Translations under genes and position numbers: made by a program
The notes under the pieces: generated by a model
What the model was told of the DNA's origin: nothing
What the model saw: the letters and a program-made list of their open reading frames with translations, nothing else
The model's database searches: none
Shown: positions 1 to 64,000 of the stretch, piece after piece
Numbering within the stretch: the stretch's first letter is position 1
Layout of the letters: the number at the start of each line of letters is the position of its first letter
Assembly (NCBI GenBank): GCA_902595855.1
Contig: CACJRY010000003.1
Span: 57,098-121,097 of the forward strand
DNA length: 64,000 nucleotides
Source: an uncultured Alphaproteobacteria bacterium
GTDB taxonomy: Bacteria; Pseudomonadota; Alphaproteobacteria; HIMB59; GCA-002718135
Direction: 5' to 3'

Positions 1-1354
1 GTTTGTATCCACCAAATGGTGATCCATCAGCAAAACCTGCACCATTAATTTCAACCATTCCAGAGCGCAGTTGTCTAGCAACTCTATGAGCTTTATTAGT
101 ATCATTAGTTTGAATATAGTTAGTTAAACCATATGCAGTATCATTAGAAATTTTTATTGCTTCTTCTTCAGTTGCAAAAGGTATTATTGACACAACTGGA
201 CCAAATATTTCTTCTTTAGCTATTGTCATTTCATTATTTACGTCTGCAAATACTGTTGGTTTTACGAAATAACCCTTTTTCAAATGAGAAGGTCTGTCAG
301 GTCCACCCGCAACAAGTTTAGCTCCTTCTTTAATGCCTTCATTAATCAGATTTTGAATTTTATCATACTGTACTTTTGAAACTACTGGTCCAATATGTCG
401 ACCCTCTTTATTAGCAATATCTACATCTGTTTTTTCTGCGACTTCAATTGCTTCTTTTACTGCTCTTTCATAAATTGACTTTTCAACAAGAAGACGTGTG
501 GGGGCATTGCAACTTTGACCAGAATTATTAAAAACTCTTCTTACACCTCTTCTTACAGCTTTTTCATCTGCGTCTGCGAAAACAATATTAGCGCCTTTAC
601 CTCCGAGCTCTAACGATACTCTCTTAATTGTATCAGCGGCATTTTTGGTTATTAATTTTCCAGCGCGTGTAGAGCCTGTAAAGGAAACCATGTCAATATC
701 AGGATGGCTTGATAATTGCGATCCCACACCTGGTCCATCACCATTGACCAAATTAAAAACACCTTTCGGAAAACCTGCCTCATGAATCATTTCCGCAAAC
801 AACATTGCAGATAATGGTGCGATTTCAGATGGTTTGAGAATCATTGTGCAACCAGCTGCAAGAGCAGGCAATACTTTTAGTGCAATTTGGTTAATTGGCC
901 AATTCCACGGCGTAATTAGTGCACAAATACCAATGGGCTCATAAGAAATATAATTTCCTTTTTCCTGATCCAAATAATTTTCAAATTCAAAATTTTGAAA
1001 TTGATTAATAAAAGTTTTTATATGATCCTCTCCAGATTGACTTTGCTCATTAATAGACCAATCCTTTGGAGCGCCCATTTCAAGAGAAATTGCTTGAGCC
1101 ATATCTGCAGATCTTTTTTGATAAATGTTTAAAAGATTATTAAGCAGCTCAAGTTTTTCTTCTTTTGAAGTATCCCACCATCTTAAAAAAGATTTTTTGG
1201 CTGCGTTTACAGCAAGATTTGTATCATTCTCTGAACCAAGAGAAATTACCGCACAAATTTCTTCAGTTGAGGGGTCGATAACTTGAAGATCATTTGGTCT
1301 TGATGGTTTTACCCACTCCCCATTAATATAAAAATCTTTTTTTTCTTGGATCAT
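1..1354 (-). CDS. NAD(P)+-dependent aldehyde dehydrogenase (C-terminus lies beyond the window edge)
   Basis: Absent from the ORF track because it is open at the window edge. My reverse-strand translation starts MIQEKKDFYINGEWVKP at 1354. It contains the ALDH signatures ELGGKG (about 590-612) and NSGQSCNAP with the catalytic Cys (about 502-528). It lies 19 nt downstream of glcB on the same strand. Confidence 0.85.
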   Translation of the reverse strand, partial: MIQEKKDFYINGEWVKPSRPNDLQVIDPSTEEICAVISLGSENDTNLAVNAAKKSFLRWWDTSKEEKLELLNNLLNIYQKRSADMAQAISLEMGAPKDWSINEQSQSGEDHIKTFINQFQNFEFENYLDQEKGNYISYEPIGICALITPWNWPINQIALKVLPALAAGCTMILKPSEIAPLSAMLFAEMIHEAGFPKGVFNLVNGDGPGVGSQLSSHPDIDMVSFTGSTRAGKLITKNAADTIKRVSLELGGKGANIVFADADEKAVRRGVRRVFNNSGQSCNAPTRLLVEKSIYERAVKEAIEVAEKTDVDIANKEGRHIGPVVSKVQYDKIQNLINEGIKEGAKLVAGGPDRPSHLKKGYFVKPTVFADVNNEMTIAKEEIFGPVVSIIPFATEEEAIKISNDTAYGLTNYIQTNDTNKAHRVARQLRSGMVEINGAGFADGSPFGGYK

Positions 1355-1373
1355 ATTTTATAAATATTTTATC

Positions 1374-3530
1374 TTAATTGTGTTGCGATTTAAATTCTAA
1401 TCTTTTTTTATGAAGAATTGGCTCTGTATAACCTGAGGGTTGATTTATTCCATCAAAAACAAGTTCTTTTGCTGCCTTAAAAGCAATTGAATTTTCATTA
1501 TCACTCATAGGAATATATTTTTCATCATTACTGTTTTGTTCATCAACAACTTTTGCCATTTTATCAAAGGCCTTTAAAACTTGATCTTTTGATACCACAC
1601 CATGTTCTATCCAATTTGCTAGTGCTTGTGATGAAATTCTGCAAGTTGCTCTATCTTCCATTAGACCAATATTGTTAATATCAGGAACTTTTGAACAGCC
1701 TATACCTTGATCAATCCACCTTACTACATATCCTAAAATGCCCTGTGCATTATTTTCAATTTCCCTAGTGATATCGATTTCAGATAGATTTTCTCCCTTC
1801 AACAATGGTAAGGTTAATAAATCATTTAATGTACCAGATGATGCAGAGCTTAGAATTTCTTCTTGAACATCTTTTACATTCACCTCATGATAGTGCAGTG
1901 CATGAAGAGTTGCTGCAGTAGGGCTTGGTACCCATGCACAATTAGCACCAGATTTTGGGTGATTAATTTTTTGCTTTATCATTTCAGCCATTAAGTCTGG
2001 CATTGCCCACATACCTTTGCCAATTTGTGCCTTTCCTTTTAGTCCACATTCTAATCCAATACTTACATTTCTCTTCTCATAGGAAGAAATCCAAGGAGCG
2101 TTTTTCATATCATTCTTTTTCATGAAAGATCCAGCCTGCATTCCTGTATGAATTTCATCTCCGGTTCTATCTAAAAATCCTGTGTTAATAAAAGCAACTC
2201 TTGATTGGGCTGCCCTAATACATTCTTTTAAGTTTATACTTGTTCTTCTTTCCTCATCCATAATCCCTATTTTGATTGTGCTTTTTGGCAAATCTAATAA
2301 TTGTTCAATTTGAGAGAAAAGCTCATTAGTAAATTTAACTTCTTCAGGCCCATGCATTTTTGGTTTAACTATATAAATTGAGTTGTAATTAGAATTTTTG
2401 TTTTCTTTTTTTATGAAATCATAAGTCGCAATAAGTGTTGTTATAATAGCATCCATTATGCCTTCACCAATTTCTTTGTCATCTTTGTTTAAAATTGCAG
2501 GTGTTGTCATTAAATGACCTACATTTCTAATAAGCATTAGAGAGCGTCCTTTTAAAGTTTTTTCTTTTTGATCAAATCCAGTGAAATGAAAATCTTTGTT
2601 CAGCACCCTTTTAATATTTTTATTATTTTTTAAAAAATTACTTTCTAAATTTCCTTTAATAAGTCCTAACCAGTTTCTGTATGCTAAAATTTTATCGTCT
2701 GCATCAACCGTTGCAACACTATCTTCACAATCAAGGATAGTAGATACAGCAGACTCCATTAATATATCTGATATATTTGCAATATCATTTTTACCAATAA
2801 TATCATTTTTATTAATTATGATTCTGCAGCGAAGATTATTTTTTGATAAAATTAATTCACTTAATTCAGCATCTTTTGATATTCTCCAGCCCAAAAGTTG
2901 TTCAGCATGTACAAGCTCAACATTGTCATTTGTTAATGTGTTAAATATTACACTATTGTCTTTTATTTGAATGTTATTAACCTCAATCCACTTGCTTTCT
3001 TTAAGTGGAGCAAATTTATCTAAATGTGATTTTGCAAATTTTACAACTTTATCTCCTCTTTCTTTATCATAGGCTCCTCCTTTAGGAGCTTCTCCTATTG
3101 CATCAGTTCCGTAAAGTGCATCATATAAACTCCCCCATCTTGCATTAACTGCATTTATAGCAAATCTTTCATTTGTGATTGGTACCACTAGTTGTGGACC
3201 ACAAATTGTTGAGATTTCCTCATCAATATTAGAAGTTGTAATTTTAAAGTTTGGCCCTTCTTCAACTATATAATCTATATCTTTTAAAAATTTCTTGTAT
3301 TCTTCAAGTTCAATATTTTTAGACTTATTTTCTTTATGCCATTTGTTGATTTTATTTTGTAAGCTTTTTCGTTTTTCCAAAAGGTATATATTTTTTGGAT
3401 AATAAATATCAACAATATCTGAAAAACCATTCCAGAATTTATTTTCTTCAATACTGATGTCTTTTAGAACTTCATTATTGATAAAATTGTATAGTTTTTC
3501 ATTAACCTTAATATTTTTTTTTTGAATCAT
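1374..3530 (-). CDS. glcB: malate synthase G
   Basis: 718 aa, the size of G-type malate synthase. Family blocks DCEDSVA, KIGIMDEERRTS and FINTGFLDRTGDEIHT are present. Confidence 0.93.
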   Translation of the reverse strand: MIQKKNIKVNEKLYNFINNEVLKDISIEENKFWNGFSDIVDIYYPKNIYLLEKRKSLQNKINKWHKENKSKNIELEEYKKFLKDIDYIVEEGPNFKITTSNIDEEISTICGPQLVVPITNERFAINAVNARWGSLYDALYGTDAIGEAPKGGAYDKERGDKVVKFAKSHLDKFAPLKESKWIEVNNIQIKDNSVIFNTLTNDNVELVHAEQLLGWRISKDAELSELILSKNNLRCRIIINKNDIIGKNDIANISDILMESAVSTILDCEDSVATVDADDKILAYRNWLGLIKGNLESNFLKNNKNIKRVLNKDFHFTGFDQKEKTLKGRSLMLIRNVGHLMTTPAILNKDDKEIGEGIMDAIITTLIATYDFIKKENKNSNYNSIYIVKPKMHGPEEVKFTNELFSQIEQLLDLPKSTIKIGIMDEERRTSINLKECIRAAQSRVAFINTGFLDRTGDEIHTGMQAGSFMKKNDMKNAPWISSYEKRNVSIGLECGLKGKAQIGKGMWAMPDLMAEMIKQKINHPKSGANCAWVPSPTAATLHALHYHEVNVKDVQEEILSSASSGTLNDLLTLPLLKGENLSEIDITREIENNAQGILGYVVRWIDQGIGCSKVPDINNIGLMEDRATCRISSQALANWIEHGVVSKDQVLKAFDKMAKVVDEQNSNDEKYIPMSDNENSIAFKAAKELVFDGINQPSGYTEPILHKKRLEFKSQHN

Positions 3531-3586
3531 ATGATAAAAATCTGATACAGGAAAAATTCTAAATTAGAATAAATATTTAAAATAAT

Positions 3587-4009
3587 TTATTTTGACTCAG
3601 CATAAACTTTGCCATATTCTTTAATTTTCATTAGCATTGAATATACGCCGTTTCTTCTTCCAGGAGTTAATAAAGTGTCCAGCTTTAAAGATGTTAAAAG
3701 ATCAAAGTTTGAATTTGTGATTTCATCTGGTTTTCTATCTCCATAAATCTCACTAAGAATTGTTACCATACCCTTTGAAATAAAGGCATCTGAGTCAGAG
3801 TGAAAACATAATTTATTGTCCTGCATATATGGAACAAGCCAGACTTGGGCTTGGCATCCATCGACTTTAAAACTATCTTGTCTAAATTCTTCTGGGAATG
3901 GCTTTGCTTTTTTTGCCTGGTCCAGAAGGTATTTGTATTTGTCCATATCATCATCAAATAATTCTAAATTTTCTTTGTAATATTTAATTTTTTCTTCAAC
4001 TGATATCAT
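3587..4009 (-). CDS. sufE: SufE-family sulfur acceptor protein
   Basis: 140 aa with the SufE-like active-site block KVDGCQAQVW. The start overlaps the galT stop by 4 nt. Confidence 0.75.
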   Translation of the reverse strand: MISVEEKIKYYKENLELFDDDMDKYKYLLDQAKKAKPFPEEFRQDSFKVDGCQAQVWLVPYMQDNKLCFHSDSDAFISKGMVTILSEIYGDRKPDEITNSNFDLLTSLKLDTLLTPGRRNGVYSMLMKIKEYGKVYAESK

Positions 4010-5076
4010 GACATATACTTTCTAAGTTCAGCTGCAGTATCTTCTGGAAAAACATCCATAATAAATACTCCTGCCATCGATTCTGAACCAGCTAATACTT
4101 TTGGTTTATCTCCATGCCTCAATGGAGGATAAAATTCCATATGAAAATGAAAATTATTATCATCAGGAGTGGGGGCTGCATGTAATCCCATAATATAAGG
4201 ACATCGTCTACCTAAAAAGTTATCATATCCCTTAACAACTTTTTGAAGAGCTATTGCAAACGAGTTGTACTCTTGGTCTGTAAATTGCCAAGGTCCTGCT
4301 AGCTTTCTTTTTGGAATGATCCATACTTCATAAGCGTATCTAGCAAAAGGTGGAATTGCTGCGATGACATAATCATCTTGATAAACATAATAGTTTTCTT
4401 CTAAATTTTTCATTAATTTTTCAATAAAATTTTCTTTACTAAATGCCTCAATTTCTTTTTGAATTGCTGGGGGAATAATAGGGTAAGCATAAATTTGTCC
4501 ATGAGGATGATGCAGAGTAACACCACATTCCACCCCTCTATTTTCAAAAGGCATTACATATTTTATATCTTCTCTTTTCATTAAATGTACGTATCTGTCT
4601 GACCAAGCATTAAAAAGAAGCTCTATTCTATCAATAGACATTTGAGCTATAGTATCTTTATGATTGGAGGAATAAACAACAACCTCGCACTCTCCATTAG
4701 ATGGTTGAGCCTCAATTCCTTCTACTAATATTTTTTTATTGTTTGTATTAAAACTAGCCCATCTGTTAGGAAAGATTGCTATTTCAAAATTCTTAAAAGG
4801 TATTTCTGTAGGAAAATTCAATTCTACCCCTGGACATAGTGGACAATATTCCTCAGGTGGAAATGAGGTTCTAACTTTTCTAGTAGCAGAATAAGTTACC
4901 CACTCTTGTCTTGAAGGATTCCAGCGCATATGCGGGCTTGGAGCGGGTGTAATTTCTAATTCTTTTGATGGTATTTCATGATGTTCTGAATATCCAAAAA
5001 GAAGCAATTCCCTTTTATCATTTCTCTCAAAAGATTTTTTAAAAATTTTTTTCATTAATTTTTTTTTCCCACTCAA
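4006..5076 (-). CDS. galT: galactose-1-phosphate uridylyltransferase (class I, HIT-type)
   Basis: 356 aa with the Zn knuckle CPLCPG and the active site HHPHGQIYAYP. In-frame starts at 5076 or 5055 both overlap the end of galE. Confidence 0.85.
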   Translation of the reverse strand: MSGKKKLMKKIFKKSFERNDKRELLLFGYSEHHEIPSKELEITPAPSPHMRWNPSRQEWVTYSATRKVRTSFPPEEYCPLCPGVELNFPTEIPFKNFEIAIFPNRWASFNTNNKKILVEGIEAQPSNGECEVVVYSSNHKDTIAQMSIDRIELLFNAWSDRYVHLMKREDIKYVMPFENRGVECGVTLHHPHGQIYAYPIIPPAIQKEIEAFSKENFIEKLMKNLEENYYVYQDDYVIAAIPPFARYAYEVWIIPKRKLAGPWQFTDQEYNSFAIALQKVVKGYDNFLGRRCPYIMGLHAAPTPDDNNFHFHMEFYPPLRHGDKPKVLAGSESMAGVFIMDVFPEDTAAELRKYMS

Positions 5077-6022
5077 TTGCTGTTTTTATTATCAAATTTA
5101 AATCATTAAATTTTGGCTCCCAATTAATAGTTTGAGAAAGTTTATCTATGTTAGAGACTAATTTTTCTGCATCGCCAGGACGTCTTTCACTAAACTCGTA
5201 TTTAATTTTATTACCAGTTATTTTATTTGCTTCATTAACCACTTCTAGAACAGAATAGCCTCTACCATAGCCACAGTTAAAAATGTTACTGGTTTTTTTT
5301 TTCATTAAATATTCCGCTGTTTTTATATGAATATCAGCTAAATCACTAACATGTATATAATCTCTTACTGGTGTTCCGTCATCAGTATTATAATCATTTC
5401 CATAAAGATAAATTTTATCTCTTTTCCCAACAGCAATCTCGCTTAAAATTTTAATTAGATGCGTTGGTTCTTTGGAAATTAATCCACTTCTCAATTCAGG
5501 ATCAGCTCCTGCAACATTGAAGTATCTCAATATAACTGAATTAAATTTATTTGAATTCTCAATTAGATATTGTTCAGTATCTATTTTTGATTGCCCATAG
5601 GGGTTTAGAGGACTTAAATTTGCATCTTCTTTTATGGAGTTGTTGCTAGCAGGGTTACCATATGCTGCAGCTGTTGAAGAGAATATAATATTTCTAAGGT
5701 TGTTTTTATAACATGTTTCAAAGAGAGTTATTGCATTTTCAGTATTATTTTTAAAATATTTTGAGGGATTTTGAACAGATTCTTCAACCTTGATGAACCC
5801 AGCAAAATGTAAAAGAATATCAAACTTTTCTTGTTGAATAATATTTGAAACTTTCCTCTCATCATTAATGTTGCACTTGATTAATGTAATATTTTCTGGA
5901 ATCAAATTTATATTTCCCGTTGATAAATCATCAACAACAACTACCTTATAATTTTTTTCTAAAATTGATAGTAAAACATGACTCCCAATGTAACCTGCAC
6001 CACCTGTTAAAAGTATTTTCAT
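5039..6022 (-). CDS. galE: UDP-glucose 4-epimerase
   Basis: 327 aa extended SDR with GGAGYIGSH Rossmann motif and catalytic YGQSK (YxxxK). Confidence 0.88.
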   Translation of the reverse strand: MKILLTGGAGYIGSHVLLSILEKNYKVVVVDDLSTGNINLIPENITLIKCNINDERKVSNIIQQEKFDILLHFAGFIKVEESVQNPSKYFKNNTENAITLFETCYKNNLRNIIFSSTAAAYGNPASNNSIKEDANLSPLNPYGQSKIDTEQYLIENSNKFNSVILRYFNVAGADPELRSGLISKEPTHLIKILSEIAVGKRDKIYLYGNDYNTDDGTPVRDYIHVSDLADIHIKTAEYLMKKKTSNIFNCGYGRGYSVLEVVNEANKITGNKIKYEFSERRPGDAEKLVSNIDKLSQTINWEPKFNDLNLIIKTAIEWEKKINEKNF

Positions 6023-6099
6023 ATTAAAAATAATTATAAATTAAAAGCGTATTATTATACATATTCTTTACACTTTAACTAATTATGTTAATATAATTT

Positions 6100-6948
6100 A
6101 TGATCAAATTATTGGATACACACCAGCATTTAGTTTACCGAGATGTTGCAAATTATAGTTGGGCAAAAGATATTCCGCCTCTCGCAACAGACAACTTTAC
6201 AGTTGAGGATTATTTAAAACTTACTGAAGGCCTTGGTGTCGGAGGTACTCTTTTTATGGAGACTGGGGTAGATGACCCAGATTATCAAAATGAAGCAAAA
6301 TATGTTCAAAAATTATCCGATAATCCAAATAATGGAATCAAAGGTCTTATTGTTTCAATCAGACCAGAGGATGATAGCTTTGATCATTGGTTCAATGAAA
6401 CATTACAAATGAATGTATCTGGTTACAGACGTATTTTACATGTCATGCCCGATGATACTTCTCAAGCACAAACTTTTAGAGACAATGTAAAAAAAATTGG
6501 CAAAGCAGGTAAACCTTTTGATATATGTTATTTACCAACACAACTATCAATTGCTTATGATTTTGCTAAGGATTGTAGTGAAGTAAATTTAGTTTTAAAT
6601 CATTGTGGTGTACCATCTATAGCTGCTGGAGAAATAGAACAGTGGGGTAAAGACATAAAAAAATTAGCAGAACTTCCTAATGTGTTTTGCAAACTATCAG
6701 GTTTAATGGCCTATTGTGCCCCAGGTACTTCATCACAGGAAACTATACAACCTTATGTTGATCACGTTCTTCAGACTTTCGGACCAAACAGGATGGTTTG
6801 GGGAAGTGACTGGCCAGTTGTAAATCTTGGAAAAGGAATTCAGGAATGGATATCTGTTACTAGAAATATCTTATCAAAATTATCAGATAGTGAAGCGGAA
6901 GCAATTGCAAATGCAAATGCACAAAAAATTTACAATACTGCTTTATAG
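6100..6948 (+). CDS. Amidohydrolase_2 (COG3618) sugar lactonase, L-fucono/L-rhamnono-lactonase-like
   Basis: 282 aa with blocks LDTHQH, LNHCG, FCKLSGL and VWGSDWPV. These match the pattern of L-fucono-1,5-lactonase-type metal-independent lactonases. Confidence 0.65.
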   Translation: MIKLLDTHQHLVYRDVANYSWAKDIPPLATDNFTVEDYLKLTEGLGVGGTLFMETGVDDPDYQNEAKYVQKLSDNPNNGIKGLIVSIRPEDDSFDHWFNETLQMNVSGYRRILHVMPDDTSQAQTFRDNVKKIGKAGKPFDICYLPTQLSIAYDFAKDCSEVNLVLNHCGVPSIAAGEIEQWGKDIKKLAELPNVFCKLSGLMAYCAPGTSSQETIQPYVDHVLQTFGPNRMVWGSDWPVVNLGKGIQEWISVTRNILSKLSDSEAEAIANANAQKIYNTAL

Positions 6949-6956
6949 AATAATTA

Positions 6957-7844
6957 TTAGTGTTTTAGTGCACCCATCGTCATACCGGCAATAAACCATC
7001 TTTGGAAGACAGCAAAGATTAACATTACAGGAATGATTGTTATCATTACAGATGCGCTATATGTACCAATATTTATGTGATACCTGCTTGTGCCAATTTT
7101 TGCCAACCCTACAGGCACTGTATGAATAGTGGGATCTTGCATGAAGATCATTGCATAAATAAACTCATTCCATGTATCTAAAAATAAAAGAATTACACAG
7201 GTGGCTATTGCTGGCTTAGCTAAAGGTAACAAAATTCTCATTAACAATTGAAAATCAGAAGCTCCGTCTACAATACCTGCTTCAGTTAGCTCACCTGGTA
7301 TTTGCTCAAAGAACATTCGTAAGATTAAAATACCTATTGGAATTAAAAATCCTGCATAGGCAAGAATTACAGCAGTATAAGTATTAATAATTCCAAAATA
7401 AATTAATAAATAAAATAAAGGTATGAGTAATACCTGGGCCGGCATTGCAACACTTGCTATCATAACGTTATATAAACTTTCCTTCATTGGAAAACGTAAA
7501 TGACTAAAGCTGAAAGCAGCAAAGATAGATAAAGTTATAATTAATATTACGGATGAAGTTGTAACAATAATGCTATTTAAAAACATTCTAGGAAAAGAAA
7601 CTTTTAGCCTTTCTTCAGCGTAAAAAAAAGCATCATAGTAATTTTGAAGAGAAAACTCATAAGGGATTAGAAAATATTTAGCACTATAAACGGTATCAGG
7701 TGAGCGAACTGATAAGGATAAAGTATAAAGCAAAGGAAAAATAATAATGATGATAAAAAATAAAATTACTATTCTTGTTAATATGTAAAAAATAGGACTT
7801 CTTTTGAAGGTTGCTCCATAATTTGTTTTCAATGAGTCCTCCAT
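6957..7844 (-). CDS. CUT1-type ABC sugar transporter permease (MalG-like)
   Basis: 295 aa, multi-TM, with EAA loop ELTEAGIVDGASDFQLLMRILLPLAKP. Confidence 0.85.
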   Translation of the reverse strand: MEDSLKTNYGATFKRSPIFYILTRIVILFFIIIIIFPLLYTLSLSVRSPDTVYSAKYFLIPYEFSLQNYYDAFFYAEERLKVSFPRMFLNSIIVTTSSVILIITLSIFAAFSFSHLRFPMKESLYNVMIASVAMPAQVLLIPLFYLLIYFGIINTYTAVILAYAGFLIPIGILILRMFFEQIPGELTEAGIVDGASDFQLLMRILLPLAKPAIATCVILLFLDTWNEFIYAMIFMQDPTIHTVPVGLAKIGTSRYHINIGTYSASVMITIIPVMLIFAVFQRWFIAGMTMGALKH

Positions 7845-7845
7845 G

Positions 7846-8721
7846 TTAATTCTTTGATATCCTTTTTGAAATTATAATACGTGTTAATGCAATTGTTAAG
7901 ATGCATGCAAAAATAACAAATGCTACAGATGCACCAACACCCATTTTATTAGGACCTCCCGCAGCAAATGAATAATAGTATAAGTAAGATGCCAAAACTT
8001 CAGAATAGTGAGCTGGCCCCCCTCTCGTTAATACATAGACAATATCAAAAGCTCTAAAGCCTCCTATTAAATTTAGTATCATATTCAAAATTGTGGTTGG
8101 CCATAATAAAGGAATAACAATCGAGAATATTTTTTGACTCCAATTAGCACCATCTATGTCAGACGCTTCAAGTAATTCAATATTTAAACTTTGAAGGCCT
8201 GCATAATATATGACTAAACTATACCCTATCCATTGCCATGTATTGACCATTATAATCAACCACATAACCAAACTTACCGAAGATAACCAAGAAAAGTCTA
8301 GACCTAAAATTGCATTAAGAACCCCATCCTGCTCAAGTATTTTTTTCCAGACTAAACCAACAGAAACTGGCGCTAAAACACATGGGAAAAAAATAATTGA
8401 TCGTATTAATACTGAAAATTTAAAATTTCCAAAAAAAATAAATATTGAAAGTATAAGAGCAATACCTGTTTGTATAAAAACAGCACCAAAAACAAATAAA
8501 AATGTATTTTTAAGAGCAATCCAAAAATATTTGTCCTCATAAATTTTTACAAAGTTATCTAATCCAACAAATTTTCGAAAAAGATTTGTTTCAAAACCTG
8601 TAAAATCAAAAAAACTCAACACTAAAGATGTTAATCCTGGAAGGACATTAAAAACTAAAAAAATTAATAATGCAGGGAATAAATATAAAAGCGTTTTGTA
8701 TTGAAAGGTTTTATAAATCAT
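7846..8721 (-). CDS. CUT1-type ABC sugar transporter permease (MalF-like)
   Basis: 291 aa, multi-TM, with EAA loop LLEASDIDGANWSQKIFSIVIPLLWP. There is a 1-nt gap to the next permease. Confidence 0.85.
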   Translation of the reverse strand: MIYKTFQYKTLLYLFPALLIFLVFNVLPGLTSLVLSFFDFTGFETNLFRKFVGLDNFVKIYEDKYFWIALKNTFLFVFGAVFIQTGIALILSIFIFFGNFKFSVLIRSIIFFPCVLAPVSVGLVWKKILEQDGVLNAILGLDFSWLSSVSLVMWLIIMVNTWQWIGYSLVIYYAGLQSLNIELLEASDIDGANWSQKIFSIVIPLLWPTTILNMILNLIGGFRAFDIVYVLTRGGPAHYSEVLASYLYYYSFAAGGPNKMGVGASVAFVIFACILTIALTRIIISKRISKN

Positions 8722-8735
8722 TTTTAATTAATAAA

Positions 8736-8760
8736 GGGGGATTATCAAATATAATCCCCC
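8736..8760 (-). terminator. hairpin between the binding-protein gene and the first permease gene (partial terminator or mRNA stabiliser)
   Basis: Perfect 10-bp stem: GGGGATTAT (8736-8745) pairs with ATAATCCCCC (8751-8760), with a 5-nt loop. On the transcribed (minus) strand it is followed by TTTATTAATT and then the permease ATG. Confidence 0.5.
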
Positions 8761-8777
8761 TAAATTTTTACAGAATA

Positions 8778-10073
8778 TTAACCGCTGTATCCAGTTTCTT
8801 TATTCATTTTTTCAATAACTTCATCAACTGTTGTTACACCTAAAAACATTTCCATTATTCCATCATAAAGATGTTTCATAGGCTCAGCTTGAGAATAGTA
8901 AATATTTGTATTTCTACCTTCTGTAGCTAACATTTTAATTCCATCATTGAATAAAAGATTTGGAGATGCGGCAAGTGCAGCCATATCTACCGCAGCAAGG
9001 TTTGCAGGAATTTGACCATAACCAGCAAATGTCATTGAAGCACTTGGGCTATTAGTTAATTTTACAAATTCCATTGCTAAATCTTTATTTGGAGAGTTAG
9101 CATTTATGCCTAGGTTAGTTCCTGTAGCTTTATTATAAGTCATAGGAGAATCGCTAGATATTTTAGGGTATGACATCATTGTTATACCAAGGCTATCAGC
9201 AGTATTATACTCTGCTGGTGCAGAAGAAATAAACCAATCTCCATTACAATAAATACCAACACCTTCTCTATCGATCCATTTACCCCAAGCTTGAACTTGA
9301 TAATCCATACTTAGGGAATCAGCTCTCCACACACCATTATCGTGCATAGTTTTATAGGCATTAAGTGCATCCCTAAACATTGGTTGATCCCAAGAAATCT
9401 CACCATCATAAGCTTGACCTAAAACATCTGTCGGGTAAGCATCATTTTGTTGATTAACAAAATTTGCAAAACCATCTAAAACACACCAAGATTCAACTGG
9501 ACCAAACATTAGCCCATCTAACCCTTTTGCTTTAGCAGCTTTACCAATCGCAACCCACTCATCAACTGTATATGAGTCTCCAAATGCAGGTAGTTCGAAA
9601 CCTAAGTCTTCAATCATATCATTGTAAACCCAAATTTCTTCAGTGAAAGCATCCTGTGGAGCTAAGTATAAATTTCCATTTCTACTTAGTTCTGGAATAT
9701 TAATGTTATTTCCTAACCAGCTTTTCCATTCGTCATCCGCTTCTGCAGTAATATTAACTAAGTGGCCTGCATTGACAACTTCATCTACATCTGGTCCTGG
9801 ATAAACTGCAAATACATCTGGACCTTGTCCCGAAGATAAAGCAGGCTTTAAATATTCGTTGTAAGTAGTCACCGTGTATTGTGTATACTCAACTTTAACA
9901 CCAGGGTTTGCAGCTTCAAATTCTTTTATGAAGTCCGCATAAGCATTAGTAATCCCTCCTACACCTGACTGCCAATCAACTACTCTAATTACTGTTTCCG
10001 CTTTTGCAAATTGTGCAAAACTAAATGTTATCAACAACACCGAAAACAACAATTTTATATAATGTTTAAGCAT
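8778..10073 (-). CDS. periplasmic solute-binding protein, family 1 (sugar, CUT1)
   Basis: Signal peptide MLKHYIKLLFSVLLITFSFAQFAKA. Start moved to the ATG at 10073, which follows GGAGG; the track start at 10085 adds MGGK. About 430 aa, typical of sugar SBPs. Confidence 0.85.
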   Translation of the reverse strand: MLKHYIKLLFSVLLITFSFAQFAKAETVIRVVDWQSGVGGITNAYADFIKEFEAANPGVKVEYTQYTVTTYNEYLKPALSSGQGPDVFAVYPGPDVDEVVNAGHLVNITAEADDEWKSWLGNNINIPELSRNGNLYLAPQDAFTEEIWVYNDMIEDLGFELPAFGDSYTVDEWVAIGKAAKAKGLDGLMFGPVESWCVLDGFANFVNQQNDAYPTDVLGQAYDGEISWDQPMFRDALNAYKTMHDNGVWRADSLSMDYQVQAWGKWIDREGVGIYCNGDWFISSAPAEYNTADSLGITMMSYPKISSDSPMTYNKATGTNLGINANSPNKDLAMEFVKLTNSPSASMTFAGYGQIPANLAAVDMAALAASPNLLFNDGIKMLATEGRNTNIYYSQAEPMKHLYDGIMEMFLGVTTVDEVIEKMNKETGYSG

Positions 10074-10202
10074 TTTACCTCCCATGCTTGAATTTAATGT
10101 AATAAAATTATCAGATATCTCTAAATAATAAAGTATTTAAATATAAAATTTTCTTTTATATTTGAATAATTTAAGATAATTATTAATGAAAAATAAGGTA
10201 AA

Positions 10203-11381
10203 ATGGACAAAAGATATACAATCTCTGAAATTAAAGTATCAATCGTAAAAACTCAAAGTGCGGGTGCTGATTATACAGATCATGCAGCAGGTCATTGGAT
10301 TAATGATACAATCATTGCAAATCCAATGTCAGTTTATAATGATTTTCAACATTCCCGTTCTGCATGGGGAATGGATGTACTTAAGGGTATCTTCATTGAA
10401 ATTACAACAGAAAGCGGTCATCAAGGATATGCAACAGCTTATGGTGGTTATATTTCTAGTTGGATTATCAAAAATCACTTAAATAGATTTTTAATTGGAG
10501 CTGATGCTAGAAATTTAAGTAAATTGTATGATCAAATGTATCGAGCTTCAATTCCGTACTCAGGACAAAATGGAGTTGTTATAAATACAATAGCTGGCAT
10601 TGATTTAGCACTATGGGATTTGATTGGGAAGGTAAGACAAGAACCTGTTTATATGATGATAGGTGGTAAAGTGAGAGACAAACTCCAAACTTATGTTACT
10701 GGTCCCGAAGCAAAATTAGCTCAAGACTGGGGACATGTTGGCTCTAAAATCCCTTTACCGTATGGTCCAGGCGATGGCATAGCAGGACTTAAAAAAAATC
10801 AAGAATACATCATGGAAACAAGAAAACAGGTAGGTCCTGACTATAGATTGATGATTGACTGTTATATGTCTCTAGATGTTCCATATGCAATAGATTTAGC
10901 AAATGCTGTCAAGGAAGCAAATCTATTTTGGATTGAAGAAGCCCTTCCGCCACATGATCTTGAAAGTCATAAACTTATTAAAGAAGCATGCCCGTGGCAA
11001 AAATGGGCTACTGGTGAACATACAAATTCAAGATATGGTTTTAGAAACATTATTAGAGATAGATCTGTTGATATATTACAACCAGATTTAACTCTTTGTG
11101 GCATGACAGAAACATTAAGAATTGCTGCTATGGCTTCTGCATATGATATGATTGTAATTCCTCATTGTAGTGGAGTTTATGCTTATAATTTTGGTATCTC
11201 ATCAACGCTTACGCCTTTTAATGAATTTATAAATCTTCATCCAAAGGCAACTGAGGTTGTTCCTATATTTGGCAAGATGTTTACAAACGAACCTGTGCCT
11301 ATAAAAGGAGAAGTTACTCTAACGGATTTGCCTGGCTTTGGAGCTGAACTTAATAAGGAAGTTGAATTAGAAGAAATATAA
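10203..11381 (+). CDS. rhmD: L-rhamnonate dehydratase homologue (enolase superfamily)
   Basis: 392 aa and co-linear by eye with E. coli RhmD/YfaW. Shared blocks: DYTDHAAGHWINDTIIANPMS, IDLALWDL, WIEEALPP, ATGEH, DILQPD, EPVPIKGEVTL. Has K-I-P at the second-strand position, as RhamD does. Confidence 0.85.
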   Translation: MDKRYTISEIKVSIVKTQSAGADYTDHAAGHWINDTIIANPMSVYNDFQHSRSAWGMDVLKGIFIEITTESGHQGYATAYGGYISSWIIKNHLNRFLIGADARNLSKLYDQMYRASIPYSGQNGVVINTIAGIDLALWDLIGKVRQEPVYMMIGGKVRDKLQTYVTGPEAKLAQDWGHVGSKIPLPYGPGDGIAGLKKNQEYIMETRKQVGPDYRLMIDCYMSLDVPYAIDLANAVKEANLFWIEEALPPHDLESHKLIKEACPWQKWATGEHTNSRYGFRNIIRDRSVDILQPDLTLCGMTETLRIAAMASAYDMIVIPHCSGVYAYNFGISSTLTPFNEFINLHPKATEVVPIFGKMFTNEPVPIKGEVTLTDLPGFGAELNKEVELEEI

Positions 11382-11444
11382 TTTTTTTTATATAAATTTA
11401 TATATTATAGTTTTAGTAATAATGGATGAAAATATTATTATTAA

Positions 11445-12473
11445 TTATAATTTTTTTGCAGTTGAAACGAGAATTTTGATTTTATTTCGCACAATATCTA
11501 TTGGTACATGACCAAAACCACATTCACTTGTAAGTAAGATTTTTTCTTTAGGAAAGTATTCTAAAGCTGGTTTAATAGCATTAATAATATCTTCTTCCGT
11601 TTCAGTATTATCAATGCGCTGATCAATAACACCTAATGATATTTTTCCATCAAACTGCCAGTTTTTAAAAACATCTAACATTTTATAATGCAGACTACAG
11701 TGTTCTAAATGAATTTCATTAACCTTAAGAATTTTAAATGCTTCAATCATATCTGTATATTTTCCAAAAAAACCCCTTTTTCTATGCGCATTACCGCCAC
11801 AAACGTGGAGGTTAAAATCCACATTAGGAAATTTTGCTATTATTTCATTTAGTATTTCAGCCGCCCAAAATGTTTCATTAACATTTTCTGTCCAAACAGG
11901 TTCATCAAATTGTACGTAATCACAACCTTCCTTTACAAGTTCTTCTAACTCTTGAGTTAAAACAGAGGCATACGCTCTTGTTAGTGCAATATCATCTGGA
12001 TAAAGATCAGTTCTTTCATTTACACTAAATCTAGCTAACATATGTGGGCCTGTTATGGTTTGCTTAACCCTAATATTTGATGGAGTATTATCTCTAGCTA
12101 TTCTCCATTTTTTTGCTAATCCTGTTTTTAAATTCTTTATTTCATCTTTTATTACAGCACATTCAATTCCAAAACCTTTTGTTCCATGAGTTTTATTTAA
12201 ATCCACTCCTTCAGTTGACCCACCCAGTGTAAAATCCTTTCTTATTTTGTTTACTGAATCTACACCGTCTAATCTTAATTGGTAAAACCAATACATATTT
12301 TCACGATATCCCTCACCGTCTGTTATAATATCTAATCCTAGATCTGACTGTTCTTTGACAGCCCATTTGATCATTTCAAAAGACTCCTCTTCTGACACAC
12401 TTGGCTTTCGAAGAGTATCTTTTTGGACTTCCTTTCTAGGGTAACTACCAGTTACAGTTGTTAAATAACTCAT
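11445..12473 (-). CDS. stand-alone MetE catalytic-domain protein (Meth_synt_2 / COG0620 family, Zn-dependent thiol alkyltransferase fold)
   Basis: 342 aa with blocks TGSYPR, TDGE and VQFDEPV. The zinc-ligand pattern is present: LHVCGGN (His-x-Cys) and TSECGFG (Cys). It is the last gene of the rhaM operon, with a 3-nt gap to the epimerase-family gene. Confidence 0.7.
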   Translation of the reverse strand: MSYLTTVTGSYPRKEVQKDTLRKPSVSEEESFEMIKWAVKEQSDLGLDIITDGEGYRENMYWFYQLRLDGVDSVNKIRKDFTLGGSTEGVDLNKTHGTKGFGIECAVIKDEIKNLKTGLAKKWRIARDNTPSNIRVKQTITGPHMLARFSVNERTDLYPDDIALTRAYASVLTQELEELVKEGCDYVQFDEPVWTENVNETFWAAEILNEIIAKFPNVDFNLHVCGGNAHRKRGFFGKYTDMIEAFKILKVNEIHLEHCSLHYKMLDVFKNWQFDGKISLGVIDQRIDNTETEEDIINAIKPALEYFPKEKILLTSECGFGHVPIDIVRNKIKILVSTAKKL

Positions 12474-12476
12474 ACT

Positions 12477-13439
12477 TTAATTATTTTCTCTTACATCGTT
12501 TATTAGACATTTAACACCTTCCTCAAATGATCTTGGATTAAAATCTATTTCTTTTCTTATTCTTTCATCATTTTGATCATCTATTAAAGGTGTTGATTTT
12601 ACACTTTCATCAAAATGAATTATTGCATTGGGAATAATTTTTTTAACCACTGATTCTAATTGATGACCATTTAAAGTTTCTGCACCTGAATTATAGCAGG
12701 AATAATTAAGCGTTTCTTTTAATGCTAGTCGCACTAATTGTTCAGCACAATCATCTACATATATCCAATTATCTCTATTGTTTTTAGAAAAAGGTAAATA
12801 TGCTTCTTGTCCTAACGCAGGTTTGGCAGCGAAATCTTCTGCCCAATTAATTGCTGTATTTTGTCTGCCGTACCCAAACACAACTGAAGGTCTTGTATAA
12901 GCTATACTGCAACCATGTTTTTTTATATATTTTTCAGCCATGAATTCATTTAGTAATTTCATCACTCCATAAGTGTAAAAATGATTATCAATTCCCGAGT
13001 AATCATTTTCTGTTACTGCTTTATCTCCATAGAATTCTTGATAAGCGCCATAAACTGTTTCACTACTAGCAAAAACTAATCGTCTTACTTTATACTTAAC
13101 TATCAGTTCAAAAATTGATGTTGTTCCAACAATATTTATTTTACTGGCCAGTAAAGGATTTTCTTCACAAATTGCCCCTATTCCATAGGCTAAATTTATT
13201 ACAGAGTCTAATTTGTGTTTGCTAAATATTTTTTCGACATTTTGATAATCTGTAATGTCTAGTTTTTCATAGTTGACCAAAACTTTATTTTTACCAATTT
13301 TATTTATATTTTTTTCAAGCTTATCTCTATTTTTTGTAATATCTAAATCAGCTACAATTACAGGTATATCTCTTTTCAATAATTGTAATACTACTTTCGA
13401 GCCAATAAAACCTAATCCACCAGTAACTAAAACACTCAT
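12477..13439 (-). CDS. NAD-dependent epimerase/dehydratase-family (extended SDR) protein
   Basis: 320 aa with VTGGLGFIGS Rossmann motif and YGVMK (YxxxK). It overlaps the upstream enolase gene by 4 nt. Confidence 0.8.
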   Translation of the reverse strand: MSVLVTGGLGFIGSKVVLQLLKRDIPVIVADLDITKNRDKLEKNINKIGKNKVLVNYEKLDITDYQNVEKIFSKHKLDSVINLAYGIGAICEENPLLASKINIVGTTSIFELIVKYKVRRLVFASSETVYGAYQEFYGDKAVTENDYSGIDNHFYTYGVMKLLNEFMAEKYIKKHGCSIAYTRPSVVFGYGRQNTAINWAEDFAAKPALGQEAYLPFSKNNRDNWIYVDDCAEQLVRLALKETLNYSCYNSGAETLNGHQLESVVKKIIPNAIIHFDESVKSTPLIDDQNDERIRKEIDFNPRSFEEGVKCLINDVRENN

Positions 13440-14611
13440 TTTAATTTAATGTCATTATTATCTGTTGAAATCATCGTATTTATTTTTTCTTTATATGGAA
13501 ATTTTTTTTTTAAAATATCATCAAATTTAACACCAAGACCAAAGCAACTAGGTTTTAATGTATACCCACTTGAAATATTTATTTTTTTATTCTCAAATAA
13601 TTGTTTGTTAATCGGGTGATCCATAAAACAATATTCTGTATAAGCAACATTTGGTACAGTAAGTCCAAAATGAATTCCTGCCATTATACTTATTGCACTA
13701 CCCCAAGAATGAATAGCGACAGGCTTGTTATGAATATATGCTAAATCACATATCCTTCTTCCTTCTGTAAATCCAGAAGTTGCAATATCAAACTGTAATA
13801 TATCGAACACATCTTCTTCTAAATATTTTTTAAAAGCTCTTGCAGTGGGTATACTTTCAGCTCCAGCGATATTTAATCTTGTAAATTTTTTTATATCTTT
13901 GTATCCTTTTAAATTTTCAACTCTACAAGGTTCTTCAAGGAAAACTATTTCTTCATTTTCTAATTTTTTTGCTAAATTAATGGAAACTTTTGTCGCCCAT
14001 GGGTTTGCAGCAGATCCCTGCACAGCATCAACAATAAGTTGCATTTTATTTTTAAATTTTTTGTTAAATGATTTTACTAAATTAATAATACTCTCTGGAT
14101 TTATAACTCGCATTTTATAAACTCTGAATCCAAGCGAAAATGCTTTAGTAGCATCTTCTAAAAGTTGTTTAGAATTATCAAACAAGCCATTACTTGCATA
14201 AATTCTAATTTTTTCTTTTTGAATACCTCCTAAAAGTTTATAAACTGGCATTTTCATTCTCTTACCAAGAAGATCATACATTGCTAAGTTTATACCACCC
14301 ATTACTCCAATTCCTATTCCTTCACGATTCCAAAATACACTAGACCCATACATTTTTTCCCATGCTTGATTTATGTTTTCAGAGTCAGAGTTTTTTAATA
14401 ATTCACTGAAGTGTTTTATTAATCCTATAATTGGTTCATGAGTAAATTGACCATGTGTTATTTCCCCCAATCCATAGTTGTTGTTACTATCAGTTAATTT
14501 AACTACAGGCACAATCATATTTTCAACTACACCTGCACTATATTTATAATTTAATTTTTTAGGGAAAGTATATTCTAAAAAAAAAACTTCTATTTTTTTT
14601 ATTTTGGACAT
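13436..14611 (-). CDS. enolase-superfamily (mandelate racemase/acid-sugar dehydratase-like) protein, specificity unknown
   Basis: 391 aa with a capping domain plus barrel. Blocks INLAMYDLLGK, YKMRV (K-x-R), IVDAVQG, FLEEP, GAES, DILQFD, AIHSWGS. Confidence 0.8.
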   Translation of the reverse strand: MSKIKKIEVFFLEYTFPKKLNYKYSAGVVENMIVPVVKLTDSNNNYGLGEITHGQFTHEPIIGLIKHFSELLKNSDSENINQAWEKMYGSSVFWNREGIGIGVMGGINLAMYDLLGKRMKMPVYKLLGGIQKEKIRIYASNGLFDNSKQLLEDATKAFSLGFRVYKMRVINPESIINLVKSFNKKFKNKMQLIVDAVQGSAANPWATKVSINLAKKLENEEIVFLEEPCRVENLKGYKDIKKFTRLNIAGAESIPTARAFKKYLEEDVFDILQFDIATSGFTEGRRICDLAYIHNKPVAIHSWGSAISIMAGIHFGLTVPNVAYTEYCFMDHPINKQLFENKKINISSGYTLKPSCFGLGVKFDDILKKKFPYKEKINTMISTDNNDIKLK

Positions 14612-14614
14612 TTC

Positions 14615-14941
14615 TTATTCCATATAAAATATTTCATCCATCATTACCCATGAATTATTATTTTCATTATTTGGAAAGGGATTAAAACAATCAATCATTA
14701 ATTTTGTCCACTTATCAACAATGGGAATTTTTTGCATCTCTTCCATATCCTTATTAAAATTATCCCCATCATATTCTAGATAACCAAACATAAAATCTTC
14801 TTTTAAATAAATACTATAATTTTTTACTTTAATTTTTTTTAATTCTTCTAAAACTTCAGGCCAAACATTGGCATGATTTTTGATGTAAAATTCTCTTTTT
14901 TCATCTTTTAGTCTTACAGCCATTGCATATCTTTGTGTCAT
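14615..14941 (-). CDS. rhaM: L-rhamnose mutarotase
   Basis: Co-linear with E. coli RhaM/YiiL (YIKNHANVWPEVLEELKK, NYSIYL, ending FYME). Start set at the ATG at 14941, which follows AGAGGA; the track start at 14959 adds 6 aa. Confidence 0.85.
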   Translation of the reverse strand: MTQRYAMAVRLKDEKREFYIKNHANVWPEVLEELKKIKVKNYSIYLKEDFMFGYLEYDGDNFNKDMEEMQKIPIVDKWTKLMIDCFNPFPNNENNNSWVMMDEIFYME

Positions 14942-14988
14942 AATTTCCTCTTTAATCAAAAAATTAAAATTTATAAGTAAATACTATC

Positions 14989-15000
14989 TTCATATATGAA
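14989..15000. promoter_or_regulatory. perfect 12-bp palindrome TTCATATATGAA in the rhaM / binding-protein divergent spacer (candidate operator)
   Basis: Read directly from the sequence. It is centred in the 128-nt divergent region between the starts at 14941 and 15070. It is AT-rich, so a chance occurrence is possible. Confidence 0.3.
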
Positions 15001-15069
15001 AATTACCATATTTTTTTCCTTTCAAATTTACAGATAGAGTGTAATATCAAAAAAAAATTGGAGGAGAAT

Positions 15070-16422
15070 ATGAAATTATTCAAAAGTATTTTGACTGTAA
15101 TCTCTATTTTCTCTCTATCATTTAGTGCCTTTGCCGTTGATAAAAGTTTTCCTAACGATAAAGTCGCTATGTGGGGAGATTTTAGTGGTATTACATTAGA
15201 TGTAAAACTAATCGGTGGAGCTCCTTATGATCCACTTTATGAAGTGATGATTCCTATCTGGGAAGAAAAAACTGGCGGTAAGGTATCAATCCTTTCTAAA
15301 AAAAGTCACTTTGAACTAGATAAGGAAATTAAACAAGATATAGCAGCTGGCAATATTAGCTATTGCGTTGTTTCAAATCACACTAGCTTTGCTACTCAGT
15401 ACGGAGATATTTATAGAGATTTAAATGGAATTGTTCCTGGAGATTTTCTAGCTGAGTTTGTTCCTTTGGTACTTGAACACTCAACTGTTGATGGACGTCT
15501 TGTTCAACTTCCACAGCATAGTGATGTTAGTAATTTATGGTACATAAAGAGTATCTATGAAGACGAAGATAATAAAAAAAGATTTAAAGCTGAATATGGT
15601 TATGATTTGGCACCACCTGAAACTTTAGATCAGTGGAAAGAACAAGCAATTTTTTGGTCTGATCCACCTAATTTTTATGGAACGCAATATGTTGGTAAAG
15701 AAGAAGCTATTACTGGACGTTTCTATGAGTTAGTTATTGCTGAAGGTGGAGCGTTATTCGATAATGAATGGCGTCCAACATTTAATGATGAGGCTGGACA
15801 AAGAGCACTTCAATGGTTTGTTGATCTATATAATGCTCAAGCAGTTCCTGCTGGGGTGTTAAATTATCTTTGGGATGAAACAGGTCTTGGCTTTGCAAGT
15901 GGAACTGTTGCTCTAAACCTTGATTGGGGTGGATGGGGAGCATATTTCAATAGTGCTGACTCAAAAATTGGTGGCGATGTTGGTCTTGTAAGATTTCCAA
16001 TGGGCTCAGGTGGAAAAAGAGGAGGATGGTCAGGCTCTCATACTTATTCTATCTTAAATGGTTGTCCTGAAGAAAATTTGGAGGCAGCTGCTTCATTAAT
16101 ATGGATTTTAACAAATCACGAAGCTCAAATGCATGAAGCAAGAGGTGGTAAACTTCCAACTATGACAAGAGTATGGGATGATATCGCAGGTGAAATGAAT
16201 GCAGAAGGCAACGCATTTATGAGTGACCTTTTCTCTACATTCAAAGCTTCTATGGCAGAGGATGCATTTACCCCACCACTTATTCCTGAGTGGATTCCTT
16301 TTTCAAACATTATTTTCCCAGAGTTGCAAGCTGCAATTGTTGGAGATAAAACAGTCAAGGAAGCATTAGATGCTGCTGCTAAAGAAACTGATTATTTAAT
16401 GCAAGACGCTGGTTATTACTAA
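15070..16422 (+). CDS. periplasmic solute-binding protein, family 1 (sugar, CUT1)
   Basis: Signal peptide MKLFKSILTVISIFSLSFSAFA. Start set at the ATG at 15070, preceded by GGAGGA; the track starts at a TTG at 15058. Confidence 0.85.
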   Translation: MKLFKSILTVISIFSLSFSAFAVDKSFPNDKVAMWGDFSGITLDVKLIGGAPYDPLYEVMIPIWEEKTGGKVSILSKKSHFELDKEIKQDIAAGNISYCVVSNHTSFATQYGDIYRDLNGIVPGDFLAEFVPLVLEHSTVDGRLVQLPQHSDVSNLWYIKSIYEDEDNKKRFKAEYGYDLAPPETLDQWKEQAIFWSDPPNFYGTQYVGKEEAITGRFYELVIAEGGALFDNEWRPTFNDEAGQRALQWFVDLYNAQAVPAGVLNYLWDETGLGFASGTVALNLDWGGWGAYFNSADSKIGGDVGLVRFPMGSGGKRGGWSGSHTYSILNGCPEENLEAAASLIWILTNHEAQMHEARGGKLPTMTRVWDDIAGEMNAEGNAFMSDLFSTFKASMAEDAFTPPLIPEWIPFSNIIFPELQAAIVGDKTVKEALDAAAKETDYLMQDAGYY

Positions 16423-16432
16423 TCTCTTGCAA

Positions 16433-16462
16433 GACTACTCCTCATGAAAGTGAGGGGTAGTC
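16433..16462 (+). other. GC-rich RNA hairpin immediately after the binding-protein gene
   Basis: 12-bp stem: GACTACTCCTCA pairs with TGAGGGGTAGTC (one G-U pair), with a 6-nt loop. It begins 11 nt after the stop codon and has no U-tract. It looks more like a 3'-end stabiliser or processing site than a strong terminator. Confidence 0.45.
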
Positions 16463-16490
16463 ATAAATTTAATTTAATCAAAATTTACAT

Positions 16491-17570
16491 ATGGCCGACA
16501 AAGAAAATACAATTAAAAATTTTAGTCAAACTTGGCCAATGCCAAACAAATTAAACCCAATAATAATTATTGGAACTGGAGGAATAGTTAAGGATGCTCA
16601 TCTTCCAGCTTATAAAAAAGCAGGTTTTGAAGTTCATGGTCTATATGATGTTGACTCAGAAAAAGCAAAAAACTTAGCAAAAGAATTTGGAATTACTAAT
16701 GTTTTCGACTCTCTTGAAGAAGCTTTTCAAAACAAAGATCATATTTTTGATTTAGCGCTTCCCCCAGCAAACTTATTAGAGGTAGTGGAAAAACTTCCTG
16801 ACAATATCTATGCTGTTTTTCAAAAACCGCTTGGTAGATCTTTAGAGGAGGGAAACGAAATAAGAAAAATTTGTCATCAAAAAAATATAAAAGCATGTAT
16901 GAATTTTCAGTTACGTTTCAGTCCAATTTCTCTTCCAGTATATGAGGCAATTAAACAAAATATTTTAGGTGAATTAGTAGAGCTTGAAGTTCATGTCAAT
17001 GTACACACTCCTTGGGAGTTATGGCCATTTCTAAAATCATTAGATAGAGTCGAAGTTCCATTGCACTCAATCCATTACATTGATTGGATACGTTCTGTTC
17101 TTGGAAATCCTCAGGGTGTTTACTGCCAGTCAGTAAAGCATCCTAATGTAAAAGAGTTAGCCGATTGCCGAACCAGTGCAATTTTTAATTATGGTAATCA
17201 AATTAGATGTTGTATGACTATTAATCATACACATAGCTTTGGAAGAAAAAACCAAGATGCATATATTCGTTTAGAGGGTACAAAAGGTGCAGCTAAAATG
17301 AAATTAGGTCTGTTATTAGATTATCCAACTGGAGAACCAGAAGAACTAGAAATAATAACTGAAGGAACTGATTGGATAAAATTTGATATTCAAGGCAAGT
17401 GGTTTCCAGATGCATTTATAGGCGTAATGGCAAATATGCAAAGATTTAAAAATGGTGAAGATTCTGAATTATTAACTTCAATTGATGACTCCATTCATAC
17501 TATGGCAGTTGTTGACTCATGTGGTATCTCTAGTCAATCAGGTGGATTAAAAATAGATTACGCTGATTAA
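16491..17570 (+). CDS. Gfo/Idh/MocA-family NAD(P) oxidoreductase (candidate sugar 1-dehydrogenase)
   Basis: 359 aa with N-terminal IIIIGTGGIVKDAHLPAY Rossmann fold. It is embedded between the SBP and permease genes. Confidence 0.75.
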   Translation: MADKENTIKNFSQTWPMPNKLNPIIIIGTGGIVKDAHLPAYKKAGFEVHGLYDVDSEKAKNLAKEFGITNVFDSLEEAFQNKDHIFDLALPPANLLEVVEKLPDNIYAVFQKPLGRSLEEGNEIRKICHQKNIKACMNFQLRFSPISLPVYEAIKQNILGELVELEVHVNVHTPWELWPFLKSLDRVEVPLHSIHYIDWIRSVLGNPQGVYCQSVKHPNVKELADCRTSAIFNYGNQIRCCMTINHTHSFGRKNQDAYIRLEGTKGAAKMKLGLLLDYPTGEPEELEIITEGTDWIKFDIQGKWFPDAFIGVMANMQRFKNGEDSELLTSIDDSIHTMAVVDSCGISSQSGGLKIDYAD

Positions 17571-17573
17571 TTG

Positions 17574-18464
17574 ATGGTTAGAAAAATTTTTAGAAGTCCA
17601 GTTATGTTAATCATGCCATCAATTTTGGCTATAGGTTTTGTAATTATAATTCCACTCATTTTTTCTTTCTATACAAGTTTTACATCATATAAACTCACAC
17701 GCCCTGATAGCCTTTTTAATTTTGTTGGATTGCGTAATTATGAAAGACTGATTGATAATGCAAAATTTTGGTATGCTTTTGGAAGAACTATTCTATTTTT
17801 AGCAGTTGTTCTTAACTTAGAATTATTATTTGGGCTGGGTATTGCGCTATTAATTAATAAAATTACTTGGGGGCAAAGAACCTTAAGAACAATTATGATG
17901 TTTCCAATGATGTTCTCACCAATCTTAGTAGGATTTCAGTGGAAATATATTTTTAATGATAACATTGGCTTATTAAATAATTTTTTATACTTGTTTGGTT
18001 ATGAGTCTGCCATTCCTTGGTTAATAGACAAATATCTTGCTATGGGATCTATTATGGTTGCAGAAATTTGGGCTAATACTTCAATTTTTGCTATTCTGCT
18101 ACTAGCAGGTCTATTAGGAATACCAAGAGATCCTGTTGAAGCTGCAAGAGTTGATGGTTGTAACAGTTGGCAAGTGTTTAAAAATATTACTTTACCATTT
18201 CTAATGCCATTTATTTTTATAGCTCTTACTATTAGATCATTAGATGTGGGAAGGGCTTATGATATTGTTCATATAATGACAGGCGGTGGTCCAGCAATGA
18301 GAACAGAGCTGCTTTGGACAATGATTGCTAGAATAGGATATAAAGATGCTAATATGGGTTTTGCAAATGCAATGTCTTATGTATCAATAATATTATCTAT
18401 TGCATTTACATATTATTTTTTTACAAAGTTAGTTGCGGCTAGAAGAGATTTGGGACAGCAATAA
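17574..18464 (+). CDS. CUT1-type ABC sugar transporter permease
   Basis: Multi-TM with EAA loop DPVEAARVDGCNSWQVFKNITLPFLMP. The ATG at 17574 follows the upstream stop by 3 nt. Confidence 0.85.
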   Translation: MVRKIFRSPVMLIMPSILAIGFVIIIPLIFSFYTSFTSYKLTRPDSLFNFVGLRNYERLIDNAKFWYAFGRTILFLAVVLNLELLFGLGIALLINKITWGQRTLRTIMMFPMMFSPILVGFQWKYIFNDNIGLLNNFLYLFGYESAIPWLIDKYLAMGSIMVAEIWANTSIFAILLLAGLLGIPRDPVEAARVDGCNSWQVFKNITLPFLMPFIFIALTIRSLDVGRAYDIVHIMTGGGPAMRTELLWTMIARIGYKDANMGFANAMSYVSIILSIAFTYYFFTKLVAARRDLGQQ

Positions 18465-19303
18465 TGAAACAAATAAAAAAAATAGGATTTTGGTTTTTGG
18501 TTCTTTTTCTTTTAATATTAATTTGTTTGCCTGGTATATGGATTTTTATCAGTGCTTTTCGTCCTAATCCAGAAATTTTAGCTAAGCCTGCTAACTGGAT
18601 TCCAGACAGATGGACACTCCATCAATTTACTCAAATGTTTAGTATTAATGGTTATGTATCTGTCCCTGCATTCAAGTACTTAATGAATTCAATAATAATT
18701 TCCTCTGTTAGCACAGTAATTGCTATTACTATAGGTATGATGGGTGGATATGCGTTTGCAAGATTTAATTTTAAAGGAAAAAATAAAATCTTTCTTAGTT
18801 TAATGTTAGCAAGAGCAGTTCCAGGAATATCACTAAGTTTGCCTCTATTTATTTTATTTGCTAAGCTTGGTATAATTAATACATCTTTTGGCGTAATCCT
18901 AGTTTATGTTGCAATGAATGTTCCTTTTACAATTTGGTTAACTGATGGTTTTTTTAGACAAATACCAAAAGAGATGTCTGAAGTTGCTAGAACAGATGGT
19001 TGCACAAGGTTCCAAGCGTTTTGGAATGTTGAACTACCTCTTGCCGGACCTGGTATTGGTGCTGCTGCAATATTTGCTTTTCTATTATCATGGAATGAAT
19101 ATGCATTAGCTTCTATCATAACTAGAACTGTGCATTCCAAAACTCTACCCATTGGTATGATGGATTACTTAGATGAGTTTACGATCAATTGGGCAGGTAT
19201 GTGTGCAATAGCAGTAGTAATGATCATTCCTGCTTTAATATTAACATTTATTGTTCAAAAACACTTGGTTTCTGGATTAACATTTGGAGGAGTAAAAGGG
19301 TAA
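18464..19303 (+). CDS. CUT1-type ABC sugar transporter permease
   Basis: 279 aa with EAA loop [27 protein letters not shown]. It overlaps the previous gene by 1 nt. Confidence 0.85.
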
Positions 19304-19304
19304 T

Positions 19305-20402
19305 ATGGCTAAGGTTGAATTAAAAAACTTAACAAAGAAATACGGTGACGTTGTCGCTGTTCAAAATATGGATTTAACAATTCCGCACAATGAATTTCTT
19401 GTGTTGGTTGGACCCTCAGGATGTGGAAAATCAACCACCTTGAGAATGATTGCAGGACTTGAAGAAATTTCTGGAGGAGAAATTTACATAGGTGATCAAA
19501 AAGTTAATGAAAAAGATCCTAAAGATCGAAATGTTTCGATGGTTTTTCAAAACTATGCTCTTTATCCCCACATGACAGTTGAAGAAAATTTAGGTTTTAG
19601 TCTAAAAATTGCAAAAGTTAATCCTGATGAAATTGAAACAAAAGTTAAAGATGCTGTAAGTATCTTAGGTTTGGAGGATTTAAGAAAAAGAAAACCTTCA
19701 CAACTTTCTGGAGGACAAAGACAAAGAGTTGCAATGGGTAGAGCTATTGTTCGCCGACCTGATGCTTTTTTATTTGATGAACCTCTTTCTAATTTAGATG
19801 CCAAACTTAGAACTCAGATGAGAACTGAAATAAAAAAACTTCATCAAAAACTTAAAACAACAGTCATATACGTAACACATGATCAGGTGGAAGCTATGAC
19901 TTTAGCAGATAGAATTATAATAATGAAAGATGGTTTTATTGAGCAAATTGGATCTCCAATTGAGGTTTTTAACAACCCTGTAAACGTATTTGTTGCGACT
20001 TTTATTGGTAGTCCACCAATGAATATTATTGCGTGTGAAATAAATAAAAGCAATGATCAGATAATGATTCAATTAGATAAAGATATTCATGTTCATTGCC
20101 CTGAAGATAAAATATCAAAACTTGCTAACTTAAAAAAAGTCATTGTTGGAATAAGAGCAGAAGATATTGTTCCAATAAAAAATATTTCTAATGAACAAAA
20201 TACATTATGGACTTTCAGTAAAGAAATTGATCTCGCTGAACCTCTTGGCACTGAAACGCAACTTTTTTTTAAATTACAAAACCAAGAAATAATAAGTCGT
20301 ATGTATAACCCTAGACCAGTTGATGTTGGAGAAAATATAAATTTTCAAATAGAAAAAAATAAAATTCATTTTTTTGATTATGAAACACAAAAAGCAATCT
20401 AA
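19305..20402 (+). CDS. ABC transporter ATP-binding protein, MalK/UgpC/MsmX type
   Basis: 365 aa with Walker [10 protein letters not shown], signature LSGGQRQR, Walker B FLFDEPLS and a C-terminal regulatory domain. Confidence 0.9.
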
Positions 20403-21195
20403 AAATTACAGCGCACCAGCTCTAGAAAAAGGATTAGATATTTTAGAACTGTTATCAAATTCTGCTGAAGGTCTTAGTCAAGCTGAAATTGCAGGTAAGT
20501 TAAATAAATCAGTAAATGAAATTTATAGAATGGTAACAACTTTAAGAAAAAGAGAGTATGTAGATTTTGATAATGAAAAAGAAGTTTATAGACTTTCTTT
20601 TAAAATTTTAAACATGACTTCAAAATTTGAACCAGTTAAAACTCTTACAACAAGAGCTATTCCTATAATGAAAGAAATTACTACAAAAGCAACCCAATCT
20701 GTTCATCTAGCTATTTATACAAAAGGTAAAATATTAATTATTGCTCAGGAAGATAGCCCTTCGTCTTTTAATTATCATGTTTCAGTTGGTGCAAGTTTTG
20801 ACTTGCTTGAAACATCATCTGGTAGAGTTATATTAACTTTCCAAAATGAAAAAGAAAGAAAAAGACGACTAGAGAGAAGAAAGTTTTATTCAAGGTTGGA
20901 GACAACTTCAAAAATATCAGTTTCTGAATTAAAAAAAATTGAAAAACTTTTTTCTAAAAATACAATGAAAAAAATTGAAAAAAATAAATATGAATTGGTA
21001 AAGAGTTTACAAATTAAAGGAGTAACAAATATCTCAGTTCCAATTTTTGATCATACTAATAATGCAATTGCGGCCCTTACAATTCCTTTTGTGGATAGAA
21101 TAATTACAAAAGATGAGCTAAGTTTAGAGAAGGTTAAAAAATTATTGATATACTCAGCAGAATTACTTTCAGCAGAAATGGGTTATAAAAATTAG
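20374..21195 (+). CDS. IclR-family transcriptional regulator
   Basis: 273 aa. The N-terminal winged [44 protein letters not shown] is typical of IclR/KdgR. The start (20374 or 20380) overlaps the ATPase gene. Confidence 0.8.
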
Positions 21196-21197
21196 AG

Positions 21198-21851
21198 ATG
21201 TCAGCAAATATTAATACAGCAAGATTATCCAAATGTTATAGTTCTGTAATTCATGACATCATGAGAGATGATGGTTATAATAATTTCACACTTCCACCTA
21301 ACATCAAACCCTGCAAAAATCACCATGTGCTCGCGGGACAAATTTTTACTATGGAAGGAAAAGTGAACAAATCTCTAAGTCATCACGAAACTCTTTTAGC
21401 TTGGACAGGCTTTTTATCAAAGGCTCCTAGTGATAAGGTAGTTATTTGTCAGCCACATAACAATGAGGTAGCTTTGATGGGTGAGTTATCTGCAGAAACA
21501 CTGCAACAAAAAGGTGTCAAAGGTTACATTGTTGATGGAGGAGCAAGAGATTTAGATTTTATATTAAAAATTGATTTTCCAGTTTGGAGTAGTTTTTATA
21601 CACCAAGAGATGTAGTTGGTTACTGGCATCCTACAAAATTTGAGCAACCAATTAAAATAGGTGATACAGTTATCAATAATAATGATTATGTTTTAGCAGA
21701 CATTGATGGAGTTGTAATTATTCCATCTAATATTATTGAGGATATTTTAATAAGAGCTGAAAAATTAATTAGTACAGAAAATTTAGTAAGAAAATCTATC
21801 CGTGAAGGCATGGATCCTCAAGAAGCATATCTCAAATATAGCGTTTTTTAA
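21198..21851 (+). CDS. RraA-like protein / class II pyruvate aldolase-oxaloacetate decarboxylase family
   Basis: 217 aa with blocks MGELSAETLQQKGVKGYIVDGGARD and ADIDGVVIIP, characteristic of the RraA / 4-hydroxy-4-methyl-2-oxoglutarate aldolase family. Confidence 0.75.
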   Translation: MSANINTARLSKCYSSVIHDIMRDDGYNNFTLPPNIKPCKNHHVLAGQIFTMEGKVNKSLSHHETLLAWTGFLSKAPSDKVVICQPHNNEVALMGELSAETLQQKGVKGYIVDGGARDLDFILKIDFPVWSSFYTPRDVVGYWHPTKFEQPIKIGDTVINNNDYVLADIDGVVIIPSNIIEDILIRAEKLISTENLVRKSIREGMDPQEAYLKYSVF

Positions 21852-22295
21852 TTATTTTTTTTCAACAAGCAATATATGTTCAGAATAGCAAACGCACTTA
21901 TCATTTTGATTTAATATTTCACAAGCTTCATTAACTTGACCGTATTGAGGTCTTTTAGGGTCATCCTTTTTTTCTTTAATGGTAACTTTTGTGTGTATAG
22001 TATCTCCAATGAAAACGGGATTAGGAAAACGAAGTCTTTCAAATCCATATGTGAAAGCTCTTTTATTAACAACTGATGCAGTAAGAGCAATTCCAATTGA
22101 AAATGTACAACTAAATTGTGCAATTCTCTGACCAAAAGGAGTTGTTTTAGCAAATTCAGCATCAACGTGGTGAGGGTAGAAGTCTCCTGAATGCATTGCA
22201 TGCATGACGATATCTGTTTCAGTAATTGTTCTTGCTGCAGTAATTCTTTCTGCCCCTACTTCGTAATCTTCAAAAAATTGCTCAATCTCTACCAT
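21852..22295 (-). CDS. MaoC-like (R)-specific enoyl-CoA hydratase (single hot-dog)
   Basis: 147 aa. The hydratase-2 motif is retained: SGDFYPHHVDAEFA, with Asp and His present. Its stop codon abuts the RraA stop (TAATTA). Confidence 0.75.
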   Translation of the reverse strand: MVEIEQFFEDYEVGAERITAARTITETDIVMHAMHSGDFYPHHVDAEFAKTTPFGQRIAQFSCTFSIGIALTASVVNKRAFTYGFERLRFPNPVFIGDTIHTKVTIKEKKDDPKRPQYGQVNEACEILNQNDKCVCYSEHILLVEKK

Positions 22296-22311
22296 GTTTC
22301 CTCATTATTTT

Positions 22312-22325
22312 TATTGAATTCAATA
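22312..22325. promoter_or_regulatory. perfect 14-bp palindrome TATTGAATTCAATA in the 62-nt divergent spacer between the two MaoC genes (candidate operator)
   Basis: Read directly from the sequence. It is the only sizeable symmetric element in the spacer that must hold both promoters, and an IclR regulator gene lies 1.1 kb upstream. Confidence 0.35.
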
Positions 22326-22357
22326 TTTTAAGATAATAGAGTAGCATAATTTTAAAT

Positions 22358-22921
22358 ATGAATAAAGATTTTAAATATAAAAATACTATTGGAATTGAAT
22401 CAACTTTTCCAAAAGATATGCCTCAAGAACATAGCAAATTACCTGTGTGGAATTCAGAAAATTGGTTTTATGAAGATGTGATTGTTGATCATAAGATAAG
22501 ATCTCTTAGAAGGACAATTTCTGAAGGCGAAGCTATGCAGTTTAATTGTATGGTACTTGATATGCACCCCTATGTTGGTGATGAACATTTTGCTAAAAAT
22601 GAAGGTCTATTTAAAAAAAGACTAGTGGCAGGAGCAATGGTTTTTTCTTATGGCTTGGGTTTGGTAGCGACTAATTGTGTTAACTCATTTAGTTATGGGT
22701 ATGATCGCTTAAGATTTATTAAACCAGTTTTTATTGGTGATACGATATACACAATTAGAACAAATATGGAAAAAAAACCTAAATATGAAAAAATGGGCTT
22801 GGTTAGAACTAGTTATGAAGTTTTTAAAGGTGATGGCGAGATTGTACTTTACTGTGAACACTTACACTCTGTTTTGTATAAAAAGCCTGAGGATTTTAAA
22901 GACCAATATGAAAAAAAATGA
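22358..22921 (+). CDS. MaoC-like hot-dog protein with a degenerate hydratase motif
   Basis: 187 aa. The C-terminal two thirds align by eye with the 147-aa paralogue ([22 protein letters not shown] versus [22 protein letters not shown]). The motif region reads [13 protein letters not shown], with Val at the expected catalytic His position. Confidence 0.65.
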
Positions 22922-24048
22922 TCCAACTCAAAGGCATGACATGGGATCATTCAAGAGGTTATGACCCAATGATTGCTACAAGTGATTTTTTTTCAAAAAA
23001 ACATAATAATAAAGTTCAAATAAACTGGGAAAAAAGATCATTACAAGCATTTGCAGACAGACCAATAGATCAAATGGCAGATGAATATGATTTAATGGTC
23101 ATTGATTATCCGCATGTTGGGGAAGTGTCAGCTAAAGGTTTATTGCAAAAATTTGATGTTGATGAATACCAAAGTGAATTAAATTTATTGAAAGAACAGT
23201 CTGTAGGACTCTCTCATCAAAGCTATAATATTGATGGTCATCAATGGGCATTAGCAATTGATGCGGCAACTCAGGTATGTTGTTTTAGAAAAGATTTAAT
23301 ACCCTTTTTACCACAATCTTGGAACGAACTTTCAAATTTAGCTCAACAAAATAAAGTTCTTTGGCCTTTAAAGCCAGTACATGCAATAAGTAGCTTTTAT
23401 AGTATTTACAATAATATTACTGATGAGTTTAATCCTAAAGACAAAAATTTTATAAATAAAGAATTTGGAATTAAGACATTAGAAATGATGAAACATATAA
23501 CAGAACATTTAATTAGTGATTGTTTCATAATGGATCCAATCAAAACTGCAGAAATTTTATCATCTACTGATGATTTTTATTATTCACCTTACACATATGG
23601 ATTTTCAAATTACTCCCGAGAAAATTTCAGAGAAAATATTTTAACATATGGTAATGTTATGGACTTATCAAATAAAGGCCCTAAAGGAACCCATTTAGGC
23701 GGAACTGGAATTGCAATATCTAATAAAAGTTATCATAAAGATCTTGCATTAGAATATAGTTATTGGATTGCAGGGGCTGATTGTCAAAAATCAATTTTCT
23801 ATAAAAGTGGGGGGCAGCCAGGTAATTCTATTGCATGGGAAAATCAGCAAATAAATGCTGAATGTAATGGATTTTTTACTAATACAAGATTAACGTTAAA
23901 TCAAGCCTGGATCAGACCAAGACATAATGGGTATATGAAGTTTCAAGATGAAAGTGGAGAGATTATTAATGAATACCTTCAATCAAATACTAATGAAGAC
24001 ATTATCATTGATAAGTTAAAAATTATGTATGCAGAAAGTTTTGAATAA
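22918..24048 (+). CDS. cytoplasmic (signal-peptide-less) family-1 solute-binding-protein-fold protein, function unknown
   Basis: 376 aa. The N-terminus [25 protein letters not shown] has no hydrophobic leader. SBP_bac_1-like blocks are present: [25 protein letters not shown] and [30 protein letters not shown] overlap with the upstream gene. Confidence 0.55.
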
Positions 24049-24052
24049 TAAG

Positions 24053-25201
24053 ATGTCTAGACCTTTGGAAGGATTAACAGTTCTAGAATTTAGTCAATTT
24101 TTGTCAGGACCATATGCCGGTCTACGATTATCTGATTTAGGAGCAAGAGTTATTAAAATTGAGAGACCTGAAGTTGGAGATCTATGCAGGACACTTTACA
24201 TTAGTGATACTGATTTAGAAGGGGATAGCACTTTATTTCATGCAATTAATCGTAATAAGGAGAGTTTTGCTGCAAATTTAAAGGACCCTAAAGATTTGGA
24301 TTTAGTTAAAAAACTAATAACCAAAGCTGATATTATTACTCAAAATTTTAGACCAGGCGTTATCGAAAAGATTGGCCTTGATTATGAAAGTGTAAAAAAA
24401 ATAAATTCAAAAATTGTTTATGGCTCAATCTCTGGTTATGGTTCTGAGGGACCTTGGAAAGATTTACCAGGACAAGATCTGCTTGCTCAATCAAGAACAG
24501 GTTTAGTTTGGTTAAATGGAAATGGTGGTGAAGCACCCACACCAATGGGTTTAGCTGTCGCTGATATGCTTGCCGGACATTCTCTTGTTGAAGGAATTTT
24601 GTCAGCTGTAATTAAAAGATTTAGGACTAATGAAGGATCTCATATTGAAACAAGTTTAGTCGAGGCACTGCTAGATTTTCAATTTGAAGTTTTAACTACA
24701 TATTTTAATGATGGAAATAGAAAACCAGTAAGAAGCAAATATAATAATGCTCATGCTTATTTATCCGCTCCTTACGGAATTTATAAAACAAAAGATGGTT
24801 TTGTTGCAATTGCGATGACACCACTGCCAAAACTTGGTGAATTATTAGATCTTGAATTTTTAAAAAATATGCATGATCAAAAAAAATGGTTCACTGAAAG
24901 AGATGAAATAAAGAAAAAGATTGGAGATTGGGTGAACGCACAAACTACATCCCACATATTAAGTATTCTTGAGCCTGCTGATATTTGGTGTGCGGAAGTT
25001 TTAGATTGGGAAAAAATGTTAAAACATGAAGGTTTTAAAATTTTAGATATGACCCAGCGAATTATAGGAGTTGATGGATTGAATATTGAAACACTAAGAT
25101 GCCCAATAAGAGTTAATGGAAAAATATTTAAATCAGAGAAAGCTGCTCCAAAGGTGGGACAAGATAATGAAAAAATAATAGCAGAAATGAATATTGTATG
25201 A
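24053..25201 (+). CDS. family III (CaiB/BaiF) CoA-transferase
   Basis: The N-terminal block PLEGLTVLEFSQFLSGPYAGLRLSDLGARVIKIERP is a hallmark of the family. The ATG at 24053 is preferred to the track start at 24029, which overlaps the upstream gene. Confidence 0.85.
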   Translation: MSRPLEGLTVLEFSQFLSGPYAGLRLSDLGARVIKIERPEVGDLCRTLYISDTDLEGDSTLFHAINRNKESFAANLKDPKDLDLVKKLITKADIITQNFRPGVIEKIGLDYESVKKINSKIVYGSISGYGSEGPWKDLPGQDLLAQSRTGLVWLNGNGGEAPTPMGLAVADMLAGHSLVEGILSAVIKRFRTNEGSHIETSLVEALLDFQFEVLTTYFNDGNRKPVRSKYNNAHAYLSAPYGIYKTKDGFVAIAMTPLPKLGELLDLEFLKNMHDQKKWFTERDEIKKKIGDWVNAQTTSHILSILEPADIWCAEVLDWEKMLKHEGFKILDMTQRIIGVDGLNIETLRCPIRVNGKIFKSEKAAPKVGQDNEKIIAEMNIV

Positions 25202-26304
25202 AGATTACTGATATAGAAATACGCGCATGTCGTCATAGGGATCCTGTAATGAAAGACTCAGAGATGCGTGATGGAAAAAAATCAGATTTAGAATTTTTAG
25301 TAGTAACTTTTCACACAAATGAAGGTTTAAGCACATCTACTTTTGGTTTTGCAGGAAGAGGAGCATCGATGGCAGGAGAAATAGCTAATAGTATTTTCAA
25401 ACCATTTTTTATTGGTAGAGATCCTTTATATAGGGAAAAGCATTGGCATGAATACCGAATGGCAGATCGATGGTGGAATCATGCTCCGATATATAGTTAT
25501 GGACCTTTTGATATTAATTGTTGGGTTTTATCATCTCTACAAGCAAGTCAGCCGTTATATAAATATTTAGGCGCGTATAGAGATCAAGTTCCAATTTATG
25601 GAAGTTCTCTTGTTTATAAAACACCAGAGCAATATGCAAAAGAGGCGAAAGAATATCAAAATAAAGGTTTTAATGCTTATAAAATTCATCCTCCTGGAAC
25701 ATACGATTTAGATTTAGAAATTCATAAAGCTGTAAGATCAGCTGTGGGTAATGATTTTAAATTAATGAGTGACCCTGTAGCTCCATATACTTTTGAGCAA
25801 GCTTTGCGTTTAGGAAGAGAATTAGAAAAATTAAATTATTACTGGTATGAAGAACCATTATTTGATGAAAACTTTCATAACCTTAGAGAATTAACAAGAA
25901 TATTAGATATCCCAATTATTGGTACTGAAGTAATTGCAAAACATCCCTACAGTGTTGCAGAATGTATTTCGACTAGAGTAGTTGATATGGTTAGAGCAGA
26001 TGTATCTTGGAGTGGTGGTATCACCGCAACAATGAAAACTGCTCACTTAGCTGAAAGTTTTGGTGTTCAGTGTGAAATTCATACAGCAATTTATCATCCT
26101 CTAGAATTGGTAAATTTACATTGTTGTGCTGCAATAAAAAATTCAGAATTTTTTGAGGTTCTTGTTCCTTACGATTATTTCGATTTTGGGTTAAAGGAAA
26201 AAATAAAAGTTGAAAATGGTTCTGCACAATTGCCTTCTAAACCCGGTCTTGGTATTGAATTAGATTGGGATTTTATTGATAACACTACTTTCAAAAAATT
26301 TTAA
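25198..26304 (+). CDS. enolase-superfamily protein, specificity unknown (atypical K-x-H)
   Basis: 368 aa with blocks YKIHPPG (K-I-H where FucD has K-V-K), LMSDP, WYEEP, GTE, DMVRAD and CEIHT. It overlaps the CoA-transferase gene by 4 nt. Confidence 0.75.
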   Translation: MKITDIEIRACRHRDPVMKDSEMRDGKKSDLEFLVVTFHTNEGLSTSTFGFAGRGASMAGEIANSIFKPFFIGRDPLYREKHWHEYRMADRWWNHAPIYSYGPFDINCWVLSSLQASQPLYKYLGAYRDQVPIYGSSLVYKTPEQYAKEAKEYQNKGFNAYKIHPPGTYDLDLEIHKAVRSAVGNDFKLMSDPVAPYTFEQALRLGRELEKLNYYWYEEPLFDENFHNLRELTRILDIPIIGTEVIAKHPYSVAECISTRVVDMVRADVSWSGGITATMKTAHLAESFGVQCEIHTAIYHPLELVNLHCCAAIKNSEFFEVLVPYDYFDFGLKEKIKVENGSAQLPSKPGLGIELDWDFIDNTTFKKF

Positions 26305-26306
26305 CA

Positions 26307-27608
26307 ATGACTAAAATTTTAAGATTTACAGTTGAGGATATTAGATTTCCAACATCAAAAGATCTTACAGGCTCTGATGCAATTCATACTGATCCAGATT
26401 ATTCCGCTACATATGTTACTGCTTATACTGATGACTCAAATCTGAAAGGTTATGGAATAGCTTTTACAATAGGAAAAGGTAATGACATTGTTGCAGAGTG
26501 TATTAAATATTTTTTTCCAACTTTTGAAAATATGAATTTGGATGACATAGAAAATGATATTGGAAAACTCTGGTATAAATGCGTTGACCATAGTCAACTT
26601 AGATGGCTTGGTCCTGAAAAGGGAGCAGTCCATATGGCGGTCGCAGCTATATTTAATTGTCTATGGGATTTAATTGCCAAGAAAAATAAAAAACCACTTT
26701 GGAAGTTTGTAGCAGAAAGTGATCCAGAAAAAATACTTAGTTGGTTAACTTTCAAGTATATTGAAGATGTTTTAACCCCGGATCAGGCTTTAAAAATTTT
26801 AAAAGATAGTCAAAATGATAAAAAAGCAAGAATAGATAAAATTTTAAAAGAAGGTTATCCTTCTTACACTACAGCAGCTGGTTGGCTTGGTTACTCAGAT
26901 GAAAAAATAGTAAAACTATGTAAAAAATATATTTCTATGGGTTGGAAACATTTCAAAGTTAAAGTTGGTTTGGATCTAGAGGCCGATGTAAAAAGACTTG
27001 AATTAATAAGAAAGACAATAGGTGATGACTGTCATATTATGGTTGACGCTAACCAACAATGGAGTGTGGAACAATCAATAAAGCATATTAATGCTTATAA
27101 AAAATTTAATTTATTATTTGTTGAAGAGCCTACAAGTCCAGATGACGTACTAGGTTTTGTAAAAATAAAAGCATCAGTAGGAAATGTTAAGCTTGCAACC
27201 GGAGAAGCTTGTGGTGGCAGAGTTATGTTTAAGCAATTTTTAGAGTCAGGATCTATGAATGTGTGCCAAATTGATAGTTGTCGCATTGGCAGCATTAATG
27301 AAATTTTAACTGTAATGCTAATGGCACATAAATTTAAAGTACCAATCTTCCCTCATGCTGGAGGAGTTGGTTTATGTGAGTATGTCCAACATTTATGTAT
27401 GATTGATTATGTACTTATAAATGGAGATAAAAATAATAAATTTGTTGAATATTCTGATCAACTACATGAGCATTTCATATATCCATGTAACTTAAAGGAT
27501 GGTAATTACATGCCACCTTTAGATCATGGATATTCTATTGAAATGAAAGAAAACTCTGTTAAGGAGTTCTCTTATCCTCATGGATTTTATTGGCAGAGTA
27601 ATAAATGA
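26307..27608 (+). CDS. fucD: L-fuconate dehydratase
   Basis: 433 aa, co-linear by eye with Xanthomonas campestris FucD. Shared blocks: IRFPTSKDLTGSDAIHTDPDYSATYV, SQLRWLGPEKGAVHMA, GYPSYTTAAGWLGYSDEK, FKVKVG, VDANQQW, VEEPTSPDDVLG, FPHAGGVGLCEYVQHL. Confidence 0.9.
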   Translation: MTKILRFTVEDIRFPTSKDLTGSDAIHTDPDYSATYVTAYTDDSNLKGYGIAFTIGKGNDIVAECIKYFFPTFENMNLDDIENDIGKLWYKCVDHSQLRWLGPEKGAVHMAVAAIFNCLWDLIAKKNKKPLWKFVAESDPEKILSWLTFKYIEDVLTPDQALKILKDSQNDKKARIDKILKEGYPSYTTAAGWLGYSDEKIVKLCKKYISMGWKHFKVKVGLDLEADVKRLELIRKTIGDDCHIMVDANQQWSVEQSIKHINAYKKFNLLFVEEPTSPDDVLGFVKIKASVGNVKLATGEACGGRVMFKQFLESGSMNVCQIDSCRIGSINEILTVMLMAHKFKVPIFPHAGGVGLCEYVQHLCMIDYVLINGDKNNKFVEYSDQLHEHFIYPCNLKDGNYMPPLDHGYSIEMKENSVKEFSYPHGFYWQSNK

Positions 27609-28342
27609 GACTAACAAATAAAAATATTATAGTAACTGCTGCAGCTCAAGGTATTGGCAGGGCTACTGCAATAGCTTTTGCAAATGAAGGTGCAAATGTC
27701 ATTGCAACAGATATAAATGAAGATAAGCTTAAAGAAATTTCAAAAGAAAATAAAAATATTCAAATGCAAAAACTTGATGCAACTAGCAAAACTGAGGTTG
27801 AGGATTTTTGCTCGAATATAAATGAAATTGACATATTATTTCATGCTGTGGGCTTTGTTCACCATGGTAATATAATGGATTGTGATACTGAGGAATTTTA
27901 TAGATCAGTAAATGTAAATATTTACTCTGCTTATTTAATGACTCATAATTTATTACCCAAGATGCTGAAAAATAAAAAAGGAAACATCATTATAGTCTCT
28001 TCTGCGGCATCAAGCGTAAAAGGTGTACCAAATAGATTTATCTATGGAACAACAAAAGCGGCACTCAATGGGTTTGTAAAAGCTCTAGCCGCAGATTATG
28101 TTGGTCAGGGGATAAGATGTAACGCTATTTTGCCTGGTACAGTTGAAACACCTTCTTGGGAAGGGAGAGTGCAAATGGCTGATGATCCAAAAAAAGCTAG
28201 AGAAGATTTTATAGCAAGACAGGCAATGGGCCGTCTTGCTCAACCAAGTGAGATTGCATCAATGGCACTTTATTTAGCAAGTGATGAATCTGATTTTGTG
28301 ACTGGAACACTTAATTTAATTGATGGAGGATGGACTTTATAA
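27605..28342 (+). CDS. short-chain dehydrogenase, 2-keto-3-deoxy-L-fuconate/rhamnonate 4-dehydrogenase-like
   Basis: 245 aa classical SDR with TAAAQGIGRA and YGTTKAAL (YxxxK). Its position directly after fucD matches the published fuconate operon logic. Confidence 0.7.
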   Translation: MRLTNKNIIVTAAAQGIGRATAIAFANEGANVIATDINEDKLKEISKENKNIQMQKLDATSKTEVEDFCSNINEIDILFHAVGFVHHGNIMDCDTEEFYRSVNVNIYSAYLMTHNLLPKMLKNKKGNIIIVSSAASSVKGVPNRFIYGTTKAALNGFVKALAADYVGQGIRCNAILPGTVETPSWEGRVQMADDPKKAREDFIARQAMGRLAQPSEIASMALYLASDESDFVTGTLNLIDGGWTL

Positions 28343-29190
28343 TGAAAACACTAAGATATAGAATTGGTAATGAGGTTAAGCCAGGAATTTTAGATTCTGA
28401 TGAAAACATACTTGATGCTTCCAGTTTGGTTTCTGATTGGGATAATGAAAATGTAACAACAGATAAGTTGAATGAATTAAAAAATAGTGATTTGAGTTCT
28501 CTCCCAAAAGTAGATAAAATTGATAGTATAGCTCCTTGTGTATGTAAAAAAAGTGTTGGAAAATTTATTTGCATAGGTCTAAATTATTCTGATCATGCAG
28601 AGGAAACTGGAATGGAAGTTCCTCCTGAGCCAATTATTTTTTTTAAAGCTACGAGTGCTATTATTGGACCTAACGATAATGTAATCATTCCAAAAAATTC
28701 TAAAAAATCAGATTGGGAAGTTGAGTTAGGAATTGTAATTGGAAAAGAAGCTAAATATATTTCTGAAGACCAATCACAAGATCATATAGCAGGTTATTGT
28801 GTTGTGAATGATTTAAGTGAGAGAGCTTTTCAATTAGAACATTCTGGACAATGGGTAAAAGGAAAATCTTGTGATACTTTCGGACCTATAGGTCCATATT
28901 TAGTAACTAAAGATGAAGTTTCTGATCCTCAAAATTTATCAATGTGGTTAGAAGTTAATGGAAAAAGGATGCAGGATGGTTCAACCAAAACAATGGTTTA
29001 TGGTGTTAATTTTTTAGTTAGTTATTTAAGTCATTTTATGTCTTTACAGCCTGGTGATATTATTTCGACAGGAACACCACCAGGAGTTGGTATGGGTTTA
29101 AAACCACAGACATTTTTAAAACCTGGTGATGAAATGAAGCTTGGCATTGAAGGATTGGGTACTCAAACTCAAAAAACAATATCTGCATAA
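28342..29190 (+). CDS. fumarylacetoacetate-hydrolase-family protein, 2,4-diketo-3-deoxy-L-fuconate/rhamnonate hydrolase-like
   Basis: FAH-family blocks GLNYSDHAEE, DWEVELGIVIGK and GDIISTGTPPGVG. The ATG at 28342 overlaps the SDR stop (TAATG); the track start at 28330 adds 4 aa. Confidence 0.7.
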   Translation: MKTLRYRIGNEVKPGILDSDENILDASSLVSDWDNENVTTDKLNELKNSDLSSLPKVDKIDSIAPCVCKKSVGKFICIGLNYSDHAEETGMEVPPEPIIFFKATSAIIGPNDNVIIPKNSKKSDWEVELGIVIGKEAKYISEDQSQDHIAGYCVVNDLSERAFQLEHSGQWVKGKSCDTFGPIGPYLVTKDEVSDPQNLSMWLEVNGKRMQDGSTKTMVYGVNFLVSYLSHFMSLQPGDIISTGTPPGVGMGLKPQTFLKPGDEMKLGIEGLGTQTQKTISA

Positions 29191-30344
29191 TGTTTGGTGG
29201 AATAGAAAATTGTCATAACGTTAAAGATTTTAGAAAATTAGCTAAAAAAAAATTACCAAGTCCCATTTTTCATTACATTGATGGCGCGGCTGATGATGAG
29301 ATTACTTATAAAAGAAATACAGATTCTTTTGACTCATGCGATTTAGTTCCTAATGTTTTATCTGGAGTAGATAAAATTGACATGTCTACAACAGTTATGG
29401 GACAAAAAATTGATATACCTTTGTATTGTGCTCCAACTGCTCTTCAGCGATTATTTCATTATGAGGGTGAAATCGGTGTTGCTAAAGCGGCTGAAAAATA
29501 TGGCACCATGTTTGGCATTTCCTCTTTAGGTACAGCGAGTATTGAAGAAATATCAAATTTAGTATCAACACCAAAATTATTTCAATTATATGTTCATAAG
29601 GATGAGGGTCTAAACAAAGATCTAATTGATAGATGTAAAAACTCAAATTTTGAAGCTATGGCAGTAACAGTAGATACAGCTGTTGGAGGTAATAGAGAAA
29701 GAGATCTTAAAACAGGTTTTACAATACCAATGAAACTTTCTTTAAGTAGTGCTATTAGTTTTGCCACACACCCATCATGGGCCTTTAATTATTTTACAAA
29801 ACCTAAATGGGAATTAAGCAATTTAAAAAATCATATTGCAGCAGGAACAAGTGTAATGACAAGCATAGGTGATTATTTTACTCAGATGTTAAATAATTCT
29901 CTTGATTGGAAAGGAGTTGAAAAAATTAATAAAGAATGGGGCAAACAATTTGCTATTAAAGGAATTATGTCTGTAGAGGATGCAAAAAAAGCAGTTGATG
30001 TTGGAGCAACTGCAGTAATGGTTTCAAATCATGGAGGAAGGCAACTTGATGGATCAAGATCACCATTCGACCAACTTGCCGAAATAGTTGATGCTGTTGG
30101 TGATAAAATTGATGTTATTTGTGAGGGAGGAATTCGAAGAGGTACACACGTTTTAAAAGCTTTATCACTTGGAGCGAAAGCCTGTTCAGGAGGGAGAATG
30201 TATCTTTATGCATTGGCTGCCGGAGGACAAAAGGGAGTTGAAAAAACTTTATTTAATCTTAAAAATGAAATTGAAAGAGATATGAAATTAATGGGCGTTT
30301 CTTCAATTGATCAATTAACGCGAAAAAATTTAAAGTTTAGATAA
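29190..30344 (+). CDS. lldD: FMN-dependent alpha-hydroxy-acid dehydrogenase, L-lactate dehydrogenase-like
   Basis: 384 aa with the family block VSNHGGRQLDG. TAATG overlap with the hydrolase gene. L-lactate is the expected product of the upstream hydrolase. Confidence 0.7.
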   Translation: MFGGIENCHNVKDFRKLAKKKLPSPIFHYIDGAADDEITYKRNTDSFDSCDLVPNVLSGVDKIDMSTTVMGQKIDIPLYCAPTALQRLFHYEGEIGVAKAAEKYGTMFGISSLGTASIEEISNLVSTPKLFQLYVHKDEGLNKDLIDRCKNSNFEAMAVTVDTAVGGNRERDLKTGFTIPMKLSLSSAISFATHPSWAFNYFTKPKWELSNLKNHIAAGTSVMTSIGDYFTQMLNNSLDWKGVEKINKEWGKQFAIKGIMSVEDAKKAVDVGATAVMVSNHGGRQLDGSRSPFDQLAEIVDAVGDKIDVICEGGIRRGTHVLKALSLGAKACSGGRMYLYALAAGGQKGVEKTLFNLKNEIERDMKLMGVSSIDQLTRKNLKFR

Positions 30345-30387
30345 AATAAATATTTATTATTTTTAAAATTTATTCTACAATTTTTTT

Positions 30388-30708
30388 ATGAATTTAGAAA
30401 TAGAGCCAGTACATATTGGTCAGGAAGATGACATTGATGTTGGAAGTGTAGAAAATTTTGAACATGAGGAAATAGATTATGCTATTTTTCGCTTAGAGTC
30501 TGGCTTCTTTGCAACTCAAGGGCACTGCAATTGTGCAGACCAAGCCTTTTTAAGTGAAGCTAATGTTGAGGGGGAAGAGCTTGAGTGCGCTAGTTGTGGA
30601 AATACATTTAGTATAGTATCTGGAGATCCCATAAGTGATCCTGAATTACTAGCATTAAAAATTTTTGATATATATGAAGAGGATGGAGACATTTTTTTAA
30701 ATCTCTAA
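30388..30708 (+). CDS. small Rieske-fold-like protein with four Cys in place of the 2Cys/2His ligands
   Basis: 106 aa. The pattern is C47-N-C49-x17-C67-A-S-C70, spaced like the Rieske motif C-x-H-x15-17-C-x-x-H. Flanking sequence (YAIFRLESGFFATQGHC ... IFDIYEEDGDIFLNL) resembles Rieske-type ferredoxins. Confidence 0.5.
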   Translation: MNLEIEPVHIGQEDDIDVGSVENFEHEEIDYAIFRLESGFFATQGHCNCADQAFLSEANVEGEELECASCGNTFSIVSGDPISDPELLALKIFDIYEEDGDIFLNL

Positions 30709-31673
30709 GTTTTAATTTCTAATCTATTAACAATATTATCTGAATTTAATTTACTATCTTTATTTAAGAAATAAATAGTATTTTCAGCAGCTTCTATTGA
30801 CATCCTTTTTCTGCACTCTAATGTTAAAGCAGCATTGTGTGGTGAGAGTAATACATTAGGTAGTTTAAAAATCGGGTGATCTTTATTTGGTGGCTCTATC
30901 TGAAACACGTCCAAAGCTGCACCTCTTATTTTTTTTTCCTTGAGTGTTCTTTCTAAATATTTTTCATGAATAATTCCACCTCTTGCTGTATTAACAATAA
31001 TAGCTGTATCCTTCATAATTAAAAACTCATCTTCACTAATAAAGTTTTTAGTTTTATTATTTAATGGCAGATGTAAGGAAATATAATCAGCTAATTTTAA
31101 ACCTTCAATTTTATCAGATACTTGATACCCATATTTTTCTATTTCTTCTCTATCAATAAATGGATCAACAACATAAATATTCATATCAAAACCTTCACAT
31201 CTCTTCGCTACTTCTTTGCCGATCCTTCCAAAACCAAATATAACTGCATTTTTTTTAAATAATTCAAAAAAATTAGGCAGAGATGATTTCTCACTAAATC
31301 TACCTTCTCTCGTTAGTTTATCAGATAAATGAATATTTTTAGTTAGATATAAGAAGGAAGTTAAAACATGTTCTGCAACACTTATTGCATTAGATTTAGA
31401 AGTTATTCCAAGTGCAATTTTATTTTTATTTAAATATTCTAAATCGACATTATCATATCCGACTCCATGTCTTGTTATAATTTTTAAATTATTACAGTAT
31501 TCAAGAACTTCAGAATGCAAATTTGCAGTCCGTAGAATTATACCATCAACGTTTATTAATTCTTTTTTAAGATTTTCTTCTTCAAAATCGTTAATTTCAA
31601 AGCAATCAAAATTCTCTTTTTTCAGGATTTGCCATCCATCTTCATGAATTTCTCCCATTATTGCTATTTTCAT
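30705..31673 (-). CDS. D-isomer-specific 2-hydroxyacid dehydrogenase
   Basis: 322 aa with blocks GFGRIGKEVAKR, ARGGIIHEKYL, DVFQIEPP and SPHNAALT. Confidence 0.85.
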   Translation of the reverse strand: MKIAIMGEIHEDGWQILKKENFDCFEINDFEEENLKKELINVDGIILRTANLHSEVLEYCNNLKIITRHGVGYDNVDLEYLNKNKIALGITSKSNAISVAEHVLTSFLYLTKNIHLSDKLTREGRFSEKSSLPNFFELFKKNAVIFGFGRIGKEVAKRCEGFDMNIYVVDPFIDREEIEKYGYQVSDKIEGLKLADYISLHLPLNNKTKNFISEDEFLIMKDTAIIVNTARGGIIHEKYLERTLKEKKIRGAALDVFQIEPPNKDHPIFKLPNVLLSPHNAALTLECRKRMSIEAAENTIYFLNKDSKLNSDNIVNRLEIKT

Positions 31674-31794
31674 TGTTTTTTTATAATATTTTAATTGTTA
31701 AATTGAAATCATTTGTAACAAAAAAAATTAAATAAATAACTATTCTAAAAATTATTTTTCTTGTAGAAAAGTTATAAACTATATTGAGGAAGAT

Positions 31795-33639
31795 ATGAAA
31801 ACTATAAAATTATCATGTTCGCACGCTTTATTAAAATATTTAATTGCACAAAAAATAATAATTGATGGAAAAAAAGCTCCCTTATTTCCTGGTGCTTTTG
31901 GTATTTATGGGCATGGTAATGTTGCTTGTATTGGTCAAGCAATGGAAGAATTTCAATCTGATTTGCCAGGATATCGTGGGCACCACGAACAAAACATGGC
32001 TTTAACTGGAATTGGTTATTCAAGAGCCATGCGTCGCAAACAAATATTTATTGCTACTTCGTCTGTTGGTCCTGGATCAACAAATATGGTTACTGCTGCT
32101 GCTGTAGCTTTGAGTAATAGATTGCCTCTTCTCTTAATACCAGGTGATACTTTTTCTAGTAGGTTTCCAGATCCTGTTTTGCAACAAGTTGAAAACTTTA
32201 ATTCTCCTACTGAAACACAAAATGATGCATTTAAGTCTGTTTCAAGATATTTTGACCGCATTACAAGACCAGAACAAATTTTATCTTCACTTCCACAAGC
32301 TATTCAAGTTATGTTAGATCCTGCGGATTGTGGGCCTGCAACAATTTCAATGTCCCAAGATGTGCAAGGTGAAGTTTATGATTATCCAGAAGTTTTTTTT
32401 GAAGAAAAAATTCATCAAATAAGAAGAATTTATCCAGATCCTGATCAGTTAAAAGTTGCTGTAGAAAAAATTAAACAATCAACACAGCCAATTATTATAT
32501 CTGGAGGAGGAGTTTTATATTCAGAGGCAGAAAAAGAATTATCTGATTTTGCTAAAAAACATAACATTCCAGTTACATCAACTGTTATGGGAATTGGCTG
32601 TATGACTCATGACAACCCATACTACATTAGTGCGATTGGATGTTTGGGAGAAGGTTCATCGAATAATTTATCTAAAGATACCGATTTAGCTATTGCAATT
32701 GGTACAAAATTAGCGGATTTTACAACAGGTTCGTGGACAAATTTCCAAAATCCAGATTTCAATTTAGTTTCAATTAACACATCAAGATTTGATACAACAA
32801 AACATAGAGCTGCACCCATAGTAAGTGATGCTAAAATTGGCTTACAACAATTATCGGAAGCCCTTGGTGATTGGAAAGCTCCCAATAAATGGTATGAAAT
32901 AGCTATTGAGGAAAGAAAAAAATGGGACTCATATGTTCAAAAAGAAAGCGGTCCTACTAATCAAGAAGTTCCTTCCTATGCTCATGCGGTAGGAGCTGTA
33001 TATCGAAATGCGGATCCTTCAGACATTGTTGTTACTGCTGCAGGTGGTTTAGTTGGTGAGGTTGTTCAAATTTGGAAACCCAAACAATTAAATACTTTTG
33101 AAACAGAATGGGGCTTCAGCTGTATGGGTTATGAAATTTCAGGAGCACTTGGAATTAAAATGGCTAAACCTGATCAAGATGTAGTAGTCTTTGTTGGTGA
33201 TGGATCATATCTTTTACACAACAGTGATATTTATAGTTCTGTTTTATACGATCAAAAATTAATTATTGTAGTTTGTGATAATGGAGGCCACATGGTTATA
33301 AACAGATTACAACTAGCTAAAGGTGGAAAAGAATATATCTGTAATTTGAGAGCTGCGAGAGCAAAAAATTTACAATTTGTTGATTTTGAGTCACACGCAA
33401 AAAGTATGGGCGCTAACTCTGAGAGAGTTAAATCTACATCTGAACTTGAAGCTGCATTTAAAAGAGCAAAAGACTCAGATAAAACATATGTAATTGTTAT
33501 GGAAACTCATGGTTATGAATGGCTAGATGGAACTGCATTTTGGGAGAGCCCAACCTTGATGAATGCGACAAATGAAAACACCAAAAAAGCTCTTGCAGAG
33601 CACACGGAGGGTAAGAGCAAGCAGAGAAAAGGAGTTTAG
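31795..33639 (+). CDS. iolD: IolD-like TPP-dependent 3D-(3,5/4)-trihydroxycyclohexane-1,2-dione hydrolase
   Basis: 614 aa, co-linear by eye with B. subtilis IolD (GHGNV, STSSVGPGSTNMVTAAA, PDPVLQQVE, SRYFDRITRPEQ, ISMSQDVQGE). TPP motif GDGSYLLHNSDIY...CDNGG. RBS GAGGAAG. Confidence 0.85.
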   Translation: MKTIKLSCSHALLKYLIAQKIIIDGKKAPLFPGAFGIYGHGNVACIGQAMEEFQSDLPGYRGHHEQNMALTGIGYSRAMRRKQIFIATSSVGPGSTNMVTAAAVALSNRLPLLLIPGDTFSSRFPDPVLQQVENFNSPTETQNDAFKSVSRYFDRITRPEQILSSLPQAIQVMLDPADCGPATISMSQDVQGEVYDYPEVFFEEKIHQIRRIYPDPDQLKVAVEKIKQSTQPIIISGGGVLYSEAEKELSDFAKKHNIPVTSTVMGIGCMTHDNPYYISAIGCLGEGSSNNLSKDTDLAIAIGTKLADFTTGSWTNFQNPDFNLVSINTSRFDTTKHRAAPIVSDAKIGLQQLSEALGDWKAPNKWYEIAIEERKKWDSYVQKESGPTNQEVPSYAHAVGAVYRNADPSDIVVTAAGGLVGEVVQIWKPKQLNTFETEWGFSCMGYEISGALGIKMAKPDQDVVVFVGDGSYLLHNSDIYSSVLYDQKLIIVVCDNGGHMVINRLQLAKGGKEYICNLRAARAKNLQFVDFESHAKSMGANSERVKSTSELEAAFKRAKDSDKTYVIVMETHGYEWLDGTAFWESPTLMNATNENTKKALAEHTEGKSKQRKGV

Positions 33640-33726
33640 CTCAGAAAGCTTGAAATTGCTTATTTTTCATATTCTAAAAAAAATAACTCGTCTTTACTTT
33701 CTATGATAAAATTTATTATTTTTTAG

Positions 33727-33738
33727 TAAAACGTTTTA
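33727..33738. promoter_or_regulatory. perfect 12-bp palindrome TAAAACGTTTTA upstream of the binding-protein gene (LacI-type operator-like core AACGTT)
   Basis: Read directly from the sequence, about 100 nt upstream of the ATG at 33837 in the longest intergenic spacer of the window. No LacI-family gene is present in the window. Confidence 0.3.
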
Positions 33739-33836
33739 TTAATTAACAACATTTTTCAATTTATACTTGATTTACTTATTGCTCTGAATATTAGTAAATG
33801 GTTAATTATTAATAATTTAACTATTTAGGAGGAAAT

Positions 33837-34742
33837 ATGAAAAAATTTCTACTTTCAATTGTGGCTCTAGTATTCATTACTAGTTCTGCGTACGCTGAGA
33901 GATACGTAATGGTAACTCACGGTGAAGGAAAAGACCCTTTTTGGCCGGTAGTTCAAAAAGGTGGTGAAGATGCAGCTCGTGCAATCGGTGCTGACTTTGA
34001 ATATATATACAACCCTTCTGCTGATATGGCTGATATGGCTAGCTCAATTCAAGCTGCTGCGGCAACTCAACCAGATGGTATGGTAATTTCACTTCCAGAT
34101 CCAGATGCTTTAGGCCCAGCTATTAAAGCTGCTGTTGCAGCTGGTGTTCCAGTAATCACTATGAACTCCGGTTTAGAAAACTCTGCTGCACTTGGTGCCC
34201 TTATGCACGTTGGACAGCCAGAATATCTTGCTGGTCAAAAAGCTGGTGAAAGAGCAAAAGCAGAAGGTGCAACAAAAGCACTTTGTATGATTCAAGAAGC
34301 ATATAATACGGCTCTTGTAGATAGATGTGAAGGTTATGGTGAAGCAGTTCCTATGGAATTCACTGACACTACTTCAGACCCTGCTACTATTCAAACTCGT
34401 GCTACTGCTGCATTACAAGCAAATAGTGATGTTGACGCTATTCTTTCAGTAGGACCTCATGTTTGTGAAGCTGTTGATAAAGCAGTTGCTGATCTTGGTA
34501 TGACAGTTCACCATGCTTGTTTTGATTTAAGTCCTGCAGTTATGGACCTAATCAATGCTGGTAGAGTGTCTTTCACTATTGACCAACAACAAAGATTACA
34601 GGGTTATATGCCAATTATCGTATTACACCTTTATAATAACAGTGCTGGACTTCTTCCAGGAGCTAACATCCCTTCAGGACCAGGCTTCGTTGATAAGTCA
34701 AACGCTTCTTCAGTTGCTGCTCTTGCAGGAATTGATAGATAG
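33837..34742 (+). CDS. periplasmic sugar-binding protein, CUT2 (ribose/fructose-type, Peripla_BP) family
   Basis: 301 aa with signal peptide MKKFLLSIVALVFITSSAYA and a strong RBS AGGAGG. The protein is Ala-rich and the gene is visibly GC-richer, with biased codon use suggesting high expression. Confidence 0.85.
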   Translation: MKKFLLSIVALVFITSSAYAERYVMVTHGEGKDPFWPVVQKGGEDAARAIGADFEYIYNPSADMADMASSIQAAAATQPDGMVISLPDPDALGPAIKAAVAAGVPVITMNSGLENSAALGALMHVGQPEYLAGQKAGERAKAEGATKALCMIQEAYNTALVDRCEGYGEAVPMEFTDTTSDPATIQTRATAALQANSDVDAILSVGPHVCEAVDKAVADLGMTVHHACFDLSPAVMDLINAGRVSFTIDQQQRLQGYMPIIVLHLYNNSAGLLPGANIPSGPGFVDKSNASSVAALAGIDR

Positions 34743-34755
34743 TTTATTAGTTTAA

Positions 34756-34781
34756 GGGCCGATTAATCGGCCCTTTTTTTT
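34756..34781 (+). terminator. intrinsic terminator/attenuator between the binding-protein and permease genes
   Basis: GGGCCGA-TTAA-TCGGCCC stem-loop followed by eight T. It starts 14 nt after the SBP stop and ends 8 nt before the permease ATG. Confidence 0.8.
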
Positions 34782-34789
34782 ATTTATAA

Positions 34790-36385
34790 ATGAATACATC
34801 AACTTCAAATCAACCTAGACAAGAGTCGGATCGACAAGGTCAAAAAAAATGGTATTCCGCTATTACATCACGTCCAGAAATTGGCCCGTTTGGAGTAATG
34901 CTTTTACTTTTCTTTATGTTAGGATACTTCTCTATTCCAGAGGGGCAATTTTCTCTCAACCCATTTGCTGGAGAAGGTTTTAATGCTCTAGGTATAAGAA
35001 ATAATTTTAGAGTTATTGCACAGCTTGGTATAGTTGCTCTTGGAGCTGGGATGCTGATCATTGCTGGTGAATTCGATTTATCAGTTGGGTCTATGATAGG
35101 TTTTGCTGGTGGATGTATGGCGATGATACTCAAATGGGGATTTGCAGTAGTTATTCCTTATATCTCTTTTGACGGCGGTTTTCATTTTGAAGGTTTAAAA
35201 ATATTTGAAATTACAAATGTCTCCCCTTTAACAGCTTTACTAATTACATTGTGTTTTACACTAGCATTTGGTTGGTTTCAGGGATGGCTTATCGTAAAAA
35301 GTGGAATAGCATCTTTTATTGTTACACTAGGTGGATTGTTTTTTTTAAGAGGGGTCACAGAAGTTTCTTACAGAGCATTTAATCGTGCTCCTGATCAAAC
35401 AGCAGGTTCTACAACAGTAACAGAACTTCCAGATATAAAAAATATCATTAATGTTCCAGGACATGGAGAAATGGAAAGAGATGCAGCTAAGATGTTGCCA
35501 AATGATCAGCTATTAGAAATATTGAGTAATGTTCCAGCCAATACTGTTGCCAAGTTAACGGAACAACTCACTTATATAAATGAAAAAGTTGCAGCTAGTA
35601 AGACTGCTCTAGCTTCTAAAAAAATGATTGATACACTAGAAAACTCTCTTGCTGGTGCAAAAAAATCAGGAAATGACTCCATGGTAGAAATTTTGACAAA
35701 AAAAATTGAAGCTGGTGTTGAAGTTCCTGCAGTTGCTGCAAAAGCAGTGACTGATATAGATATAGCAAAAGCTTACATTGATACAATTTATACTGCTAGA
35801 CCTGTAGCAAATTTTTTTGGTGGCGATATTATGGAGCCTGTTTTTGATTGGTTGTACTTTACAGCAGATTGGAATGTAAATAATTATGGAAATATTTTTG
35901 CAAAAGGAATGTATTCATGTTTAATGATATGGTTGCTTTTAGCATTAGTTTGTTATTTTGTATTAAGTAGAACACAAGCTGGTAACTGGATTTATTCAAC
36001 AGGAGGAAATCTTAGTGCAGCTCAAGCCAATGGTGTTCCAACAAACAAAGTTAAAATTTCCTTATTTATGTTTACAGCATTCTGTGCAACCATGTTCGCT
36101 GCTTGTCAAGTATTTGAAGTTAACACAGCTGATACAGCTAAAGGTAATTTAAAGGAATTAGAGGCAATTGCTGCGGCTGTTATTGGTGGCGTTGTACTTA
36201 CTGGAGGTTTTGGAACAATACTAGGGATCATCCTAGGGACAATTATTTTTGGTATAGCAAAAGAAGCCTTCTTTTATATTCCTGGCATTGATGGATCTTT
36301 CTACAGAGTATTCCTTGGCGCAGTACTTGTTGCCGCTGCCCTAACAAATGAGAATATTAGGAAAAGAATAATAGGTAGCATTTAA
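34790..36385 (+). CDS. CUT2-type ABC sugar permease (RbsC/FrcC-like) with a large inserted hydrophilic loop
   Basis: 531 aa. Typical family blocks: AGEFDLSVGS, GGNLSAAQANGVPTNKVK, LEAIAAAVIGGVVLTGGFGT. Residues about 198-373 between hydrophobic segments 5 and 6 are hydrophilic. Confidence 0.85.
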   Translation: MNTSTSNQPRQESDRQGQKKWYSAITSRPEIGPFGVMLLLFFMLGYFSIPEGQFSLNPFAGEGFNALGIRNNFRVIAQLGIVALGAGMLIIAGEFDLSVGSMIGFAGGCMAMILKWGFAVVIPYISFDGGFHFEGLKIFEITNVSPLTALLITLCFTLAFGWFQGWLIVKSGIASFIVTLGGLFFLRGVTEVSYRAFNRAPDQTAGSTTVTELPDIKNIINVPGHGEMERDAAKMLPNDQLLEILSNVPANTVAKLTEQLTYINEKVAASKTALASKKMIDTLENSLAGAKKSGNDSMVEILTKKIEAGVEVPAVAAKAVTDIDIAKAYIDTIYTARPVANFFGGDIMEPVFDWLYFTADWNVNNYGNIFAKGMYSCLMIWLLLALVCYFVLSRTQAGNWIYSTGGNLSAAQANGVPTNKVKISLFMFTAFCATMFAACQVFEVNTADTAKGNLKELEAIAAAVIGGVVLTGGFGTILGIILGTIIFGIAKEAFFYIPGIDGSFYRVFLGAVLVAAALTNENIRKRIIGSI

Positions 36386-37164
36386 TGGAAAGAAAACCAC
36401 TAATAGAAATAAAAGATTTAGTTAAAAAATTTGGATCTTTTACGGCTTTAAATGGTGTTTCTTTAGATGTTTATCCAGGTGAGGTTCATGCACTCTTAGG
36501 AGATAATGGTGCAGGTAAATCAACCTTAATTAAGGTGCTTTCAGGAGTTCACCCAATGACAAGCGGAGAAATTAAAGTTGATGGAGATACAGTCAATTTT
36601 ACTTCTCCTAGACAAGCTTCTGATGCAGGTATTGGAACTGTTTATCAAGACTTGGCATTGAATGCTTTAACATCTGTTACTAGAAATTTTTTTCTTGGTC
36701 GAGAGATTAAAAAAGGACCAGGCCCATTTGGTTTAATGCAAATGGACGAGATGGATAAAATAACTTCCGAAGAAATGTCAAAAATTGGAATAAATATATC
36801 TGACCTAAATCAACCAGTGGGAACGATGTCTGGTGGTCAAAGGCAAACTTTGGCAATTGCAAGAGCAATTTATTTTGGTGCTAAAATATTAATATTAGAT
36901 GAACCTACATCCGCGTTAGGTCAAAAGCAGCAAATGGAAGTTTTAAAAACTATAAAAAAAGTTCAACGTCTTGGAAATATTGCAATCATATTAATCACAC
37001 ACAATGAAATTCATGCACGCCTAATAGCTGATCGATATACTTTTTTAAGTTTAGGTGAAGTAATTGGTTCAGGATTGTCCTCTGAACTTGGCGGTGAAGA
37101 TGTTAAGAGATTGATGGCTGGTGGTGCAGAAATTGGCGATCTTGCTAAAGAATTAGAATTATAG
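36385..37164 (+). CDS. ABC transporter ATP-binding protein, single-NBD CUT2 type (FrcA-like)
   Basis: 259 aa with Walker A GDNGAGKST, signature MSGGQRQ and Walker B ILILDEPTSAL. It overlaps the permease gene by 1 nt. Confidence 0.88.
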   Translation: MERKPLIEIKDLVKKFGSFTALNGVSLDVYPGEVHALLGDNGAGKSTLIKVLSGVHPMTSGEIKVDGDTVNFTSPRQASDAGIGTVYQDLALNALTSVTRNFFLGREIKKGPGPFGLMQMDEMDKITSEEMSKIGINISDLNQPVGTMSGGQRQTLAIARAIYFGAKILILDEPTSALGQKQQMEVLKTIKKVQRLGNIAIILITHNEIHARLIADRYTFLSLGEVIGSGLSSELGGEDVKRLMAGGAEIGDLAKELEL

Positions 37165-37198
37165 TTTTTTTTTATTTTTTTTCATTTAAAATTTATCA

Positions 37199-38047
37199 AT
37201 GCAGAAATTCTTGAAAAATAGTTTTAATATTAATGAAGCGTTAAATGAATTAATGCACGAGTCTGGAGTTATAGTTATTGAAAATGTCTATAACTTAAAT
37301 GATATCAAAGAAGCAAGAGAGATTGTTAATCATTTTGCAGATACGCAAGAACAAAAAGAGTCTCACTTTAATGCGGAGGCTGAAGCATCTGGTAAAATTA
37401 AGCTTCAACAAAGGGTTTGGAATTTATTTGGCAAGGGAGAAGTTTTTAGTAAATTAATTTCAGATGATATTGTTTTTAGTTTAATGTCTAAACTTTTAGG
37501 ATCAGAATTTTTTTGTGGATCTTACTGCGCAAGTAGATTACTACCAGGTTCTCCAGGACAGGAACTTCATCTAGATTATCCATATTGGGATTTTTATAAT
37601 ACCGAGACTTTTCCTATGGGTCTTAATAGTTCATTTGCTCAAAATTGTCAGGCAACAATACCTCTGGATGTTTGTTCAGAAGAATCAGGAGCAACAGCTT
37701 ACATACCAAGATCTCAAAAAAAATTACACTATCCAAATGAAAATGATGATTTTTCAAATAGACAACAAATGATTGCAAATCCTGGAGATTTAGTTTTTTT
37801 TAATGGCAACTGCTGGCATGGAGCCTCACCTAATAAATCAAATCACCAAAGAGCAGCATTATTGATTGAGTTCCTTCCTAAATACATAAAACCAGTTGAA
37901 GATTTAGTCACATATTTATCTGACGAGTTTAAAAATAATTCAAATCCAAAAGTGCGACAACTTTTAGGATTAAATTATGAATATCCAAAAATTATGGATG
38001 TTAGTAAAAAAACAAATAATATTGGTTTAGGTTACAAAGCTAAATAA
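37199..38047 (+). CDS. phytanoyl-CoA dioxygenase (PhyH)-family Fe(II)/2-oxoglutarate oxygenase-like protein
   Basis: 282 aa with facial-triad pattern ELHLDYPYW (H-x-D) and CWHGASPN (distal His), plus a following Arg (NHQRAAL). Confidence 0.7.
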   Translation: MQKFLKNSFNINEALNELMHESGVIVIENVYNLNDIKEAREIVNHFADTQEQKESHFNAEAEASGKIKLQQRVWNLFGKGEVFSKLISDDIVFSLMSKLLGSEFFCGSYCASRLLPGSPGQELHLDYPYWDFYNTETFPMGLNSSFAQNCQATIPLDVCSEESGATAYIPRSQKKLHYPNENDDFSNRQQMIANPGDLVFFNGNCWHGASPNKSNHQRAALLIEFLPKYIKPVEDLVTYLSDEFKNNSNPKVRQLLGLNYEYPKIMDVSKKTNNIGLGYKAK

Positions 38048-38102
38048 AATCTATATTTTTAAGTTAAATTCACTATAAATATTTTAAAATAATAGAATCA
38101 GA

Positions 38103-39248
38103 ATGAAAAACATTGGATTAATAGGATGTGGAAATATTGCTGAAACATATTTTCGATCACAGGATTATTTTAATAATATAAATTTTGTAGCATGCGCTGA
38201 TAAATTTCATGAAGCTGCAATTAAATGCGCTGAACAAAATAAAATTACAGCATTATCAGTTGATGAAATTCTAAAAGATAAGGATATTGATATAATTCTT
38301 AATCTAACAATACCACAAGCACATTTTGAAGTTTCAAAACTAGCCTTAGAGTCTGGCAAGCATGTGTATAGTGAAAAACCAATGTCAATTACATATGATG
38401 ATGCAAAATATCTTCTAGAATTAGCAAGCAAAAATAATCTTTATTTTGGAAATGCTCCAGACACTTTCCTAGGTGGAGGAGGTCAATTATCAAGAGAATT
38501 GGTTGACAAAGATGAGATTGGTAAAATTTTAACAGGAAATTTTATTTTTGCTTTCCCTGGAGTTCATGAATTTCACCCTAATCCAGAATCGTGGTTTCAA
38601 GTTGGTGGTGGTCCTGTAATTGATATGGGACCATATTTTTTCACAACTCTTGTTAATTTGTTAGGACCTGCAAAAAATGTAAGAGCGAGAGGAAAATTGT
38701 TTTCTAATCAACGTGAGTATTTAGTTGGACCTAAAAAAGGTAAATTTTTTGATGTTGAAATACCAACATCCGTTATGTTCGATGTAGAATTTGTGAATGA
38801 AGCTATAGTCCAAGGCTTTATATCATTTGATGTCCAAAATCATGCAAGAAATCATATGGAGTTGTATGGAACTAAAGGATCTTTAGTTGTTCCTGACCCA
38901 AATATGTTTGGAGGACCTGTTCAACTTTCACATGAGCTTGGATCTGAATGGAAAGACCTTTCGGTTGAAAAAAAATACTTAGGTAAAACTAATATTATAA
39001 ATCATAGTGGCCGTAGCAATGAAGCGCCTAGGCAATCAAACTATAGAGGTTTTGGATTAGCTGAAATGATTTACTCAATTGAAAATAATCGTAAGCATCG
39101 CTGTAATGATCAGTTAGCTTTACACGTGTTAGATTTAATAGAGTCTACAATTCTTGCTGCTGAGTCAAAAAAAGAAATTCAGCTAAGATCATCATGTGAA
39201 CAACCAAAGCCCATTACTGAAGAGGAGATAAAAATATTACTAAAATGA
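38103..39248 (+). CDS. Gfo/Idh/MocA-family NAD(P) oxidoreductase
   Basis: 381 aa with N-terminal IGLIGCGNIAETYF Rossmann motif and the EKP block (YSEKPMS). Confidence 0.8.
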   Translation: MKNIGLIGCGNIAETYFRSQDYFNNINFVACADKFHEAAIKCAEQNKITALSVDEILKDKDIDIILNLTIPQAHFEVSKLALESGKHVYSEKPMSITYDDAKYLLELASKNNLYFGNAPDTFLGGGGQLSRELVDKDEIGKILTGNFIFAFPGVHEFHPNPESWFQVGGGPVIDMGPYFFTTLVNLLGPAKNVRARGKLFSNQREYLVGPKKGKFFDVEIPTSVMFDVEFVNEAIVQGFISFDVQNHARNHMELYGTKGSLVVPDPNMFGGPVQLSHELGSEWKDLSVEKKYLGKTNIINHSGRSNEAPRQSNYRGFGLAEMIYSIENNRKHRCNDQLALHVLDLIESTILAAESKKEIQLRSSCEQPKPITEEEIKILLK

Positions 39249-40480
39249 TTGATGTTGAAAAAATTGAAAAAAAAATAATAAAAGAAAAAAAATTTTTGAG
39301 GGATAAATCTCAAAATTATAATAATAATTTTTTAAATATTCAAAAATATATCGAAAAAGAAATTATAAATATTGAAGAATTAAAAAAAAATAATTTGAAT
39401 ATTATTCCTGAAATAAATTTGAATGATTTAGAATCTAATTCAGAAAAATTTATTGCTGAAGTAAAAAACAGAGGTTGTGTCGTTATTAGAGATGTATTTG
39501 AAGACAGTATGATGAAAAAAATGAATACTGAACTTGAGACTTATATTGAAGAAAATAATTATTATGAAGATCAAAAGAAGAAAGCAAATATTGATAATTA
39601 CTTTAGTGATCTTAAGTCAGGTAAACCTCAGATATTTGGCTTGTATTGGTCAAAAACACAAGTAAACATTCGACAAGCATTAGAATTAGAAAAAGTAAAA
39701 AAATGGCTGAATCATCTATGGCAGTATAAAGATAATAATAATGATTTAATTTTTGATCCAAATAATGAGCTTGTATATGCAGATAGAGTAAGAAGAAGAG
39801 AGCCAGGTGACTCAACACTTGGGTTATCACCTCATTGTGATGCTGGTTCTGTGGAGCGCTGGATAGATAGAGGCTATCAGTCTGTTTATGAAAAAATATT
39901 TTCTGATGATTTTGAAAATTATGATCCATTTAATGCTACTTTTAGAAATACCACTCAAATGATAGAATCTCCCGCAGTTAGCCATGTATTTAGAACTTTT
40001 CAGGGTTGGGTTGCTCTTACTGAACAAGGTCCTGGGGATGGAACATTGCAATTAATACCTATTGCGAAGTCTATGGCTTACATCTTAACTAGAGCTTTGA
40101 TGGATGATGTTGATGAGTCAAATTTATGTGGTTCTAAACCTGCTCGTGCATTATCAATTAATAGTAAATACCATGCTTTATTGTTAAGAGGACTTGTCTC
40201 TATTCCAAAAATGAAACCAGGGGACACTGTCTGGTGGCACCCTGATATAGTTCATGCAGTAGAAGATATGCATTCCGGACAAGGATATTCAAATGTAGTT
40301 TATGTAGGGTCAACACCCTATTGCAAAAAAAACTTGGAGTATTCAAAAAAACAAGCTCAAAAATTTTTGGAAGGTAAAAGTCCACCTGATTTTGCTCCCG
40401 AGGATTATGAAGTGAGTTATAAAAATAGAGCTACGTTAGATGATCTTACTCCTCTTGGAAAAAAACAACTCGCTTTGTAA
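39245..40480 (+). CDS. DUF1479 (YbiU-like) protein, putative Fe(II)/2OG oxygenase fold
   Basis: 411 aa, similar in size to E. coli YbiU as I recall it. Blocks LSPHCDAGSVERW (H-x-D) and WWHPDIVHAVE. It overlaps the oxidoreductase stop by 4 nt. Confidence 0.6.
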   Translation: MIDVEKIEKKIIKEKKFLRDKSQNYNNNFLNIQKYIEKEIINIEELKKNNLNIIPEINLNDLESNSEKFIAEVKNRGCVVIRDVFEDSMMKKMNTELETYIEENNYYEDQKKKANIDNYFSDLKSGKPQIFGLYWSKTQVNIRQALELEKVKKWLNHLWQYKDNNNDLIFDPNNELVYADRVRRREPGDSTLGLSPHCDAGSVERWIDRGYQSVYEKIFSDDFENYDPFNATFRNTTQMIESPAVSHVFRTFQGWVALTEQGPGDGTLQLIPIAKSMAYILTRALMDDVDESNLCGSKPARALSINSKYHALLLRGLVSIPKMKPGDTVWWHPDIVHAVEDMHSGQGYSNVVYVGSTPYCKKNLEYSKKQAQKFLEGKSPPDFAPEDYEVSYKNRATLDDLTPLGKKQLAL

Positions 40481-40503
40481 TTTATTTTTATTCATAATAA
40501 ATT

Positions 40504-40929
40504 TTACCAAGACCCATTATTTTCCATTGAAGCCCAGGGCTCTTTTATTGGAAGAGCTTCACCCTCTTGAAGTATTTCAATAGAGATATTATCTGGAGAT
40601 TTTATAAATGCCATGCGCCCATCTCTAGGCGGTCTATTAATAGTAATGCCATTTTTAATTAAACGTTCGCATGTTTCATAAATATTATTCACACTATAGG
40701 CTAAGTGTCCAAAATTTCTTCCACCAGTATATTCTTCAGGATCCCAATTATATGTTAATTCAAGTAAACCAGTTTTTTCATCACTATTTTCAGCTCCAAG
40801 AAAAATAAGCGTAAATCTTCCTTTTTCACTTTCCTTACGTCTTACTTCTTTAAGACCCAATTTATTACAATAAAAATCAATAGACTCCTCAATATTTTTT
40901 ACTCTTACCATAGTATGCAAATATTTCAT
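40504..40929 (-). CDS. gloA: lactoylglutathione lyase (glyoxalase I)
   Basis: Core sequence [26 protein letters not shown] ... ELTYNWD ... FGHLAY ... IEILQ is typical of GloA. Start set at the internal ATG at 40929; the track start at 40983 adds 18 Lys-rich residues. Confidence 0.85.
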
Positions 40930-41041
40930 TTTTACCTCAATTTTTAATTTCTTATCCGAAATTTTTTTACGTAATTCTACCATATATTTTAAAATATAGT
41001 ATGTTTTAAAATTGTTTATACGAATATATCTGGAGGAATAA

Positions 41042-42355
41042 ATGAGTGACTATTTTAAGAATATTAATGAAATAATTTATGAAGGACCTGATAGTGACAA
41101 TCCTTTAAGCTTCAAATATTATGATGAAAGCAAAAAAGTGCTTGGAAAAACGATGAAAGAACATCTTCGTTTTGCAACATGTTATTGGCACACATTTACT
41201 TGGCCTGGGTTAGATCCGTTTGGAGGTGCAACATTTGAAAGACCATGGATGTCTGGAGAAGAACCTCTTAAAATGGCAGAAATGAAACTTGATGAAGCTT
41301 TTGATTTCTTTGCAAAAATAAAAACTCCTTTCTTTTGTTTTCATGACAGAGACATTTCTCCTGAAGGAACATCGTATAAAGAAACTCAAAAGAATTTTCT
41401 TCATATTATTGATTTGATGGAATCAAAAATGGAGTCTTCTAATGTTAAGCTGTTGTGGGGAACAGCAAATGCCTTTTCTCACAAACGATACATGAGTGGT
41501 GCATCAACAAATCCTGATCCTGAAGTATTTGCATATAAAGCTGCTCAAGTGAAAGATTGTATGGATGCAACTAAAAGATTAGGTGGTGCTAATTATGTTC
41601 TTTGGGGAGGTAGGGAAGGATATGAAACAATTCTTAATACAAATATGAAATTAGAGATCAATAACTTAAAACGATTTCTCGAACTTGTTGTAGATTACAA
41701 GCATAAGATTGGTTTTGACGGTCAAATCTTACTTGAGCCTAAACCGCATGAACCGACTAAACATCAATATGATTTTGATGCAGCTGCATGTTTAGCTTTT
41801 CTTAGAAATGCAGGCTTAGAGAATGAAATAAAATTAAATATTGAAGCTAATCACGCAACATTATCAGGACATAGCTTTGAGCATGAAATTGCTTATGCAA
41901 TTGCTAACAATGCACTTGGAAGTCTAGATATTAATAGAGGAGATACCTTGTTAGGGTGGGATACTGATCAATTTCCAAATAGTGTTGGTGAGTTAATTCT
42001 TCCTTTTTATCATATTTTTTCAAATGGAGGCATTGGAAATGGAGGGTTAAACTTTGATGCGAAAATTCGAAGACAATCAATAGAGCCTGAAGATTTATTT
42101 TATGCCCATATTGGTGGTATGGATATATGTGCTAGAACACTTTTAGCAGTTGAAAAAATGATCAACGATAAAAAAATCTCTAATTATGTTGCACAAAGAT
42201 ATGAGGATTGGCAAAAAGATCTTGGGCAATTTATCCATGATAAAAGTACTTCTCTTGATGCGATTCATCAAAAAGTCCTTGATGGTAATATTGAGCCTGA
42301 GCCAAGATCTGGAAATCAAGAGTATTTAGAAAATATTTTAAATAAGTACTTATAG
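41042..42355 (+). CDS. xylA: xylose isomerase
   Basis: 437 aa class II XylA with blocks [22 protein letters not shown] and [17 protein letters not shown]. Confidence 0.92.
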
Positions 42356-42371
42356 TTCAAATTTTAAATCT

Positions 42372-42403
42372 AGTTTATAGGTGTATTTATATACCTATAA
42401 ACT
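42372..42403 (+). other. 11-bp hairpin between xylA and ribF (island/core boundary)
   Basis: AGTTTATAGGT (42372-42382) pairs with ACCTATAAACT (42393-42403), with a 10-nt loop. It ends 3 nt before the ribF GTG start and has no U-tract. Confidence 0.4.
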
Positions 42404-42406
42404 GAA

Positions 42407-43336
42407 GTGAAATTACATAATTTAAATACAAGGAAAAGTTTTAAAATTAAAAACCTGTGTTTGTGCATCGGCAATTTTGATGGTGTTCATTTAGGCCATC
42501 AACATTTGATAAAAAAAATTATTAAAAATGCAAAATTAGATCAATTAAGATCAGCTATATTAACTTTTGTTCCACATCCCAAAATATATTTTAATAGGAA
42601 TAATGATAATTTTAACATCATGATAAATGATGATAAAAAAAAATTACTAAATTTATTAGGAGTTGAAAATTATATTGAATATAAATTTAACAAATCATTA
42701 TCAAGTTTAGATCCTAAAAAATTTATTGAAAAAATTTTAGTTCAACAATTACATATAAAAAAAATAGTAGTTGGAAAAGATTTTCGATTTGGGAAAGATA
42801 GAGCAGGAGATACGACACTATTAAAAAAACTATCTAATAAATTTGGTTATAAATTATCAATTATAGGCGATGTAAAAAGCAAGAAAACTAATACTAAATT
42901 TTCCTCTTCAACTATCAGAAGAAACATACATCAAGGTTCATTTGAAAAAGTGTCACAGGCGCTTGGGCGTAATTGGTGTATGGAGGGTAAAATTATAAAA
43001 GGTAATCAAAAAGCAAGACTAATAAATTTCCCCACTGCAAATATGAAGCCAGGAAATCATATTTTGCCAAAAAAAGGTGTGTACTGTGTTAATGTTAAAT
43101 TTAGACGTAATTTGTATAAAGGAGTTGCTAATTTTGGAGAACGACCAACAGTAAATGGAGTAAATTTACTTTTAGAGACACATATATTTGAATTTACAAA
43201 AAATATTTATGGTAAAGAATTGACTGTTGAATTTCTAACATTTATTAGACCAGAAAAAAAGTTTAAGGACTTTAAATCGCTAACGAATCAAATTAAAAAA
43301 GACGTAATTAAAGCAAAAAAATATCATAAAATTTAA
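42407..43336 (+). CDS. ribF: bifunctional riboflavin kinase / FMN adenylyltransferase
   Basis: 309 aa with IGNFDGVHLGHQ near the N-terminus and riboflavin-kinase blocks FPTANM and LETHIFEF. GTG start. Confidence 0.9.
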   Translation: MKLHNLNTRKSFKIKNLCLCIGNFDGVHLGHQHLIKKIIKNAKLDQLRSAILTFVPHPKIYFNRNNDNFNIMINDDKKKLLNLLGVENYIEYKFNKSLSSLDPKKFIEKILVQQLHIKKIVVGKDFRFGKDRAGDTTLLKKLSNKFGYKLSIIGDVKSKKTNTKFSSSTIRRNIHQGSFEKVSQALGRNWCMEGKIIKGNQKARLINFPTANMKPGNHILPKKGVYCVNVKFRRNLYKGVANFGERPTVNGVNLLLETHIFEFTKNIYGKELTVEFLTFIRPEKKFKDFKSLTNQIKKDVIKAKKYHKI

Positions 43337-46110
43337 TGGAATATAAAGATACCATCTTCTTACCCAAATCATCTTTTGAAATGAGAGGAAATTTACCTCT
43401 CAAGGAACCAAAAATTCTTGAGCAATGGGATAAAGAAAAAATTTTTTATAAATTAAGAGAAAAATCAAAAGGTAGAGAAAAATTTGTTCTCCATGATGGA
43501 CCTCCTTACGCCAATGGACATATTCATATGGGGACAGCACTAAACAAAATACTTAAAGATGTAATCGTTAGAACGCAGCAAATGGCTGGAAAAGACTCTA
43601 TATATGTTCCAGGATGGGATTGTCATGGTCTTCCAATTGAATGGAAAATTGAGGAGAGTTATAGGAAAAAAGGTAAAAATAAAGATGATGTTCCAGTTGT
43701 ACAGTTCAGGCAAGAGTGTAGAGAATTTGCAGAAAAATGGATAGAGATTCAGAAAAAAGAATTTAGAAGATTAGGTGTTGAGGGAGATTGGTCTAACCCA
43801 TATCTTACTATGTCTAATGAAGCAGAAGCTCAAATTGTTCGAGAGCTTGGAAAATTTCTAATTGATGAGAGTCTTTACAAAGGTGCTAAGCCCGTTCTAT
43901 GGTCTGTAGTTGAAAAAACAGCATTAGCAGATGCTGAGGTTGAATATGAAGATCATACCTCTAATACAATTTATGTAAAATTTCTAATCACTAGCGCTGG
44001 TGATAAAGACTTAGAGGGATCAAATATTGTTATTTGGACAACAACTCCATGGACAATTCCAGGAAATAGAGCTTTAGCATTTGGTTCCGATTTAAAATAC
44101 TCCATCATTGAAGTTAAAAAAACTACCGAGGAGTCTCTAGCTATAATTGGAGAAAAACTTGTTTTAGCAAAAGATCTGGTAAAACAAGTTTGTGATGAAA
44201 TAGGAATTGACGACTATCAAGAAATTAAAGAATTTGATGGTAATAATTTATCTGATTGTGAATGTGAACATCCATTTAAAAAAATCGGTTATGATTTTGT
44301 TGTAAAACCATTTCATGGTGACTTTGTTAATTTAGAGCAAGGTACGGGCATAGTACATATTGCGCCAGGTCATGGTGACGATGATTATAATTTAGGTATT
44401 AAAAATGGTGTTGATATTATTCAGACCGTTCAGGATGATGGAAAGTATAATAATCATGCAAAGGGATTTGAAGGTGAACACATTTATAAAGTAGATGGTA
44501 AAATTTCAGATAAGTTAAATGAGCTTACAAAATTATTATTTAAAGGAACGCTACGTCATAGCTATCCACACTCTTGGAGGTCCAAGGCTCCTTTAATTTA
44601 TAGAAATACACCTCAGTGGTTTATTTCGATGGAAAAAAATCAGTTAAGAGATACGGCGTTAAAATCAATTGATGAAACTATTTTCTATCCAGCCCAAGGT
44701 CAAACGCGTCTTCGCTCTATGATAGAAACTAGACCCGACTGGTGCATTTCAAGACAGAGAGTTTGGGGAGTTCCTTTACCTTTATTTGTTAGTAAAGAAA
44801 CTGGTCAACCACTTCGAGACCAAGAAGTTATTGATCGAATTGCAGATATATATGAAAAAGAAGGAAGTGATACATGGTTTACTGAAGACCCTCAGAGATT
44901 TCTTGGAGATAAATATTCAATCGATGATTTTGAGCAAGTTAAAGATGTTGTAGAAGTTTGGTTTGATAGTGGTTCTACACATGCGTTTTGTTTAGAAAAA
45001 AGAGAGGATCTAAAATGGCCTGCATCGATGTATCTAGAGGGTAGTGACCAACATCGCGGCTGGTTTCACTCATCATTGCTAGAGTCTTCAGGAACAAGAG
45101 GTAGGGCTCCGTATGAAAGCGTATTAACCCATGGTTTTGTTGTAGATGGCAAAGGAAGAAAAATGTCTAAATCTCTAGGTAATGTTATTTCCCCAGATGA
45201 TATTTTGAAAAAATATGGCGTAGATATTTTAAGGTTGTGGGTAGTGGCTTCAGATTATTATGATGATCTGAAATTAGATAATGCAATTTTACAAGCTCAA
45301 ACAGACTCTTATAGAAGAATTAGAAATACCTTTAGATATATTATAGGTAATCTTGATGGTTTTGATAATAGTGAAAAAATTGATGAAAGTGAGTTTCCTG
45401 ATTTAGAAAAATATATCCTTCACCGATTATGGGAACTTGATCAAATTATTTCTAACTGTGTAAAAAACTTTAACTTTCATTTAATGTTTACAACCTTACT
45501 TAATTTTTGCTCTAATGATCTTTCAGCATTCTATTTTGATATTAGAAAAGATGTTATTTATTGTGATGGAAAAAAATCAAAAATAAGACGATCAGCAAGA
45601 ACACTTTTAGAGACAATCTTTAATTATTTAGTTCGCTGGCTTGCTCCTTCATTGTCATTTACAACTGAAGAAGCCTGGAAAGCTATGGGTAATAAAACAA
45701 GTATTCATTTAGAGGATTTTTTACATACTCCAGCAAATTATGAAAACTCAAAAATTAATGAAAATTGGAAAGTTTTAAAACAAATTAGAAAAGTAATAAC
45801 TGGTGCCTTAGAAAAAAAGAGGGCTGAAAAAATAATTGGCTCTAGTTTAGAGGCTCATCTTGATATTTATGTTGATGGCAAAACATTAGAAAAAATTAAA
45901 AACTATCCTTTGGATGAGATAAGTATTACTTCATCATTTTCTTTACATGTATTAACTGATGAATCACAAGGGTTTTCTGTAGAAGATGTGTTAAATGTTA
46001 AAATAGCTGTTTCAAAAACAAAAGGACAAAAGTGTCAAAGATGTTGGAAATATAAAGAACAGCTAATACGTGATGAAATATGTGAGCGTTGCAATAATGC
46101 CATTTTATGA
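43336..46110 (+). CDS. ileS: isoleucine--tRNA ligase
   Basis: 924 aa with HIGH-type PPYANGHIHMGTALNK, KMSKS (RKMSKSLGN) and a C-terminal Cys cluster CQRCW...CERC. It overlaps the ribF stop (TAATG). Confidence 0.97.
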   Translation: MEYKDTIFLPKSSFEMRGNLPLKEPKILEQWDKEKIFYKLREKSKGREKFVLHDGPPYANGHIHMGTALNKILKDVIVRTQQMAGKDSIYVPGWDCHGLPIEWKIEESYRKKGKNKDDVPVVQFRQECREFAEKWIEIQKKEFRRLGVEGDWSNPYLTMSNEAEAQIVRELGKFLIDESLYKGAKPVLWSVVEKTALADAEVEYEDHTSNTIYVKFLITSAGDKDLEGSNIVIWTTTPWTIPGNRALAFGSDLKYSIIEVKKTTEESLAIIGEKLVLAKDLVKQVCDEIGIDDYQEIKEFDGNNLSDCECEHPFKKIGYDFVVKPFHGDFVNLEQGTGIVHIAPGHGDDDYNLGIKNGVDIIQTVQDDGKYNNHAKGFEGEHIYKVDGKISDKLNELTKLLFKGTLRHSYPHSWRSKAPLIYRNTPQWFISMEKNQLRDTALKSIDETIFYPAQGQTRLRSMIETRPDWCISRQRVWGVPLPLFVSKETGQPLRDQEVIDRIADIYEKEGSDTWFTEDPQRFLGDKYSIDDFEQVKDVVEVWFDSGSTHAFCLEKREDLKWPASMYLEGSDQHRGWFHSSLLESSGTRGRAPYESVLTHGFVVDGKGRKMSKSLGNVISPDDILKKYGVDILRLWVVASDYYDDLKLDNAILQAQTDSYRRIRNTFRYIIGNLDGFDNSEKIDESEFPDLEKYILHRLWELDQIISNCVKNFNFHLMFTTLLNFCSNDLSAFYFDIRKDVIYCDGKKSKIRRSARTLLETIFNYLVRWLAPSLSFTTEEAWKAMGNKTSIHLEDFLHTPANYENSKINENWKVLKQIRKVITGALEKKRAEKIIGSSLEAHLDIYVDGKTLEKIKNYPLDEISITSSFSLHVLTDESQGFSVEDVLNVKIAVSKTKGQKCQRCWKYKEQLIRDEICERCNNAIL

Positions 46111-46576
46111 ATTGATAAATTTGCGAACAATCCTAATTTTTGTAATTTTAATATCGTTTGATTTAATTTCAAAATATTTAGTTTATTACTATATTGACTT
46201 ATATCAATTTATAAAAATAACACCTTTTTTTGATATTACGCACATCCATAATTTTGGAGTTTCATTTGGATTATTTTCAGGAACAATACCTTCCATATAT
46301 TTAATTATAATTGGTTTATTAGTAGTTTTTTTTATCTTTTATCTTTTAGTAAATGCACAAGACAAACTAGAACAGTGGGGCTTGTTTATTATAATATGTG
46401 GAGCTTTAGCAAATATTATTGATAGATTTATAAATGGTTACGTAATAGATTTCATTTACTTGCATATCAATCAATATTATTGGCCTGCTTTTAATTTTGC
46501 TGATATTTATATATCAATTGGTATAATAATGATATTATTGAACATAATAAAAAAATTAAAAAAAAATAAAAAATGA
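46097..46576 (+). CDS. lspA: lipoprotein signal peptidase II
   Basis: Four TM segments with blocks NFGVSFG and FNFADIYISIG. The in-frame ATG at 46097 is preferred; the track start at 46070 lies deeper inside ileS. Confidence 0.88.
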   Translation: MPFYELINLRTILIFVILISFDLISKYLVYYYIDLYQFIKITPFFDITHIHNFGVSFGLFSGTIPSIYLIIIGLLVVFFIFYLLVNAQDKLEQWGLFIIICGALANIIDRFINGYVIDFIYLHINQYYWPAFNFADIYISIGIIMILLNIIKKLKKNKK

Positions 46577-47100
46577 AAAAAATAATTTTTATAGTCTTAT
46601 TTTGTTCTCTATTTATAGTTTCATGCTCAAAAGTTAGAGAAAGTGCAGGAGTGAACCGAAAAAATATCGATGAATTTGCAGTTATTGAAAATCCTCCACT
46701 CATTATTCCTCCAGATTTTAACCTTTTACCTCTAGATCAATTAGAAGAAAAAAAACTTGATAATGAAGAGAGTGAATTAGCTAAAGAGATACTTTTTGGA
46801 TTAGAGGGTGATACAGACACGAATAACTTAGATTTATCAACTATGGAAAATATATTAAGTCAAAGTAATGCTGATAAGACAGATAATAGTATTAGGGATG
46901 AAATTGATGAACAGTTTGCATCGGAAAAAAAATCAACTTCTAAAAATTGGGATAATGAAATAGAAATATTAGACTCTATAGCTGAGTCAGAAAGATTAAG
47001 AAATGAGCTTCTGAATGATGAGCTTAAATCAAACGAAGTAATTCCAACAGTAAAGGTAAAAGATAAAAATAAAAAGAAAAAAAGATTTTTCTTTTTTTAG
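46573..47100 (+). CDS. acidic lipoprotein (DUF3035-like, conserved after lspA in alphaproteobacteria)
   Basis: 175 aa with lipobox LFIVSC after a signal peptide. ATGA overlap with lspA. Confidence 0.65.
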   Translation: MKKIIFIVLFCSLFIVSCSKVRESAGVNRKNIDEFAVIENPPLIIPPDFNLLPLDQLEEKKLDNEESELAKEILFGLEGDTDTNNLDLSTMENILSQSNADKTDNSIRDEIDEQFASEKKSTSKNWDNEIEILDSIAESERLRNELLNDELKSNEVIPTVKVKDKNKKKKRFFFF

Positions 47101-47104
47101 TTAA

Positions 47105-48316
47105 ATGAAAATAGATTTTACAAATATAAATTTTGAGGATGAGATTCAGCCTGACCCAAATATTAATGATCTTAATTTTAAAATAAAAAATATTTGCAGT
47201 AATCTTCCCTCGCTAAATATAGCAAAAAATTCTGATTTATTAAATTTAACAATAGTCAGTACGGAGTCATTCAAACAACATAAAAAAAAATTTGTAGTTT
47301 TTGGGACCGGAGGCTCTAATCTTGGTGCTAGGGCCCTTATAAATATTTTAGTAGATCAACCAGATAATATTTTATTTTTTGATAATATTGATCCATTATT
47401 TTTCCAAAGTCAAATTCTTAAATTGGATTTTGAAACAACCGGTTTTATAGTAATTTCTAAATCTGGAACAACGCCTGAAACACTATCTCAGCTAGGAAGT
47501 ATAGTGAATATTGCTAATGAAAAAAATATTTTAAATACTTTGTATAACAATATGATGGTTATTACTGAATTTAAAGATTCTCCATTATTCAATATGGCAA
47601 AAAAAAATAATTGTCTTCTTTTAGAACATCAAAATGACATTGGCGGTCGTTACTCTGTGTTTTCTAATGTAGGTATGGTTCCAGCAATTATAGCTGGTTT
47701 AAATGTTAAAAAAATACATGAGGGTGTAGTTAAAGTTTTGAATAAAAAAGATTTCAATAATTCTTTTAAGTTTGCTCAAATGTTTAAGTATTCTGTTTCT
47801 AATAATTTTTCTTCAAGTGTTATAATGACTTATTCTGATGGACTAAATTATTTTGGAAAATGGTATCTACAATTATGGGCAGAAAGTATTGGAAAACAGA
47901 ATAGAGGAGTCACTGCTATACATGCTACTGGGACTACTGATCAACATAGCCAACTTCAATTATATTTAGATGGACCAAAAGATAAATTTTTTACTATCAT
48001 AAAAAGTAATTACAAAAACAAAGGTTTGCCGATTGACTCACAATTAATGAAAGAAGAATCGATTGATTATTTAATGAATAAAACAATGGGAGATTTGATG
48101 CATGCTGAACAAGATGCTACAATCGATACTTTTAAACTTAATGGTTTTAAGTTTCGAGAAATACTCATTGAATCAATAGATGAAGAAAACATCGGCATGT
48201 TGATGGCAAACAGCATTATTGAAACAATTGCTGCTTGCATATATTTTGATGTAGATCCTTTTGATCAACCAGCTGTAGAACAAGGTAAAGTATTAACAAA
48301 AAAATATTTAAGTTAA
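47105..48316 (+). CDS. pgi: glucose-6-phosphate isomerase (short bacterial form)
   Basis: 403 aa with blocks FGTGGSNLGARAL, ISKSGTTPETL and DIGGRYSVFSNVGMV. Confidence 0.88.
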   Translation: MKIDFTNINFEDEIQPDPNINDLNFKIKNICSNLPSLNIAKNSDLLNLTIVSTESFKQHKKKFVVFGTGGSNLGARALINILVDQPDNILFFDNIDPLFFQSQILKLDFETTGFIVISKSGTTPETLSQLGSIVNIANEKNILNTLYNNMMVITEFKDSPLFNMAKKNNCLLLEHQNDIGGRYSVFSNVGMVPAIIAGLNVKKIHEGVVKVLNKKDFNNSFKFAQMFKYSVSNNFSSSVIMTYSDGLNYFGKWYLQLWAESIGKQNRGVTAIHATGTTDQHSQLQLYLDGPKDKFFTIIKSNYKNKGLPIDSQLMKEESIDYLMNKTMGDLMHAEQDATIDTFKLNGFKFREILIESIDEENIGMLMANSIIETIAACIYFDVDPFDQPAVEQGKVLTKKYLS

Positions 48317-48873
48317 TTTAAAAATAATAATTTAGTTTTTCCGTATATTCTTTCTTTCCAAACAACTAAACCTTCTGGAATTTTAATTTGTTGATTCTTT
48401 TCAACTTCAATAACAATAACAGTATCATTTAGTTTAATTTTATTTTTTATAATTTTAAATAAAATTTTATTTATATTTTCTTTATTATATGGAGGATCAA
48501 TAAAAATTATTGACGGCTCTACATCAAACTCTCTTTCAATTCCAATTTCTGCTTTTCTAAATATAATTTCATATTCATTTAGTTTACAAATTTTATCACA
48601 ATTACGTTTTAAGATCTTAAAAACACTCTCATCATCTTCAATAAAATATGATTTTTTTATTCCTCGTGAAACTGCTTCTAATCCAATTAAACCCGAACCA
48701 GCAAAAATATCAATTATTGATTTATCTTTATAAATATTTATTGAATGTTGCATGGAATAGCTCTCTAATATTGAAAAAATTGCTTCTCTTTTTAGGGTGG
48801 ATGTCGGTCGTACCAGTTTGCTTGGAACTTCTATCTTCGTTCTTTTATATTTTCCTGCAATAATGTTAGGCAT
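48313..48873 (-). CDS. rsmD: 16S rRNA (guanine966-N2)-methyltransferase
   Basis: 186 aa with DIFAGSGLIGLEA SAM motif and FIDPPY. Confidence 0.85.
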   Translation of the reverse strand: MPNIIAGKYKRTKIEVPSKLVRPTSTLKREAIFSILESYSMQHSINIYKDKSIIDIFAGSGLIGLEAVSRGIKKSYFIEDDESVFKILKRNCDKICKLNEYEIIFRKAEIGIEREFDVEPSIIFIDPPYNKENINKILFKIIKNKIKLNDTVIVIEVEKNQQIKIPEGLVVWKERIYGKTKLLFLN

Positions 48874-49585
48874 TTGTTTTAATATTTATTTCTTCTATTT
48901 GGCCCTTTTTTAAATGTCCCAACTTGTAGGGCCCGTATTGGATTCTGATTAACTTTACAATGTGCCATGAGAAATGATTACAAATATTTCTTATCTCTCT
49001 ATTTTTCCCCTCTTTAAGTTTTGCAATTAACCAAGTAAAATTTTTGTTGGATTTATCAATTTTAATTTTTATTTTTTTATAAAAAATCCCATCTATTTTG
49101 ATACCATTATTAATTTGTTCTAAATTTTTTACATCAATTTTACCTCTTATACACACTCTGTAAATTCTTTCATAACCTTTAGCTGGAAGTTCTAATTTTC
49201 TCGCAAAATCTCCATTATTAGTTAATAAAAGAAGTCCCTCGCTCATAAAATCTAATCGCCCTATACTAATTGTTCTTTGGAAGTTTTTTGGTATTAAATC
49301 AAAAATTTTTTTTCTATTATGCTCGTCTTTTGTTGAACATATATATTTTATTGGTTTATATATTTTCCATAACTTGATTATTTTATTTAATTTAATAATT
49401 TTTTTTCCAACAGTAATTTTATCATTCGCTGTTACCGTATCACTTGGATGTACACATAATTGATCATTGATTTTTACTACTCTATCTTCAATGAGTTTTT
49501 CTGCATCTCGTCTGGAACAATAACCAGCATTTGCTATATATTTTGCTATTCTAATTTTACTTTGCATAAGAAACAAAATCTTCAA
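48866..49585 (-). CDS. pseudouridine synthase, RsuA/RluB family
   Basis: S4 domain RIAKYIANAGYCSRRDAEKLIE and catalytic block GRLDFMSEGLLLLTNNG. An alternative start lies at 49567. Confidence 0.85.
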   Translation of the reverse strand: MKILFLMQSKIRIAKYIANAGYCSRRDAEKLIEDRVVKINDQLCVHPSDTVTANDKITVGKKIIKLNKIIKLWKIYKPIKYICSTKDEHNRKKIFDLIPKNFQRTISIGRLDFMSEGLLLLTNNGDFARKLELPAKGYERIYRVCIRGKIDVKNLEQINNGIKIDGIFYKKIKIKIDKSNKNFTWLIAKLKEGKNREIRNICNHFSWHIVKLIRIQYGPYKLGHLKKGQIEEINIKTNA

Positions 49586-50264
49586 TTATTGCTGAGTCAG
49601 CATCTGTAATTAAAAATTCAGGATGCCATTGGAGCCCAATACACCAAGGATGATTAATATGCTCTATTCCTTCAATTATTCCATCTGGAGCTGTTGCACA
49701 TGATACAAAATTATTACCAAGTTTATTTACGGATTGATGATGAGCACTATTAACTTCTATATTTTCACTATTTATAATTTTATAAAGCTTTGAGCTTTTC
49801 ATAATTTGTATTTTATGACTAACTTCATTACGTGGATTTTCTTGTTCATGAAAAATAGAAGTTTGGATCGACTTATTAATATCTTGAATCAAATTTCCAC
49901 CACTTGCAACATTCATTAGCTGTTGACCGCCACAAATACCAAGAATCGGTTTTGTTGTCTCAAGAAATTTATGAAAAATATCTATTTCAAACTTAGTTCT
50001 TTTATCTTTTATATTTCTTGAACCATCATCATTTTCTGCATAGAGCTCTGGATTAATATCAAAATTGCCTCCCGTAATTACTAAGCCATCTAAGATTTTG
50101 ATTAGAGAATTATTAATTGTTGTTTCATGAAATAATGGAAAAGGGATGGCACCGTATTTATATAAACATGATAAATAATTTTCTCGAATTGCATACCAAG
50201 GAAATTTAGAGTATCCACCGTTATTTTCAAAATCTAGGGTAATCCCTATAATTGGACTTTTCAT
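49557..50264 (-). CDS. class I glutamine amidotransferase-like hydrolase (peptidase C26 / gamma-glutamyl-GABA hydrolase family)
   Basis: Blocks GICGGQQLMN (nucleophile Cys), SAHHQSV and QWHPE. Start set at MKSPIIGITLD (50264), so the gene does not overlap the divergent tadA. Confidence 0.8.
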   Translation of the reverse strand: MKSPIIGITLDFENNGGYSKFPWYAIRENYLSCLYKYGAIPFPLFHETTINNSLIKILDGLVITGGNFDINPELYAENDDGSRNIKDKRTKFEIDIFHKFLETTKPILGICGGQQLMNVASGGNLIQDINKSIQTSIFHEQENPRNEVSHKIQIMKSSKLYKIINSENIEVNSAHHQSVNKLGNNFVSCATAPDGIIEGIEHINHPWCIGLQWHPEFLITDADSAIIEDFVSYAK

Positions 50265-50301
50265 AGAATGATAATATAATTTTATTTTAATTTTTACTAT
50301 C

Positions 50302-50754
50302 ATGAACATAAATTTTTTTATGAACGAAGCTATTAATCAAGCTCAGCTTGCTTTTGAAAAAGATGAAGTACCTATTGGAGGAATATTAGTTGATATTGTA
50401 ACAAATGAAATTATTGCGAAAAGTTTCAACAAGGTTAATAAAGAAAAAAATGCTATTTATCACTGTGAGATAGACTTGATTATAAATGCATGTAAAAAAT
50501 TATCTTCCAAATATCTTAATAACTTGGTAATGTTTGTGACATTGGAACCTTGTTTAATGTGTGCATCAGCAATTAAAGAAGCGCATGTAAAAAAACTATA
50601 CTTTGGAGCATATGATGAAAAAAAGGGAGGAATAGAAAAAAATAAATTATTTTCAAATGCAAAACATAGTTTCAAAACCGAAGTGTACGGCGGTATTATG
50701 GAAAAAGAATGCAATAACTTACTTAGAGAGTTTTTTAAAAAAATACGAACATGA
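50302..50754 (+). CDS. tadA: tRNA-specific adenosine deaminase
   Basis: 150 aa with CDA zinc motifs HCE and PCLMC. Confidence 0.9.
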   Translation: MNINFFMNEAINQAQLAFEKDEVPIGGILVDIVTNEIIAKSFNKVNKEKNAIYHCEIDLIINACKKLSSKYLNNLVMFVTLEPCLMCASAIKEAHVKKLYFGAYDEKKGGIEKNKLFSNAKHSFKTEVYGGIMEKECNNLLREFFKKIRT

Positions 50755-52082
50755 ATTTAAAATTTAATATTCCTGAATACGGTGTTACACAAATTAATAA
50801 AGCACTTAAGGAGGTGATTGAAGATCATTTTAGTTATGTTCGAGTAAAAGGTGAAATATCAGAAATACGAGAGGCTACAAAAGGTCAAATTTACATTACT
50901 CTTAAGGACGAAACATCAATTCTAAGTGCTGTTATTTGGGAGCAAAAAAAAAGATCACTTACTTTTGAACCTGAGATTGGAATGGAAGTAACATTAACGG
51001 GAAGAATTACTACGTGGTCAAAATTTAAAACTACTTACCAGTTAGATGTTGATAAAATTGAAATAGCAGGAGAAGGAGCATTATTAAAAATAATAGAAGA
51101 AAGAAAAAAAAGACTTATTGAAAAAGGGTATTTTGATAATGAAAATAAAAAACAAATTCCTTATCTTCCATCAAGAATAGGGGTGATCACCTCTCCAACT
51201 GGATCAGTCATTCACGATATTATTAATAGAATTTCAGATCGATTTAAAACACATATAGATTTATGGCCTGTTGCAGTTCAAGGTGCTGAGGCATCTAATA
51301 ATATCATTGATGCAATTACGGGATTTAATAAATTTACAAAGGATAAACCTGATGTCATTATTATTGCTAGAGGAGGAGGAAGCACTGAAGATCTAATGGC
51401 GTTTAATGATGAAAAATTATCGGAAAATGTTTTTAAATCTAACATACCAATTATTTCTGCAATTGGTCATGAAACGGACACAACGATTATTGATTTTGTC
51501 TCAGATTTAAGGGCATCAACCCCAACTGCAGCTGCTGAGTTAGTTGTTCCTGTTCGTTCTGAACTTCTTAGTACTGTTGAAGTATTAACTCAAAGATTAA
51601 ATTATAGCATCGATAATCTTTTACGACAGAATTTAACAAATATTCAAAGGCTAATTTCTTATCTTAAAACTCCTGCTGAAATAATTGATTTATTTAAAAA
51701 TCGATTAGCTTTTCTTGGCACTGGTTTAAGTAGAATTATCAAAAATAATTTTCAAATATCAGTTAAAGACCTGTATTTATTATCCAATAACTTAAAAATA
51801 TCAGATGATTCACTAAAATTCAATAAATCAAATCTTAGAACTCTCTCACAAAATTTAGACTCCTCAGTTAAAAGGAAGTTTAAAATAAGCATAGAAAAAC
51901 ATCAACATTTTTTAAGATTGCTTGAAACAAATTCAATTCATTCAAATTTAAAAAAGGGTTATTCTATATTATCAAAAGATAAAAAAATAATAAATGACTC
52001 AAAGTTAATCAAGGATAATGATACGCTTAGCGCTACACTAAAAGATAAAACGATTAAAATAAAAATTAAAAAGTTTAATTAA
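50751..52082 (+). CDS. xseA: exodeoxyribonuclease VII large subunit
   Basis: 443 aa with N-terminal OB-fold block VKGEISEIREATKGQIYITLKD, followed by GVITSPTGSVIHD and ARGGGS. Confidence 0.9.
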   Translation: MNLKFNIPEYGVTQINKALKEVIEDHFSYVRVKGEISEIREATKGQIYITLKDETSILSAVIWEQKKRSLTFEPEIGMEVTLTGRITTWSKFKTTYQLDVDKIEIAGEGALLKIIEERKKRLIEKGYFDNENKKQIPYLPSRIGVITSPTGSVIHDIINRISDRFKTHIDLWPVAVQGAEASNNIIDAITGFNKFTKDKPDVIIIARGGGSTEDLMAFNDEKLSENVFKSNIPIISAIGHETDTTIIDFVSDLRASTPTAAAELVVPVRSELLSTVEVLTQRLNYSIDNLLRQNLTNIQRLISYLKTPAEIIDLFKNRLAFLGTGLSRIIKNNFQISVKDLYLLSNNLKISDDSLKFNKSNLRTLSQNLDSSVKRKFKISIEKHQHFLRLLETNSIHSNLKKGYSILSKDKKIINDSKLIKDNDTLSATLKDKTIKIKIKKFN

Positions 52083-52950
52083 ATCTTTTGTGTTGCCAAA
52101 ACCAATTTTCAGGATTTTCTCTAATCCATCGCTCTACAATAGAATTTATTTCTAACATTTTTGTATTATCACTAATACTATCTTCATTATGATAAAGGGG
52201 CTCTTCAAATGTTATTTCTAAAGTATTGTCAGGTAAACGTATGTTTTTCATAGGAACAATCTTTAAATTGTATTTTCGAGCTATTTTTAAAAAACCTGTT
52301 TGTGTTTTCACTTGTTTTCCAAAAAAATTTATTAGGGTTCCAGCTGAGTCTTTTTGATCAACTAATAAAAATATGTTTTTTTTATTTATTACTCCATCTA
52401 AAATTTCTTTTGCACTTTTTTTTCCTTTAGGAGTGTAAAAACTATTTTTTGTTTTTAGAGCATTGTTTCTTTTTTTAAAAATATAATTATCAAAAAAAAT
52501 GTTATTAATATGTCTGTATATGGCTCCTACATTGAAACCATGTTTATCTAATATTGGAACACAAATTTCCCAATTTCCTGAATGAATACTAAAAAAAATT
52601 ACTGGTTCATTAGTTCTTTTAATAATTTTGAGTTTATCTAAACCTAAAATTTTAATTTTATTTTTATCATCTATAAGTTTGTTTAAATAATTAAGCTCAT
52701 AAAGGTTTTTTCCTAAATTTTTCCAACTATTATTTATAATATTATTAATTCGTTTATCAGTGAAATTTGCAAATACATATTTACAATTGTTTTTGGCTAT
52801 TTTGTTATATTTAGAAAGCCTTCCTAATAACATAAAAGTATAGCTAAAAATGTTAGAGGATATTTTTTTTGGAAAACAACTAAGTAAAATAAAGATTAAT
52901 TTAAAAAGAAAAAATTCAATTACGTATCTAAACGGAAGTAAAAATTTCAT
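52075..52950 (-). CDS. lpxL: lipid A biosynthesis lauroyl/myristoyl acyltransferase family protein
   Basis: 291 aa with an N-terminal membrane anchor and the acyltransferase block HSGNWE. Confidence 0.75.
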   Translation of the reverse strand: MKFLLPFRYVIEFFLFKLIFILLSCFPKKISSNIFSYTFMLLGRLSKYNKIAKNNCKYVFANFTDKRINNIINNSWKNLGKNLYELNYLNKLIDDKNKIKILGLDKLKIIKRTNEPVIFFSIHSGNWEICVPILDKHGFNVGAIYRHINNIFFDNYIFKKRNNALKTKNSFYTPKGKKSAKEILDGVINKKNIFLLVDQKDSAGTLINFFGKQVKTQTGFLKIARKYNLKIVPMKNIRLPDNTLEITFEEPLYHNEDSISDNTKMLEINSIVERWIRENPENWFWQHKRFN

Positions 52951-53939
52951 TAATTATAAATTTTATTTTCAATTAAATTAGTTAATATTTCTAATAATAA
53001 TTTTTCATCATCAAACTGTATGAAACCATCTATAGTTTTTACAAGTGATCTAAAAGATTTGGGTATTCTGACAATATCCTTTTTAGTCGTTACCAGAATT
53101 GATTTATTTTTATTTGCTATTTCTGCTAAATTAAGTAAATCATTCTCACTATAGATATGATGATCTGAATAACTGATCTGATCAACAATATTTGCTTTAA
53201 CTAATTTTAATGAATTAAAAAATTTTTCTGGATAAGCAATTCCAGCAAAAGCGGTGACCCTCTGTCCTTTTAACATTAAATCATCTTCTTTTATTTTAAA
53301 ACTTGCTCCAATCATCGGTATATGTTTTGGGATCTTTTTTTTAACAGACTCAGATATTTCACCAATAGTAATTACTAAGTTTGTTCTAGAAAGACCTCTT
53401 TTTATGCTTTCTCTTAAAGGTCCAGCAGGTATTACTCGTTTATTTCCAAATCCTTGCTCTCCATTAATAACTACAATTGAAAAATCTTTTTGAAGTGTTG
53501 GATTCTGAAAACCATCATCCATCACAATGCAATTAGCTCCTTGTTCTTTTGCTAATTTAAATGATCTATTTCGGTCAAGTCCAATCCAGGTAGGAGCTAT
53601 TTCTGATAATAGTAAAGGCTCATCCCCAACACTCTTGGGGGAGTGCCAATCTTTGACTAAATTATTATTTTTTTCTAAACCACCATACCCTTTTGATACA
53701 AAATGTGGATTGTAACCAGCTTTTTTAAGCATATTTCCAATTTTCAGTGCCACAGGAGTTTTCCCTGCTCCACCAATAACAATATTTCCAACACAGATTA
53801 TGGGTAGATTAGCTTTTCTTTCCTTACTTACTAAGTAGCGTATTTTTGTACCCAGTCTAAAAATTAATGAAAGTGGATATAATGAATTTGATAGAAAGCT
53901 ATCCTGATTATAATACCAAAATTTTGGAGCTTTAAGCAT
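52950..53939 (-). CDS. lpxK: tetraacyldisaccharide 4'-kinase
   Basis: 329 aa with P-loop GNIVIGGAGKTP and block GDEPLLL. Confidence 0.9.
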   Translation of the reverse strand: MLKAPKFWYYNQDSFLSNSLYPLSLIFRLGTKIRYLVSKERKANLPIICVGNIVIGGAGKTPVALKIGNMLKKAGYNPHFVSKGYGGLEKNNNLVKDWHSPKSVGDEPLLLSEIAPTWIGLDRNRSFKLAKEQGANCIVMDDGFQNPTLQKDFSIVVINGEQGFGNKRVIPAGPLRESIKRGLSRTNLVITIGEISESVKKKIPKHIPMIGASFKIKEDDLMLKGQRVTAFAGIAYPEKFFNSLKLVKANIVDQISYSDHHIYSENDLLNLAEIANKNKSILVTTKKDIVRIPKSFRSLVKTIDGFIQFDDEKLLLEILTNLIENKIYN

Positions 53940-55164
53940 TTTTTTCCAATTTATTATTTAATAATTCTAACAATTTATCCTCTTGAAAGAAAACAGTATT
54001 TGAAAAATTAAGGGCATTTTTTTTTAAGCTTTCAATTAAGTTTTTGTTTTCAATTAAATCAATAATTTTGATTTCAAAGTCATTAACTTCCTTAATCATT
54101 ATACATGCATCTTTAGCTAGCATATCTTCATATAGATTTTGCCAATTAAAGACATTAGAGCCAGTAATAATTGCACAGTTTGCTGTAGCAGCTTCAATTG
54201 GATTATGCCCCCCTTTTTTGGATAGAGAACCACCTAAAAAAACAATATCACTTATGTTAAAAAATTGCTCCATTTTACCAAAACTATCTATTATTAAGAA
54301 TCTACAATCTAAATTTTTAAATTTACTGTAATACTTAACATCAAGTTTTTTATTTTTAAGTAATTTGTAAATCAGTTTTGATCTACTTGGATGTCTAGGC
54401 GCTATAATAAAGTTAATAATTTGATATTTTTTACTAATCCTTTCTAATGAGGAAATAATTAAACCTTCTTCATTTTCGTGTGTACTAGCAATCATAATAT
54501 TTAAATTTTTTGTCTTTTCTAGTTTTGTATAAGAGGTATTTTTCTTTGTGAGTTTTAAGTTACCTAAATAATTAACACTAACATTTGTGAGTTTTTTTAT
54601 ACGCTCTAAATCATTTTTACTTTGTGCGTAAATGGCAAAAAAAGTTTTTGTGATAAATTTATAATATGAAGAAAAGAATTTCCATTTTTTAAAAGATCTA
54701 GGAGAAATTCTTGCATTTAAAAAAATTGACGGAATGTTTTTTTCACGCAATCTTACAATTGTGTTAGGCCAGATATCAGACTCAATCCAAACTACTAATT
54801 TAGGTTTCCAGAAATTTAAAAACTTATTAATCCAAGGAATTACATCAAAGGGAGCATATTGATGAATAATTTTTTCACCATAGTTTTTTAATGCATAATC
54901 AGCTGCAGTTTTGGTTGTTGTTGTAATCAGTAAATTGTAATTTTTATGAAAACTATTAATTAAAAAATCACAGGATTTAAATTCTCCAACACTTGAAGCA
55001 TGAATCCAAATAACATCTTTTTCTAAAATTTGTTTAAAATTTGTATAACCAAATCTTTCTTTGTATCTATCAGTATCTTCTTTTTTTCTAATTAATCTTT
55101 GATAAGTATTAAGATAAACTAGTGGTATTAAGAGAAATGAGATAAATTTATAAAAGTTATGCAT
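53932..55164 (-). CDS. waaA: 3-deoxy-D-manno-octulosonic acid (Kdo) transferase
   Basis: 410 aa with blocks WIHASSVGE and GGHNPIEAA. Confidence 0.9.
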   Translation of the reverse strand: MHNFYKFISFLLIPLVYLNTYQRLIRKKEDTDRYKERFGYTNFKQILEKDVIWIHASSVGEFKSCDFLINSFHKNYNLLITTTTKTAADYALKNYGEKIIHQYAPFDVIPWINKFLNFWKPKLVVWIESDIWPNTIVRLREKNIPSIFLNARISPRSFKKWKFFSSYYKFITKTFFAIYAQSKNDLERIKKLTNVSVNYLGNLKLTKKNTSYTKLEKTKNLNIMIASTHENEEGLIISSLERISKKYQIINFIIAPRHPSRSKLIYKLLKNKKLDVKYYSKFKNLDCRFLIIDSFGKMEQFFNISDIVFLGGSLSKKGGHNPIEAATANCAIITGSNVFNWQNLYEDMLAKDACIMIKEVNDFEIKIIDLIENKNLIESLKKNALNFSNTVFFQEDKLLELLNNKLEKNA

Positions 55165-55834
55165 TTATTTCTTTTTGCGCTTGTTCTTCACAAATATTAA
55201 TTTCATTCTCTAATTTAATTTTAAATTCTTCTATTTCATTTTCACTGCAATTCTTTGGAACAGAAATTGAATTTCCCCATACAAATGCACATTTTGCAAA
55301 CGGTTTTGTTACTAAGAATGAATCCCATGAATTTAATTTTTTAAATTTGGAGGAAGCAAAACCAATAGGAATTATGGGTACCTGAGTTTTTTTTGCAATT
55401 TTGATAATTCCATCAGATACTTTTTGATTTGGACCTCTTGGACCATCAGGAGTAATTCCTATGCATTTTGAATTTTTAAGTAGTGTAAATATTGGCTTTA
55501 GAGTAGTTGATTTATAGTTTGAAGAAGTTGGTATATTATTTAATCCAAAATATTTACCTAGTATTGCACCAAATCTTCCATCACTATGACCTGAAGCTAA
55601 AATATTTATTCTAGAATTAGACTTCCAACAAAAACTAATCATCATTAATTGATTATGCCAAAAAGCTAATATGAAAGGTTTATTATTTTTCCAATAAAAA
55701 TTAGGAGATTGTAAGTTTTTTTCTAATATTTCAGACGTTGCTTTCACTAACTTTATGTATAAAGCACATATTAAAGCTAAGAAATGTTGAACAAATAAGT
55801 TTTTAATAATTTTTTTTTTAATGCTCATTTGCAT
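55157..55834 (-). CDS. DUF374 (lysophospholipid-acyltransferase-like) protein
   Basis: 225 aa with blocks FWHNQLMM and ITPDGPRGP. It overlaps both msbA and waaA. Confidence 0.7.
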   Translation of the reverse strand: MQMSIKKKIIKNLFVQHFLALICALYIKLVKATSEILEKNLQSPNFYWKNNKPFILAFWHNQLMMISFCWKSNSRINILASGHSDGRFGAILGKYFGLNNIPTSSNYKSTTLKPIFTLLKNSKCIGITPDGPRGPNQKVSDGIIKIAKKTQVPIIPIGFASSKFKKLNSWDSFLVTKPFAKCAFVWGNSISVPKNCSENEIEEFKIKLENEINICEEQAQKEINA

Positions 55835-57569
55835 CTTCTTGCAATTGTAATTTTTTGTAAACTGCAGAATTTTTTAATAAAAATTCATGGTTTCCCTTAC
55901 TCTCAATACTGCCTTTTTCTAGAGTAAAAATTACATCTGCATTTTGTATAGTGCTTAACCTATGTGCAATTATGATTGTTGTTTTATCTTTCATTAATTC
56001 ATCAAGAGCTAATTGAATTTCTTTCTCTGTTAAATTATCTAAGGATGATGTGGCTTCATCCATAATTAGTATAGGAGCATTTTTAATTAAGGCTCTTGCA
56101 ATTGCAATTCTTTGTCTTTGTCCCCCTGATAGTTTAATACCACTCTCTCCAACAACCGTATTCAGTTTGTCTGGTAATTGATCTGCAAATTTACTCACAC
56201 CTGAAATCGCAGCAATATCTTCTATTTCCTTATCAGATGAAGACATATTTCCATACCTAATATTGTCTAAGATGCTCTCATTGAATAAAAGAGTTTCCTG
56301 GGTAATAAGAGATATATTTTCTCTTAAGTCAAACAGGGATAATGATTTAATGTTCTTTTGATCTATACTAATTTCACCAATATAATTATCATAAAATCTC
56401 AATAATAAATTAATTAAAGTTGATTTTCCGCTGCCAGACAATCCCACAAAAGCTGTTTTTTTCCCACACTCTATTGATAGATTAATGTTATTTAAAACTT
56501 TTTGTTCAGTGTATGAAAAGTTTACATCACTAAATTTTATATCACCTGTTAATTTGATATTTTTACTTCTCTCATGTTTTTCTGATTTTTCAAAAGAAGT
56601 ATCAAGAAGTGAAAAAATTCTCTCTGCTCCTGCAAGACCTTCTTGAACACTTATATTTAAATTACCTAAAGCTTTGACAGGCTGATATGCTAACAAAAGA
56701 CTTACAAGAAAACTCATAAATTGACCTGTTGTCATACTCTCATTTAAAACAAAAACTCCTCCAGCGTAAATAGATACAGCTACCGCTAAACTTCCAATAA
56801 ATTCCATGAGAGGACTAAGTCTATTACTAACAAATGCCGAACGTATAAAAAATTTTTTTATAAAATCGATTGTAGCAAAGGCCCGTTTCTTTTCATATTC
56901 TTCTCTATTATAGGCTTTGACCTGACGAATACCTTTAATACTTTCTGCCAAAACATTGGAAAATTTAGCGATTTCATTTTGTATTTCGTAGGTAATTTTC
57001 CTAATACTTTTACCAATTTTTTTAATTGGCCAAATTGCTAAAGGAAATGCAAAAAATGCAAAAAGTGTTAATGACCAACTTTGATAAAACATATTACCAA
57101 GTAAAAAAAATATAACTAAAATATCTTTAATTACCGCTGTTACAGATTTTACTATTGCTAATCTTAAATAGTAAGTATCATTGATTAACCTTGAAATTAA
57201 ATTTCCAGATTTTGAATCATTAAAATAATTTAAATTAAGATACATCAATTTTTCAAACATTTGTGTTTGAAGCTTTGCAATCACAGAGTGGGCAACCTTG
57301 CTCATTTGAAATGAATGAGTGTAGGTAGCTAAGCCTTTGCATAATGTTACTATGATTATTGCAATAGGAATTAAGAACAACATCTCTTGATTCCCTTTAA
57401 TTAAAACCTCATCCAAAGCTGGTTGGACCAACCATGCATGTAAACCTGTTGCTCCAGCAGAAATAATCATCATTACTAGAGCAAAGAAAATTGTAAATTT
57501 GTGACTTAATAAATAATTATTTATTAGACGTGAAATAACAGAATTTTTATTTACGTTGAGATTTTTCAT
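55818..57569 (-). CDS. msbA: lipid A export ATP-binding/permease protein
   Basis: 583 aa: six-TM domain plus NBD with [17 protein letters not shown] and ILIMDEATS. Confidence 0.88.
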   Translation of the reverse strand: MKNLNVNKNSVISRLINNYLLSHKFTIFFALVMMIISAGATGLHAWLVQPALDEVLIKGNQEMLFLIPIAIIIVTLCKGLATYTHSFQMSKVAHSVIAKLQTQMFEKLMYLNLNYFNDSKSGNLISRLINDTYYLRLAIVKSVTAVIKDILVIFFLLGNMFYQSWSLTLFAFFAFPLAIWPIKKIGKSIRKITYEIQNEIAKFSNVLAESIKGIRQVKAYNREEYEKKRAFATIDFIKKFFIRSAFVSNRLSPLMEFIGSLAVAVSIYAGGVFVLNESMTTGQFMSFLVSLLLAYQPVKALGNLNISVQEGLAGAERIFSLLDTSFEKSEKHERSKNIKLTGDIKFSDVNFSYTEQKVLNNINLSIECGKKTAFVGLSGSGKSTLINLLLRFYDNYIGEISIDQKNIKSLSLFDLRENISLITQETLLFNESILDNIRYGNMSSSDKEIEDIAAISGVSKFADQLPDKLNTVVGESGIKLSGGQRQRIAIARALIKNAPILIMDEATSSLDNLTEKEIQLALDELMKDKTTIIIAHRLSTIQNADVIFTLEKGSIESKGNHEFLLKNSAVYKKLQLQEDANEH

Positions 57570-57573
57570 GTTT

Positions 57574-58434
57574 TTAAAAACTAAGTAAATATAGGAAAAT
57601 CATAGCACCAAAAACATTATTTTGGCGAAATATTTTCCCAGAGTCACTCTCTGATTTATGATCCCATCTTAATAAATTAAAAAAAATGAAGATAATTATG
57701 GCTAATAAAACAAACATTGTAATTAGTTTATTGGTTTTAAGAAAAGACAAATATACAATAAGTAAAGACATTAATGTGTAGCAAGCTAAAACTAAATACC
57801 TACCTTTCTCCTGGAACAAAACTGCTGTAGATTTTATTTTGTTTTTCATATCATCTTTTAAATCTTGAAATGCATAAATTGTATCATATCCTATAGTCCA
57901 AAATACACATGCTAGATAAAATATAAAAAACTCTTTAGTTATTGTTCCAAAAAATTCTATAGAGCAAATAATAATTCCCCAATTAAAAACTATACCTAGA
58001 AATAATTGAGGCCAAAAAGTTATTCTTTTCATAAATGGATACATAACAATCAGAGGTGTGCAAACTAATCCAGCCAAAATAGTCTCAAATTTAAATTGTA
58101 ATAAAATCAACAGTCCAATTGTTAAAAGTATAATTAAAAAAATAATTGCATTTAAATTTGAAATTTTTTTTGCTGCAATAGGTCTTAACGCTGTTCGCTT
58201 AATTTTCGAGTCAATTTTTTGGTCTACTAAATCATTAATGATACATCCAGCACTTCTCATGACCACTGCCCCAAACAAGAATAATAGATAATAAGTAATT
58301 AAAGTGTGTTGTGGTAAATTAATGTAAGCAAGAGAAAACCAGCATGGCCATAATAATAGCATAAAACCAATAGGTTTATTTAATCTGATTAATTCTAAAT
58401 AATTATTTATTTTTTCAGGAAATATTTTATCCAT
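57574..58434 (-). CDS. ubiA: 4-hydroxybenzoate polyprenyltransferase
   Basis: 286 aa, polytopic, with UbiA motif NDLVDQKIDSKIKRT. Confidence 0.85.
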   Translation of the reverse strand: MDKIFPEKINNYLELIRLNKPIGFMLLLWPCWFSLAYINLPQHTLITYYLLFLFGAVVMRSAGCIINDLVDQKIDSKIKRTALRPIAAKKISNLNAIIFLIILLTIGLLILLQFKFETILAGLVCTPLIVMYPFMKRITFWPQLFLGIVFNWGIIICSIEFFGTITKEFFIFYLACVFWTIGYDTIYAFQDLKDDMKNKIKSTAVLFQEKGRYLVLACYTLMSLLIVYLSFLKTNKLITMFVLLAIIIFIFFNLLRWDHKSESDSGKIFRQNNVFGAMIFLYLLSF

Positions 58435-58477
58435 CTTGATATAAAGATTATAATTAAATTATTAATAAACTATTGTT

Positions 58478-59230
58478 ATGAAAAAGTCTAAAACCCGATT
58501 GTTTATCGAAAAGGAAATTTCTCAAAATTTGATGATTTATATCAAAGGGAAACAACTTCATTTTCTTAAAAATGTTCTAAGAGTCAAATTGGATGATATA
58601 ATAACTATTTTTGATGGTATTAGCGGTGAATGGTATGCAAATATCATATCAATTTCAAAAGAAAAAATAGCTATTAAAGTTCTTAAAAATATCAGAAAGT
58701 TTGAGTCCCAACCAGATATTTGGTTAATATTTGCACCAATTAAAATTTTTAGACTAAATATCACTATTCAAAAAGCTGTTGAATTAGGTGTTTCAAAGCT
58801 TGTACCCTGCAAAACTGAATATTCTAATTTTGCAAAATTAAATTATAATAATCTTGAATTAAATGCCATTGAAGCATCACAACAATGTGAAAGACTGGAT
58901 GTTCCAAAAATAGAAAAAATTATTAATCTTGAATCCTTATTGAATGACTTTCCAAGTGACCGTGCTCTTGTTTTTTGTGATGAGTCAGATTTAAGTCTCC
59001 CCTCTATATATGAAGAGGTAAAATCTAAAGTTTCGATTTACTCAAAATGGGCAGTTATTATAGGTCCTGAGGGTGGTTTTAGTGATCAAGAAAAGAAAAA
59101 ACTTATCAAAGCAAAAAATGTTTTGCGCGTCACTCTTGGTAAAAGAATTTTAAGATCTGACACTGCTGCTATTTCTTCACTTTTTTGCATCCAGTCCTTA
59201 ATAGATAAGCGACAACCTGTCCTAAAATAA
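58478..59230 (+). CDS. rsmE: 16S rRNA (uracil1498-N3)-methyltransferase
   Basis: 250 aa with an N-terminal PUA-like region and the C-terminal block IGPEGGFS. Confidence 0.85.
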   Translation: MKKSKTRLFIEKEISQNLMIYIKGKQLHFLKNVLRVKLDDIITIFDGISGEWYANIISISKEKIAIKVLKNIRKFESQPDIWLIFAPIKIFRLNITIQKAVELGVSKLVPCKTEYSNFAKLNYNNLELNAIEASQQCERLDVPKIEKIINLESLLNDFPSDRALVFCDESDLSLPSIYEEVKSKVSIYSKWAVIIGPEGGFSDQEKKKLIKAKNVLRVTLGKRILRSDTAAISSLFCIQSLIDKRQPVLK

Positions 59231-59237
59231 AGACTAG

Positions 59238-59262
59238 ATAAGCAGCTTAAACTGCTGCTTAT
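59238..59262 (+). terminator. weak hairpin after rsmE
   Basis: ATAAGCAGC pairs with GCTGCTTAT (9 bp) around a 7-nt loop. It is followed by only TT and then an A-run, so termination efficiency is doubtful. Confidence 0.3.
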
Positions 59263-59291
59263 TTAAAAAAATAGTATATATACATTCAAAA

Positions 59292-61704
<2,413 letters not shown>

Positions 61705-61706
61705 TA

Positions 61707-62630
61707 TTGGTGAATAACACACCTTCAGCAGTTAATTATAGTGAAAATATTTTTGTAAAAAAATTACAAGGATATTTTTATCTAATGAAACCAAGGGTAA
61801 TGATCCTTGTTATTTTTACTGCTTTTGTTGGTATGATGTTAGCTCCTGAAACAATAACTCCAATAAATTACTTCTATGTTTTACTAGCAGTGACTTTAGG
61901 AGCAGGTTCATCAGCTGCAATCAATATGTGGTTTGATGAAGATATTGATAGGAGTATGGAGAGAACAAAAACAAGACCTATACCTCTTGGAATTATATCC
62001 AAAAATGAAGCTTTAATTTTTGGAATTTTAACAGGCATATTATCTTTATTTGTAATGTATTACGCGAGCAACACACTAGCAACTGGTTTGCTTTTGTTCA
62101 CAATTTTATTTTATGTTCTCATTTATACTTTTTGGTTAAAGCGAAGCACATCTTTGAATATAGTAATAGGTGGTGCTGCTGGAGCAATCCCTCCTATTAT
62201 TGGTTGGGCAGCTGTTATTCCTGAAATAAGTTATTTACCTATTGTGATGTTTTTGATTATATTTTTTTGGACTCCCCCTCACTTTTGGGCATTATCAGTA
62301 TATAGATTTCATGATTATGAAAAAGTAAAAGTACCAATGTTACCTAATGTAAAAAGTATTGCTGATACAAAAAATCAAATTATTTATTATACCATACTTT
62401 TAATAATATTAAGTTACACTCCTTTGTACAGTAATCTTATAGGCTATCTCTATTTGCTTATAGCGAGTGTACTCAATTTTGTTTTAATCAGAAGTGCATT
62501 TAAATTAAAAAAAACAGTTGAGGTAAAAGATCAACCAAATGCAGAAGGTTTAAGATTTTTTGCATTAACAATATTTTATTTATTTAGTTTATTTAGTGCC
62601 CTTTTAATTGATAATTTAATTTTACTATGA
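61707..62630 (+). CDS. ctaB: protoheme IX farnesyltransferase (heme O synthase)
   Basis: 307 aa, polytopic, with UbiA-family block NMWFDEDIDRSMERTKTRP. Start is TTG (61707) or GTG (61710). Confidence 0.9.
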   Translation: MVNNTPSAVNYSENIFVKKLQGYFYLMKPRVMILVIFTAFVGMMLAPETITPINYFYVLLAVTLGAGSSAAINMWFDEDIDRSMERTKTRPIPLGIISKNEALIFGILTGILSLFVMYYASNTLATGLLLFTILFYVLIYTFWLKRSTSLNIVIGGAAGAIPPIIGWAAVIPEISYLPIVMFLIIFFWTPPHFWALSVYRFHDYEKVKVPMLPNVKSIADTKNQIIYYTILLIILSYTPLYSNLIGYLYLLIASVLNFVLIRSAFKLKKTVEVKDQPNAEGLRFFALTIFYLFSLFSALLIDNLILL

Positions 62631-62734
62631 AGAAACCAAAGAAGAAGAATTTTATTACTTTGTTAATTTTACTAGCTATAGTTGCATTTTTTTACTTATG
62701 GACGATGTATAAGGCCAACATACTTGGGGTGTAA
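62627..62734 (+). CDS. 35-aa single-TM protein between ctaB and ctaG
   Basis: Not in the ORF track (too short). ATG overlaps the ctaB stop (ATGA). Translation: MKKPKKKNFITLLILLAIVAFFYLWTMYKANILGV. The stop is immediately followed by the ctaG GTG. A small ORF at this position is known in alphaproteobacterial cta clusters. Confidence 0.5.
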   Translation: MKKPKKKNFITLLILLAIVAFFYLWTMYKANILGV

Positions 62735-63253
62735 GTGACATCACAACAGCGTACTGTAATTATTCTATTCACAATAGTTTTTTTAATGATTACACTTGTT
62801 GCCTTTTCAGTACCATTATATAATTTATTTTGTCGAGTAACTGGATATGGAGGAACAACTAGTTTTTCTGAGAACATTTCAACAATTACCCTTGATCAAG
62901 AAATCAAGCTTCAATTTAATGCTGATGTAAATGATAGTATAAATTGGTCATTTGAAGCACCTCAAGACATTGATTTTAAAATAGGTGAAAACAAATTAGT
63001 TGAATATCAAGCCACAAATCTTTCTAGTGAAACTACTTCAGGCACTGCGACATTTAATGTCCTTCCTGAAAAAGTTGGGCCATATTTTATAAAGACACAA
63101 TGTTTTTGTTTTGAAAAACAAACACTTGAGCCAAATCAGACAGTACAAATGCCTGTTGTATTTTATATTGATCCATCAATAACTGAGGACCCTGCAATGG
63201 TAGATATTGATACGATAACGTTGTCATATACGTTTTTTAAATATATAGAGTAG
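62735..63253 (+). CDS. ctaG: cytochrome c oxidase assembly protein CtaG/Cox11
   Basis: 172 aa with an N-terminal TM and the copper motif CFCF (TQCFCFEKQ). Confidence 0.9.
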   Translation: MTSQQRTVIILFTIVFLMITLVAFSVPLYNLFCRVTGYGGTTSFSENISTITLDQEIKLQFNADVNDSINWSFEAPQDIDFKIGENKLVEYQATNLSSETTSGTATFNVLPEKVGPYFIKTQCFCFEKQTLEPNQTVQMPVVFYIDPSITEDPAMVDIDTITLSYTFFKYIE

Positions 63254-63260
63254 TTAGTTT

Positions 63261-64000
63261 ATGAACGACAATTCTTCTGCAGGACAAAAACATCCTTATC
63301 ATTTAGTAGATCCAAGCCCACTCCCTTTTCTTTCATCTGTAGCAGGTTTGGCTATGGCTGCTGGATTAGTCTTCTATATGCACTACGATACAAAGTGGTT
63401 ATTAATTCTTGGAACAATAGGCTTATTAACAGTAATGTTTTTATGGTGGAGAGATGTCGTAAAAGAGTCAACATTTCAACAAGCCCATACGCCAGTTGTT
63501 GAACTTGGTTTACGTTATGGAATGGCCCTATTTATTGCATCAGAGGTTATGTTTTTTGTCGCATTTTTTTGGGCTTTTTTTGATGCGAGTCTTACACCTA
63601 AACTGCCAATTGAAGAATTTGCTGAGACTTTTGAGTCAAATGGAGCGGTTGGAGTTTGGCCTCCTGAAGGCATCAAAACATTTGATCCATTAGATATTCC
63701 TTTCTTGAATACACTCATATTGTTAATGTCTGGAACTACATGTACTTGGGCTCATCATGCTGTTAGAGAAGGACATCGGGATCAAGCAATTCAAGCTCTT
63801 TGGATTACCGTTGGTTTAGGAATTTTTTTTACATTACTTCAGGCTTTTGAATATTATGAAGCATTTCATCACTACTTCAAGTTTACAGATGGAATTTACC
63901 CTTCTGTTTTTTATATGGCAACTGGTTTCCATGGCTTTCATGTTATTGTAGGAACAGCATTTTTAGCAGTCTGCTTATTTAGAGTTTATAAAAATCACAT
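63261..64000 (+). CDS. ctaE: cytochrome c oxidase subunit III (3' end beyond the window)
   Basis: My translation from the ATG at 63261 reads MNDNSSAGQKHPYHLVDPSP ... FFWAFF ... GFHGFHVIVG. The ORF is open to the window end. Confidence 0.92.
   Translation, partial: MNDNSSAGQKHPYHLVDPSPLPFLSSVAGLAMAAGLVFYMHYDTKWLLILGTIGLLTVMFLWWRDVVKESTFQQAHTPVVELGLRYGMALFIASEVMFFVAFFWAFFDASLTPKLPIEEFAETFESNGAVGVWPPEGIKTFDPLDIPFLNTLILLMSGTTCTWAHHAVREGHRDQAIQALWITVGLGIFFTLLQAFEYYEAFHHYFKFTDGIYPSVFYMATGFHGFHVIVGTAFLAVCLFRVYKNH

Follow-up and report, generated by a model that had tools for sequence, protein, structure and literature searches.

A conserved gene unit encoding two MaoC proteins, a CoA-transferase and a leaderless solute-binding-fold protein in sugar-catabolic clusters

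The locus lies in a 64,000-nucleotide stretch of a contig (CACJRY010000003.1) from an uncultured marine alphaproteobacterium of the HIMB59 lineage, hereafter the window. On its plus strand, a gene for a MaoC paralogue (MaoC187, 22358-22921; Pfam MaoC_dehydratas, 9.8e-13) is followed by those for a leaderless solute-binding-fold protein (SBPcyt, 22918-24048; SBP_bac_8, 3.6e-07), a family III (CaiB/BaiF) CoA-transferase (CoAT, 24053-25201; CoA_transf_3, 4e-93, covering 1-366 of 366 profile positions) and an enolase-superfamily member of the mandelate-racemase subgroup (ENS_KxH, 25198-26304; MR_MLE_C). Packed behind them, with start and stop codons that overlap or nearly abut, are genes for canonical L-fuconate dehydratase (FucD, 26307-27608; MR_MLE_C), a short-chain dehydrogenase (SDR, 27605-28342; adh_short_C2, 1.7e-58), a FAH-family hydrolase (FAH, 28342-29190; FAA_hydrolase, 1e-71) and an LldD-like FMN-dependent enzyme of the L-lactate dehydrogenase type (LldD, 29190-30344; FMN_dh, 4e-128). 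As originally predicted, the genes from 22358 to fucD form an unbroken chain, and every intergenic gap from 22358 to 30344 is at most 4 nt. Read off the sequence, ATGA overlaps join MaoC187 to SBPcyt (22918-22921), CoAT to ENS_KxH (25198-25201) and FucD to SDR (27605-27608), TAATG joins SDR to FAH at 28342 and FAH to LldD at 29190, and gaps of 4 nt (24049-24052) and 2 nt (26305-26306) separate SBPcyt from CoAT and ENS_KxH from FucD. CoAT has a second possible start at 24029; we favour 24053 because homologues measure 381-382 aa. Likewise, 28342 is the more likely start of FAH than 28330, as its homologues have 282 aa. Terminator-like structures between 14500 and 32000 showed no excess (7 against 7.1 expected from shuffles).

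A second MaoC gene (MaoC147, 21852-22295, minus strand; MaoC_dehydratas, 6.8e-25) diverges from this operon across a 62-nt spacer (22296-22357), a candidate IclR operator/promoter region. The predicted perfect 14-bp palindrome in this spacer is present (TATTGAATTCAATA, 22312-22325). However, it is complete only in the two closest relatives (L004 and L008), the remaining SAR11-like genomes retain the left half-site TATTGAAT alone, and the window holds 18 such palindromes compared with 10 +/- 3.5 in shuffles. Poorly conserved, it carries little evidential weight; such palindromes are frequent in the AT-rich window.

Upstream on the plus strand, a CUT1 ABC transporter (15058-20402; Pfam) comprises a solute-binding protein (15058-16422), permeases (17571-19303) and an ATPase (19305-20402). 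An oxidoreductase gene of the Gfo/Idh/MocA type (16491-17570; Pfam), presumably for a sugar 1-dehydrogenase, is embedded in it. An IclR-family regulator (20374-21195; IclR_C, HTH_IclR) comes next. The adjoining RraA-like gene (21198-21851, plus strand; Pfam RraA-like, 1.6e-25), whose stop codon abuts that of MaoC147, was missing from the earlier interpretation. It encodes a putative class II 4-hydroxy-2-oxoacid (KDF) aldolase, with NCBIfam matches to CHA/HMG aldolases that fall under the cut-off. On the minus strand, 14615-14959 encodes a RhaM-type mutarotase, 13436-14611 another enolase-superfamily member and 12477-13439 a protein with an NAD-dependent epimerase/dehydratase fold, all assigned by Pfam, PDB searches and synteny in two other loci (L001 and L003). 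We read the region from 12.5 to 30.3 kb as a single oxidative catabolic island for a 6-deoxy-hexose of the L-fucose type. FucD, with its K-V-K motif, matches the X. campestris FucD structures 2HNE/2HXT/1YEY (4e-138); it also matches PDB 4IP4 (5.7e-149). We infer from the gene order FucD-SDR-FAH, which known fucose clusters share, that SDR is a candidate 2-keto-3-deoxy-L-fuconate 4-dehydrogenase, and FAH, at 378 bits against NCBIfam NF053535 (cut-off 500), is a candidate 2,4-diketo-3-deoxy-L-fuconate/rhamnonate hydrolase.

MaoC147 is a single hot-dog protein of the (R)-hydratase type that matches PDB 4FFU from S. meliloti (5.5e-56) and, within the double hot-dog hydratases 8HGN and 4E3E, aligns to their N-terminal half. 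Its G-D-x-x-P-H-H-x-D motif is intact and invariant among 55 orthologues, all 55 with the Asp/His dyad. MaoC187, a hot-dog paralogue with an N-terminal extension, aligns to the C-terminal half of these two enzymes and carries the altered motif D-x-H-P-Y-V. Here Val replaces the catalytic His, as first proposed by eye; the HMMER alignment to 4FFU agrees, and the replacement is family-wide. As D-x-H-P-Y-V is invariant in 64 orthologues, the altered site is under selection. The two copies do not both hold an intact dyad: MaoC147 keeps it and MaoC187 never does, in line with the predicted catalytic and non-catalytic pair, although a non-catalytic role for MaoC187 sits less easily with a motif under selection. 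By their PDB matches, the MaoC proteins resemble mesaconyl-CoA and beta-methylmalyl-CoA hydratases.

SBPcyt has neither a possible upstream start nor a hydrophobic N-terminus. Its AF2 model (pLDDT 95.1) superimposes on sugar-binding proteins at a Foldseek TM of ∼0.8 with 12-18% identity, so that sequence and model together indicate a solute-binding fold of the MalE/CUT1 type in a cytoplasmic protein. The family comprises 1586 representatives at 50% clustering, of ∼375-390 aa, whose alignment starts at residue 1 and contains 24 invariant residues, among them Trp, His, Arg and Asp. As distant homologues have enolase-superfamily, UxuA or SDR neighbours but no CoA-transferase beside them (L089, L096, L093), SBPcyt may also work independently of CoA. 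CoAT scores under the cut-off of every NCBIfam equivalog; in the PDB it matches 4ED9, formyl-CoA transferase and SUGCT best, and the catalytic Asp of GLAxxDMxAG is kept in 77/77 sequences.

Relatives of SBPcyt are present in at least 599 genomes. MaoC147, MaoC187, SBPcyt and CoAT travel with the transporter, dehydrogenase, mutarotase and IclR regulator in Alphaproteobacteria and, sporadically, in genomes of Vibrio, Phycisphaerae, Verrucomicrobia, Chloroflexota and Actinomycetes; thiolases near the module were seen in one Vibrio flank only. Synteny was counted in 45 non-SAR11-like loci with flanks of 5 kb or more to either side. CoAT lay within 43 of these, mostly directly beside SBPcyt, MaoC187 within 36 and MaoC147 within 30, together with ABC genes (34-35), IclR (34), the Gfo/Idh/MocA dehydrogenase (31), a rhaM-type mutarotase (28) and the RraA-like gene (16). 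Adjacency, counted with crude ORF boundaries in 44 loci whose flanks reach 9 kb or more, SAR11-like loci included, placed CoAT in 43/44, at most 60 nt from SBPcyt in 32 and in both gene orders. Across orders, the module is accompanied by ABC transporter and Gfo/Idh/MocA orthologues of 50-74% identity. In the S. meliloti ml47 pSymB record, IS elements part CoAT-SBPcyt from the remaining cluster, and MaoC187 was not found in the ∼45 kb examined. Together, these data show that MaoC147, MaoC187, SBPcyt and CoAT are an evolutionarily conserved unit with the transporter, dehydrogenase, mutarotase and IclR as constant partners. They support the prediction of five genes as one selected unit, the orthologues being clearly not scattered and unlinked; the enolase was present in only 10/45 loci. 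The module is not an additional branch of fucD: canonical FucD and LldD occurred in 0/45 non-SAR11-like loci within 10 kb, and the single-operon fusion with FucD, SDR, FAH and LldD is confined to the SAR11-like lineage.

Minimal operons in Devosia, Kaistia and Martelella contain ABC genes and, next to them, IclR, an Amidohydro_2 lactonase, mutarotase, the Gfo/Idh/MocA dehydrogenase, MaoC187, CoAT, SBPcyt and MaoC147, with no enolase-superfamily or UxaA dehydratase within 10 kb, which places the module immediately behind the upper pathway. None of the cluster types examined showed a CoA ligase, CoA-ester lyase or thioesterase conserved alongside the module; that no lyase is visible had already been noted. 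This points to catalytic cycling of CoA and makes a CoA-shuttle (de)hydratase like CaiB/CaiD, with an aldonate or related hydroxy acid as substrate and SBPcyt as ligand-binding partner, the most economical reading, which we hold tentatively and with somewhat less than even confidence. Also in its favour are the conserved catalytic residues of CoAT and MaoC147, the alignment of the two MaoC proteins to opposite halves of double hot-dog hydratases, the sugar-binding fold of SBPcyt, and paralogous sugar clusters in which the trio is repeated with a crotonase instead of MaoC (L086, L087 and L090, L090 having two copies of each). Family III CoA-transferases are established partners of dehydratases in the CoA cycles of CaiB/CaiD, FldA/FldBC and HadA/HadBC. 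CoAT would transfer CoA from succinyl-CoA, acetyl-CoA or the product thioester to a hydroxy acid of the upper pathway, most likely the aldonate that the Gfo/Idh/MocA dehydrogenase produces, alone or together with a lactonase; L-fuconate is a candidate, as is any stereoisomer or derivative of it that the metal-dependent dehydratases refuse. SBPcyt, the proposed cytoplasmic partner, would capture the sugar acid or lactone for CoAT. The MaoC pair, which would amount to a double hot-dog hydratase divided over two proteins, one site canonical and the other remodelled, would remove the 3-hydroxyl through thioester-enolate chemistry. CoAT would then hand CoA onward, freeing a 2-keto-3-deoxy acid for the SDR/FAH/LldD route or, in other genomes, for an RraA-type aldolase. 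Counting against this reading, a 2-oxoacyl-CoA would be a chemically unusual product. The distant SBPcyt homologues that lack a CoA-transferase neighbour, the divided S. meliloti cluster and the substrates of characterised CoAT relatives also weigh against it. Furthermore, conventional acid-sugar dehydratases (FucD, an SM_b21107-like enolase member, a UxaA-like protein or ENS_KxH) are encoded in most clusters, that of the window among them, so that an aldonate-dehydratase role would seem redundant unless stereochemistry or substitution differs.

That redundancy would disappear if CoA-ester activation served to invert C2 and/or C3, converting a non-cognate aldonate into a stereoisomer fit for FucD or other dehydratases, by racemase-type chemistry of the family III fold, of which alpha-methylacyl-CoA racemase is an example, or by loss and re-addition of water at the two different MaoC sites. 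The two differing, strongly conserved MaoC motifs would suit such an epimerase or isomerase, as would the multi-sugar clusters with several paralogous trios. Family III includes racemases, and CoAT matches MCR at 2e-27, yet it is far closer to true transferases (172-174 bits) than to racemases (99 bits). Also against it, the minimal operons lack a nearby downstream dehydratase, and FucD itself is reported to epimerise C2. We consider this alternative unlikely.

A small downstream or side-product acid, such as L-lactate from the FAH hydrolase, a lactaldehyde-derived acid or a pyruvate-derived hydroxy-dicarboxylate, could instead be the substrate, feeding central metabolism or saving thioester energy. 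The module often lies directly beside SDR and FAH (in the window, L024, L082, L092 and type D clusters), CoAT is similar to dicarboxylate and short-acid transferases, and the hydratase matches of the MaoC proteins would fit. However, FAH (present in 2/45 loci) and SDR (10/45) are missing from many module clusters, a lyase for finishing a citramalyl- or malyl-CoA-type route is absent, and by established chemistry a MaoC hydratase is unable to dehydrate a 2-hydroxyacyl-CoA such as lactyl-CoA, which leaves this substrate class improbable.

We regard as very unlikely the original proposal that ENS_KxH makes the acid activated by CoAT, as a distinct branch added to the L-fuconate genes. The K-I-H of this enolase, against K-V-K in FucD, was borne out: its orthologues share Y-K-[ILT]-H-P-P-G and conserve the D/E/E metal ligands, Asp and His. 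It is no plain FucD duplicate, with 19% identity to FucD and best PDB matches (1RVK/4HCD/4MMW, ∼4e-48) that all read K-L-H. Although this complete catalytic set and the overlap with CoAT in the window favour such a branch, ENS_KxH is an unlikely supplier of the CoAT substrate, as in the 10 loci where it travels with the module it follows the RraA-like gene rather than CoAT, and the module also occurs in operons without any enolase-superfamily gene. Finally, chance neighbours, with MaoC and CoAT from fatty-acid/PHA metabolism and SBPcyt a decayed transporter gene minus its signal peptide, would suit the generic public annotations ('MaoC/PaaZ C-terminal domain protein', 'extracellular solute-binding protein') but are scarcely credible, being contradicted by synteny held across orders and phyla, the uniform leaderless length and invariant residues of SBPcyt, and no conserved fatty-acid genes nearby.

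In agreement with the original prediction, literature searches gave no CoA-dependent route for L-fucose or L-rhamnose, and we found no published description of this CoA-transferase/MaoC/SBPcyt module. Its recurrence in hundreds of genomes points to an unrecognised CoA-dependent step in oxidative sugar breakdown. The nearest characterised relatives of CoAT act on dicarboxylates, oxalate and formate, with aldonates not among them.

An ORF map of the window reproduced the gene coordinates of the original prediction. Profile searches identified genes for a 147-aa MaoC hot-dog protein (MaoC147, 21852-22295, minus strand), its 187-aa MaoC paralogue (MaoC187, 22358-22921), an SBP_bac_8 protein too short at its N terminus for a signal peptide (SBPcyt, 22918-24048) and a full-length family III CoA-transferase (CoAT, 24053-25201), together referred to as the CoA module. 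These are followed by two members of the enolase superfamily (ENS), an atypical K-I-H protein (ENS_KxH, 25198-26304) and the L-fuconate dehydratase FucD (26307-27608). Downstream of FucD lie SDR (27605-28342), FAH hydrolase (28342-29190) and FMN-dependent lactate-dehydrogenase-type (LldD, 29190-30344) genes. As predicted, the junctions read from the sequence are tight at all boundaries from 22358 to 30344, with ATGA or TAATG overlaps or gaps of 2-4 nt, and terminator-like hairpins in the operon region were not more frequent than in shuffles. From these two observations, we infer that the 22358-30344 genes very likely form one transcript.

The 62-nt spacer between the divergent MaoC genes does carry the predicted perfect palindrome, TATTGAATTCAATA, but its weight as an operator did not hold up: perfect 14-mer palindromes are common in this 31% G+C window (18 observed, 10 +/- 3.5 in shuffles) and the full palindrome was kept in the two nearest relatives only. 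We therefore rate it a weak operator candidate and reject it as strong evidence for a conserved operator. The MaoC147-MaoC187 spacers of five Rhodobacterales relatives (loci L015, L017, L022, L028 and L033) share a different conserved motif, TTTCATATATACAAAA...TTTGACATATGAAAA, in which the inverted repeat TTTCATAT/ATATGAAA encloses a TTGACA box; it is a better operator candidate than the palindrome of the window. At the other end of MaoC147, its stop codon touches that of the RraA-like gene (21198-21851, plus strand) with zero spacing (21849-21854), so transcription of the transporter operon must enter MaoC147 antisense unless it is terminated inside this gene. Within the region of the CUT1 ABC transporter (15058-20402), a G+C-rich hairpin, CTACTCCTCATGAAAGTGAGGGGTAG (16423-16470), lies directly 3' of the periplasmic SBP gene and 5' of the Gfo/Idh/MocA oxidoreductase gene (GFO, 16491-17570). 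It may act as an attenuator inside the operon, or stabilise mRNA and so raise expression of the SBP over that of the downstream genes.

MaoC147 matches the S. meliloti protein of PDB 4FFU (5.5e-56, about 60% identity) and has the features of hydratase 2, or (R)-specific enoyl-CoA hydratase (Pfam 6.8e-25, SGDFYPHHVD): G-D-x-x-P-H-H-x-D was present in all 55 orthologues collected, with the Asp and the second His invariant. In MaoC187, the position of the catalytic His, the fifth after the Asp, is Val in all 64 sequences, as it also is in the alignment to 4FFU. The Asp is retained, a His is conserved at +2, and the motif D-x-H-P-Y-V is invariant across the 64 orthologues. This pattern points to a site that is remodelled, not decayed, and MaoC187 may thus not be inert. 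When aligned to the double hot-dog beta-methylmalyl-/mesaconyl-CoA hydratases (8HGN, 4E3E), MaoC147 matches the N-terminal half and MaoC187 the C-terminal half, which is how a split two-domain hydratase would look. Within 10 kb, 6 of 44 loci hold MaoC147 only and 10 hold MaoC187 only.

The AF2 model of SBPcyt (pLDDT 95) has the SBP fold, with TM scores of 0.75-0.85 to MalE, SmoF and other CUT1 SBPs; the similarity to sugar SBPs is structural (TM about 0.8) at 12-18% identity. The N terminus begins at the first beta-strand and an upstream start is impossible, leaving neither signal peptide nor lipobox, and the gene neighbour is the CoA-transferase, not permeases. The family comprises about 1600 clusters at 50% identity, all about 375-390 aa and aligned from residue 1, with 24 invariant residues, Trp, His, Arg, Asp and Tyr among them. 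A recent duplication of the window's periplasmic SBPs was ruled out by hhalign probabilities of only 16-21% for both. Apparent Rosetta-stone fusions of SBPcyt to CoAT or MaoC were likewise rejected, as the long ORFs in high-GC loci were over-extended and in other frames, and family lengths are uniform. Across relative loci, the SBPcyt/CoAT pair occurs in both gene orders, mostly with 4-nt overlaps, and this near-obligate adjacency supports, rather than proves, a joint function. Distant paralogues of SBPcyt (about 30% identity) in other sugar clusters again neighbour a CoA-transferase, with a crotonase-type hydratase (L086, L087). SBPcyt, CoAT and crotonase each occur twice on the metagenomic contig L090, in the company of genes for a lactonase, a mutarotase, an ENS member, a DHDPS aldolase, KDG kinase and KDPG aldolase. 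A minority of distant paralogues (L089, L093, L096) adjoin ENS, UxuA or SDR genes without a transferase; in L089 (8001-10483) and L096, members of about 30% identity overlap UxuA-like/ENS genes by 4 nt, with no CoA-transferase nearby. Because of these members, the SBPcyt family may also act in acid-sugar metabolism independently of CoA. As this cytoplasmic SBP-fold family is routinely mis-annotated as an extracellular transporter component, transporter counts are inflated in genome-based predictions.

The CoA-transferase covers positions 1-366 of 366 of the Pfam model CoA_transf_3 (CaiB/BaiF, 4e-93). In this family, a catalytic Asp forms an anhydride intermediate; here it corresponds to the Asp of GLAVADMLAG, which lines up with the conserved Asp of 4ED9 and is kept in 77 of 77 sequences. 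Its best solved relatives in a PDB search are dicarboxylate, oxalate and formate transferases, and it scored below the curated NCBIfam cut-off of every named equivalog: succinate-glutarate (212 bits, cut-off 750), succinyl-CoA:mesaconate (Mct; 178.7, cut-off 700), oxalate (169, cut-off 522), formyl-CoA (155, cut-off 504) and carnitine (92, cut-off 413).

FucD matches the X. campestris L-fuconate dehydratase structures 2HNE/2HXT/1YEY (4e-138 over residues 3-430) and has K-x-K as 'FKVKV'. ENS_KxH has K-I-H instead, is 19% identical to the window's FucD and returned no FucD structure among its 60 best PDB matches; in line with the original prediction, it is no plain FucD duplicate. The mandelate racemase subgroup carries metal-ligand carboxylates on strands 3-5, an Asp on strand 6, a His on strand 7 and a Lys on strand 2; in the alignment of ENS_KxH, D192, E218, E244, D268, H295 and K162 are invariant, and they are conserved in 21 orthologues, all 21 of which have Y-K-[ILT]-H-P-P-G. 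The best structural relative is the A. tumefaciens 'isomerase/lactonizing enzyme' (1RVK/4HCD/4HCH/4HCL/4MMW; about 4e-48, a full-length match of about 168 bits), which shares the strand-2 K-x-H (K-L-H in 1RVK/4HCD) and the D/E/E/H set; we found no assigned function for 1RVK in the literature. Within 17 kb, this streamlined genome holds four distinct ENS genes (10203-11381, 13436-14611, 25198-26304 and 26307-27608), of which only FucD has an assignable substrate; the one at 13436-14611 has its closest relative in a Zobellia 'galactonate dehydratase' (5OLC, 3e-36).

Around these genes, the window holds upstream malate synthase G, SufE, and galT- and galE-like genes (1374-10085), a cog3618-type Amidohydro_2 gene (6100-6948) whose product is 35-45% identical to the lactonase-like proteins encoded within related clusters, and, on the minus strand, another CUT1 ABC system (6957-10085). 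The Gfo/Idh/MocA protein had no informative solved relative in the PDB (best E-value 4e-08). Directly 3' of LldD, a 106-aa acidic protein with a weak Rieske-domain match (30388-30708) is kept at the same position in all SAR11-like relatives (63-89% identity) and is missing from other lineages. Farther downstream, a 614-aa TPP enzyme, IolD-like by size and domains, and a Peripla_BP_4 sugar ABC system (31795-37164), then a PhyH-family dioxygenase (37199-38047), probably form a separate inositol or sugar locus.

Relatives of SBPcyt were sought by a degenerate-pattern scan of one genome per species, which found them in at least 599 genomes, and the best 80 loci were taken. Neighbourhoods of 10 kb on each side, in which 'absent' means absent nearby, were scored with a custom ORF caller, which over-extends some ORFs in high-GC loci, and BLASTP thresholds. 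The closest loci come from SAR11-like or AEGEAN-169-like single-cell genomes with the gene order of the window. Among 45 non-SAR11-like loci flanked by 5 kb or more on either side, the CoA-transferase was present in 43 and MaoC187 in 36, followed by the orthologous ABC transporter (34-35; 50-74% identity), IclR (34; 20374-21195 in the window), Gfo/Idh/MocA (31), MaoC147 (30) and the RhaM-type mutarotase (rhaM, 28; 14615-14959 in the window). Less frequent were an ENS gene like SM_b21107 (17/45), the RraA-like gene (16/45), ENS_KxH and SDR (10/45 each) and FAH (2/45); canonical FucD and LldD were found in none. Besides the window (type C), three architectures recur. Type A (Sinorhizobium, Rhizobium, Shinella, Mesorhizobium) reads [MaoC187]-CoAT-SBPcyt / IclR / ABC-ENS-rhaM-GFO-MaoC147-SDR-FAH. 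In type B (Rhodobacterales, Hoeflea, Bauldia), IclR, GFO and MaoC147 are divergent from MaoC187-SBPcyt-CoAT-ABC-ENS-rhaM-RraA-ENS_KxH-split UxaA. Type E (Devosia, Kaistia, Martelella) reads ABC / IclR-Amidohydro_2-rhaM-GFO-MaoC187-CoAT-SBPcyt-MaoC147, and a dehydratase of the ENS or UxaA type is absent within 10 kb. The extra ENS gene 3' of the ABC ATPase in most non-SAR11-like clusters (types A and B; for example, L085 10015-11127) is closest to 3,6-anhydro-L-galactonate cycloisomerase (5XD7, 3.5e-73), not FucD, and the window has no orthologue of it. A Phycisphaerae locus combines the module with an Amidohydro_2 lactonase, an aldolase of the DHDPS type and a gene for a microcompartment shell. 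What stays with the module from cluster to cluster is the upper pathway: uptake, mutarotation, oxidation at C1 and, in some cases, hydrolysis of the lactone. Conventional dehydratases vary, and so does the lower pathway, which consists of SDR with FAH or of an aldolase of the RraA or DHDPS type. Across the 80 genome loci, plasmid records and metagenome contigs, neither a CoA ligase nor a CoA-ester lyase nor a thioesterase is conserved in any cluster type; thiolases occurred only in one Vibrio flank.

A transferase and a hydratase without a thioester consumer are the signature of CoA-shuttle dehydratases such as CaiB/CaiD, a signature shared by FldA and HadA, which are family III transferases as well. 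ENS dehydratases work through a metal-stabilised enediolate, to which a thioester enolate formed on a hot-dog or crotonase fold is the classical chemical alternative. This signature, the upper-pathway companions and the lack of ligase, lyase and thioesterase suggest a model where the module acts as a CoA shuttle on an aldonate or its kin. It would load an aldonate, or a closely related hydroxy acid, onto CoA; the CoA-bound acid would then be dehydrated, and possibly epimerised, and a 2-keto-3-deoxy acid would be returned to SDR/FAH/LldD or an aldolase route, with SBPcyt as a soluble ligand-binding partner of the transferase. We hold this mechanism as a whole only tentatively, with somewhat less than even confidence, and are considerably more confident that the module genes work together as a single functional, CoA-dependent unit within this sugar pathway. 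We consider it doubtful, if conceivable, that the oxidative sugar pathways of many bacteria handle aldonates by such an unrecognised thioester route, in which SBPcyt, as a cytoplasmic descendant of a transporter binding protein, would capture the sugar acid or lactone and present it to the CoA-transferase, and MaoC or crotonase proteins would perform the alpha-proton chemistry of the metal-using ENS, IlvD and UxaA dehydratases. Only under this broader reading would the module define a new class of system for dehydrating or epimerising aldonates, and SBPcyt would be the first protein of SBP fold known to serve as a soluble partner of a CoA-transferase.

The main difficulty for the shuttle model is that FucD, UxaA and other ENS dehydratases make it redundant in most clusters. 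This redundancy would be removed if the module takes a stereoisomer or derivative, or if it works as an epimerase system. The latter explanation, attractive because redundancy with conventional dehydratases disappears, seems to us unlikely. Similarly improbable is that the module acts on a small downstream acid, which would fit the transferase's relatives and the frequent SDR/FAH adjacency; a MaoC enzyme, however, cannot dehydrate lactyl-CoA, and FAH is missing from most clusters. Itaconate-type and lactyl-CoA-type routes were set aside for the missing lyase and on chemical grounds. The original prediction that ENS_KxH supplies the substrate of the CoA-transferase fits poorly with its presence in just 10 of 45 loci and has, in our view, little chance of being right. 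Chance adjacency is practically negligible, being excluded by the conserved synteny (CoA-transferase in 43 and MaoC187 in 36 of 45 loci), which also confirms that the module genes are linked, not scattered.

6-Deoxy sugars, L-fucose among them, make up a major part of the polysaccharides of algae and of the dissolved organic carbon in the sea, and streamlined SAR11-like or AEGEAN-169-like carriers retain few dispensable genes. Four tightly conserved genes without an assigned step inside an otherwise 'complete' textbook pathway, recurring in at least 599 genomes, imply that the annotated pathway is incomplete or its substrate range unrecognised. As carriers such as S. meliloti, Devosia, Mameliella, Maritalea and Vibrio nigripulchritudo are cultured, the question is directly testable.

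The non-phosphorylative L-fucose route (FucD, KDF dehydrogenase, diketo-hydrolase) was reportedly described for X. campestris by Yew in 2006 and for Burkholderia by Hobbs in 2013. The window shares with it FucD (4e-138 to 2HNE), candidate SDR and FAH hydrolase genes, LldD, mutarotase and the cog3618-type Amidohydro_2; the SDR matches at domain level only, and the FAH hydrolase scores 378 bits against the 500-bit cut-off of the rhamnonate-hydrolase model. FucD, the candidate SDR and FAH hydrolase, and LldD would be ordinary members of this route. However, the published route has no CoA-dependent step, the window's dehydrogenase is of the Gfo/Idh/MocA type rather than SDR or AKR, and the four CoA-module genes, ENS_KxH and the RraA-like gene match no assigned step. 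A conserved 'fucose operon' of AEGEAN-169 'Ca. Indicimonas' has been noted, in a paper whose main text makes no mention of the CoA genes (PMC11366302). In the literature, we found no description of a CoA-dependent fucose, rhamnose or aldonate route, or of sugar-acid clusters with CoA-transferase and SBP; the GapMind paper with its supplements and the RB-TnSeq preprint do not mention the module genes.

The orthologous pSymB cluster of S. meliloti ml47 (U8C43_12055-12180), annotated as L-fuconate dehydratase, FAH, SDR, MaoC, Gfo/Idh/MocA, L-rhamnose mutarotase, ENS, ABC, IclR and amidohydrolase, shares FucD, FAH, SDR, MaoC147 (60% identity; 4FFU), Gfo/Idh/MocA, RhaM, ABC, IclR, Amidohydro_2 and CoAT-SBPcyt with the window. 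It differs in an extra SM_b21107-like ENS (best PDB match 3,6-anhydro-L-galactonate cycloisomerase) and in its CoAT-SBPcyt pair, which is set apart from the fucose-type cluster by IS110 and ISRm17 elements and ~13 kb of unrelated genes and adjoins traA (L084/L085, CP140955.1 972000-1016526); MaoC187, ENS_KxH and RraA were not found in this region. The corresponding transporter of strain 1021, SM_b21103-6, reportedly carries an annotation as importer of L-fucose that derives from RB-TnSeq (Fitness Browser, GapMind). A second high-affinity SBP for L-fucose, SMc02774, is encoded on the S. meliloti chromosome (PMC3454389).

Like the itaconate/mesaconate CoA pathways (Ict/Ich/Ccl; Mct/Mch), in which they act on polar short acyl-CoAs, the module combines a family III transferase with a MaoC-type hydratase. 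It lies, however, in sugar rather than C5-dicarboxylate catabolism and lacks a citramalyl- or malyl-CoA lyase: an HpcH/CitE-type lyase was found in no cluster, and RipB/Ich scored 50.8 bits against an NCBIfam cut-off of 340. In heteromeric HadAB/HadBC of M. tuberculosis and MFE-2 hydratase 2, a double hot-dog protein, one subunit or half bears the Asp/His dyad and the other, without the His, shapes the substrate pocket. The MaoC pair shows the same split in its motifs, but MaoC187 carries its own remodelled motif, and the MaoC147 orthologue 4FFU was crystallised alone; the heteromer proposed here from the genes is putative.

In CaiB/CaiD of E. coli and FldA/FldBC and HadA/HadBC of clostridia, CoA is recycled between product and substrate, so that overall a free hydroxy acid is dehydrated. 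As in these systems, a family III CoA-transferase gene lies beside a (de)hydratase gene, without ligase, lyase or thioesterase. In contrast, the hydratase of the window is a MaoC hot-dog pair, not a crotonase (CaiD) or radical dehydratase, although paralogous sugar clusters use crotonase; the context is sugar catabolism with an obligate-looking cytoplasmic SBP-fold protein, and the CoA cycle, deduced from genes, is putative. The module has real prospects of being more than a variant if SBPcyt is a substrate-presenting subunit or an enzyme. It departs from every named family in a defining feature, having no lyase, sub-threshold equivalog scores, a hydratase fold unlike CaiD and an extra cytoplasmic SBP. 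Overall, the CoA module follows the logic of CaiB/CaiD, its subunit design is like that of HadAB or the double hot-dog hydratases, and its enzyme families are those of Ict/Ich or Mct/Mch.

Follow-up and report, generated by a model that had tools for sequence, protein, structure and literature searches.

A gene in the L-fucose operon of an uncultured alphaproteobacterium of the HIMB59/AEGEAN-169 type encodes a descendant of the MalE/trehalose-type carbohydrate solute-binding proteins (SBPs) that has lost both export and the link to ABC permeases. The most likely role of this SBP-like protein, to which we assign a probability of about one half, is to bind a sugar acid or lactone in the cytoplasm in the service of a CoA-transferase/hydratase step.

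Gene cluster and L-fucose operon

The window, that is, the whole stretch of 64,000 nucleotides analysed, carries the SBP-like gene among the following features, listed with strand and supporting evidence:

14615-14959, minus strand: RhaM-type sugar mutarotase (open reading frame; PF05336 on the syntenic gene in loci L001 and L002)
15058-16422, plus strand: leader-bearing SBP of the transport block (Pfam; leader hydropathy 2.32; conserved synteny)
16491-17570, plus strand: GFO/Idh/MocA dehydrogenase (Pfam; conserved synteny)
17571-19303, plus strand: two permeases (Pfam; conserved synteny)
19305-20402, plus strand: MalK-type ATPase (Pfam; conserved synteny)
20374-21195, plus strand: IclR-family regulator (PF01614, PF09339)
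21198-21851, plus strand: RraA-like protein of the class II pyruvate aldolase/decarboxylase family (PF03737, 90.6 bits)
21852-22295, minus strand: MaoC-like hydratase/dehydratase B, 147 aa, divergent (PF01575, 87.5 bits)
22358-22921, plus strand: MaoC-like (R)-hydratase/dehydratase A, 187 aa (PF01575, 48 bits; ATGA overlap)
22918-24048, plus strand: leaderless MalE-type SBP-fold protein, 376 aa (open reading frame, Pfam, AF2, Foldseek, hydropathy)
24053-25201, plus strand: family-III (CaiB/BaiF-type) CoA-transferase (PF02515, 312.7 bits)
25198-26304, plus strand: enolase-superfamily (MR/MLE) acid-sugar dehydratase or cycloisomerase (PF13378, 175.7 bits)
26307-27608, plus strand: L-fuconate dehydratase, FucD (full-length match of 464 bits to X. 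campestris L-fuconate dehydratase 2hxt/1yey; 479 bits to human ENOSF1)
27605-28342, plus strand: SDR of the L-2-keto-3-deoxyfuconate 4-dehydrogenase/BDH2 group (285 bits to human DHRS6/BDH2; 234 bits to 8y4j/8xwk/8y11)
28330-29190, plus strand: FAH-family hydrolase (PF01557, 241 bits)
29190-30344, plus strand: FMN-dependent 2-hydroxy-acid (L-lactate) dehydrogenase (PF01070, 427.6 bits)

The eight genes from 22358 to 30344 form an operon with intergenic gaps of -13 to +4 nt. The stop codon of MaoC-like A and the start codon of the SBP-like gene overlap as ATGA, and the ATG of the CoA-transferase gene at 24053 follows after a spacer of 4 nt, both as the initial annotation had described. The alternative CoA-transferase start at 24029 proposed by the ORF lister is unused in the orthologues. 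A scan for promoters and terminators was uninformative, as its 59 sites equal the chance expectation of 59.6 in this DNA of 31% GC.

Route I of L-fucose degradation comprises L-fucose dehydrogenase, a lactonase, FucD, L-KDF 4-dehydrogenase, 2,4-diketo-3-deoxy-L-fuconate hydrolase, and lactate dehydrogenase (Yew 2006 and Hobbs 2013, via PMC11366302; PMC11199699). The window has FucD, an SDR of the KDF-dehydrogenase type, an FAH hydrolase, an FMN lactate dehydrogenase, a mutarotase, and a candidate sugar dehydrogenase. BDH2 is a homologue of L-KDFDH (PMC11199699), and by its position the FAH hydrolase is probably the 2,4-diketo-3-deoxy-L-fuconate hydrolase, a role taken from the Route I pathway. 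A fucose operon in AEGEAN-169 bacteria is already on record (PMC11366302), and the cluster in the window is such an operon. Apart from the lactonase, none being recognisable in the operon, its Route I needs nothing from the CoA module to be complete. The CoA-transferase, the MaoC hydratases, the RraA-like protein, and the cytoplasmic SBP homologue do not belong to Route I as these sources describe it.

For comparison across genomes, we used a strict set of 30 distant loci with at least 4 kb of flank, together with 10 close loci, and scored neighbours within 300 bp and 6 kb; the loci counted are not independent of one another phylogenetically. The RraA-like gene is present in 10/10 close and 3/30 distant loci, and its product matched the NCBIfam CHA/HMG aldolase models only below their cutoffs. 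The usual partner of MaoC-like B elsewhere is the GFO dehydrogenase, and the upstream position of MaoC-like A is kept in the close and many of the distant loci. The best NCBIfam models for the CoA-transferase are succinate-glutarate and succinyl-CoA:mesaconate transferases, with scores far under the cutoffs, and 24 orthologues without exception have an Asp that belongs to its GLAVAD(171)MLAG motif. The best PDB match of the MR/MLE protein is an A. tumefaciens 'isomerase/lactonizing enzyme' (167 bits).

Absence of an export signal in the protein and its family

An in-frame TGA stands two codons (AAA AAA) 5' of the ATG at 22918. A longer N-terminus is impossible because of this stop codon, and we therefore rejected a hidden leader or an upstream start. 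The highest 12-residue Kyte-Doolittle value in the first 40 residues is 0.17, versus 2.3-2.9 for the leaders of the three transporter SBPs in the same window (15058-16422; 8778-10085, minus strand; 33837-34742). A sequence scan found no lipobox and no twin-arginine motif, and the first Cys does not occur before residue 121. Since the 19-residue hydropathy maximum is only 0.82, the protein also lacks a transmembrane helix. The SBP-like protein is thus predicted from its sequence to be soluble and cytoplasmic. The initial annotation, which reported an N-terminus without a hydrophobic leader or lipobox, obvious leaders on the three bona fide SBPs, and no upstream in-frame start encoding a leader, agrees with these data throughout.

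The family to which the protein belongs is large and without a name, with 1,586 clusters at 50% identity distributed among Alpha-, Beta-, and Gammaproteobacteria, Bacteroidota, and Actinomycetota. Its members are typically 375-400 aa long, and no natural fusions were present among the 150 representatives listed, all of which are at most 430 aa. The metagenome scan used a 17-sequence subset of the 78-sequence alignment. Homologues also lack leaders, as the initial annotation had proposed to check: in 238/247 motif-bearing members (approximately 96%), the protein starts at most 15 residues before the conserved N-terminal G-x-T-W strand. A few members have an N-terminal extension, one of them Tat-like. 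Of the extended members checked as candidate true transporter SBPs, a reading that we rejected, one comes from a contig of 2 kb and the other is encoded beside an MFS gene, not beside ABC permeases. On pSymB of S. meliloti 1021, an apparently frameshifted CaiB gene and a remnant of the SBP-like gene adjoin a relaxase gene.

Fold, sequence relatives, and cleft

The SBP-like protein passes the Pfam model SBP_bac_8 marginally (30.7 bits, cutoff 27), scores under the cutoff of SBP_bac_1 (23.8 against 26), and reaches none of the NCBIfam models. Its AF2 model (pLDDT 96.7, pTM 0.93) matches sugar SBPs in Foldseek with TM scores of 0.75-0.85 and a best E of 4e-19 (MalE3, SmoF, and TMBP). All 50 of the best 50 PDB matches are sugar SBPs, liganded forms score higher than apo forms, and the identity in these matches is only 11-17%. 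The model thus predicts, with high confidence, a type-II periplasmic-binding-protein fold, in which a hinge joins two lobes around a central cleft. The initial annotation had recognised family-1 SBP-like blocks in the body of the protein and had named an unrelated fold as the alternative outcome of structure prediction and a fold search; the prediction is an SBP fold, and both blocks align with the matching blocks of the T. litoralis trehalose/maltose-binding protein.

With the family profile, the closest PDB sequence is TMBP (1eu8, 81 bits), and a profile search of the PDB found no solved structure of any family member. In hhalign, the family matches MalE with a probability of 93%. The cluster's own SBP (15058-16422) has no significant blastp match to the SBP-like protein and an hhalign probability of 30%, below that of E. 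coli MalE; a recent duplication of that gene was therefore rejected as the origin of the SBP-like gene.

An alignment of 78 sequences with 28-63% identity contains 13 invariant and 23 near-invariant positions; W9, R13, W37, D63, D115, R124, Y232, Q300, and R333 count among the invariant residues. In a profile alignment, conserved residues fall at or beside the ligand contacts of MalE (R13~K15, D63-H66~A63-R66, and D115/A117~A109/E111). A cleft signature of Trp, Asp, and Arg is nearly invariant across the CaiB+MaoC, CaiB+crotonase, UxuA, TRAP, and MFS contexts. The GGxG and RP motifs are common to the family and TMBP and are therefore regarded as features of the fold. We gave less weight to another idea, a His-based metal or catalytic site in the D-H-P-H motif, since none of H11, H64, and H66 is constant: Y64 occurs in the protein studied here, W66 in the Bacteroidota proteins, and Y64/F66 in those of Microvirga.

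Relation to transporters

A full ABC system, consisting of two permeases and a MalK-type ATPase (17571-20402), lies 2.5 kb upstream of the SBP-like gene. The statement in the initial annotation that no permease or ATPase accompanies the gene holds for the immediate neighbours only, since the conserved cluster contains these ABC genes. One could regard the protein as the ordinary transporter SBP of this system, exported by a non-classical route or deprived of its leader by a mis-called start. The importer is a complete one of the CUT1 type, ABC permeases occur no more than 6 kb away in all 10 close loci and in 12/30 distant ones, some extended members exist, and public pipelines label the family as ABC-transporter substrate-binding protein (JGI: "multiple sugar transport system substrate-binding protein"). 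However, the in-frame stop and the leaderless starts of nearly the whole family contradict this explanation, and the ABC system has a leader-bearing SBP of its own, only remotely related to the SBP-like protein. An ABC permease adjoins the SBP-like gene in 0/30 distant loci, and RhaT or TRAP systems take the place of ABC systems in 10/30. In PUL-like loci of Bacteroidota, the gene is accompanied by a RhaT symporter, and an ABC system is absent; in other loci it lies near TRAP or ribose-type transporters, which use other SBP classes. We therefore consider a transporter SBP very improbable. The SBP-like protein is independent of ABC permeases, and the earlier claim that it is not a transporter part stands.

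Genomic association with CoA enzymes

In a broader set of loci, CaiB adjoins the SBP-like gene in 18/18 close and 25/33 distant loci. In the strict set, 23/30 distant loci have the family-III CoA-transferase gene no farther than 300 bp from the SBP-like gene, and 27/30 have it within 6 kb. For an enoyl-CoA hydratase, which is MaoC or else a crotonase not homologous to it, the count within 6 kb is 24/30. In some loci the crotonase stands in the place of MaoC and the trio is retained. The pairing of the SBP-like gene with the CoA-transferase occurs in four bacterial phyla, and 4-nt overlaps with both neighbours are present in Thalassospira, Roseateles, Rufibacter, Streptomyces, and Pseudosulfitobacter. 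A scaffold might have been suspected if the SBP-like gene always stood between the genes of the transferase and the hydratase, but all orders occur, and we rejected a fixed order. Cultured carriers of the SBP-like gene include Martelella mediterranea, Roseibium aggregatum, Sinorhizobium medicae (of the crotonase type), and Streptomyces. The setting is an oxidative sugar cluster in all loci.

The initial annotation had suggested looking for homologues beside CaiB/MaoC genes and had taken the protein for a component of the adjacent CoA module. The linkage and the overlaps with CaiB and the hydratase bear this out, but the association is not absolute. Microvirga has two UxuA-type dehydratases instead of the CoA-transferase and hydratase, with an SMP-30 gene overlapping the stop of the SBP-like gene, and Microbulbifer has the SBP-like gene with TRAP and SDR/ADH/kinase genes and no CaiB. 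CaiB is missing within 6 kb in Microvirga, in L047 and L060 (with IclR and TRAP genes), and in L092. A dedicated partner of CaiB is thus too narrow a description, because the gene also occurs without CaiB.

The protein may instead be an enzyme evolved from the SBP fold, whose cleft would catalyse a lactone or acid step such as an isomerisation or the reaction of the lactonase missing from the fucose operon. SBP folds have repeatedly become enzymes (cyclohexadienyl/prephenate dehydratases, MqnA/MqnD, THI5, DszB, and thiaminase I), and a polar cleft that is near-identical across differently composed sugar clusters would fit a catalytic site. An Amidohydro_2 or SMP-30 lactonase is present within 6 kb in 0/10 close and only 10/30 distant loci, and the SBP-like gene is kept where UxuA-type dehydratases replace the CoA enzymes. 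On the other hand, dedicated lactonases do co-occur with it, namely the SMP-30 protein of Microvirga and amidohydrolases in Martelella, Thalassospira, and Filimonas. The variable histidines and the fold-related nature of GGxG and RP also weigh against catalysis, the invariant set (Trp, Asp, Arg, and Gln) is typical of carbohydrate binding, and every one of the 50 best fold matches is a binder. The conserved polar cleft is nevertheless compatible with catalysis, and we regard an enzymatic function as less likely than binding.

A cytoplasmic sensor of the pathway sugar or sugar acid that acts outside the substrate flux, by modulating the IclR/LacI regulator or by controlling neighbouring enzymes allosterically, is a further explanation, and a quite improbable one. 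Of the 30 distant loci, 17 carry an IclR gene within 6 kb, five of them at 300 bp or less, and IclR is the sole recognisable neighbour in some (L047 and L060). However, IclR proteins have an effector domain of their own (PF01614 in the window), an IclR gene is missing from the clusters of some close relatives that keep the SBP-like gene (L002 and L010), and the tightest coupling, by 4-nt overlaps, is to enzymes rather than regulators.

Proposed function and comparison with known systems

We propose that the SBP-like protein retains an intact two-lobe 'Venus-flytrap' with the nearly invariant Trp/Asp/Arg cleft and works inside the cell. It would act in oxidative (non-phosphorylative) sugar pathways at the point from which the sugar acid or lactone is processed further, and its ligand may be an aldonate, the corresponding lactone, or a 2-keto-3-deoxy acid. 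The bound acid would be presented to the co-translated family-III CoA-transferase, and the MaoC pair would next dehydrate or hydrate the resulting CoA ester. In carnitine metabolism, CaiB and CaiD, a family-III CoA-transferase and an enoyl-CoA hydratase, carry out the CoA-dependent dehydration of a 3-hydroxy acid. The transferase and CoA-ester hydratase pair is the same here, and the logic of activating the acid, dehydrating it, and passing the CoA on is plausible for the window's enzymes. Unlike the present module, the cai operon has no SBP-fold partner; here the hydratase is of the MaoC type (a crotonase in the sister subfamily), and the substrate is presumably a sugar acid.

The SBP-like family has the fold, the GGxG hinge strand, the RP motif, and the canonical cleft positions in common with the CUT1 SBPs MalE, TMBP, LpqY, and SmoF. 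It differs from them in lacking a signal peptide or lipobox and an adjacent permease or ATPase, in its translational coupling to soluble enzymes, and in its occurrence also in Bacteroidota. The periplasmic-binding-protein fold is at work in the cytoplasm outside transport in the effector domains of LysR and LacI regulators and in SBP-derived enzymes. Most of these derive from other SBP clusters, and none is among the top fold matches of the SBP-like model. In the literature searched, we found no MalE-cluster protein that stands alone and is coupled to enzymes of CoA chemistry, no paper or experiment on the SBP-like family, and none on the CoA module in fucose/rhamnose clusters.

A bolder and tentative version of the proposal, which we hold to be rather doubtful, is that the protein represents the first 'binding-protein-dependent enzyme' system. 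Having caught a scarce sugar acid or lactone, the cytoplasmic flytrap would dock on the family-III CoA-transferase, or in some lineages on a UxuA-type dehydratase, as periplasmic SBPs dock on permeases, and would thereby feed a CoA-dependent catabolism of 6-deoxy sugars of the L-fucose type. If this is true, a so far undescribed CoA-dependent branch of L-fucose-type catabolism would be widespread in abundant marine oligotrophs, rhizobia, Bacteroidota, and Streptomyces.

The CoA-transferase and hydratase lie outside every described fucose or rhamnose route, and the family therefore flags an uncharacterised CoA-dependent sugar-acid step. Its annotation as an ABC-transporter SBP inflates transporter counts and conceals a metabolic component. 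The ocean lineage HIMB59/AEGEAN-169 is abundant and streamlined, and the genes that it keeps are seldom dispensable; it has kept the SBP-like gene in its fucose operon. The SBP-like family is a clean case of a transport receptor re-used inside the cell.

A leaderless binding-protein homologue in a fucose cluster

The gene considered here encodes a 376-aa homologue of solute-binding proteins (SBPs), narrowly above the Pfam threshold for SBP_bac_8 (30.7 bits, cutoff 27). The relevant features of the window are as follows.

8778-10085 (-), transporter SBP with leader
14615-14959 (-), RhaM-type mutarotase
15058-16422, transporter SBP with leader
17571-20402, ABC importer (two permeases, MalK-type ATPase), whose own exported SBP is the one at 15058-16422
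21198-21851, RraA-like protein
21852-22295 (-), MaoC-B
22358-22921 (+), MaoC-A
22918-24048 (+), SBP-like gene
24053-25201 (+), family-III CoA-transferase (CaiB)
25198-26304, MR/MLE enzyme
33837-34742, transporter SBP with leader

The in-frame reading 5' of the SBP-like ATG is TGA-AAA-AAA-ATG, and a longer N-terminus is impossible because the TGA sits two codons before the ATG. The first 40 residues are hydrophilic, with a 12-residue Kyte-Doolittle maximum of 0.17, compared with 2.3-2.9 for the classic leaders of the three transporter SBPs. Scanning the protein revealed neither a lipobox nor a twin-arginine motif; the first Cys comes no earlier than residue 121, and hydrophobicity nowhere reaches membrane-helix grade. 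The MaoC-A stop overlaps the SBP-like ATG (ATGA), and the CoA-transferase ATG at 24053 lies 4 nt past the gene; the start at 24029 chosen by the ORF lister was rejected, as orthologues point to 24053. The initial annotation had described an SBP-fold protein with no leader, no upstream in-frame start and these same two junctions, all of which are confirmed. However, its statement that no permease or ATPase accompanies the gene holds only for the immediate neighbors: a complete ABC importer is located 2.5 kb upstream in the same conserved cluster.

The genes of 22358-30344 are packed tightly into a single unit, with intergenic distances of -13 to +4 nt, in the order MaoC-A, SBP-like, CoA-transferase, MR/MLE enzyme, L-fuconate dehydratase (FucD), SDR, FAH and FMN-dependent dehydrogenase. 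RraA, the divergent MaoC-B, IclR and a transporter block with a GFO/Idh/MocA dehydrogenase (GFO) lie 5' of this unit. The 433-aa enolase-family protein matches the X. campestris L-fuconate dehydratase over its full length (464 bits), and the SDR falls in the BDH2/L-2-keto-3-deoxyfuconate (L-KDF) 4-dehydrogenase group, BDH2 being described as an L-KDF 4-dehydrogenase homologue (PMC11199699). By homology, FucD, SDR, the mutarotase, the FAH hydrolase and the lactate dehydrogenase are assigned to Route I of non-phosphorylative L-fucose breakdown. Some members of the AEGEAN-169/HIMB59 group are reported to carry a fucose operon (PMC11366302). The RraA, MaoC, SBP-like, CaiB and MR/MLE genes are additional to this pathway. 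The CoA-transferase keeps the invariant Asp in the motif GLAVAD(171)MLAG, which corresponds to the catalytic Asp169 of Frc and CaiB.

The best characterized relatives of the MR/MLE enzyme (A. tumefaciens "isomerase/lactonizing enzyme" 1rvk, 167 bits) and the RraA-like protein (5ir2, 94 bits) are distant, and the substrates of the two proteins probably define an extra branch. A Cys-rich 106-aa ORF (30388-30708) directly 3' of the FMN dehydrogenase is kept in related loci, and its counterpart in one of them (L002) gives a weak Rieske match. Past the fucose cluster, 31795-36385 encodes a TPP-dependent enzyme (614 aa), a leader-bearing Peripla_BP_4-type SBP and a BPD_transp_2 permease, with Pfam families assigned on the syntenic genes of L001 and L002; these genes probably form a separate unit for the use of sugars or cyclitols.

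Fold and binding cleft

An AlphaFold2 model built from an alignment of 78 diverse homologues reached a mean pLDDT of 96.7 and a pTM of 0.93. The best 50 Foldseek matches in the PDB, including cyclodextrin-binding protein 2zyn and T. litoralis trehalose/maltose-binding protein (TMBP) 1eu8, were all carbohydrate SBPs or maltose-binding-protein fusion constructs, in line with the fold proposed in the initial annotation. TM scores were 0.85 for T. maritima MalE3 (6dtq) and 0.84 for sulfoquinovose-binding SmoF (7yzu), at sequence identities of 11-17% to these matches, and closed or liganded structures outscored apo forms (6dtq over 6dtr, 2gha over 2ghb, 4qrz over 4rjz). A family-profile search of PDB sequences found no solved member of the family, the closest sequence being TMBP (81 bits).

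Across the 78 sequences, 13 positions never vary (W9, R13, W37, D58, D63, P65, D115, G261, G262, G264, G299, Q300 and P301), and another 23 reach 90% conservation or more. The family profile aligned with E. coli MalE at 93% probability and gave approximate residue equivalences: R13 with K15, D63-H66 with the W62-R66 loop, D115/A117 with the E111 strand, the Y225-Y232 segment with W230, and F342/Q343 near W340. On the MalE side, these are the classical contact sites for maltose. TMBP has the GGxG and RP motifs too, which makes them fold features. The cleft signature is shared by members from every type of genomic context. The many conserved Arg residues (R13, R124 and R333) would suit a negatively charged ligand, for example a sugar acid. 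The sequences and the model together show what is predicted to be a cytoplasmic protein with complete binding-protein architecture and a strongly constrained cleft. It is a MalE-cluster SBP by fold and descent; recent duplication of the exported SBP in its cluster was rejected as its origin (hhalign probability of 30%).

A catalytic role was also considered, the obvious step for it being that of the missing lactonase: no recognizable lactonase is present in the window's L-fucose cluster (14615-30344), which also has a candidate sugar dehydrogenase, and no Amidohydro_2 or SMP-30 gene was found within 6 kb in the closely related loci (0/10). However, a third of loci carry the SBP-like gene together with lactonases, and the three histidines near the cleft (H11, H64 and H66) each vary across the family, which makes a catalytic or metal site built on His less likely. 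We consider a catalytic role unlikely.

Distribution and gene neighborhoods

A word-indexed search returned 2,249 relatives, the best 120 of which are at least 64% identical and 376-379 aa long, except for one 283-aa fragment. An exhaustive search of 50%-identity representatives gave 1,586 clusters (404 below 1e-30); among the matches listed, nearly all are 375-400 aa and align from query residue 1-4. The N-terminal G-x-T-W motif lies within the first 15 residues in 238 of the 247 retrieved sequences that carry it, so leaderlessness is a family property and not a peculiarity of the window gene. Only four of the 247 have a hydrophobic N-terminal extension, one of them Tat-like. P0167 (L106:29-1321) and P0226 (L107:8001-9239) are among the rare extended members; a Tat-like "TRRHIFKSLAG" motif occurs in one of them, and the second adjoins an MFS transporter. 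Such proteins may be relatives that are exported, or may owe their extensions to mis-called starts. Among the carriers are HIMB59-type and Pelagibacteraceae SAGs/MAGs, Rhizobiales, Rhodobacterales, Rhodospirillales, one betaproteobacterium, one gammaproteobacterium, Bacteroidota (Filimonas, Rufibacter and Persicobacter) and Streptomyces.

We searched the ORFs of 11 genome loci, 80 metagenome loci and 13 annotated plasmid regions with the window's neighboring proteins and extra queries.

Genes near the SBP-like gene in close relatives (at least 59% identity; /18, at least 1.5 kb flank; /10, at least 4 kb flank) and distant members (below 50% identity, at least 4 kb flank on both sides, n = 30); the loci span four phyla but are phylogenetically non-independent
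CaiB within 300 bp: close 18/18; distant 23/30
CaiB within 6 kb: close all; distant 27/30
MaoC within 6 kb: close all (18/18 adjacent); distant 19/30
Crotonase-type hydratase within 6 kb: close none; distant 5/30
GFO within 6 kb: close 6/10; distant 17/30
IclR within 6 kb: close 3/10; distant 17/30
ABC permease within 300 bp: close none; distant 0/30
ABC permease within 6 kb: close 10/10; distant 12/30
RhaT within 6 kb: close none; distant 4/30
TRAP DctP within 6 kb: close none; distant 6/30

In Martelella, FucD, SDR, MR/MLE and an ABC system are followed by IclR, amidohydrolase, RhaM, GFO, CaiB, SBP-like and MaoC genes. Thalassospira and Roseateles keep the CaiB/SBP-like pair apart from a GFO/MaoC pair inside one fucose-type cluster. 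The Filimonas and Rufibacter loci lack an ABC permease and combine the SBP-like gene with two CaiB genes, MaoC, GFO and a RhaT symporter; Filimonas adds a lactonase-type amidohydrolase, and in Rufibacter the set comes after SusC/SusD-type genes. The SBP-like gene comes after a TRAP transporter in Microbulbifer and in L047.

Bacteroidota-type loci without an ABC permease also contain another orphan ORF labeled "sugar ABC transporter substrate-binding protein" (L100:13670-14797 on a Rufibacter plasmid, and L094:6202-7428) between CoA-transferases and the GFO gene. As annotated, it is also leaderless, and therefore may be a second cytoplasmic SBP-like component. L049, L058 and L068 have two tandem SBP-like copies 3' of IclR and CaiB (e.g., L068:8814-9971 and 9974-11122). 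On pSymB of S. meliloti 1021 (L096:10839-13131), the CaiB/SBP-like pair is probably a decaying or mobile remnant, because its CoA-transferase ORF is apparently frameshifted after about 356 aa and the pair stands alone beside a large TraA-like relaxase gene.

The SBP-like gene has no genetic tie to permeases. Although its product has the fold of a transporter SBP, it fails two defining features of that class, export and permease linkage, and therefore should not be filed there; that it serves as an ordinary transporter SBP is highly improbable.

Variant modules

Streptomyces, Pseudosulfitobacter and S. medicae (L103:7796-12081, L105:7811-12027 and L108:7805-10930) carry a sister subfamily, at about 30% identity, with the gene order aldose-1-epimerase-family, SDR, CoA-transferase, SBP-like and crotonase-type enoyl-CoA hydratase. 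Two of the three have FAH, two have GFO and xylose-isomerase-like TIM genes upstream, and 4-nt overlaps occur in Streptomyces and Pseudosulfitobacter. The crotonase has displaced MaoC non-homologously while the trio was retained, which argues that the module requires a CoA-ester hydration or dehydration step. The transporter adjoining in S. medicae is of the ribose (CUT2) type, whose own SBP belongs to another structural class, so the MalE-type protein cannot be its receptor.

On a Microvirga ossetica plasmid (L104:6940-12765), which has no CoA-transferase in this locus, two tandem UxuA-type "mannonate dehydratase" genes overlap the SBP-like start, and these sugar-acid dehydratases take the place of the CoA-transferase and hydratase; SMP-30 lactonase, SDR and aldose epimerase genes follow 3', with RraA nearby. 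The contexts of the family therefore place the protein at the sugar-acid stage of oxidative sugar pathways, in most loci, though not in all, alongside CoA chemistry.

Proposed role

In oxidative sugar clusters, the SBP-like gene is inherited together with, and translationally coupled to, a family-III CoA-transferase and a putative CoA-ester hydratase. The effector domains of LysR and LacI, and several enzymes, re-use the periplasmic-binding-protein fold in the cytoplasm; that the present protein is purely a regulatory sensor seems improbable. We propose a capture and hand-off role, at about even odds (0.5). The SBP-like protein would bind the sugar acid or lactone of the pathway and present it to the CoA-transferase, and dehydration or hydration of the resulting CoA ester would fall to the MaoC pair, a logic modeled on CaiB/CaiD with carnitine. 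UxuA-type dehydratases may perform the equivalent job in rare lineages.

The literature that we searched describes neither a standalone MalE-type protein with coupling to CoA-transferases nor a fucose or rhamnose cluster with a CoA-transferase/hydratase module. The family is widespread, consistently mis-annotated and found in a streamlined, abundant marine lineage; it flags an uncharacterized metabolic step that is open to direct testing.

Follow-up and report, generated by a model that had tools for sequence, protein, structure and literature searches.

A predicted Rieske-type ferredoxin fold with cysteine at both histidine-ligand positions is encoded beside an LldD-like FMN dehydrogenase gene in SAR11 and related marine bacteria

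The nearest described systems are the soluble Rieske-type [2Fe-2S] ferredoxins, i.e., BphF (1fqt), CarAc (1vck), TodB (3dqy), T4moC (1vm9), and the MocE family (TIGR02377). Rieske centres are defined by two His ligands, and these ligands set their high, pH-dependent potentials. Replacement of the His ligands was studied in ARF, an archaeal Rieske ferredoxin of Sulfolobus solfataricus. The single H64C exchange gave a low-potential 3Cys/1His [2Fe-2S] centre, whereas H44C failed in cluster assembly and the double exchange H44C/H64C largely abolished it (PMC2946596). The H44I/K45C/H64C design yielded a site of the rubredoxin type with Fe(Cys)4 or Zn, and the kinship of Rieske loops and rubredoxin knuckles was established (PMC2946596). 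A four-Cys iron centre on the Rieske scaffold has been reached by engineers only poorly or through redesign.

The Cys4 gene was found at positions 30388 to 30708 on the forward strand of the window, i.e., the whole 64-kb stretch of DNA that was analysed. The feature was supported by ORF, Pfam, AF2, Foldseek, and dN/dS results. The ORF of 106 aa reported in the initial annotation was confirmed, and it starts after a gap of 43 nt from the end of the FMN dehydrogenase gene at 30344. The putative metal-binding loop 1, C47-N48-C49, is placed at 30526 to 30534 (+) and corresponds to C-x-H of canonical Rieske proteins. Its codons, read from the sequence, are TGC-AAT-TGT, i.e., TGC for C47 (30526-30528) and TGT for C49 (30532-30534). 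The putative metal-binding loop 2, C67-A-S-C70-G71, is placed at 30586 to 30600 (+) and corresponds to C-P-x-H-G, with C67 encoded by TGC (30586-30588) and C70 by TGT (30595-30597), also read from the sequence. These four are the sole Cys residues of the protein. The spacer between C49 and C67 has 17 residues, and the resulting pattern, C-x-C-x17-C-x-x-C, has the spacing of the Rieske motif C-x-H-x15-17-C-x-x-H. The earlier claim of a Rieske spacing with Cys at both His positions agreed with the codons and with the ferredoxin alignments.

In the profile search, the protein matched Pfam Rieske (PF00355) with 22.7 bits over residues 8-93, which narrowly passes the gathering score of 20.3. The precomputed PF00355 tag was present in only some of the close homologues. 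By phmmer against PDB sequences, the CarAc (1vck) and BphF (1fqt) ferredoxins were hit with E-values of about 1e-8. In gap-free alignments of the ligand loops (1fqt, 1vck, 2e4p, and 4emj), the Cys ligands were paired with C47 and C67, and the His ligands with C49 and C70, i.e., on the cluster-ligand positions and not away from the cluster-binding loops. Loop 1 was aligned with C-T-H of BphF and CarAc, and loop 2 with C-s-l-H and C-p-f-H of solved ferredoxins. The canonical ligand motif, C-x-H...C-x-x-H, was found neither in the Cys4 protein nor in any family member seen. The AF2 model showed a pLDDT of 85.8, with 87-92 in the ligand loops. A Rieske-ferredoxin fold was recognized in this model by Foldseek, which matched it to some 20 structures of Rieske ferredoxins (TM 0.85-0.88, rmsd 1.3-1.9 Å), with TM 0.87 and rmsd 1.5 Å to CarAc, BphF, TodB, and naphthalene dioxygenase (NDO) ferredoxin. 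The resemblance to Rieske-type ferredoxins seen in the initial annotation was thus borne out by both the phmmer alignments and the fold search. Because the four invariant Cys occupy exactly the four cluster-ligand positions, both His ligands have been exchanged for Cys. As judged from sequence and model, the Cys4 protein is folded like a soluble Rieske-type ferredoxin, with Cys taking the place of both His ligands.

The four Cys were invariant in 115/115 full-length homologues (90% clusters), which upholds the earlier reading of them as ligand positions. They were also invariant in 41 distinct CDS from the window and the fetched loci, where synonymous TGT/TGC variation was seen at each site; in all, the four Cys were kept throughout more than 150 homologues. 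Position 48, between the two Cys of loop 1, is free to vary among homologues, and G71 after loop 2 is Gly in 102 of the 115. The family length is fixed at exactly 106 aa in all species, with no indels, and the median dN/dS of the gene was 0.08-0.11 over the 41 CDS. The public data hold 851 clusters at 90% identity in the Cys4 protein search, and the family was found only in marine Pelagibacterales (SAR11), MarineAlpha5, and HIMB59 genomes. A metagenome scan with P0126, the most divergent member, gave no confirmed locus, and its context was recovered by exact look-up.

An orphan gene with a marginal Pfam score and no canonical partners may look like a decaying ferredoxin relic or a spurious ORF. 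This explanation is scarcely credible against a dN/dS of about 0.1, the constant length, Cys residues kept despite synonymous variation, the many clusters, and the confident AF2 model. A pseudogene or spurious ORF was rejected by the dN/dS and the constant length. The Cys pattern is not a matter of chance, because the four Cys are the sole ones, are invariant under synonymous codon variation, and stand in a gene of low dN/dS. The Cys4 gene is a genuine protein-coding gene, and the purifying selection on it is strong.

Directly 5' of the Cys4 gene, an LldD-like FMN-dependent 2-hydroxyacid (L-lactate) dehydrogenase is encoded at 29190 to 30344 (+), with 427.6 bits to Pfam FMN_dh. Its score against the NCBIfam L-lactate dehydrogenase was 298.9 bits, under the cut-off of 376. 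The alignment to NF008398 was a single stretch, i.e., the enzyme is LldD-like over its full length. An SDR and an FAH-family hydrolase, recognized by Pfam matches, are both placed 5' of the dehydrogenase gene at 27605 to 29190 (+). The hydrolase is similar to members of the 2,4-didehydro-3-deoxy-L-rhamnonate hydrolase family (NF053535, 378 bits, under the cut-off of 500). On the other side, a D-isomer-specific 2-hydroxyacid dehydrogenase gene (Pfam 2-Hacid_dh_C) at 30705 to 31673 (-) is convergent and shares 4 nt at its 3' end with the Cys4 gene. It is followed by IolD, 3D-(3,5/4)-trihydroxycyclohexane-1,2-dione acylhydrolase, at 31795 to 33639 (+), with 766.8 bits to TIGR04377, above the cut-off of 715. 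IolD opens an adjoining inositol-type gene island, and MocA- and MocB-like genes are also close to the Cys4 gene.

When gene neighbours of the homologues were surveyed, the FMN dehydrogenase gene was placed directly 5' of the Cys4 gene, on the same strand, in 47/48 loci, with a gap of 42-68 nt. The locus of P0126 is among the 47. The SDR and FAH genes were present in most loci and missing from L050-L053, where the pair was kept as infC-FMN_dh-Cys4. In L029, one OMZ Pelagibacteraceae MAG, the order was SDR-FAH-Cys4 without an intervening FMN dehydrogenase, and the Cys4 gene was intact. Among the loci with sufficient flank, the 2-Hacid_dh gene was the convergent neighbour in 42/44, with an overlap usually up to 12 nt, and IolD was 3' of the Cys4 gene in nearly all; in L029, IolD was not found. 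The genes flanking this conserved six-gene block differ among loci, and the flanking PhyH and Gig2-like dioxygenase genes are missing from many of them.

The initial annotation had proposed service to a neighbouring flavoenzyme or to an oxygenase. The first part is favoured by the 47/48 linkage and by the pair outliving the loss of the SDR and FAH genes, and is weakened by L029; support for the Cys4 protein serving the neighbouring flavoenzyme is real but circumstantial. The second part found no support in the 64-kb window, which lacks MocD-type desaturases as well as ferredoxin reductases and Rieske oxygenases. Fifty-seven window ORFs were scanned with Pfam, and none matched a Pyr_redox_2 or FNR-type reductase, a Rieske oxygenase, or an FA_desaturase; the remaining four ORFs match genes of L001 called malate synthase, SufE, GalT, and epimerase. 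The window has no NirB-like gene either.

A conserved AT-rich non-coding element was recognized directly 5' of the Cys4 ATG at 30341 to 30387 (+) from 36 distinct aligned upstream sequences. Its consensus is aAAAaAA.TATTTATT-N~10-AAattTATTcTA.aAtTTTttt-ATG. Two occurrences of the composite pattern were counted in the window (0.11 expected), and the element is kept in L029 despite a different gene upstream. It showed no Rfam match, and no RNA structure signal or stable fold (z = 0.07). With a -35-like hexamer that fits only 3/6 positions, the element was passed over by the sigma-70 scan. It could serve the Cys4 gene as a promoter or operator of its own, or could be a leader without structure. 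No terminator-like site was found in the gap between the FMN dehydrogenase and Cys4 genes. If the element is an own promoter, the co-transcription argument for the pair is weakened.

The Cys4 protein has 26 Asp/Glu against 2 Lys/Arg and is the most acidic of the 61 window proteins, i.e., a net charge per residue of -0.23, with the next at -0.07. In 67 canonical small Rieske ferredoxins, this value ranged from -0.15, with a median of -0.08. The FMN dehydrogenase, with a pI of 8.5, is among the few basic enzymes of the gene block.

We tentatively propose, at somewhat less than an even chance, that the Cys4 protein is a Cys4 metalloprotein acting as partner of the FMN dehydrogenase, likely as its electron acceptor. 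The extremely acidic small protein would pair with the mildly basic dehydrogenase. FMN reduced by oxidation of a 2-hydroxyacid (L-lactate) would most likely pass its electrons to the Cys4 protein, and the two proteins would form a counterpart of flavocytochrome b2 with a separate redox module as acceptor. The upstream linkage, the pair without SDR and FAH genes, the gap without terminator, the charge contrast, and the absence of canonical partners speak for such a partnership. SAR11 genomes are highly syntenic, so neighbouring genes inside the clade say less about functional coupling than they would across phyla. LldD-type enzymes are thought to hand electrons to quinone without a soluble partner, which speaks against the partnership since this dehydrogenase is LldD-like throughout. 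Further points against it are the Cys4 gene retained without the dehydrogenase in L029 and the lack of an FMN_dh-Rieske fusion among the ten multidomain representatives scanned. The fusions seen among those ten were FA_desaturase-Rieske, Rieske-FNR, Rieske-Pyr_redox_2, protoglobin-Rieske, and glyoxalase-Rieske. Also against it, ARF H44C/H64C, the exact engineered equivalent, assembled its cluster poorly (PMC2946596).

The four Cys, at the fold's tip, would hold a putative metal centre. Potentials are near 0 mV in rubredoxin-type centres and mostly under -150 mV in all-Cys 2Fe-2S centres; therefore, a mononuclear Fe(Cys)4 would be better suited as FMN acceptor. A mononuclear site also agrees with the ARF experiments, and since these point there, a rubredoxin-like Fe(Cys)4 was added as a third metal option to the all-Cys 2Fe-2S and structural Zn of the initial annotation (PMC2946596). 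ARF H44C/H64C has the same ligand set, C-x-C...C-x-x-C, on the same scaffold as the natural protein, and because it largely fails in cluster assembly, [2Fe-2S], Fe(Cys)4, and Zn are all candidates from the sequence. The ARF mononuclear design needed C-x-x-C in loop 1, whereas the natural family retains C-x-C. As this C-x-C family is under strong purifying selection, it presumably carries second-shell adaptations that are absent from the ARF mutants. We favour an iron centre over zinc, and consider mononuclear Fe(Cys)4 and all-Cys [2Fe-2S] about equally likely. The full combination, i.e., a natural four-Cys iron centre of either type on a Rieske scaffold as the dedicated soluble acceptor of an LldD-type enzyme in SAR11, is unlikely to hold in every part. 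It would amount to a two-protein analogue of flavocytochrome b2, unknown until now, in the ocean's most abundant heterotrophs. If the LldD-like enzyme does use the Cys4 protein as its acceptor, this flavoenzyme family would gain a new exit route for electrons.

With structural Zn on the four Cys, the site would merely stiffen the two loops, and the protein would be a non-redox accessory subunit for the FMN dehydrogenase or another enzyme, i.e., an interaction module like the cluster-less NirD for NirB. This is possible, if rather unlikely. ARF H44C/H64C stayed mostly without cluster, and the same scaffold can hold mononuclear Fe or Zn (PMC2946596). Cluster-less Rieske folds function, and the model superposes on two NirD structures, 3c0d and 4aiv, with a TM of ~0.8; however, the model is nearer to the redox-active ferredoxins (TM 0.87) than to NirD (TM 0.80), the protein reached 28.7 with TIGR02378 (NirD), for which the cut-off is 74.65, and NirB is missing. 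Zinc-ribbon matches agree with Zn and were sub-threshold, i.e., LysW with 20.1 against 75 (E 5e-4, residues 49-99) and Zn_ribbon_RPAB4 with 13.1 against 24 (E 0.08, residues 67-82). The lack of a nearby reductase or oxygenase also suits a Zn site, as do the relatives of P0168, a second Rieske_2-like family mostly without ligands. Extreme acidity is commoner in electron carriers, though not exclusive to them. None of the opposing points is decisive against Zn.

If the centre is an all-Cys [2Fe-2S], the protein may instead be a low-potential ferredoxin serving a distant enzyme or the inositol-type island and not the FMN dehydrogenase. The loop lengths match those of canonical Rieske ferredoxins, the BphF alignment needs no indel, and ARF tolerates the single H64C exchange, but H44C and H44C/H64C fail (PMC2946596). 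The MocE-like nearest relatives, the adjoining IolD, MocA-, and MocB-like genes, and L029 with its Cys4 gene but no FMN dehydrogenase would fit such a role. However, neither a ferredoxin reductase nor an oxygenase of the Rieske or FA_desaturase type is encoded in the window, and the flanks of the six-gene block vary, with the PhyH and Gig2-like dioxygenase genes often missing. We regard this role as distinctly unlikely.

Hsp33 holds a redox-sensitive Zn through C-x-C...C-x-x-C, and CxxC is a classical redox-active motif. By this parallel, the Cys4 protein might be a metal-free thiol/disulfide protein in which CxC and CxxC cycle, or an Hsp33-type switch that releases Zn. However, the protein has no thioredoxin-like fold, its Cys are exactly where the Rieske fold makes positions converge on a metal, and there is no chaperone-like or reductase context, which makes this explanation very unlikely.

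The existence of a natural, conserved double His-to-Cys family on an otherwise unchanged scaffold offers a ready test of ligand identity and loop geometry. What decides between [2Fe-2S], mononuclear Fe, and Zn has so far been approached mainly with poorly behaved mutants. SAR11 and related lineages are numerically dominant, iron-limited ocean bacteria; thus, the metal need of the Cys4 protein and its link to 2-hydroxyacid (lactate) oxidation bear on the marine carbon and trace-metal economy.

Apart from the ARF engineering, the literature searched yielded no relevant work on naturally occurring all-Cys Rieske proteins or on this protein in SAR11, and the family carries no functional name in any database source. 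The Cys4 family is a variant on the known Rieske fold, with no published description found in the searchable literature. Compared with the soluble Rieske-type ferredoxins, the Cys4 protein has the same size, i.e., about 105 aa, and the same fold. With the BphF/CarAc-type ferredoxins it shares equal loop lengths, ligand positions, and the F-x-[IV]-x-[ST]-G motif after loop 2. Unlike the oxygenase Rieske ferredoxins, it has Cys for both His and is far more acidic, and its gene has a constant FMN dehydrogenase neighbour and no reductase or oxygenase partner within the window. MocE was the best NCBIfam match with 38.2 against a cut-off of 136.15 (E 1e-9), followed by the HcaC models (37.2 against 113 and 33.5 against 150) and AndAb (32.8 against 150). 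A canonical oxygenase ferredoxin was rejected by the missing His ligands, these scores far under the cut-offs, and the 64 kb without reductase or oxygenase. Among canonical proteins, MocE-like ferredoxins are the nearest relatives, some of them fused to FA_desaturase-type oxygenases or FNR-type reductases, and the Cys4 family probably derives from a MocE-like ferredoxin that lost its original partners.

The cluster-less NirD / Rieske_2 subunits are also small single-domain Rieske folds. NirD acts as a flavoenzyme accessory, and the Cys4 protein may do so. NirD proteins are not generally known to have conserved metal ligands, whereas here four Cys are invariant at the ligand positions. NirD identity was rejected by these conserved ligands, the lack of NirB, and the sub-cut-off score. 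Other all-Cys Rieske-like proteins, P0168, P0209, and P0246, were set aside as a functional clue because they belong to a different Rieske_2-like family; in the relatives retrieved for P0168, the ligands are mostly gone, and the gene context is ADH-esterase-ABC transporter. As in rubredoxin and zinc-ribbon sites, the four Cys come from two loops at beta-hairpin tips, and the C-[AP]-S-C-G of loop 2 resembles the C-P-x-C-G knuckle. Unlike rubredoxin, the Cys4 protein has a Rieske fold and C-x-C, not C-x-x-C, in loop 1, and it gave no match to Pfam rubredoxin. Flavocytochrome b2 is comparable by functional analogy only, as an FMN_dh-family 2-hydroxyacid dehydrogenase with a dedicated small one-electron acceptor module. 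Its acceptor is a fused haem b5-type domain, whereas here it would be the separate Cys4 protein, the pairing of which is inferred from gene order.

The ORF at 30388..30708 (+) encodes a protein of 106 aa, i.e., MNLEIEPVHIGQEDDIDVGSVENFEHEEIDYAIFRLESGFFATQGHCNCADQAFLSEANVEGEELECASCGNTFSIVSGDPISDPELLALKIFDIYEEDGDIFLNL. Its only cysteines, read from the codons, are C47, C49, C67, and C70, in the pattern C-x-C-x17-C-x-x-C. A gap of 43 nt separates the gene from the preceding LldD-like FMN dehydrogenase gene (29190..30344 (+), 384 aa), and at the other side its last 4 nt are shared with the 3' end of a 2-hydroxyacid dehydrogenase gene that converges on it from the minus strand (30705..31673). The four-cysteine protein (Cys4 protein) matched Rieske PF00355 in Pfam with 22.7 bits (gathering score 20.3), and in NCBIfam the MocE-family, HcaC, AndAb, and NirD models matched far under their own cut-offs. 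With phmmer against PDB sequences, E values between 1e-8 and 2e-4 were obtained for the CarAc, BphF, BphA3, and TodB ferredoxins. In these alignments, both ligand loops are gap-free; C47 and C49 take the places of the loop-1 Cys and His, and C67 and C70 those of the loop-2 Cys and His, i.e., His was substituted by Cys without any change in loop length.

The AlphaFold2 model, built with 43 sequences of the family, showed a mean pLDDT of 85.8, and 87-92 over residues 41-80. Foldseek against the PDB ranked about 20 Rieske ferredoxin structures on top (TM 0.85-0.88, rmsd 1.3-1.9 Å, about 100 residues), with NirD structures next at TM of about 0.8. By the alignments, the model, and the structural ranking, the Cys4 protein has the Rieske-ferredoxin fold, and Cys occupies the positions of the two His ligands. 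The initial annotation, which had described a 106-aa ORF 43 nt past lldD with these four cysteines on the ligand sites of a Rieske fold, was thus borne out by codon reading, profile alignment, and structure prediction. As a filing, Rieske [2Fe-2S] ferredoxin was rejected; the scaffold is that of a Rieske ferredoxin, but the defining 2Cys/2His motif failed. NirD and rubredoxin were also rejected. No functional name was found in database sources, and full-text literature searches yielded neither an account of a natural family with the Rieske fold and only Cys ligands nor one of this SAR11 protein.

Conservation of the four Cys, on which the earlier reading had depended, was checked in the homologues. 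At 90% identity, a word-indexed search gave 851 clusters, and in all 115 full-length sequences from the best 120 clusters the four residues are invariant. With each GTDB species represented by one genome, a scan gave 39 loci, every one in marine Alphaproteobacteria, i.e., single-cell genomes and MAGs of Pelagibacterales/SAR11, together with MarineAlpha5 and HIMB59. Over 41 distinct coding sequences, the length is exactly 106 aa with zero indels, and every Cys codon alternates between TGT and TGC while the residue is constant. The median pairwise dN/dS is 0.08-0.11. Set against these figures, the idea that the gene is a relic has next to no credibility. A thiol switch is an improbable reading of the protein.

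Of 1.84 billion representatives at 50% identity, only 208 matched in a profile search with E ≤ 1e-3, and 28 with E ≤ 1e-10. The strong matches were almost all family members or their fragments, full-length representatives of note being P0121, P0122, and P0126, and canonical C-x-H...C-x-x-H ferredoxins followed only after a large score gap. Three all-Cys (C-x-C...C-x-x-C) outliers that look unrelated, P0168, P0209, and P0246, are rare members of a distinct family, Rieske_2-like and about 107-123 aa long (also P0289-P0298; loci L044-L047), with an esterase/Zn-ADH pair on one side of the gene and a sugar-type ABC transporter on the other. Most of the relatives retrieved for P0168 are without any of the ligand residues, and others lack some of them. 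This shows that Rieske folds outside the SAR11 family drift to ligand-less forms, and the P0168-type family looks like an independent case of such drift, whereas the SAR11 family holds its four Cys fixed.

The initial annotation had suggested service to a neighbouring flavoenzyme or oxygenase. The flavoenzyme part gained real though circumstantial support: the FMN dehydrogenase lies directly 5' on the same strand in 47 of the 48 loci with visible upstream sequence, with gaps clustering at 42-43 nt or 59-64 nt and a single one of 68 nt. The oxygenase part was not supported; by Pfam, none of 57 of the 61 window ORFs is a ferredoxin reductase, a Rieske oxygenase, or an oxygenase of the FA_desaturase type, and the other four match genes of the related locus L001 called malate synthase, SufE, GalT, and epimerase. 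Of 44 loci, 42 have the convergent 2-hydroxyacid dehydrogenase on the downstream side, and outside the SDR-to-IolD block the flanks differ between loci. In almost every locus, the convergent stop regions share a few nucleotides, mostly 4-7 and at most 12 (window 30705-30708); with this arrangement conserved, transcription of the two genes may interfere.

In loci L050-L053, carrying the divergent P0300 branch (about 49% identical to P0126), the order is infC - FMN dehydrogenase - Cys4 - convergent 2-hydroxyacid dehydrogenase - IolD (e.g., L050 1639-6603). SDR and FAH are absent there, so the pair is independent of the deoxy-sugar genes. The sole exception to the pairing is L029 (506-2493), from a Pelagibacteraceae MAG of the ETNP oxygen-minimum zone at 150 m, where the order is SDR - FAH - Cys4, and the Cys4 gene is intact while the FMN dehydrogenase is missing. 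An all-Cys 2Fe-2S ferredoxin unlinked to the FMN dehydrogenase would suit this locus but is unlikely.

The 45 nt 5' of the Cys4 ATG (window 30341-30387) are conserved at the same place in L001-L053 (36 distinct sequences), whereas synonymous sites of the adjoining coding sequences are near saturation (pS 0.67). The element persists in L029, where the preceding gene differs. The consensus is aAAAaAA.TATTTATT-N~10-AAattTATTcTA.aAtTTTttt-ATG, in short the AT-rich form TATTTATT ... TTTATTCTA ... TTTTTTT-ATG. The composite pattern TATTTATTN{9,14}TATTYTA was found twice in the window (0.11 expected). The only other match, 58404-58429 (+), is at the 5' end of a UbiA gene (57574..58434, minus strand) and upstream of an RNA methyltransferase gene at 58478. 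The element showed no RNA-structure signal and no Rfam match, and no terminator-like site was found between the two genes. It may be the gene's own promoter, in which a weak -35 (TTTATT) is followed, after a spacer of 17 nt, by a -10 (TA[CAG]AAT) ending 7 nt before the ATG, and the mRNA would therefore be leaderless or nearly so. It could also be an operator of two direct TTTATT repeats 20 nt apart, or it may be an unstructured AU-rich leader.

Upstream of the Cys4 gene are two enolase-superfamily dehydratases, an SDR, a FAH-family hydrolase, and the LldD-like gene. The hydrolase scores 378 bits with the 2,4-didehydro-3-deoxy-L-rhamnonate hydrolase model, for which the cut-off is 500, and the LldD-like protein 299 bits with the L-lactate dehydrogenase model, for which it is 376. 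With these family matches below threshold, the gene set fits what we take to be the non-phosphorylative L-rhamnose/L-fucose route, ending in pyruvate and L-lactate. Farther upstream are an L-rhamnose mutarotase (rhaM, 14615..14959), a lactonase-type Amidohydro_2 gene (6100..6948), and sugar ABC transporters. By family, 6100-16422 and 25198-30344 hold a near-complete set for this route, the rest being four enolase-superfamily dehydratases, the SDR, the FAH-type hydrolase, the LldD-like gene, and two sugar ABC transporters, with most scores below equivalog cut-offs. At 22358-25201, a MaoC-like hydratase, an SBP_bac_8 ORF (376 aa, solute-binding-protein-like), and a family III CoA-transferase follow one another directly on the same strand, and their starts and stops overlap. 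An RraA-like aldolase and an IclR regulator adjoin them, and many related loci keep this module.

Downstream, beyond the convergent gene, IolD (766.8 bits, exceeding the equivalog cut-off of 715) starts an inositol-type island (31795-42355). The island includes a periplasmic binding protein, an ABC ATPase, a permease of 531 aa with two stretches that match BPD_transp_2 (possibly a fusion), a PhyH dioxygenase, one or more GFO/IDH/MocA oxidoreductases, a glyoxalase, a xylose isomerase, and a Gig2-like (PF07350) protein or dioxygenase. No other iol-named family was found in the island scans, in which NCBIfam was run on few genes.

MocE was the top NCBIfam match, and the Cys4 gene abuts this island with its MocA- and MocB-like genes. 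FA_desaturase-Rieske and FA_desaturase-Rieske-FNR fusions are among the nearest canonical representatives, with MocD-MocE-MocF-like arrangements. Descent from a MocE-like ferredoxin with loss of oxygenase and reductase is a reasonable lead from these comparisons, limited by small score differences between ferredoxin families. Multidomain near relatives (P0158, P0186, P0224, P0205, P0222, P0257, and P0166) include FA_desaturase-Rieske, FA_desaturase-Rieske-FNR (760 aa), Rieske-FNR, protoglobin with tandem Rieske, and Rieske with RTX repeats.

For the chemistry and role, we infer that the four cysteines would hold metal and that the protein would work with the FMN dehydrogenase as a partner, its most probable role being that of electron acceptor. 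A partner with an iron centre is our tentative choice, at less than even chance. Fe(Cys)4 typically has a potential near 0 mV and all-Cys 2Fe-2S usually below -150 mV, so Fe(Cys)4 would accept from reduced FMN more readily. The Cys4 protein is the most acidic among 61 window proteins (26 Asp/Glu, 2 Lys/Arg; net charge per residue -0.23, runner-up -0.07), and the neighbouring FMN dehydrogenase (pI 8.5) is among the few basic soluble enzymes of the block. The family ranges from -0.21 to -0.25, whereas 67 representative canonical small Rieske ferredoxins range from -0.15 upward (median -0.08). A structural Zn site with a NirD-like accessory role is doubtful in itself, but nearly as likely as the iron-centred partner. 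The ligand swap itself is real and conserved, has a wide ecological spread, and can be tested directly.

In the archaeal (Sulfolobus solfataricus) Rieske ferredoxin ARF, H64C gave a low-potential 3Cys/1His [2Fe-2S] cluster, and H44C failed; cluster assembly largely failed in H44C/H64C, and H44I/K45C/H64C gave a rubredoxin-like mononuclear Fe/Zn(Cys)4 site (PMC2946596). The geometry of Rieske loops links them to the knuckles of rubredoxins and zinc ribbons (PMC2946596). In the natural family, loop 1 remains C-x-C, and loop 2, C-[AP]-S-C-G, resembles such a knuckle; the family's ligand set is that of ARF H44C/H64C.
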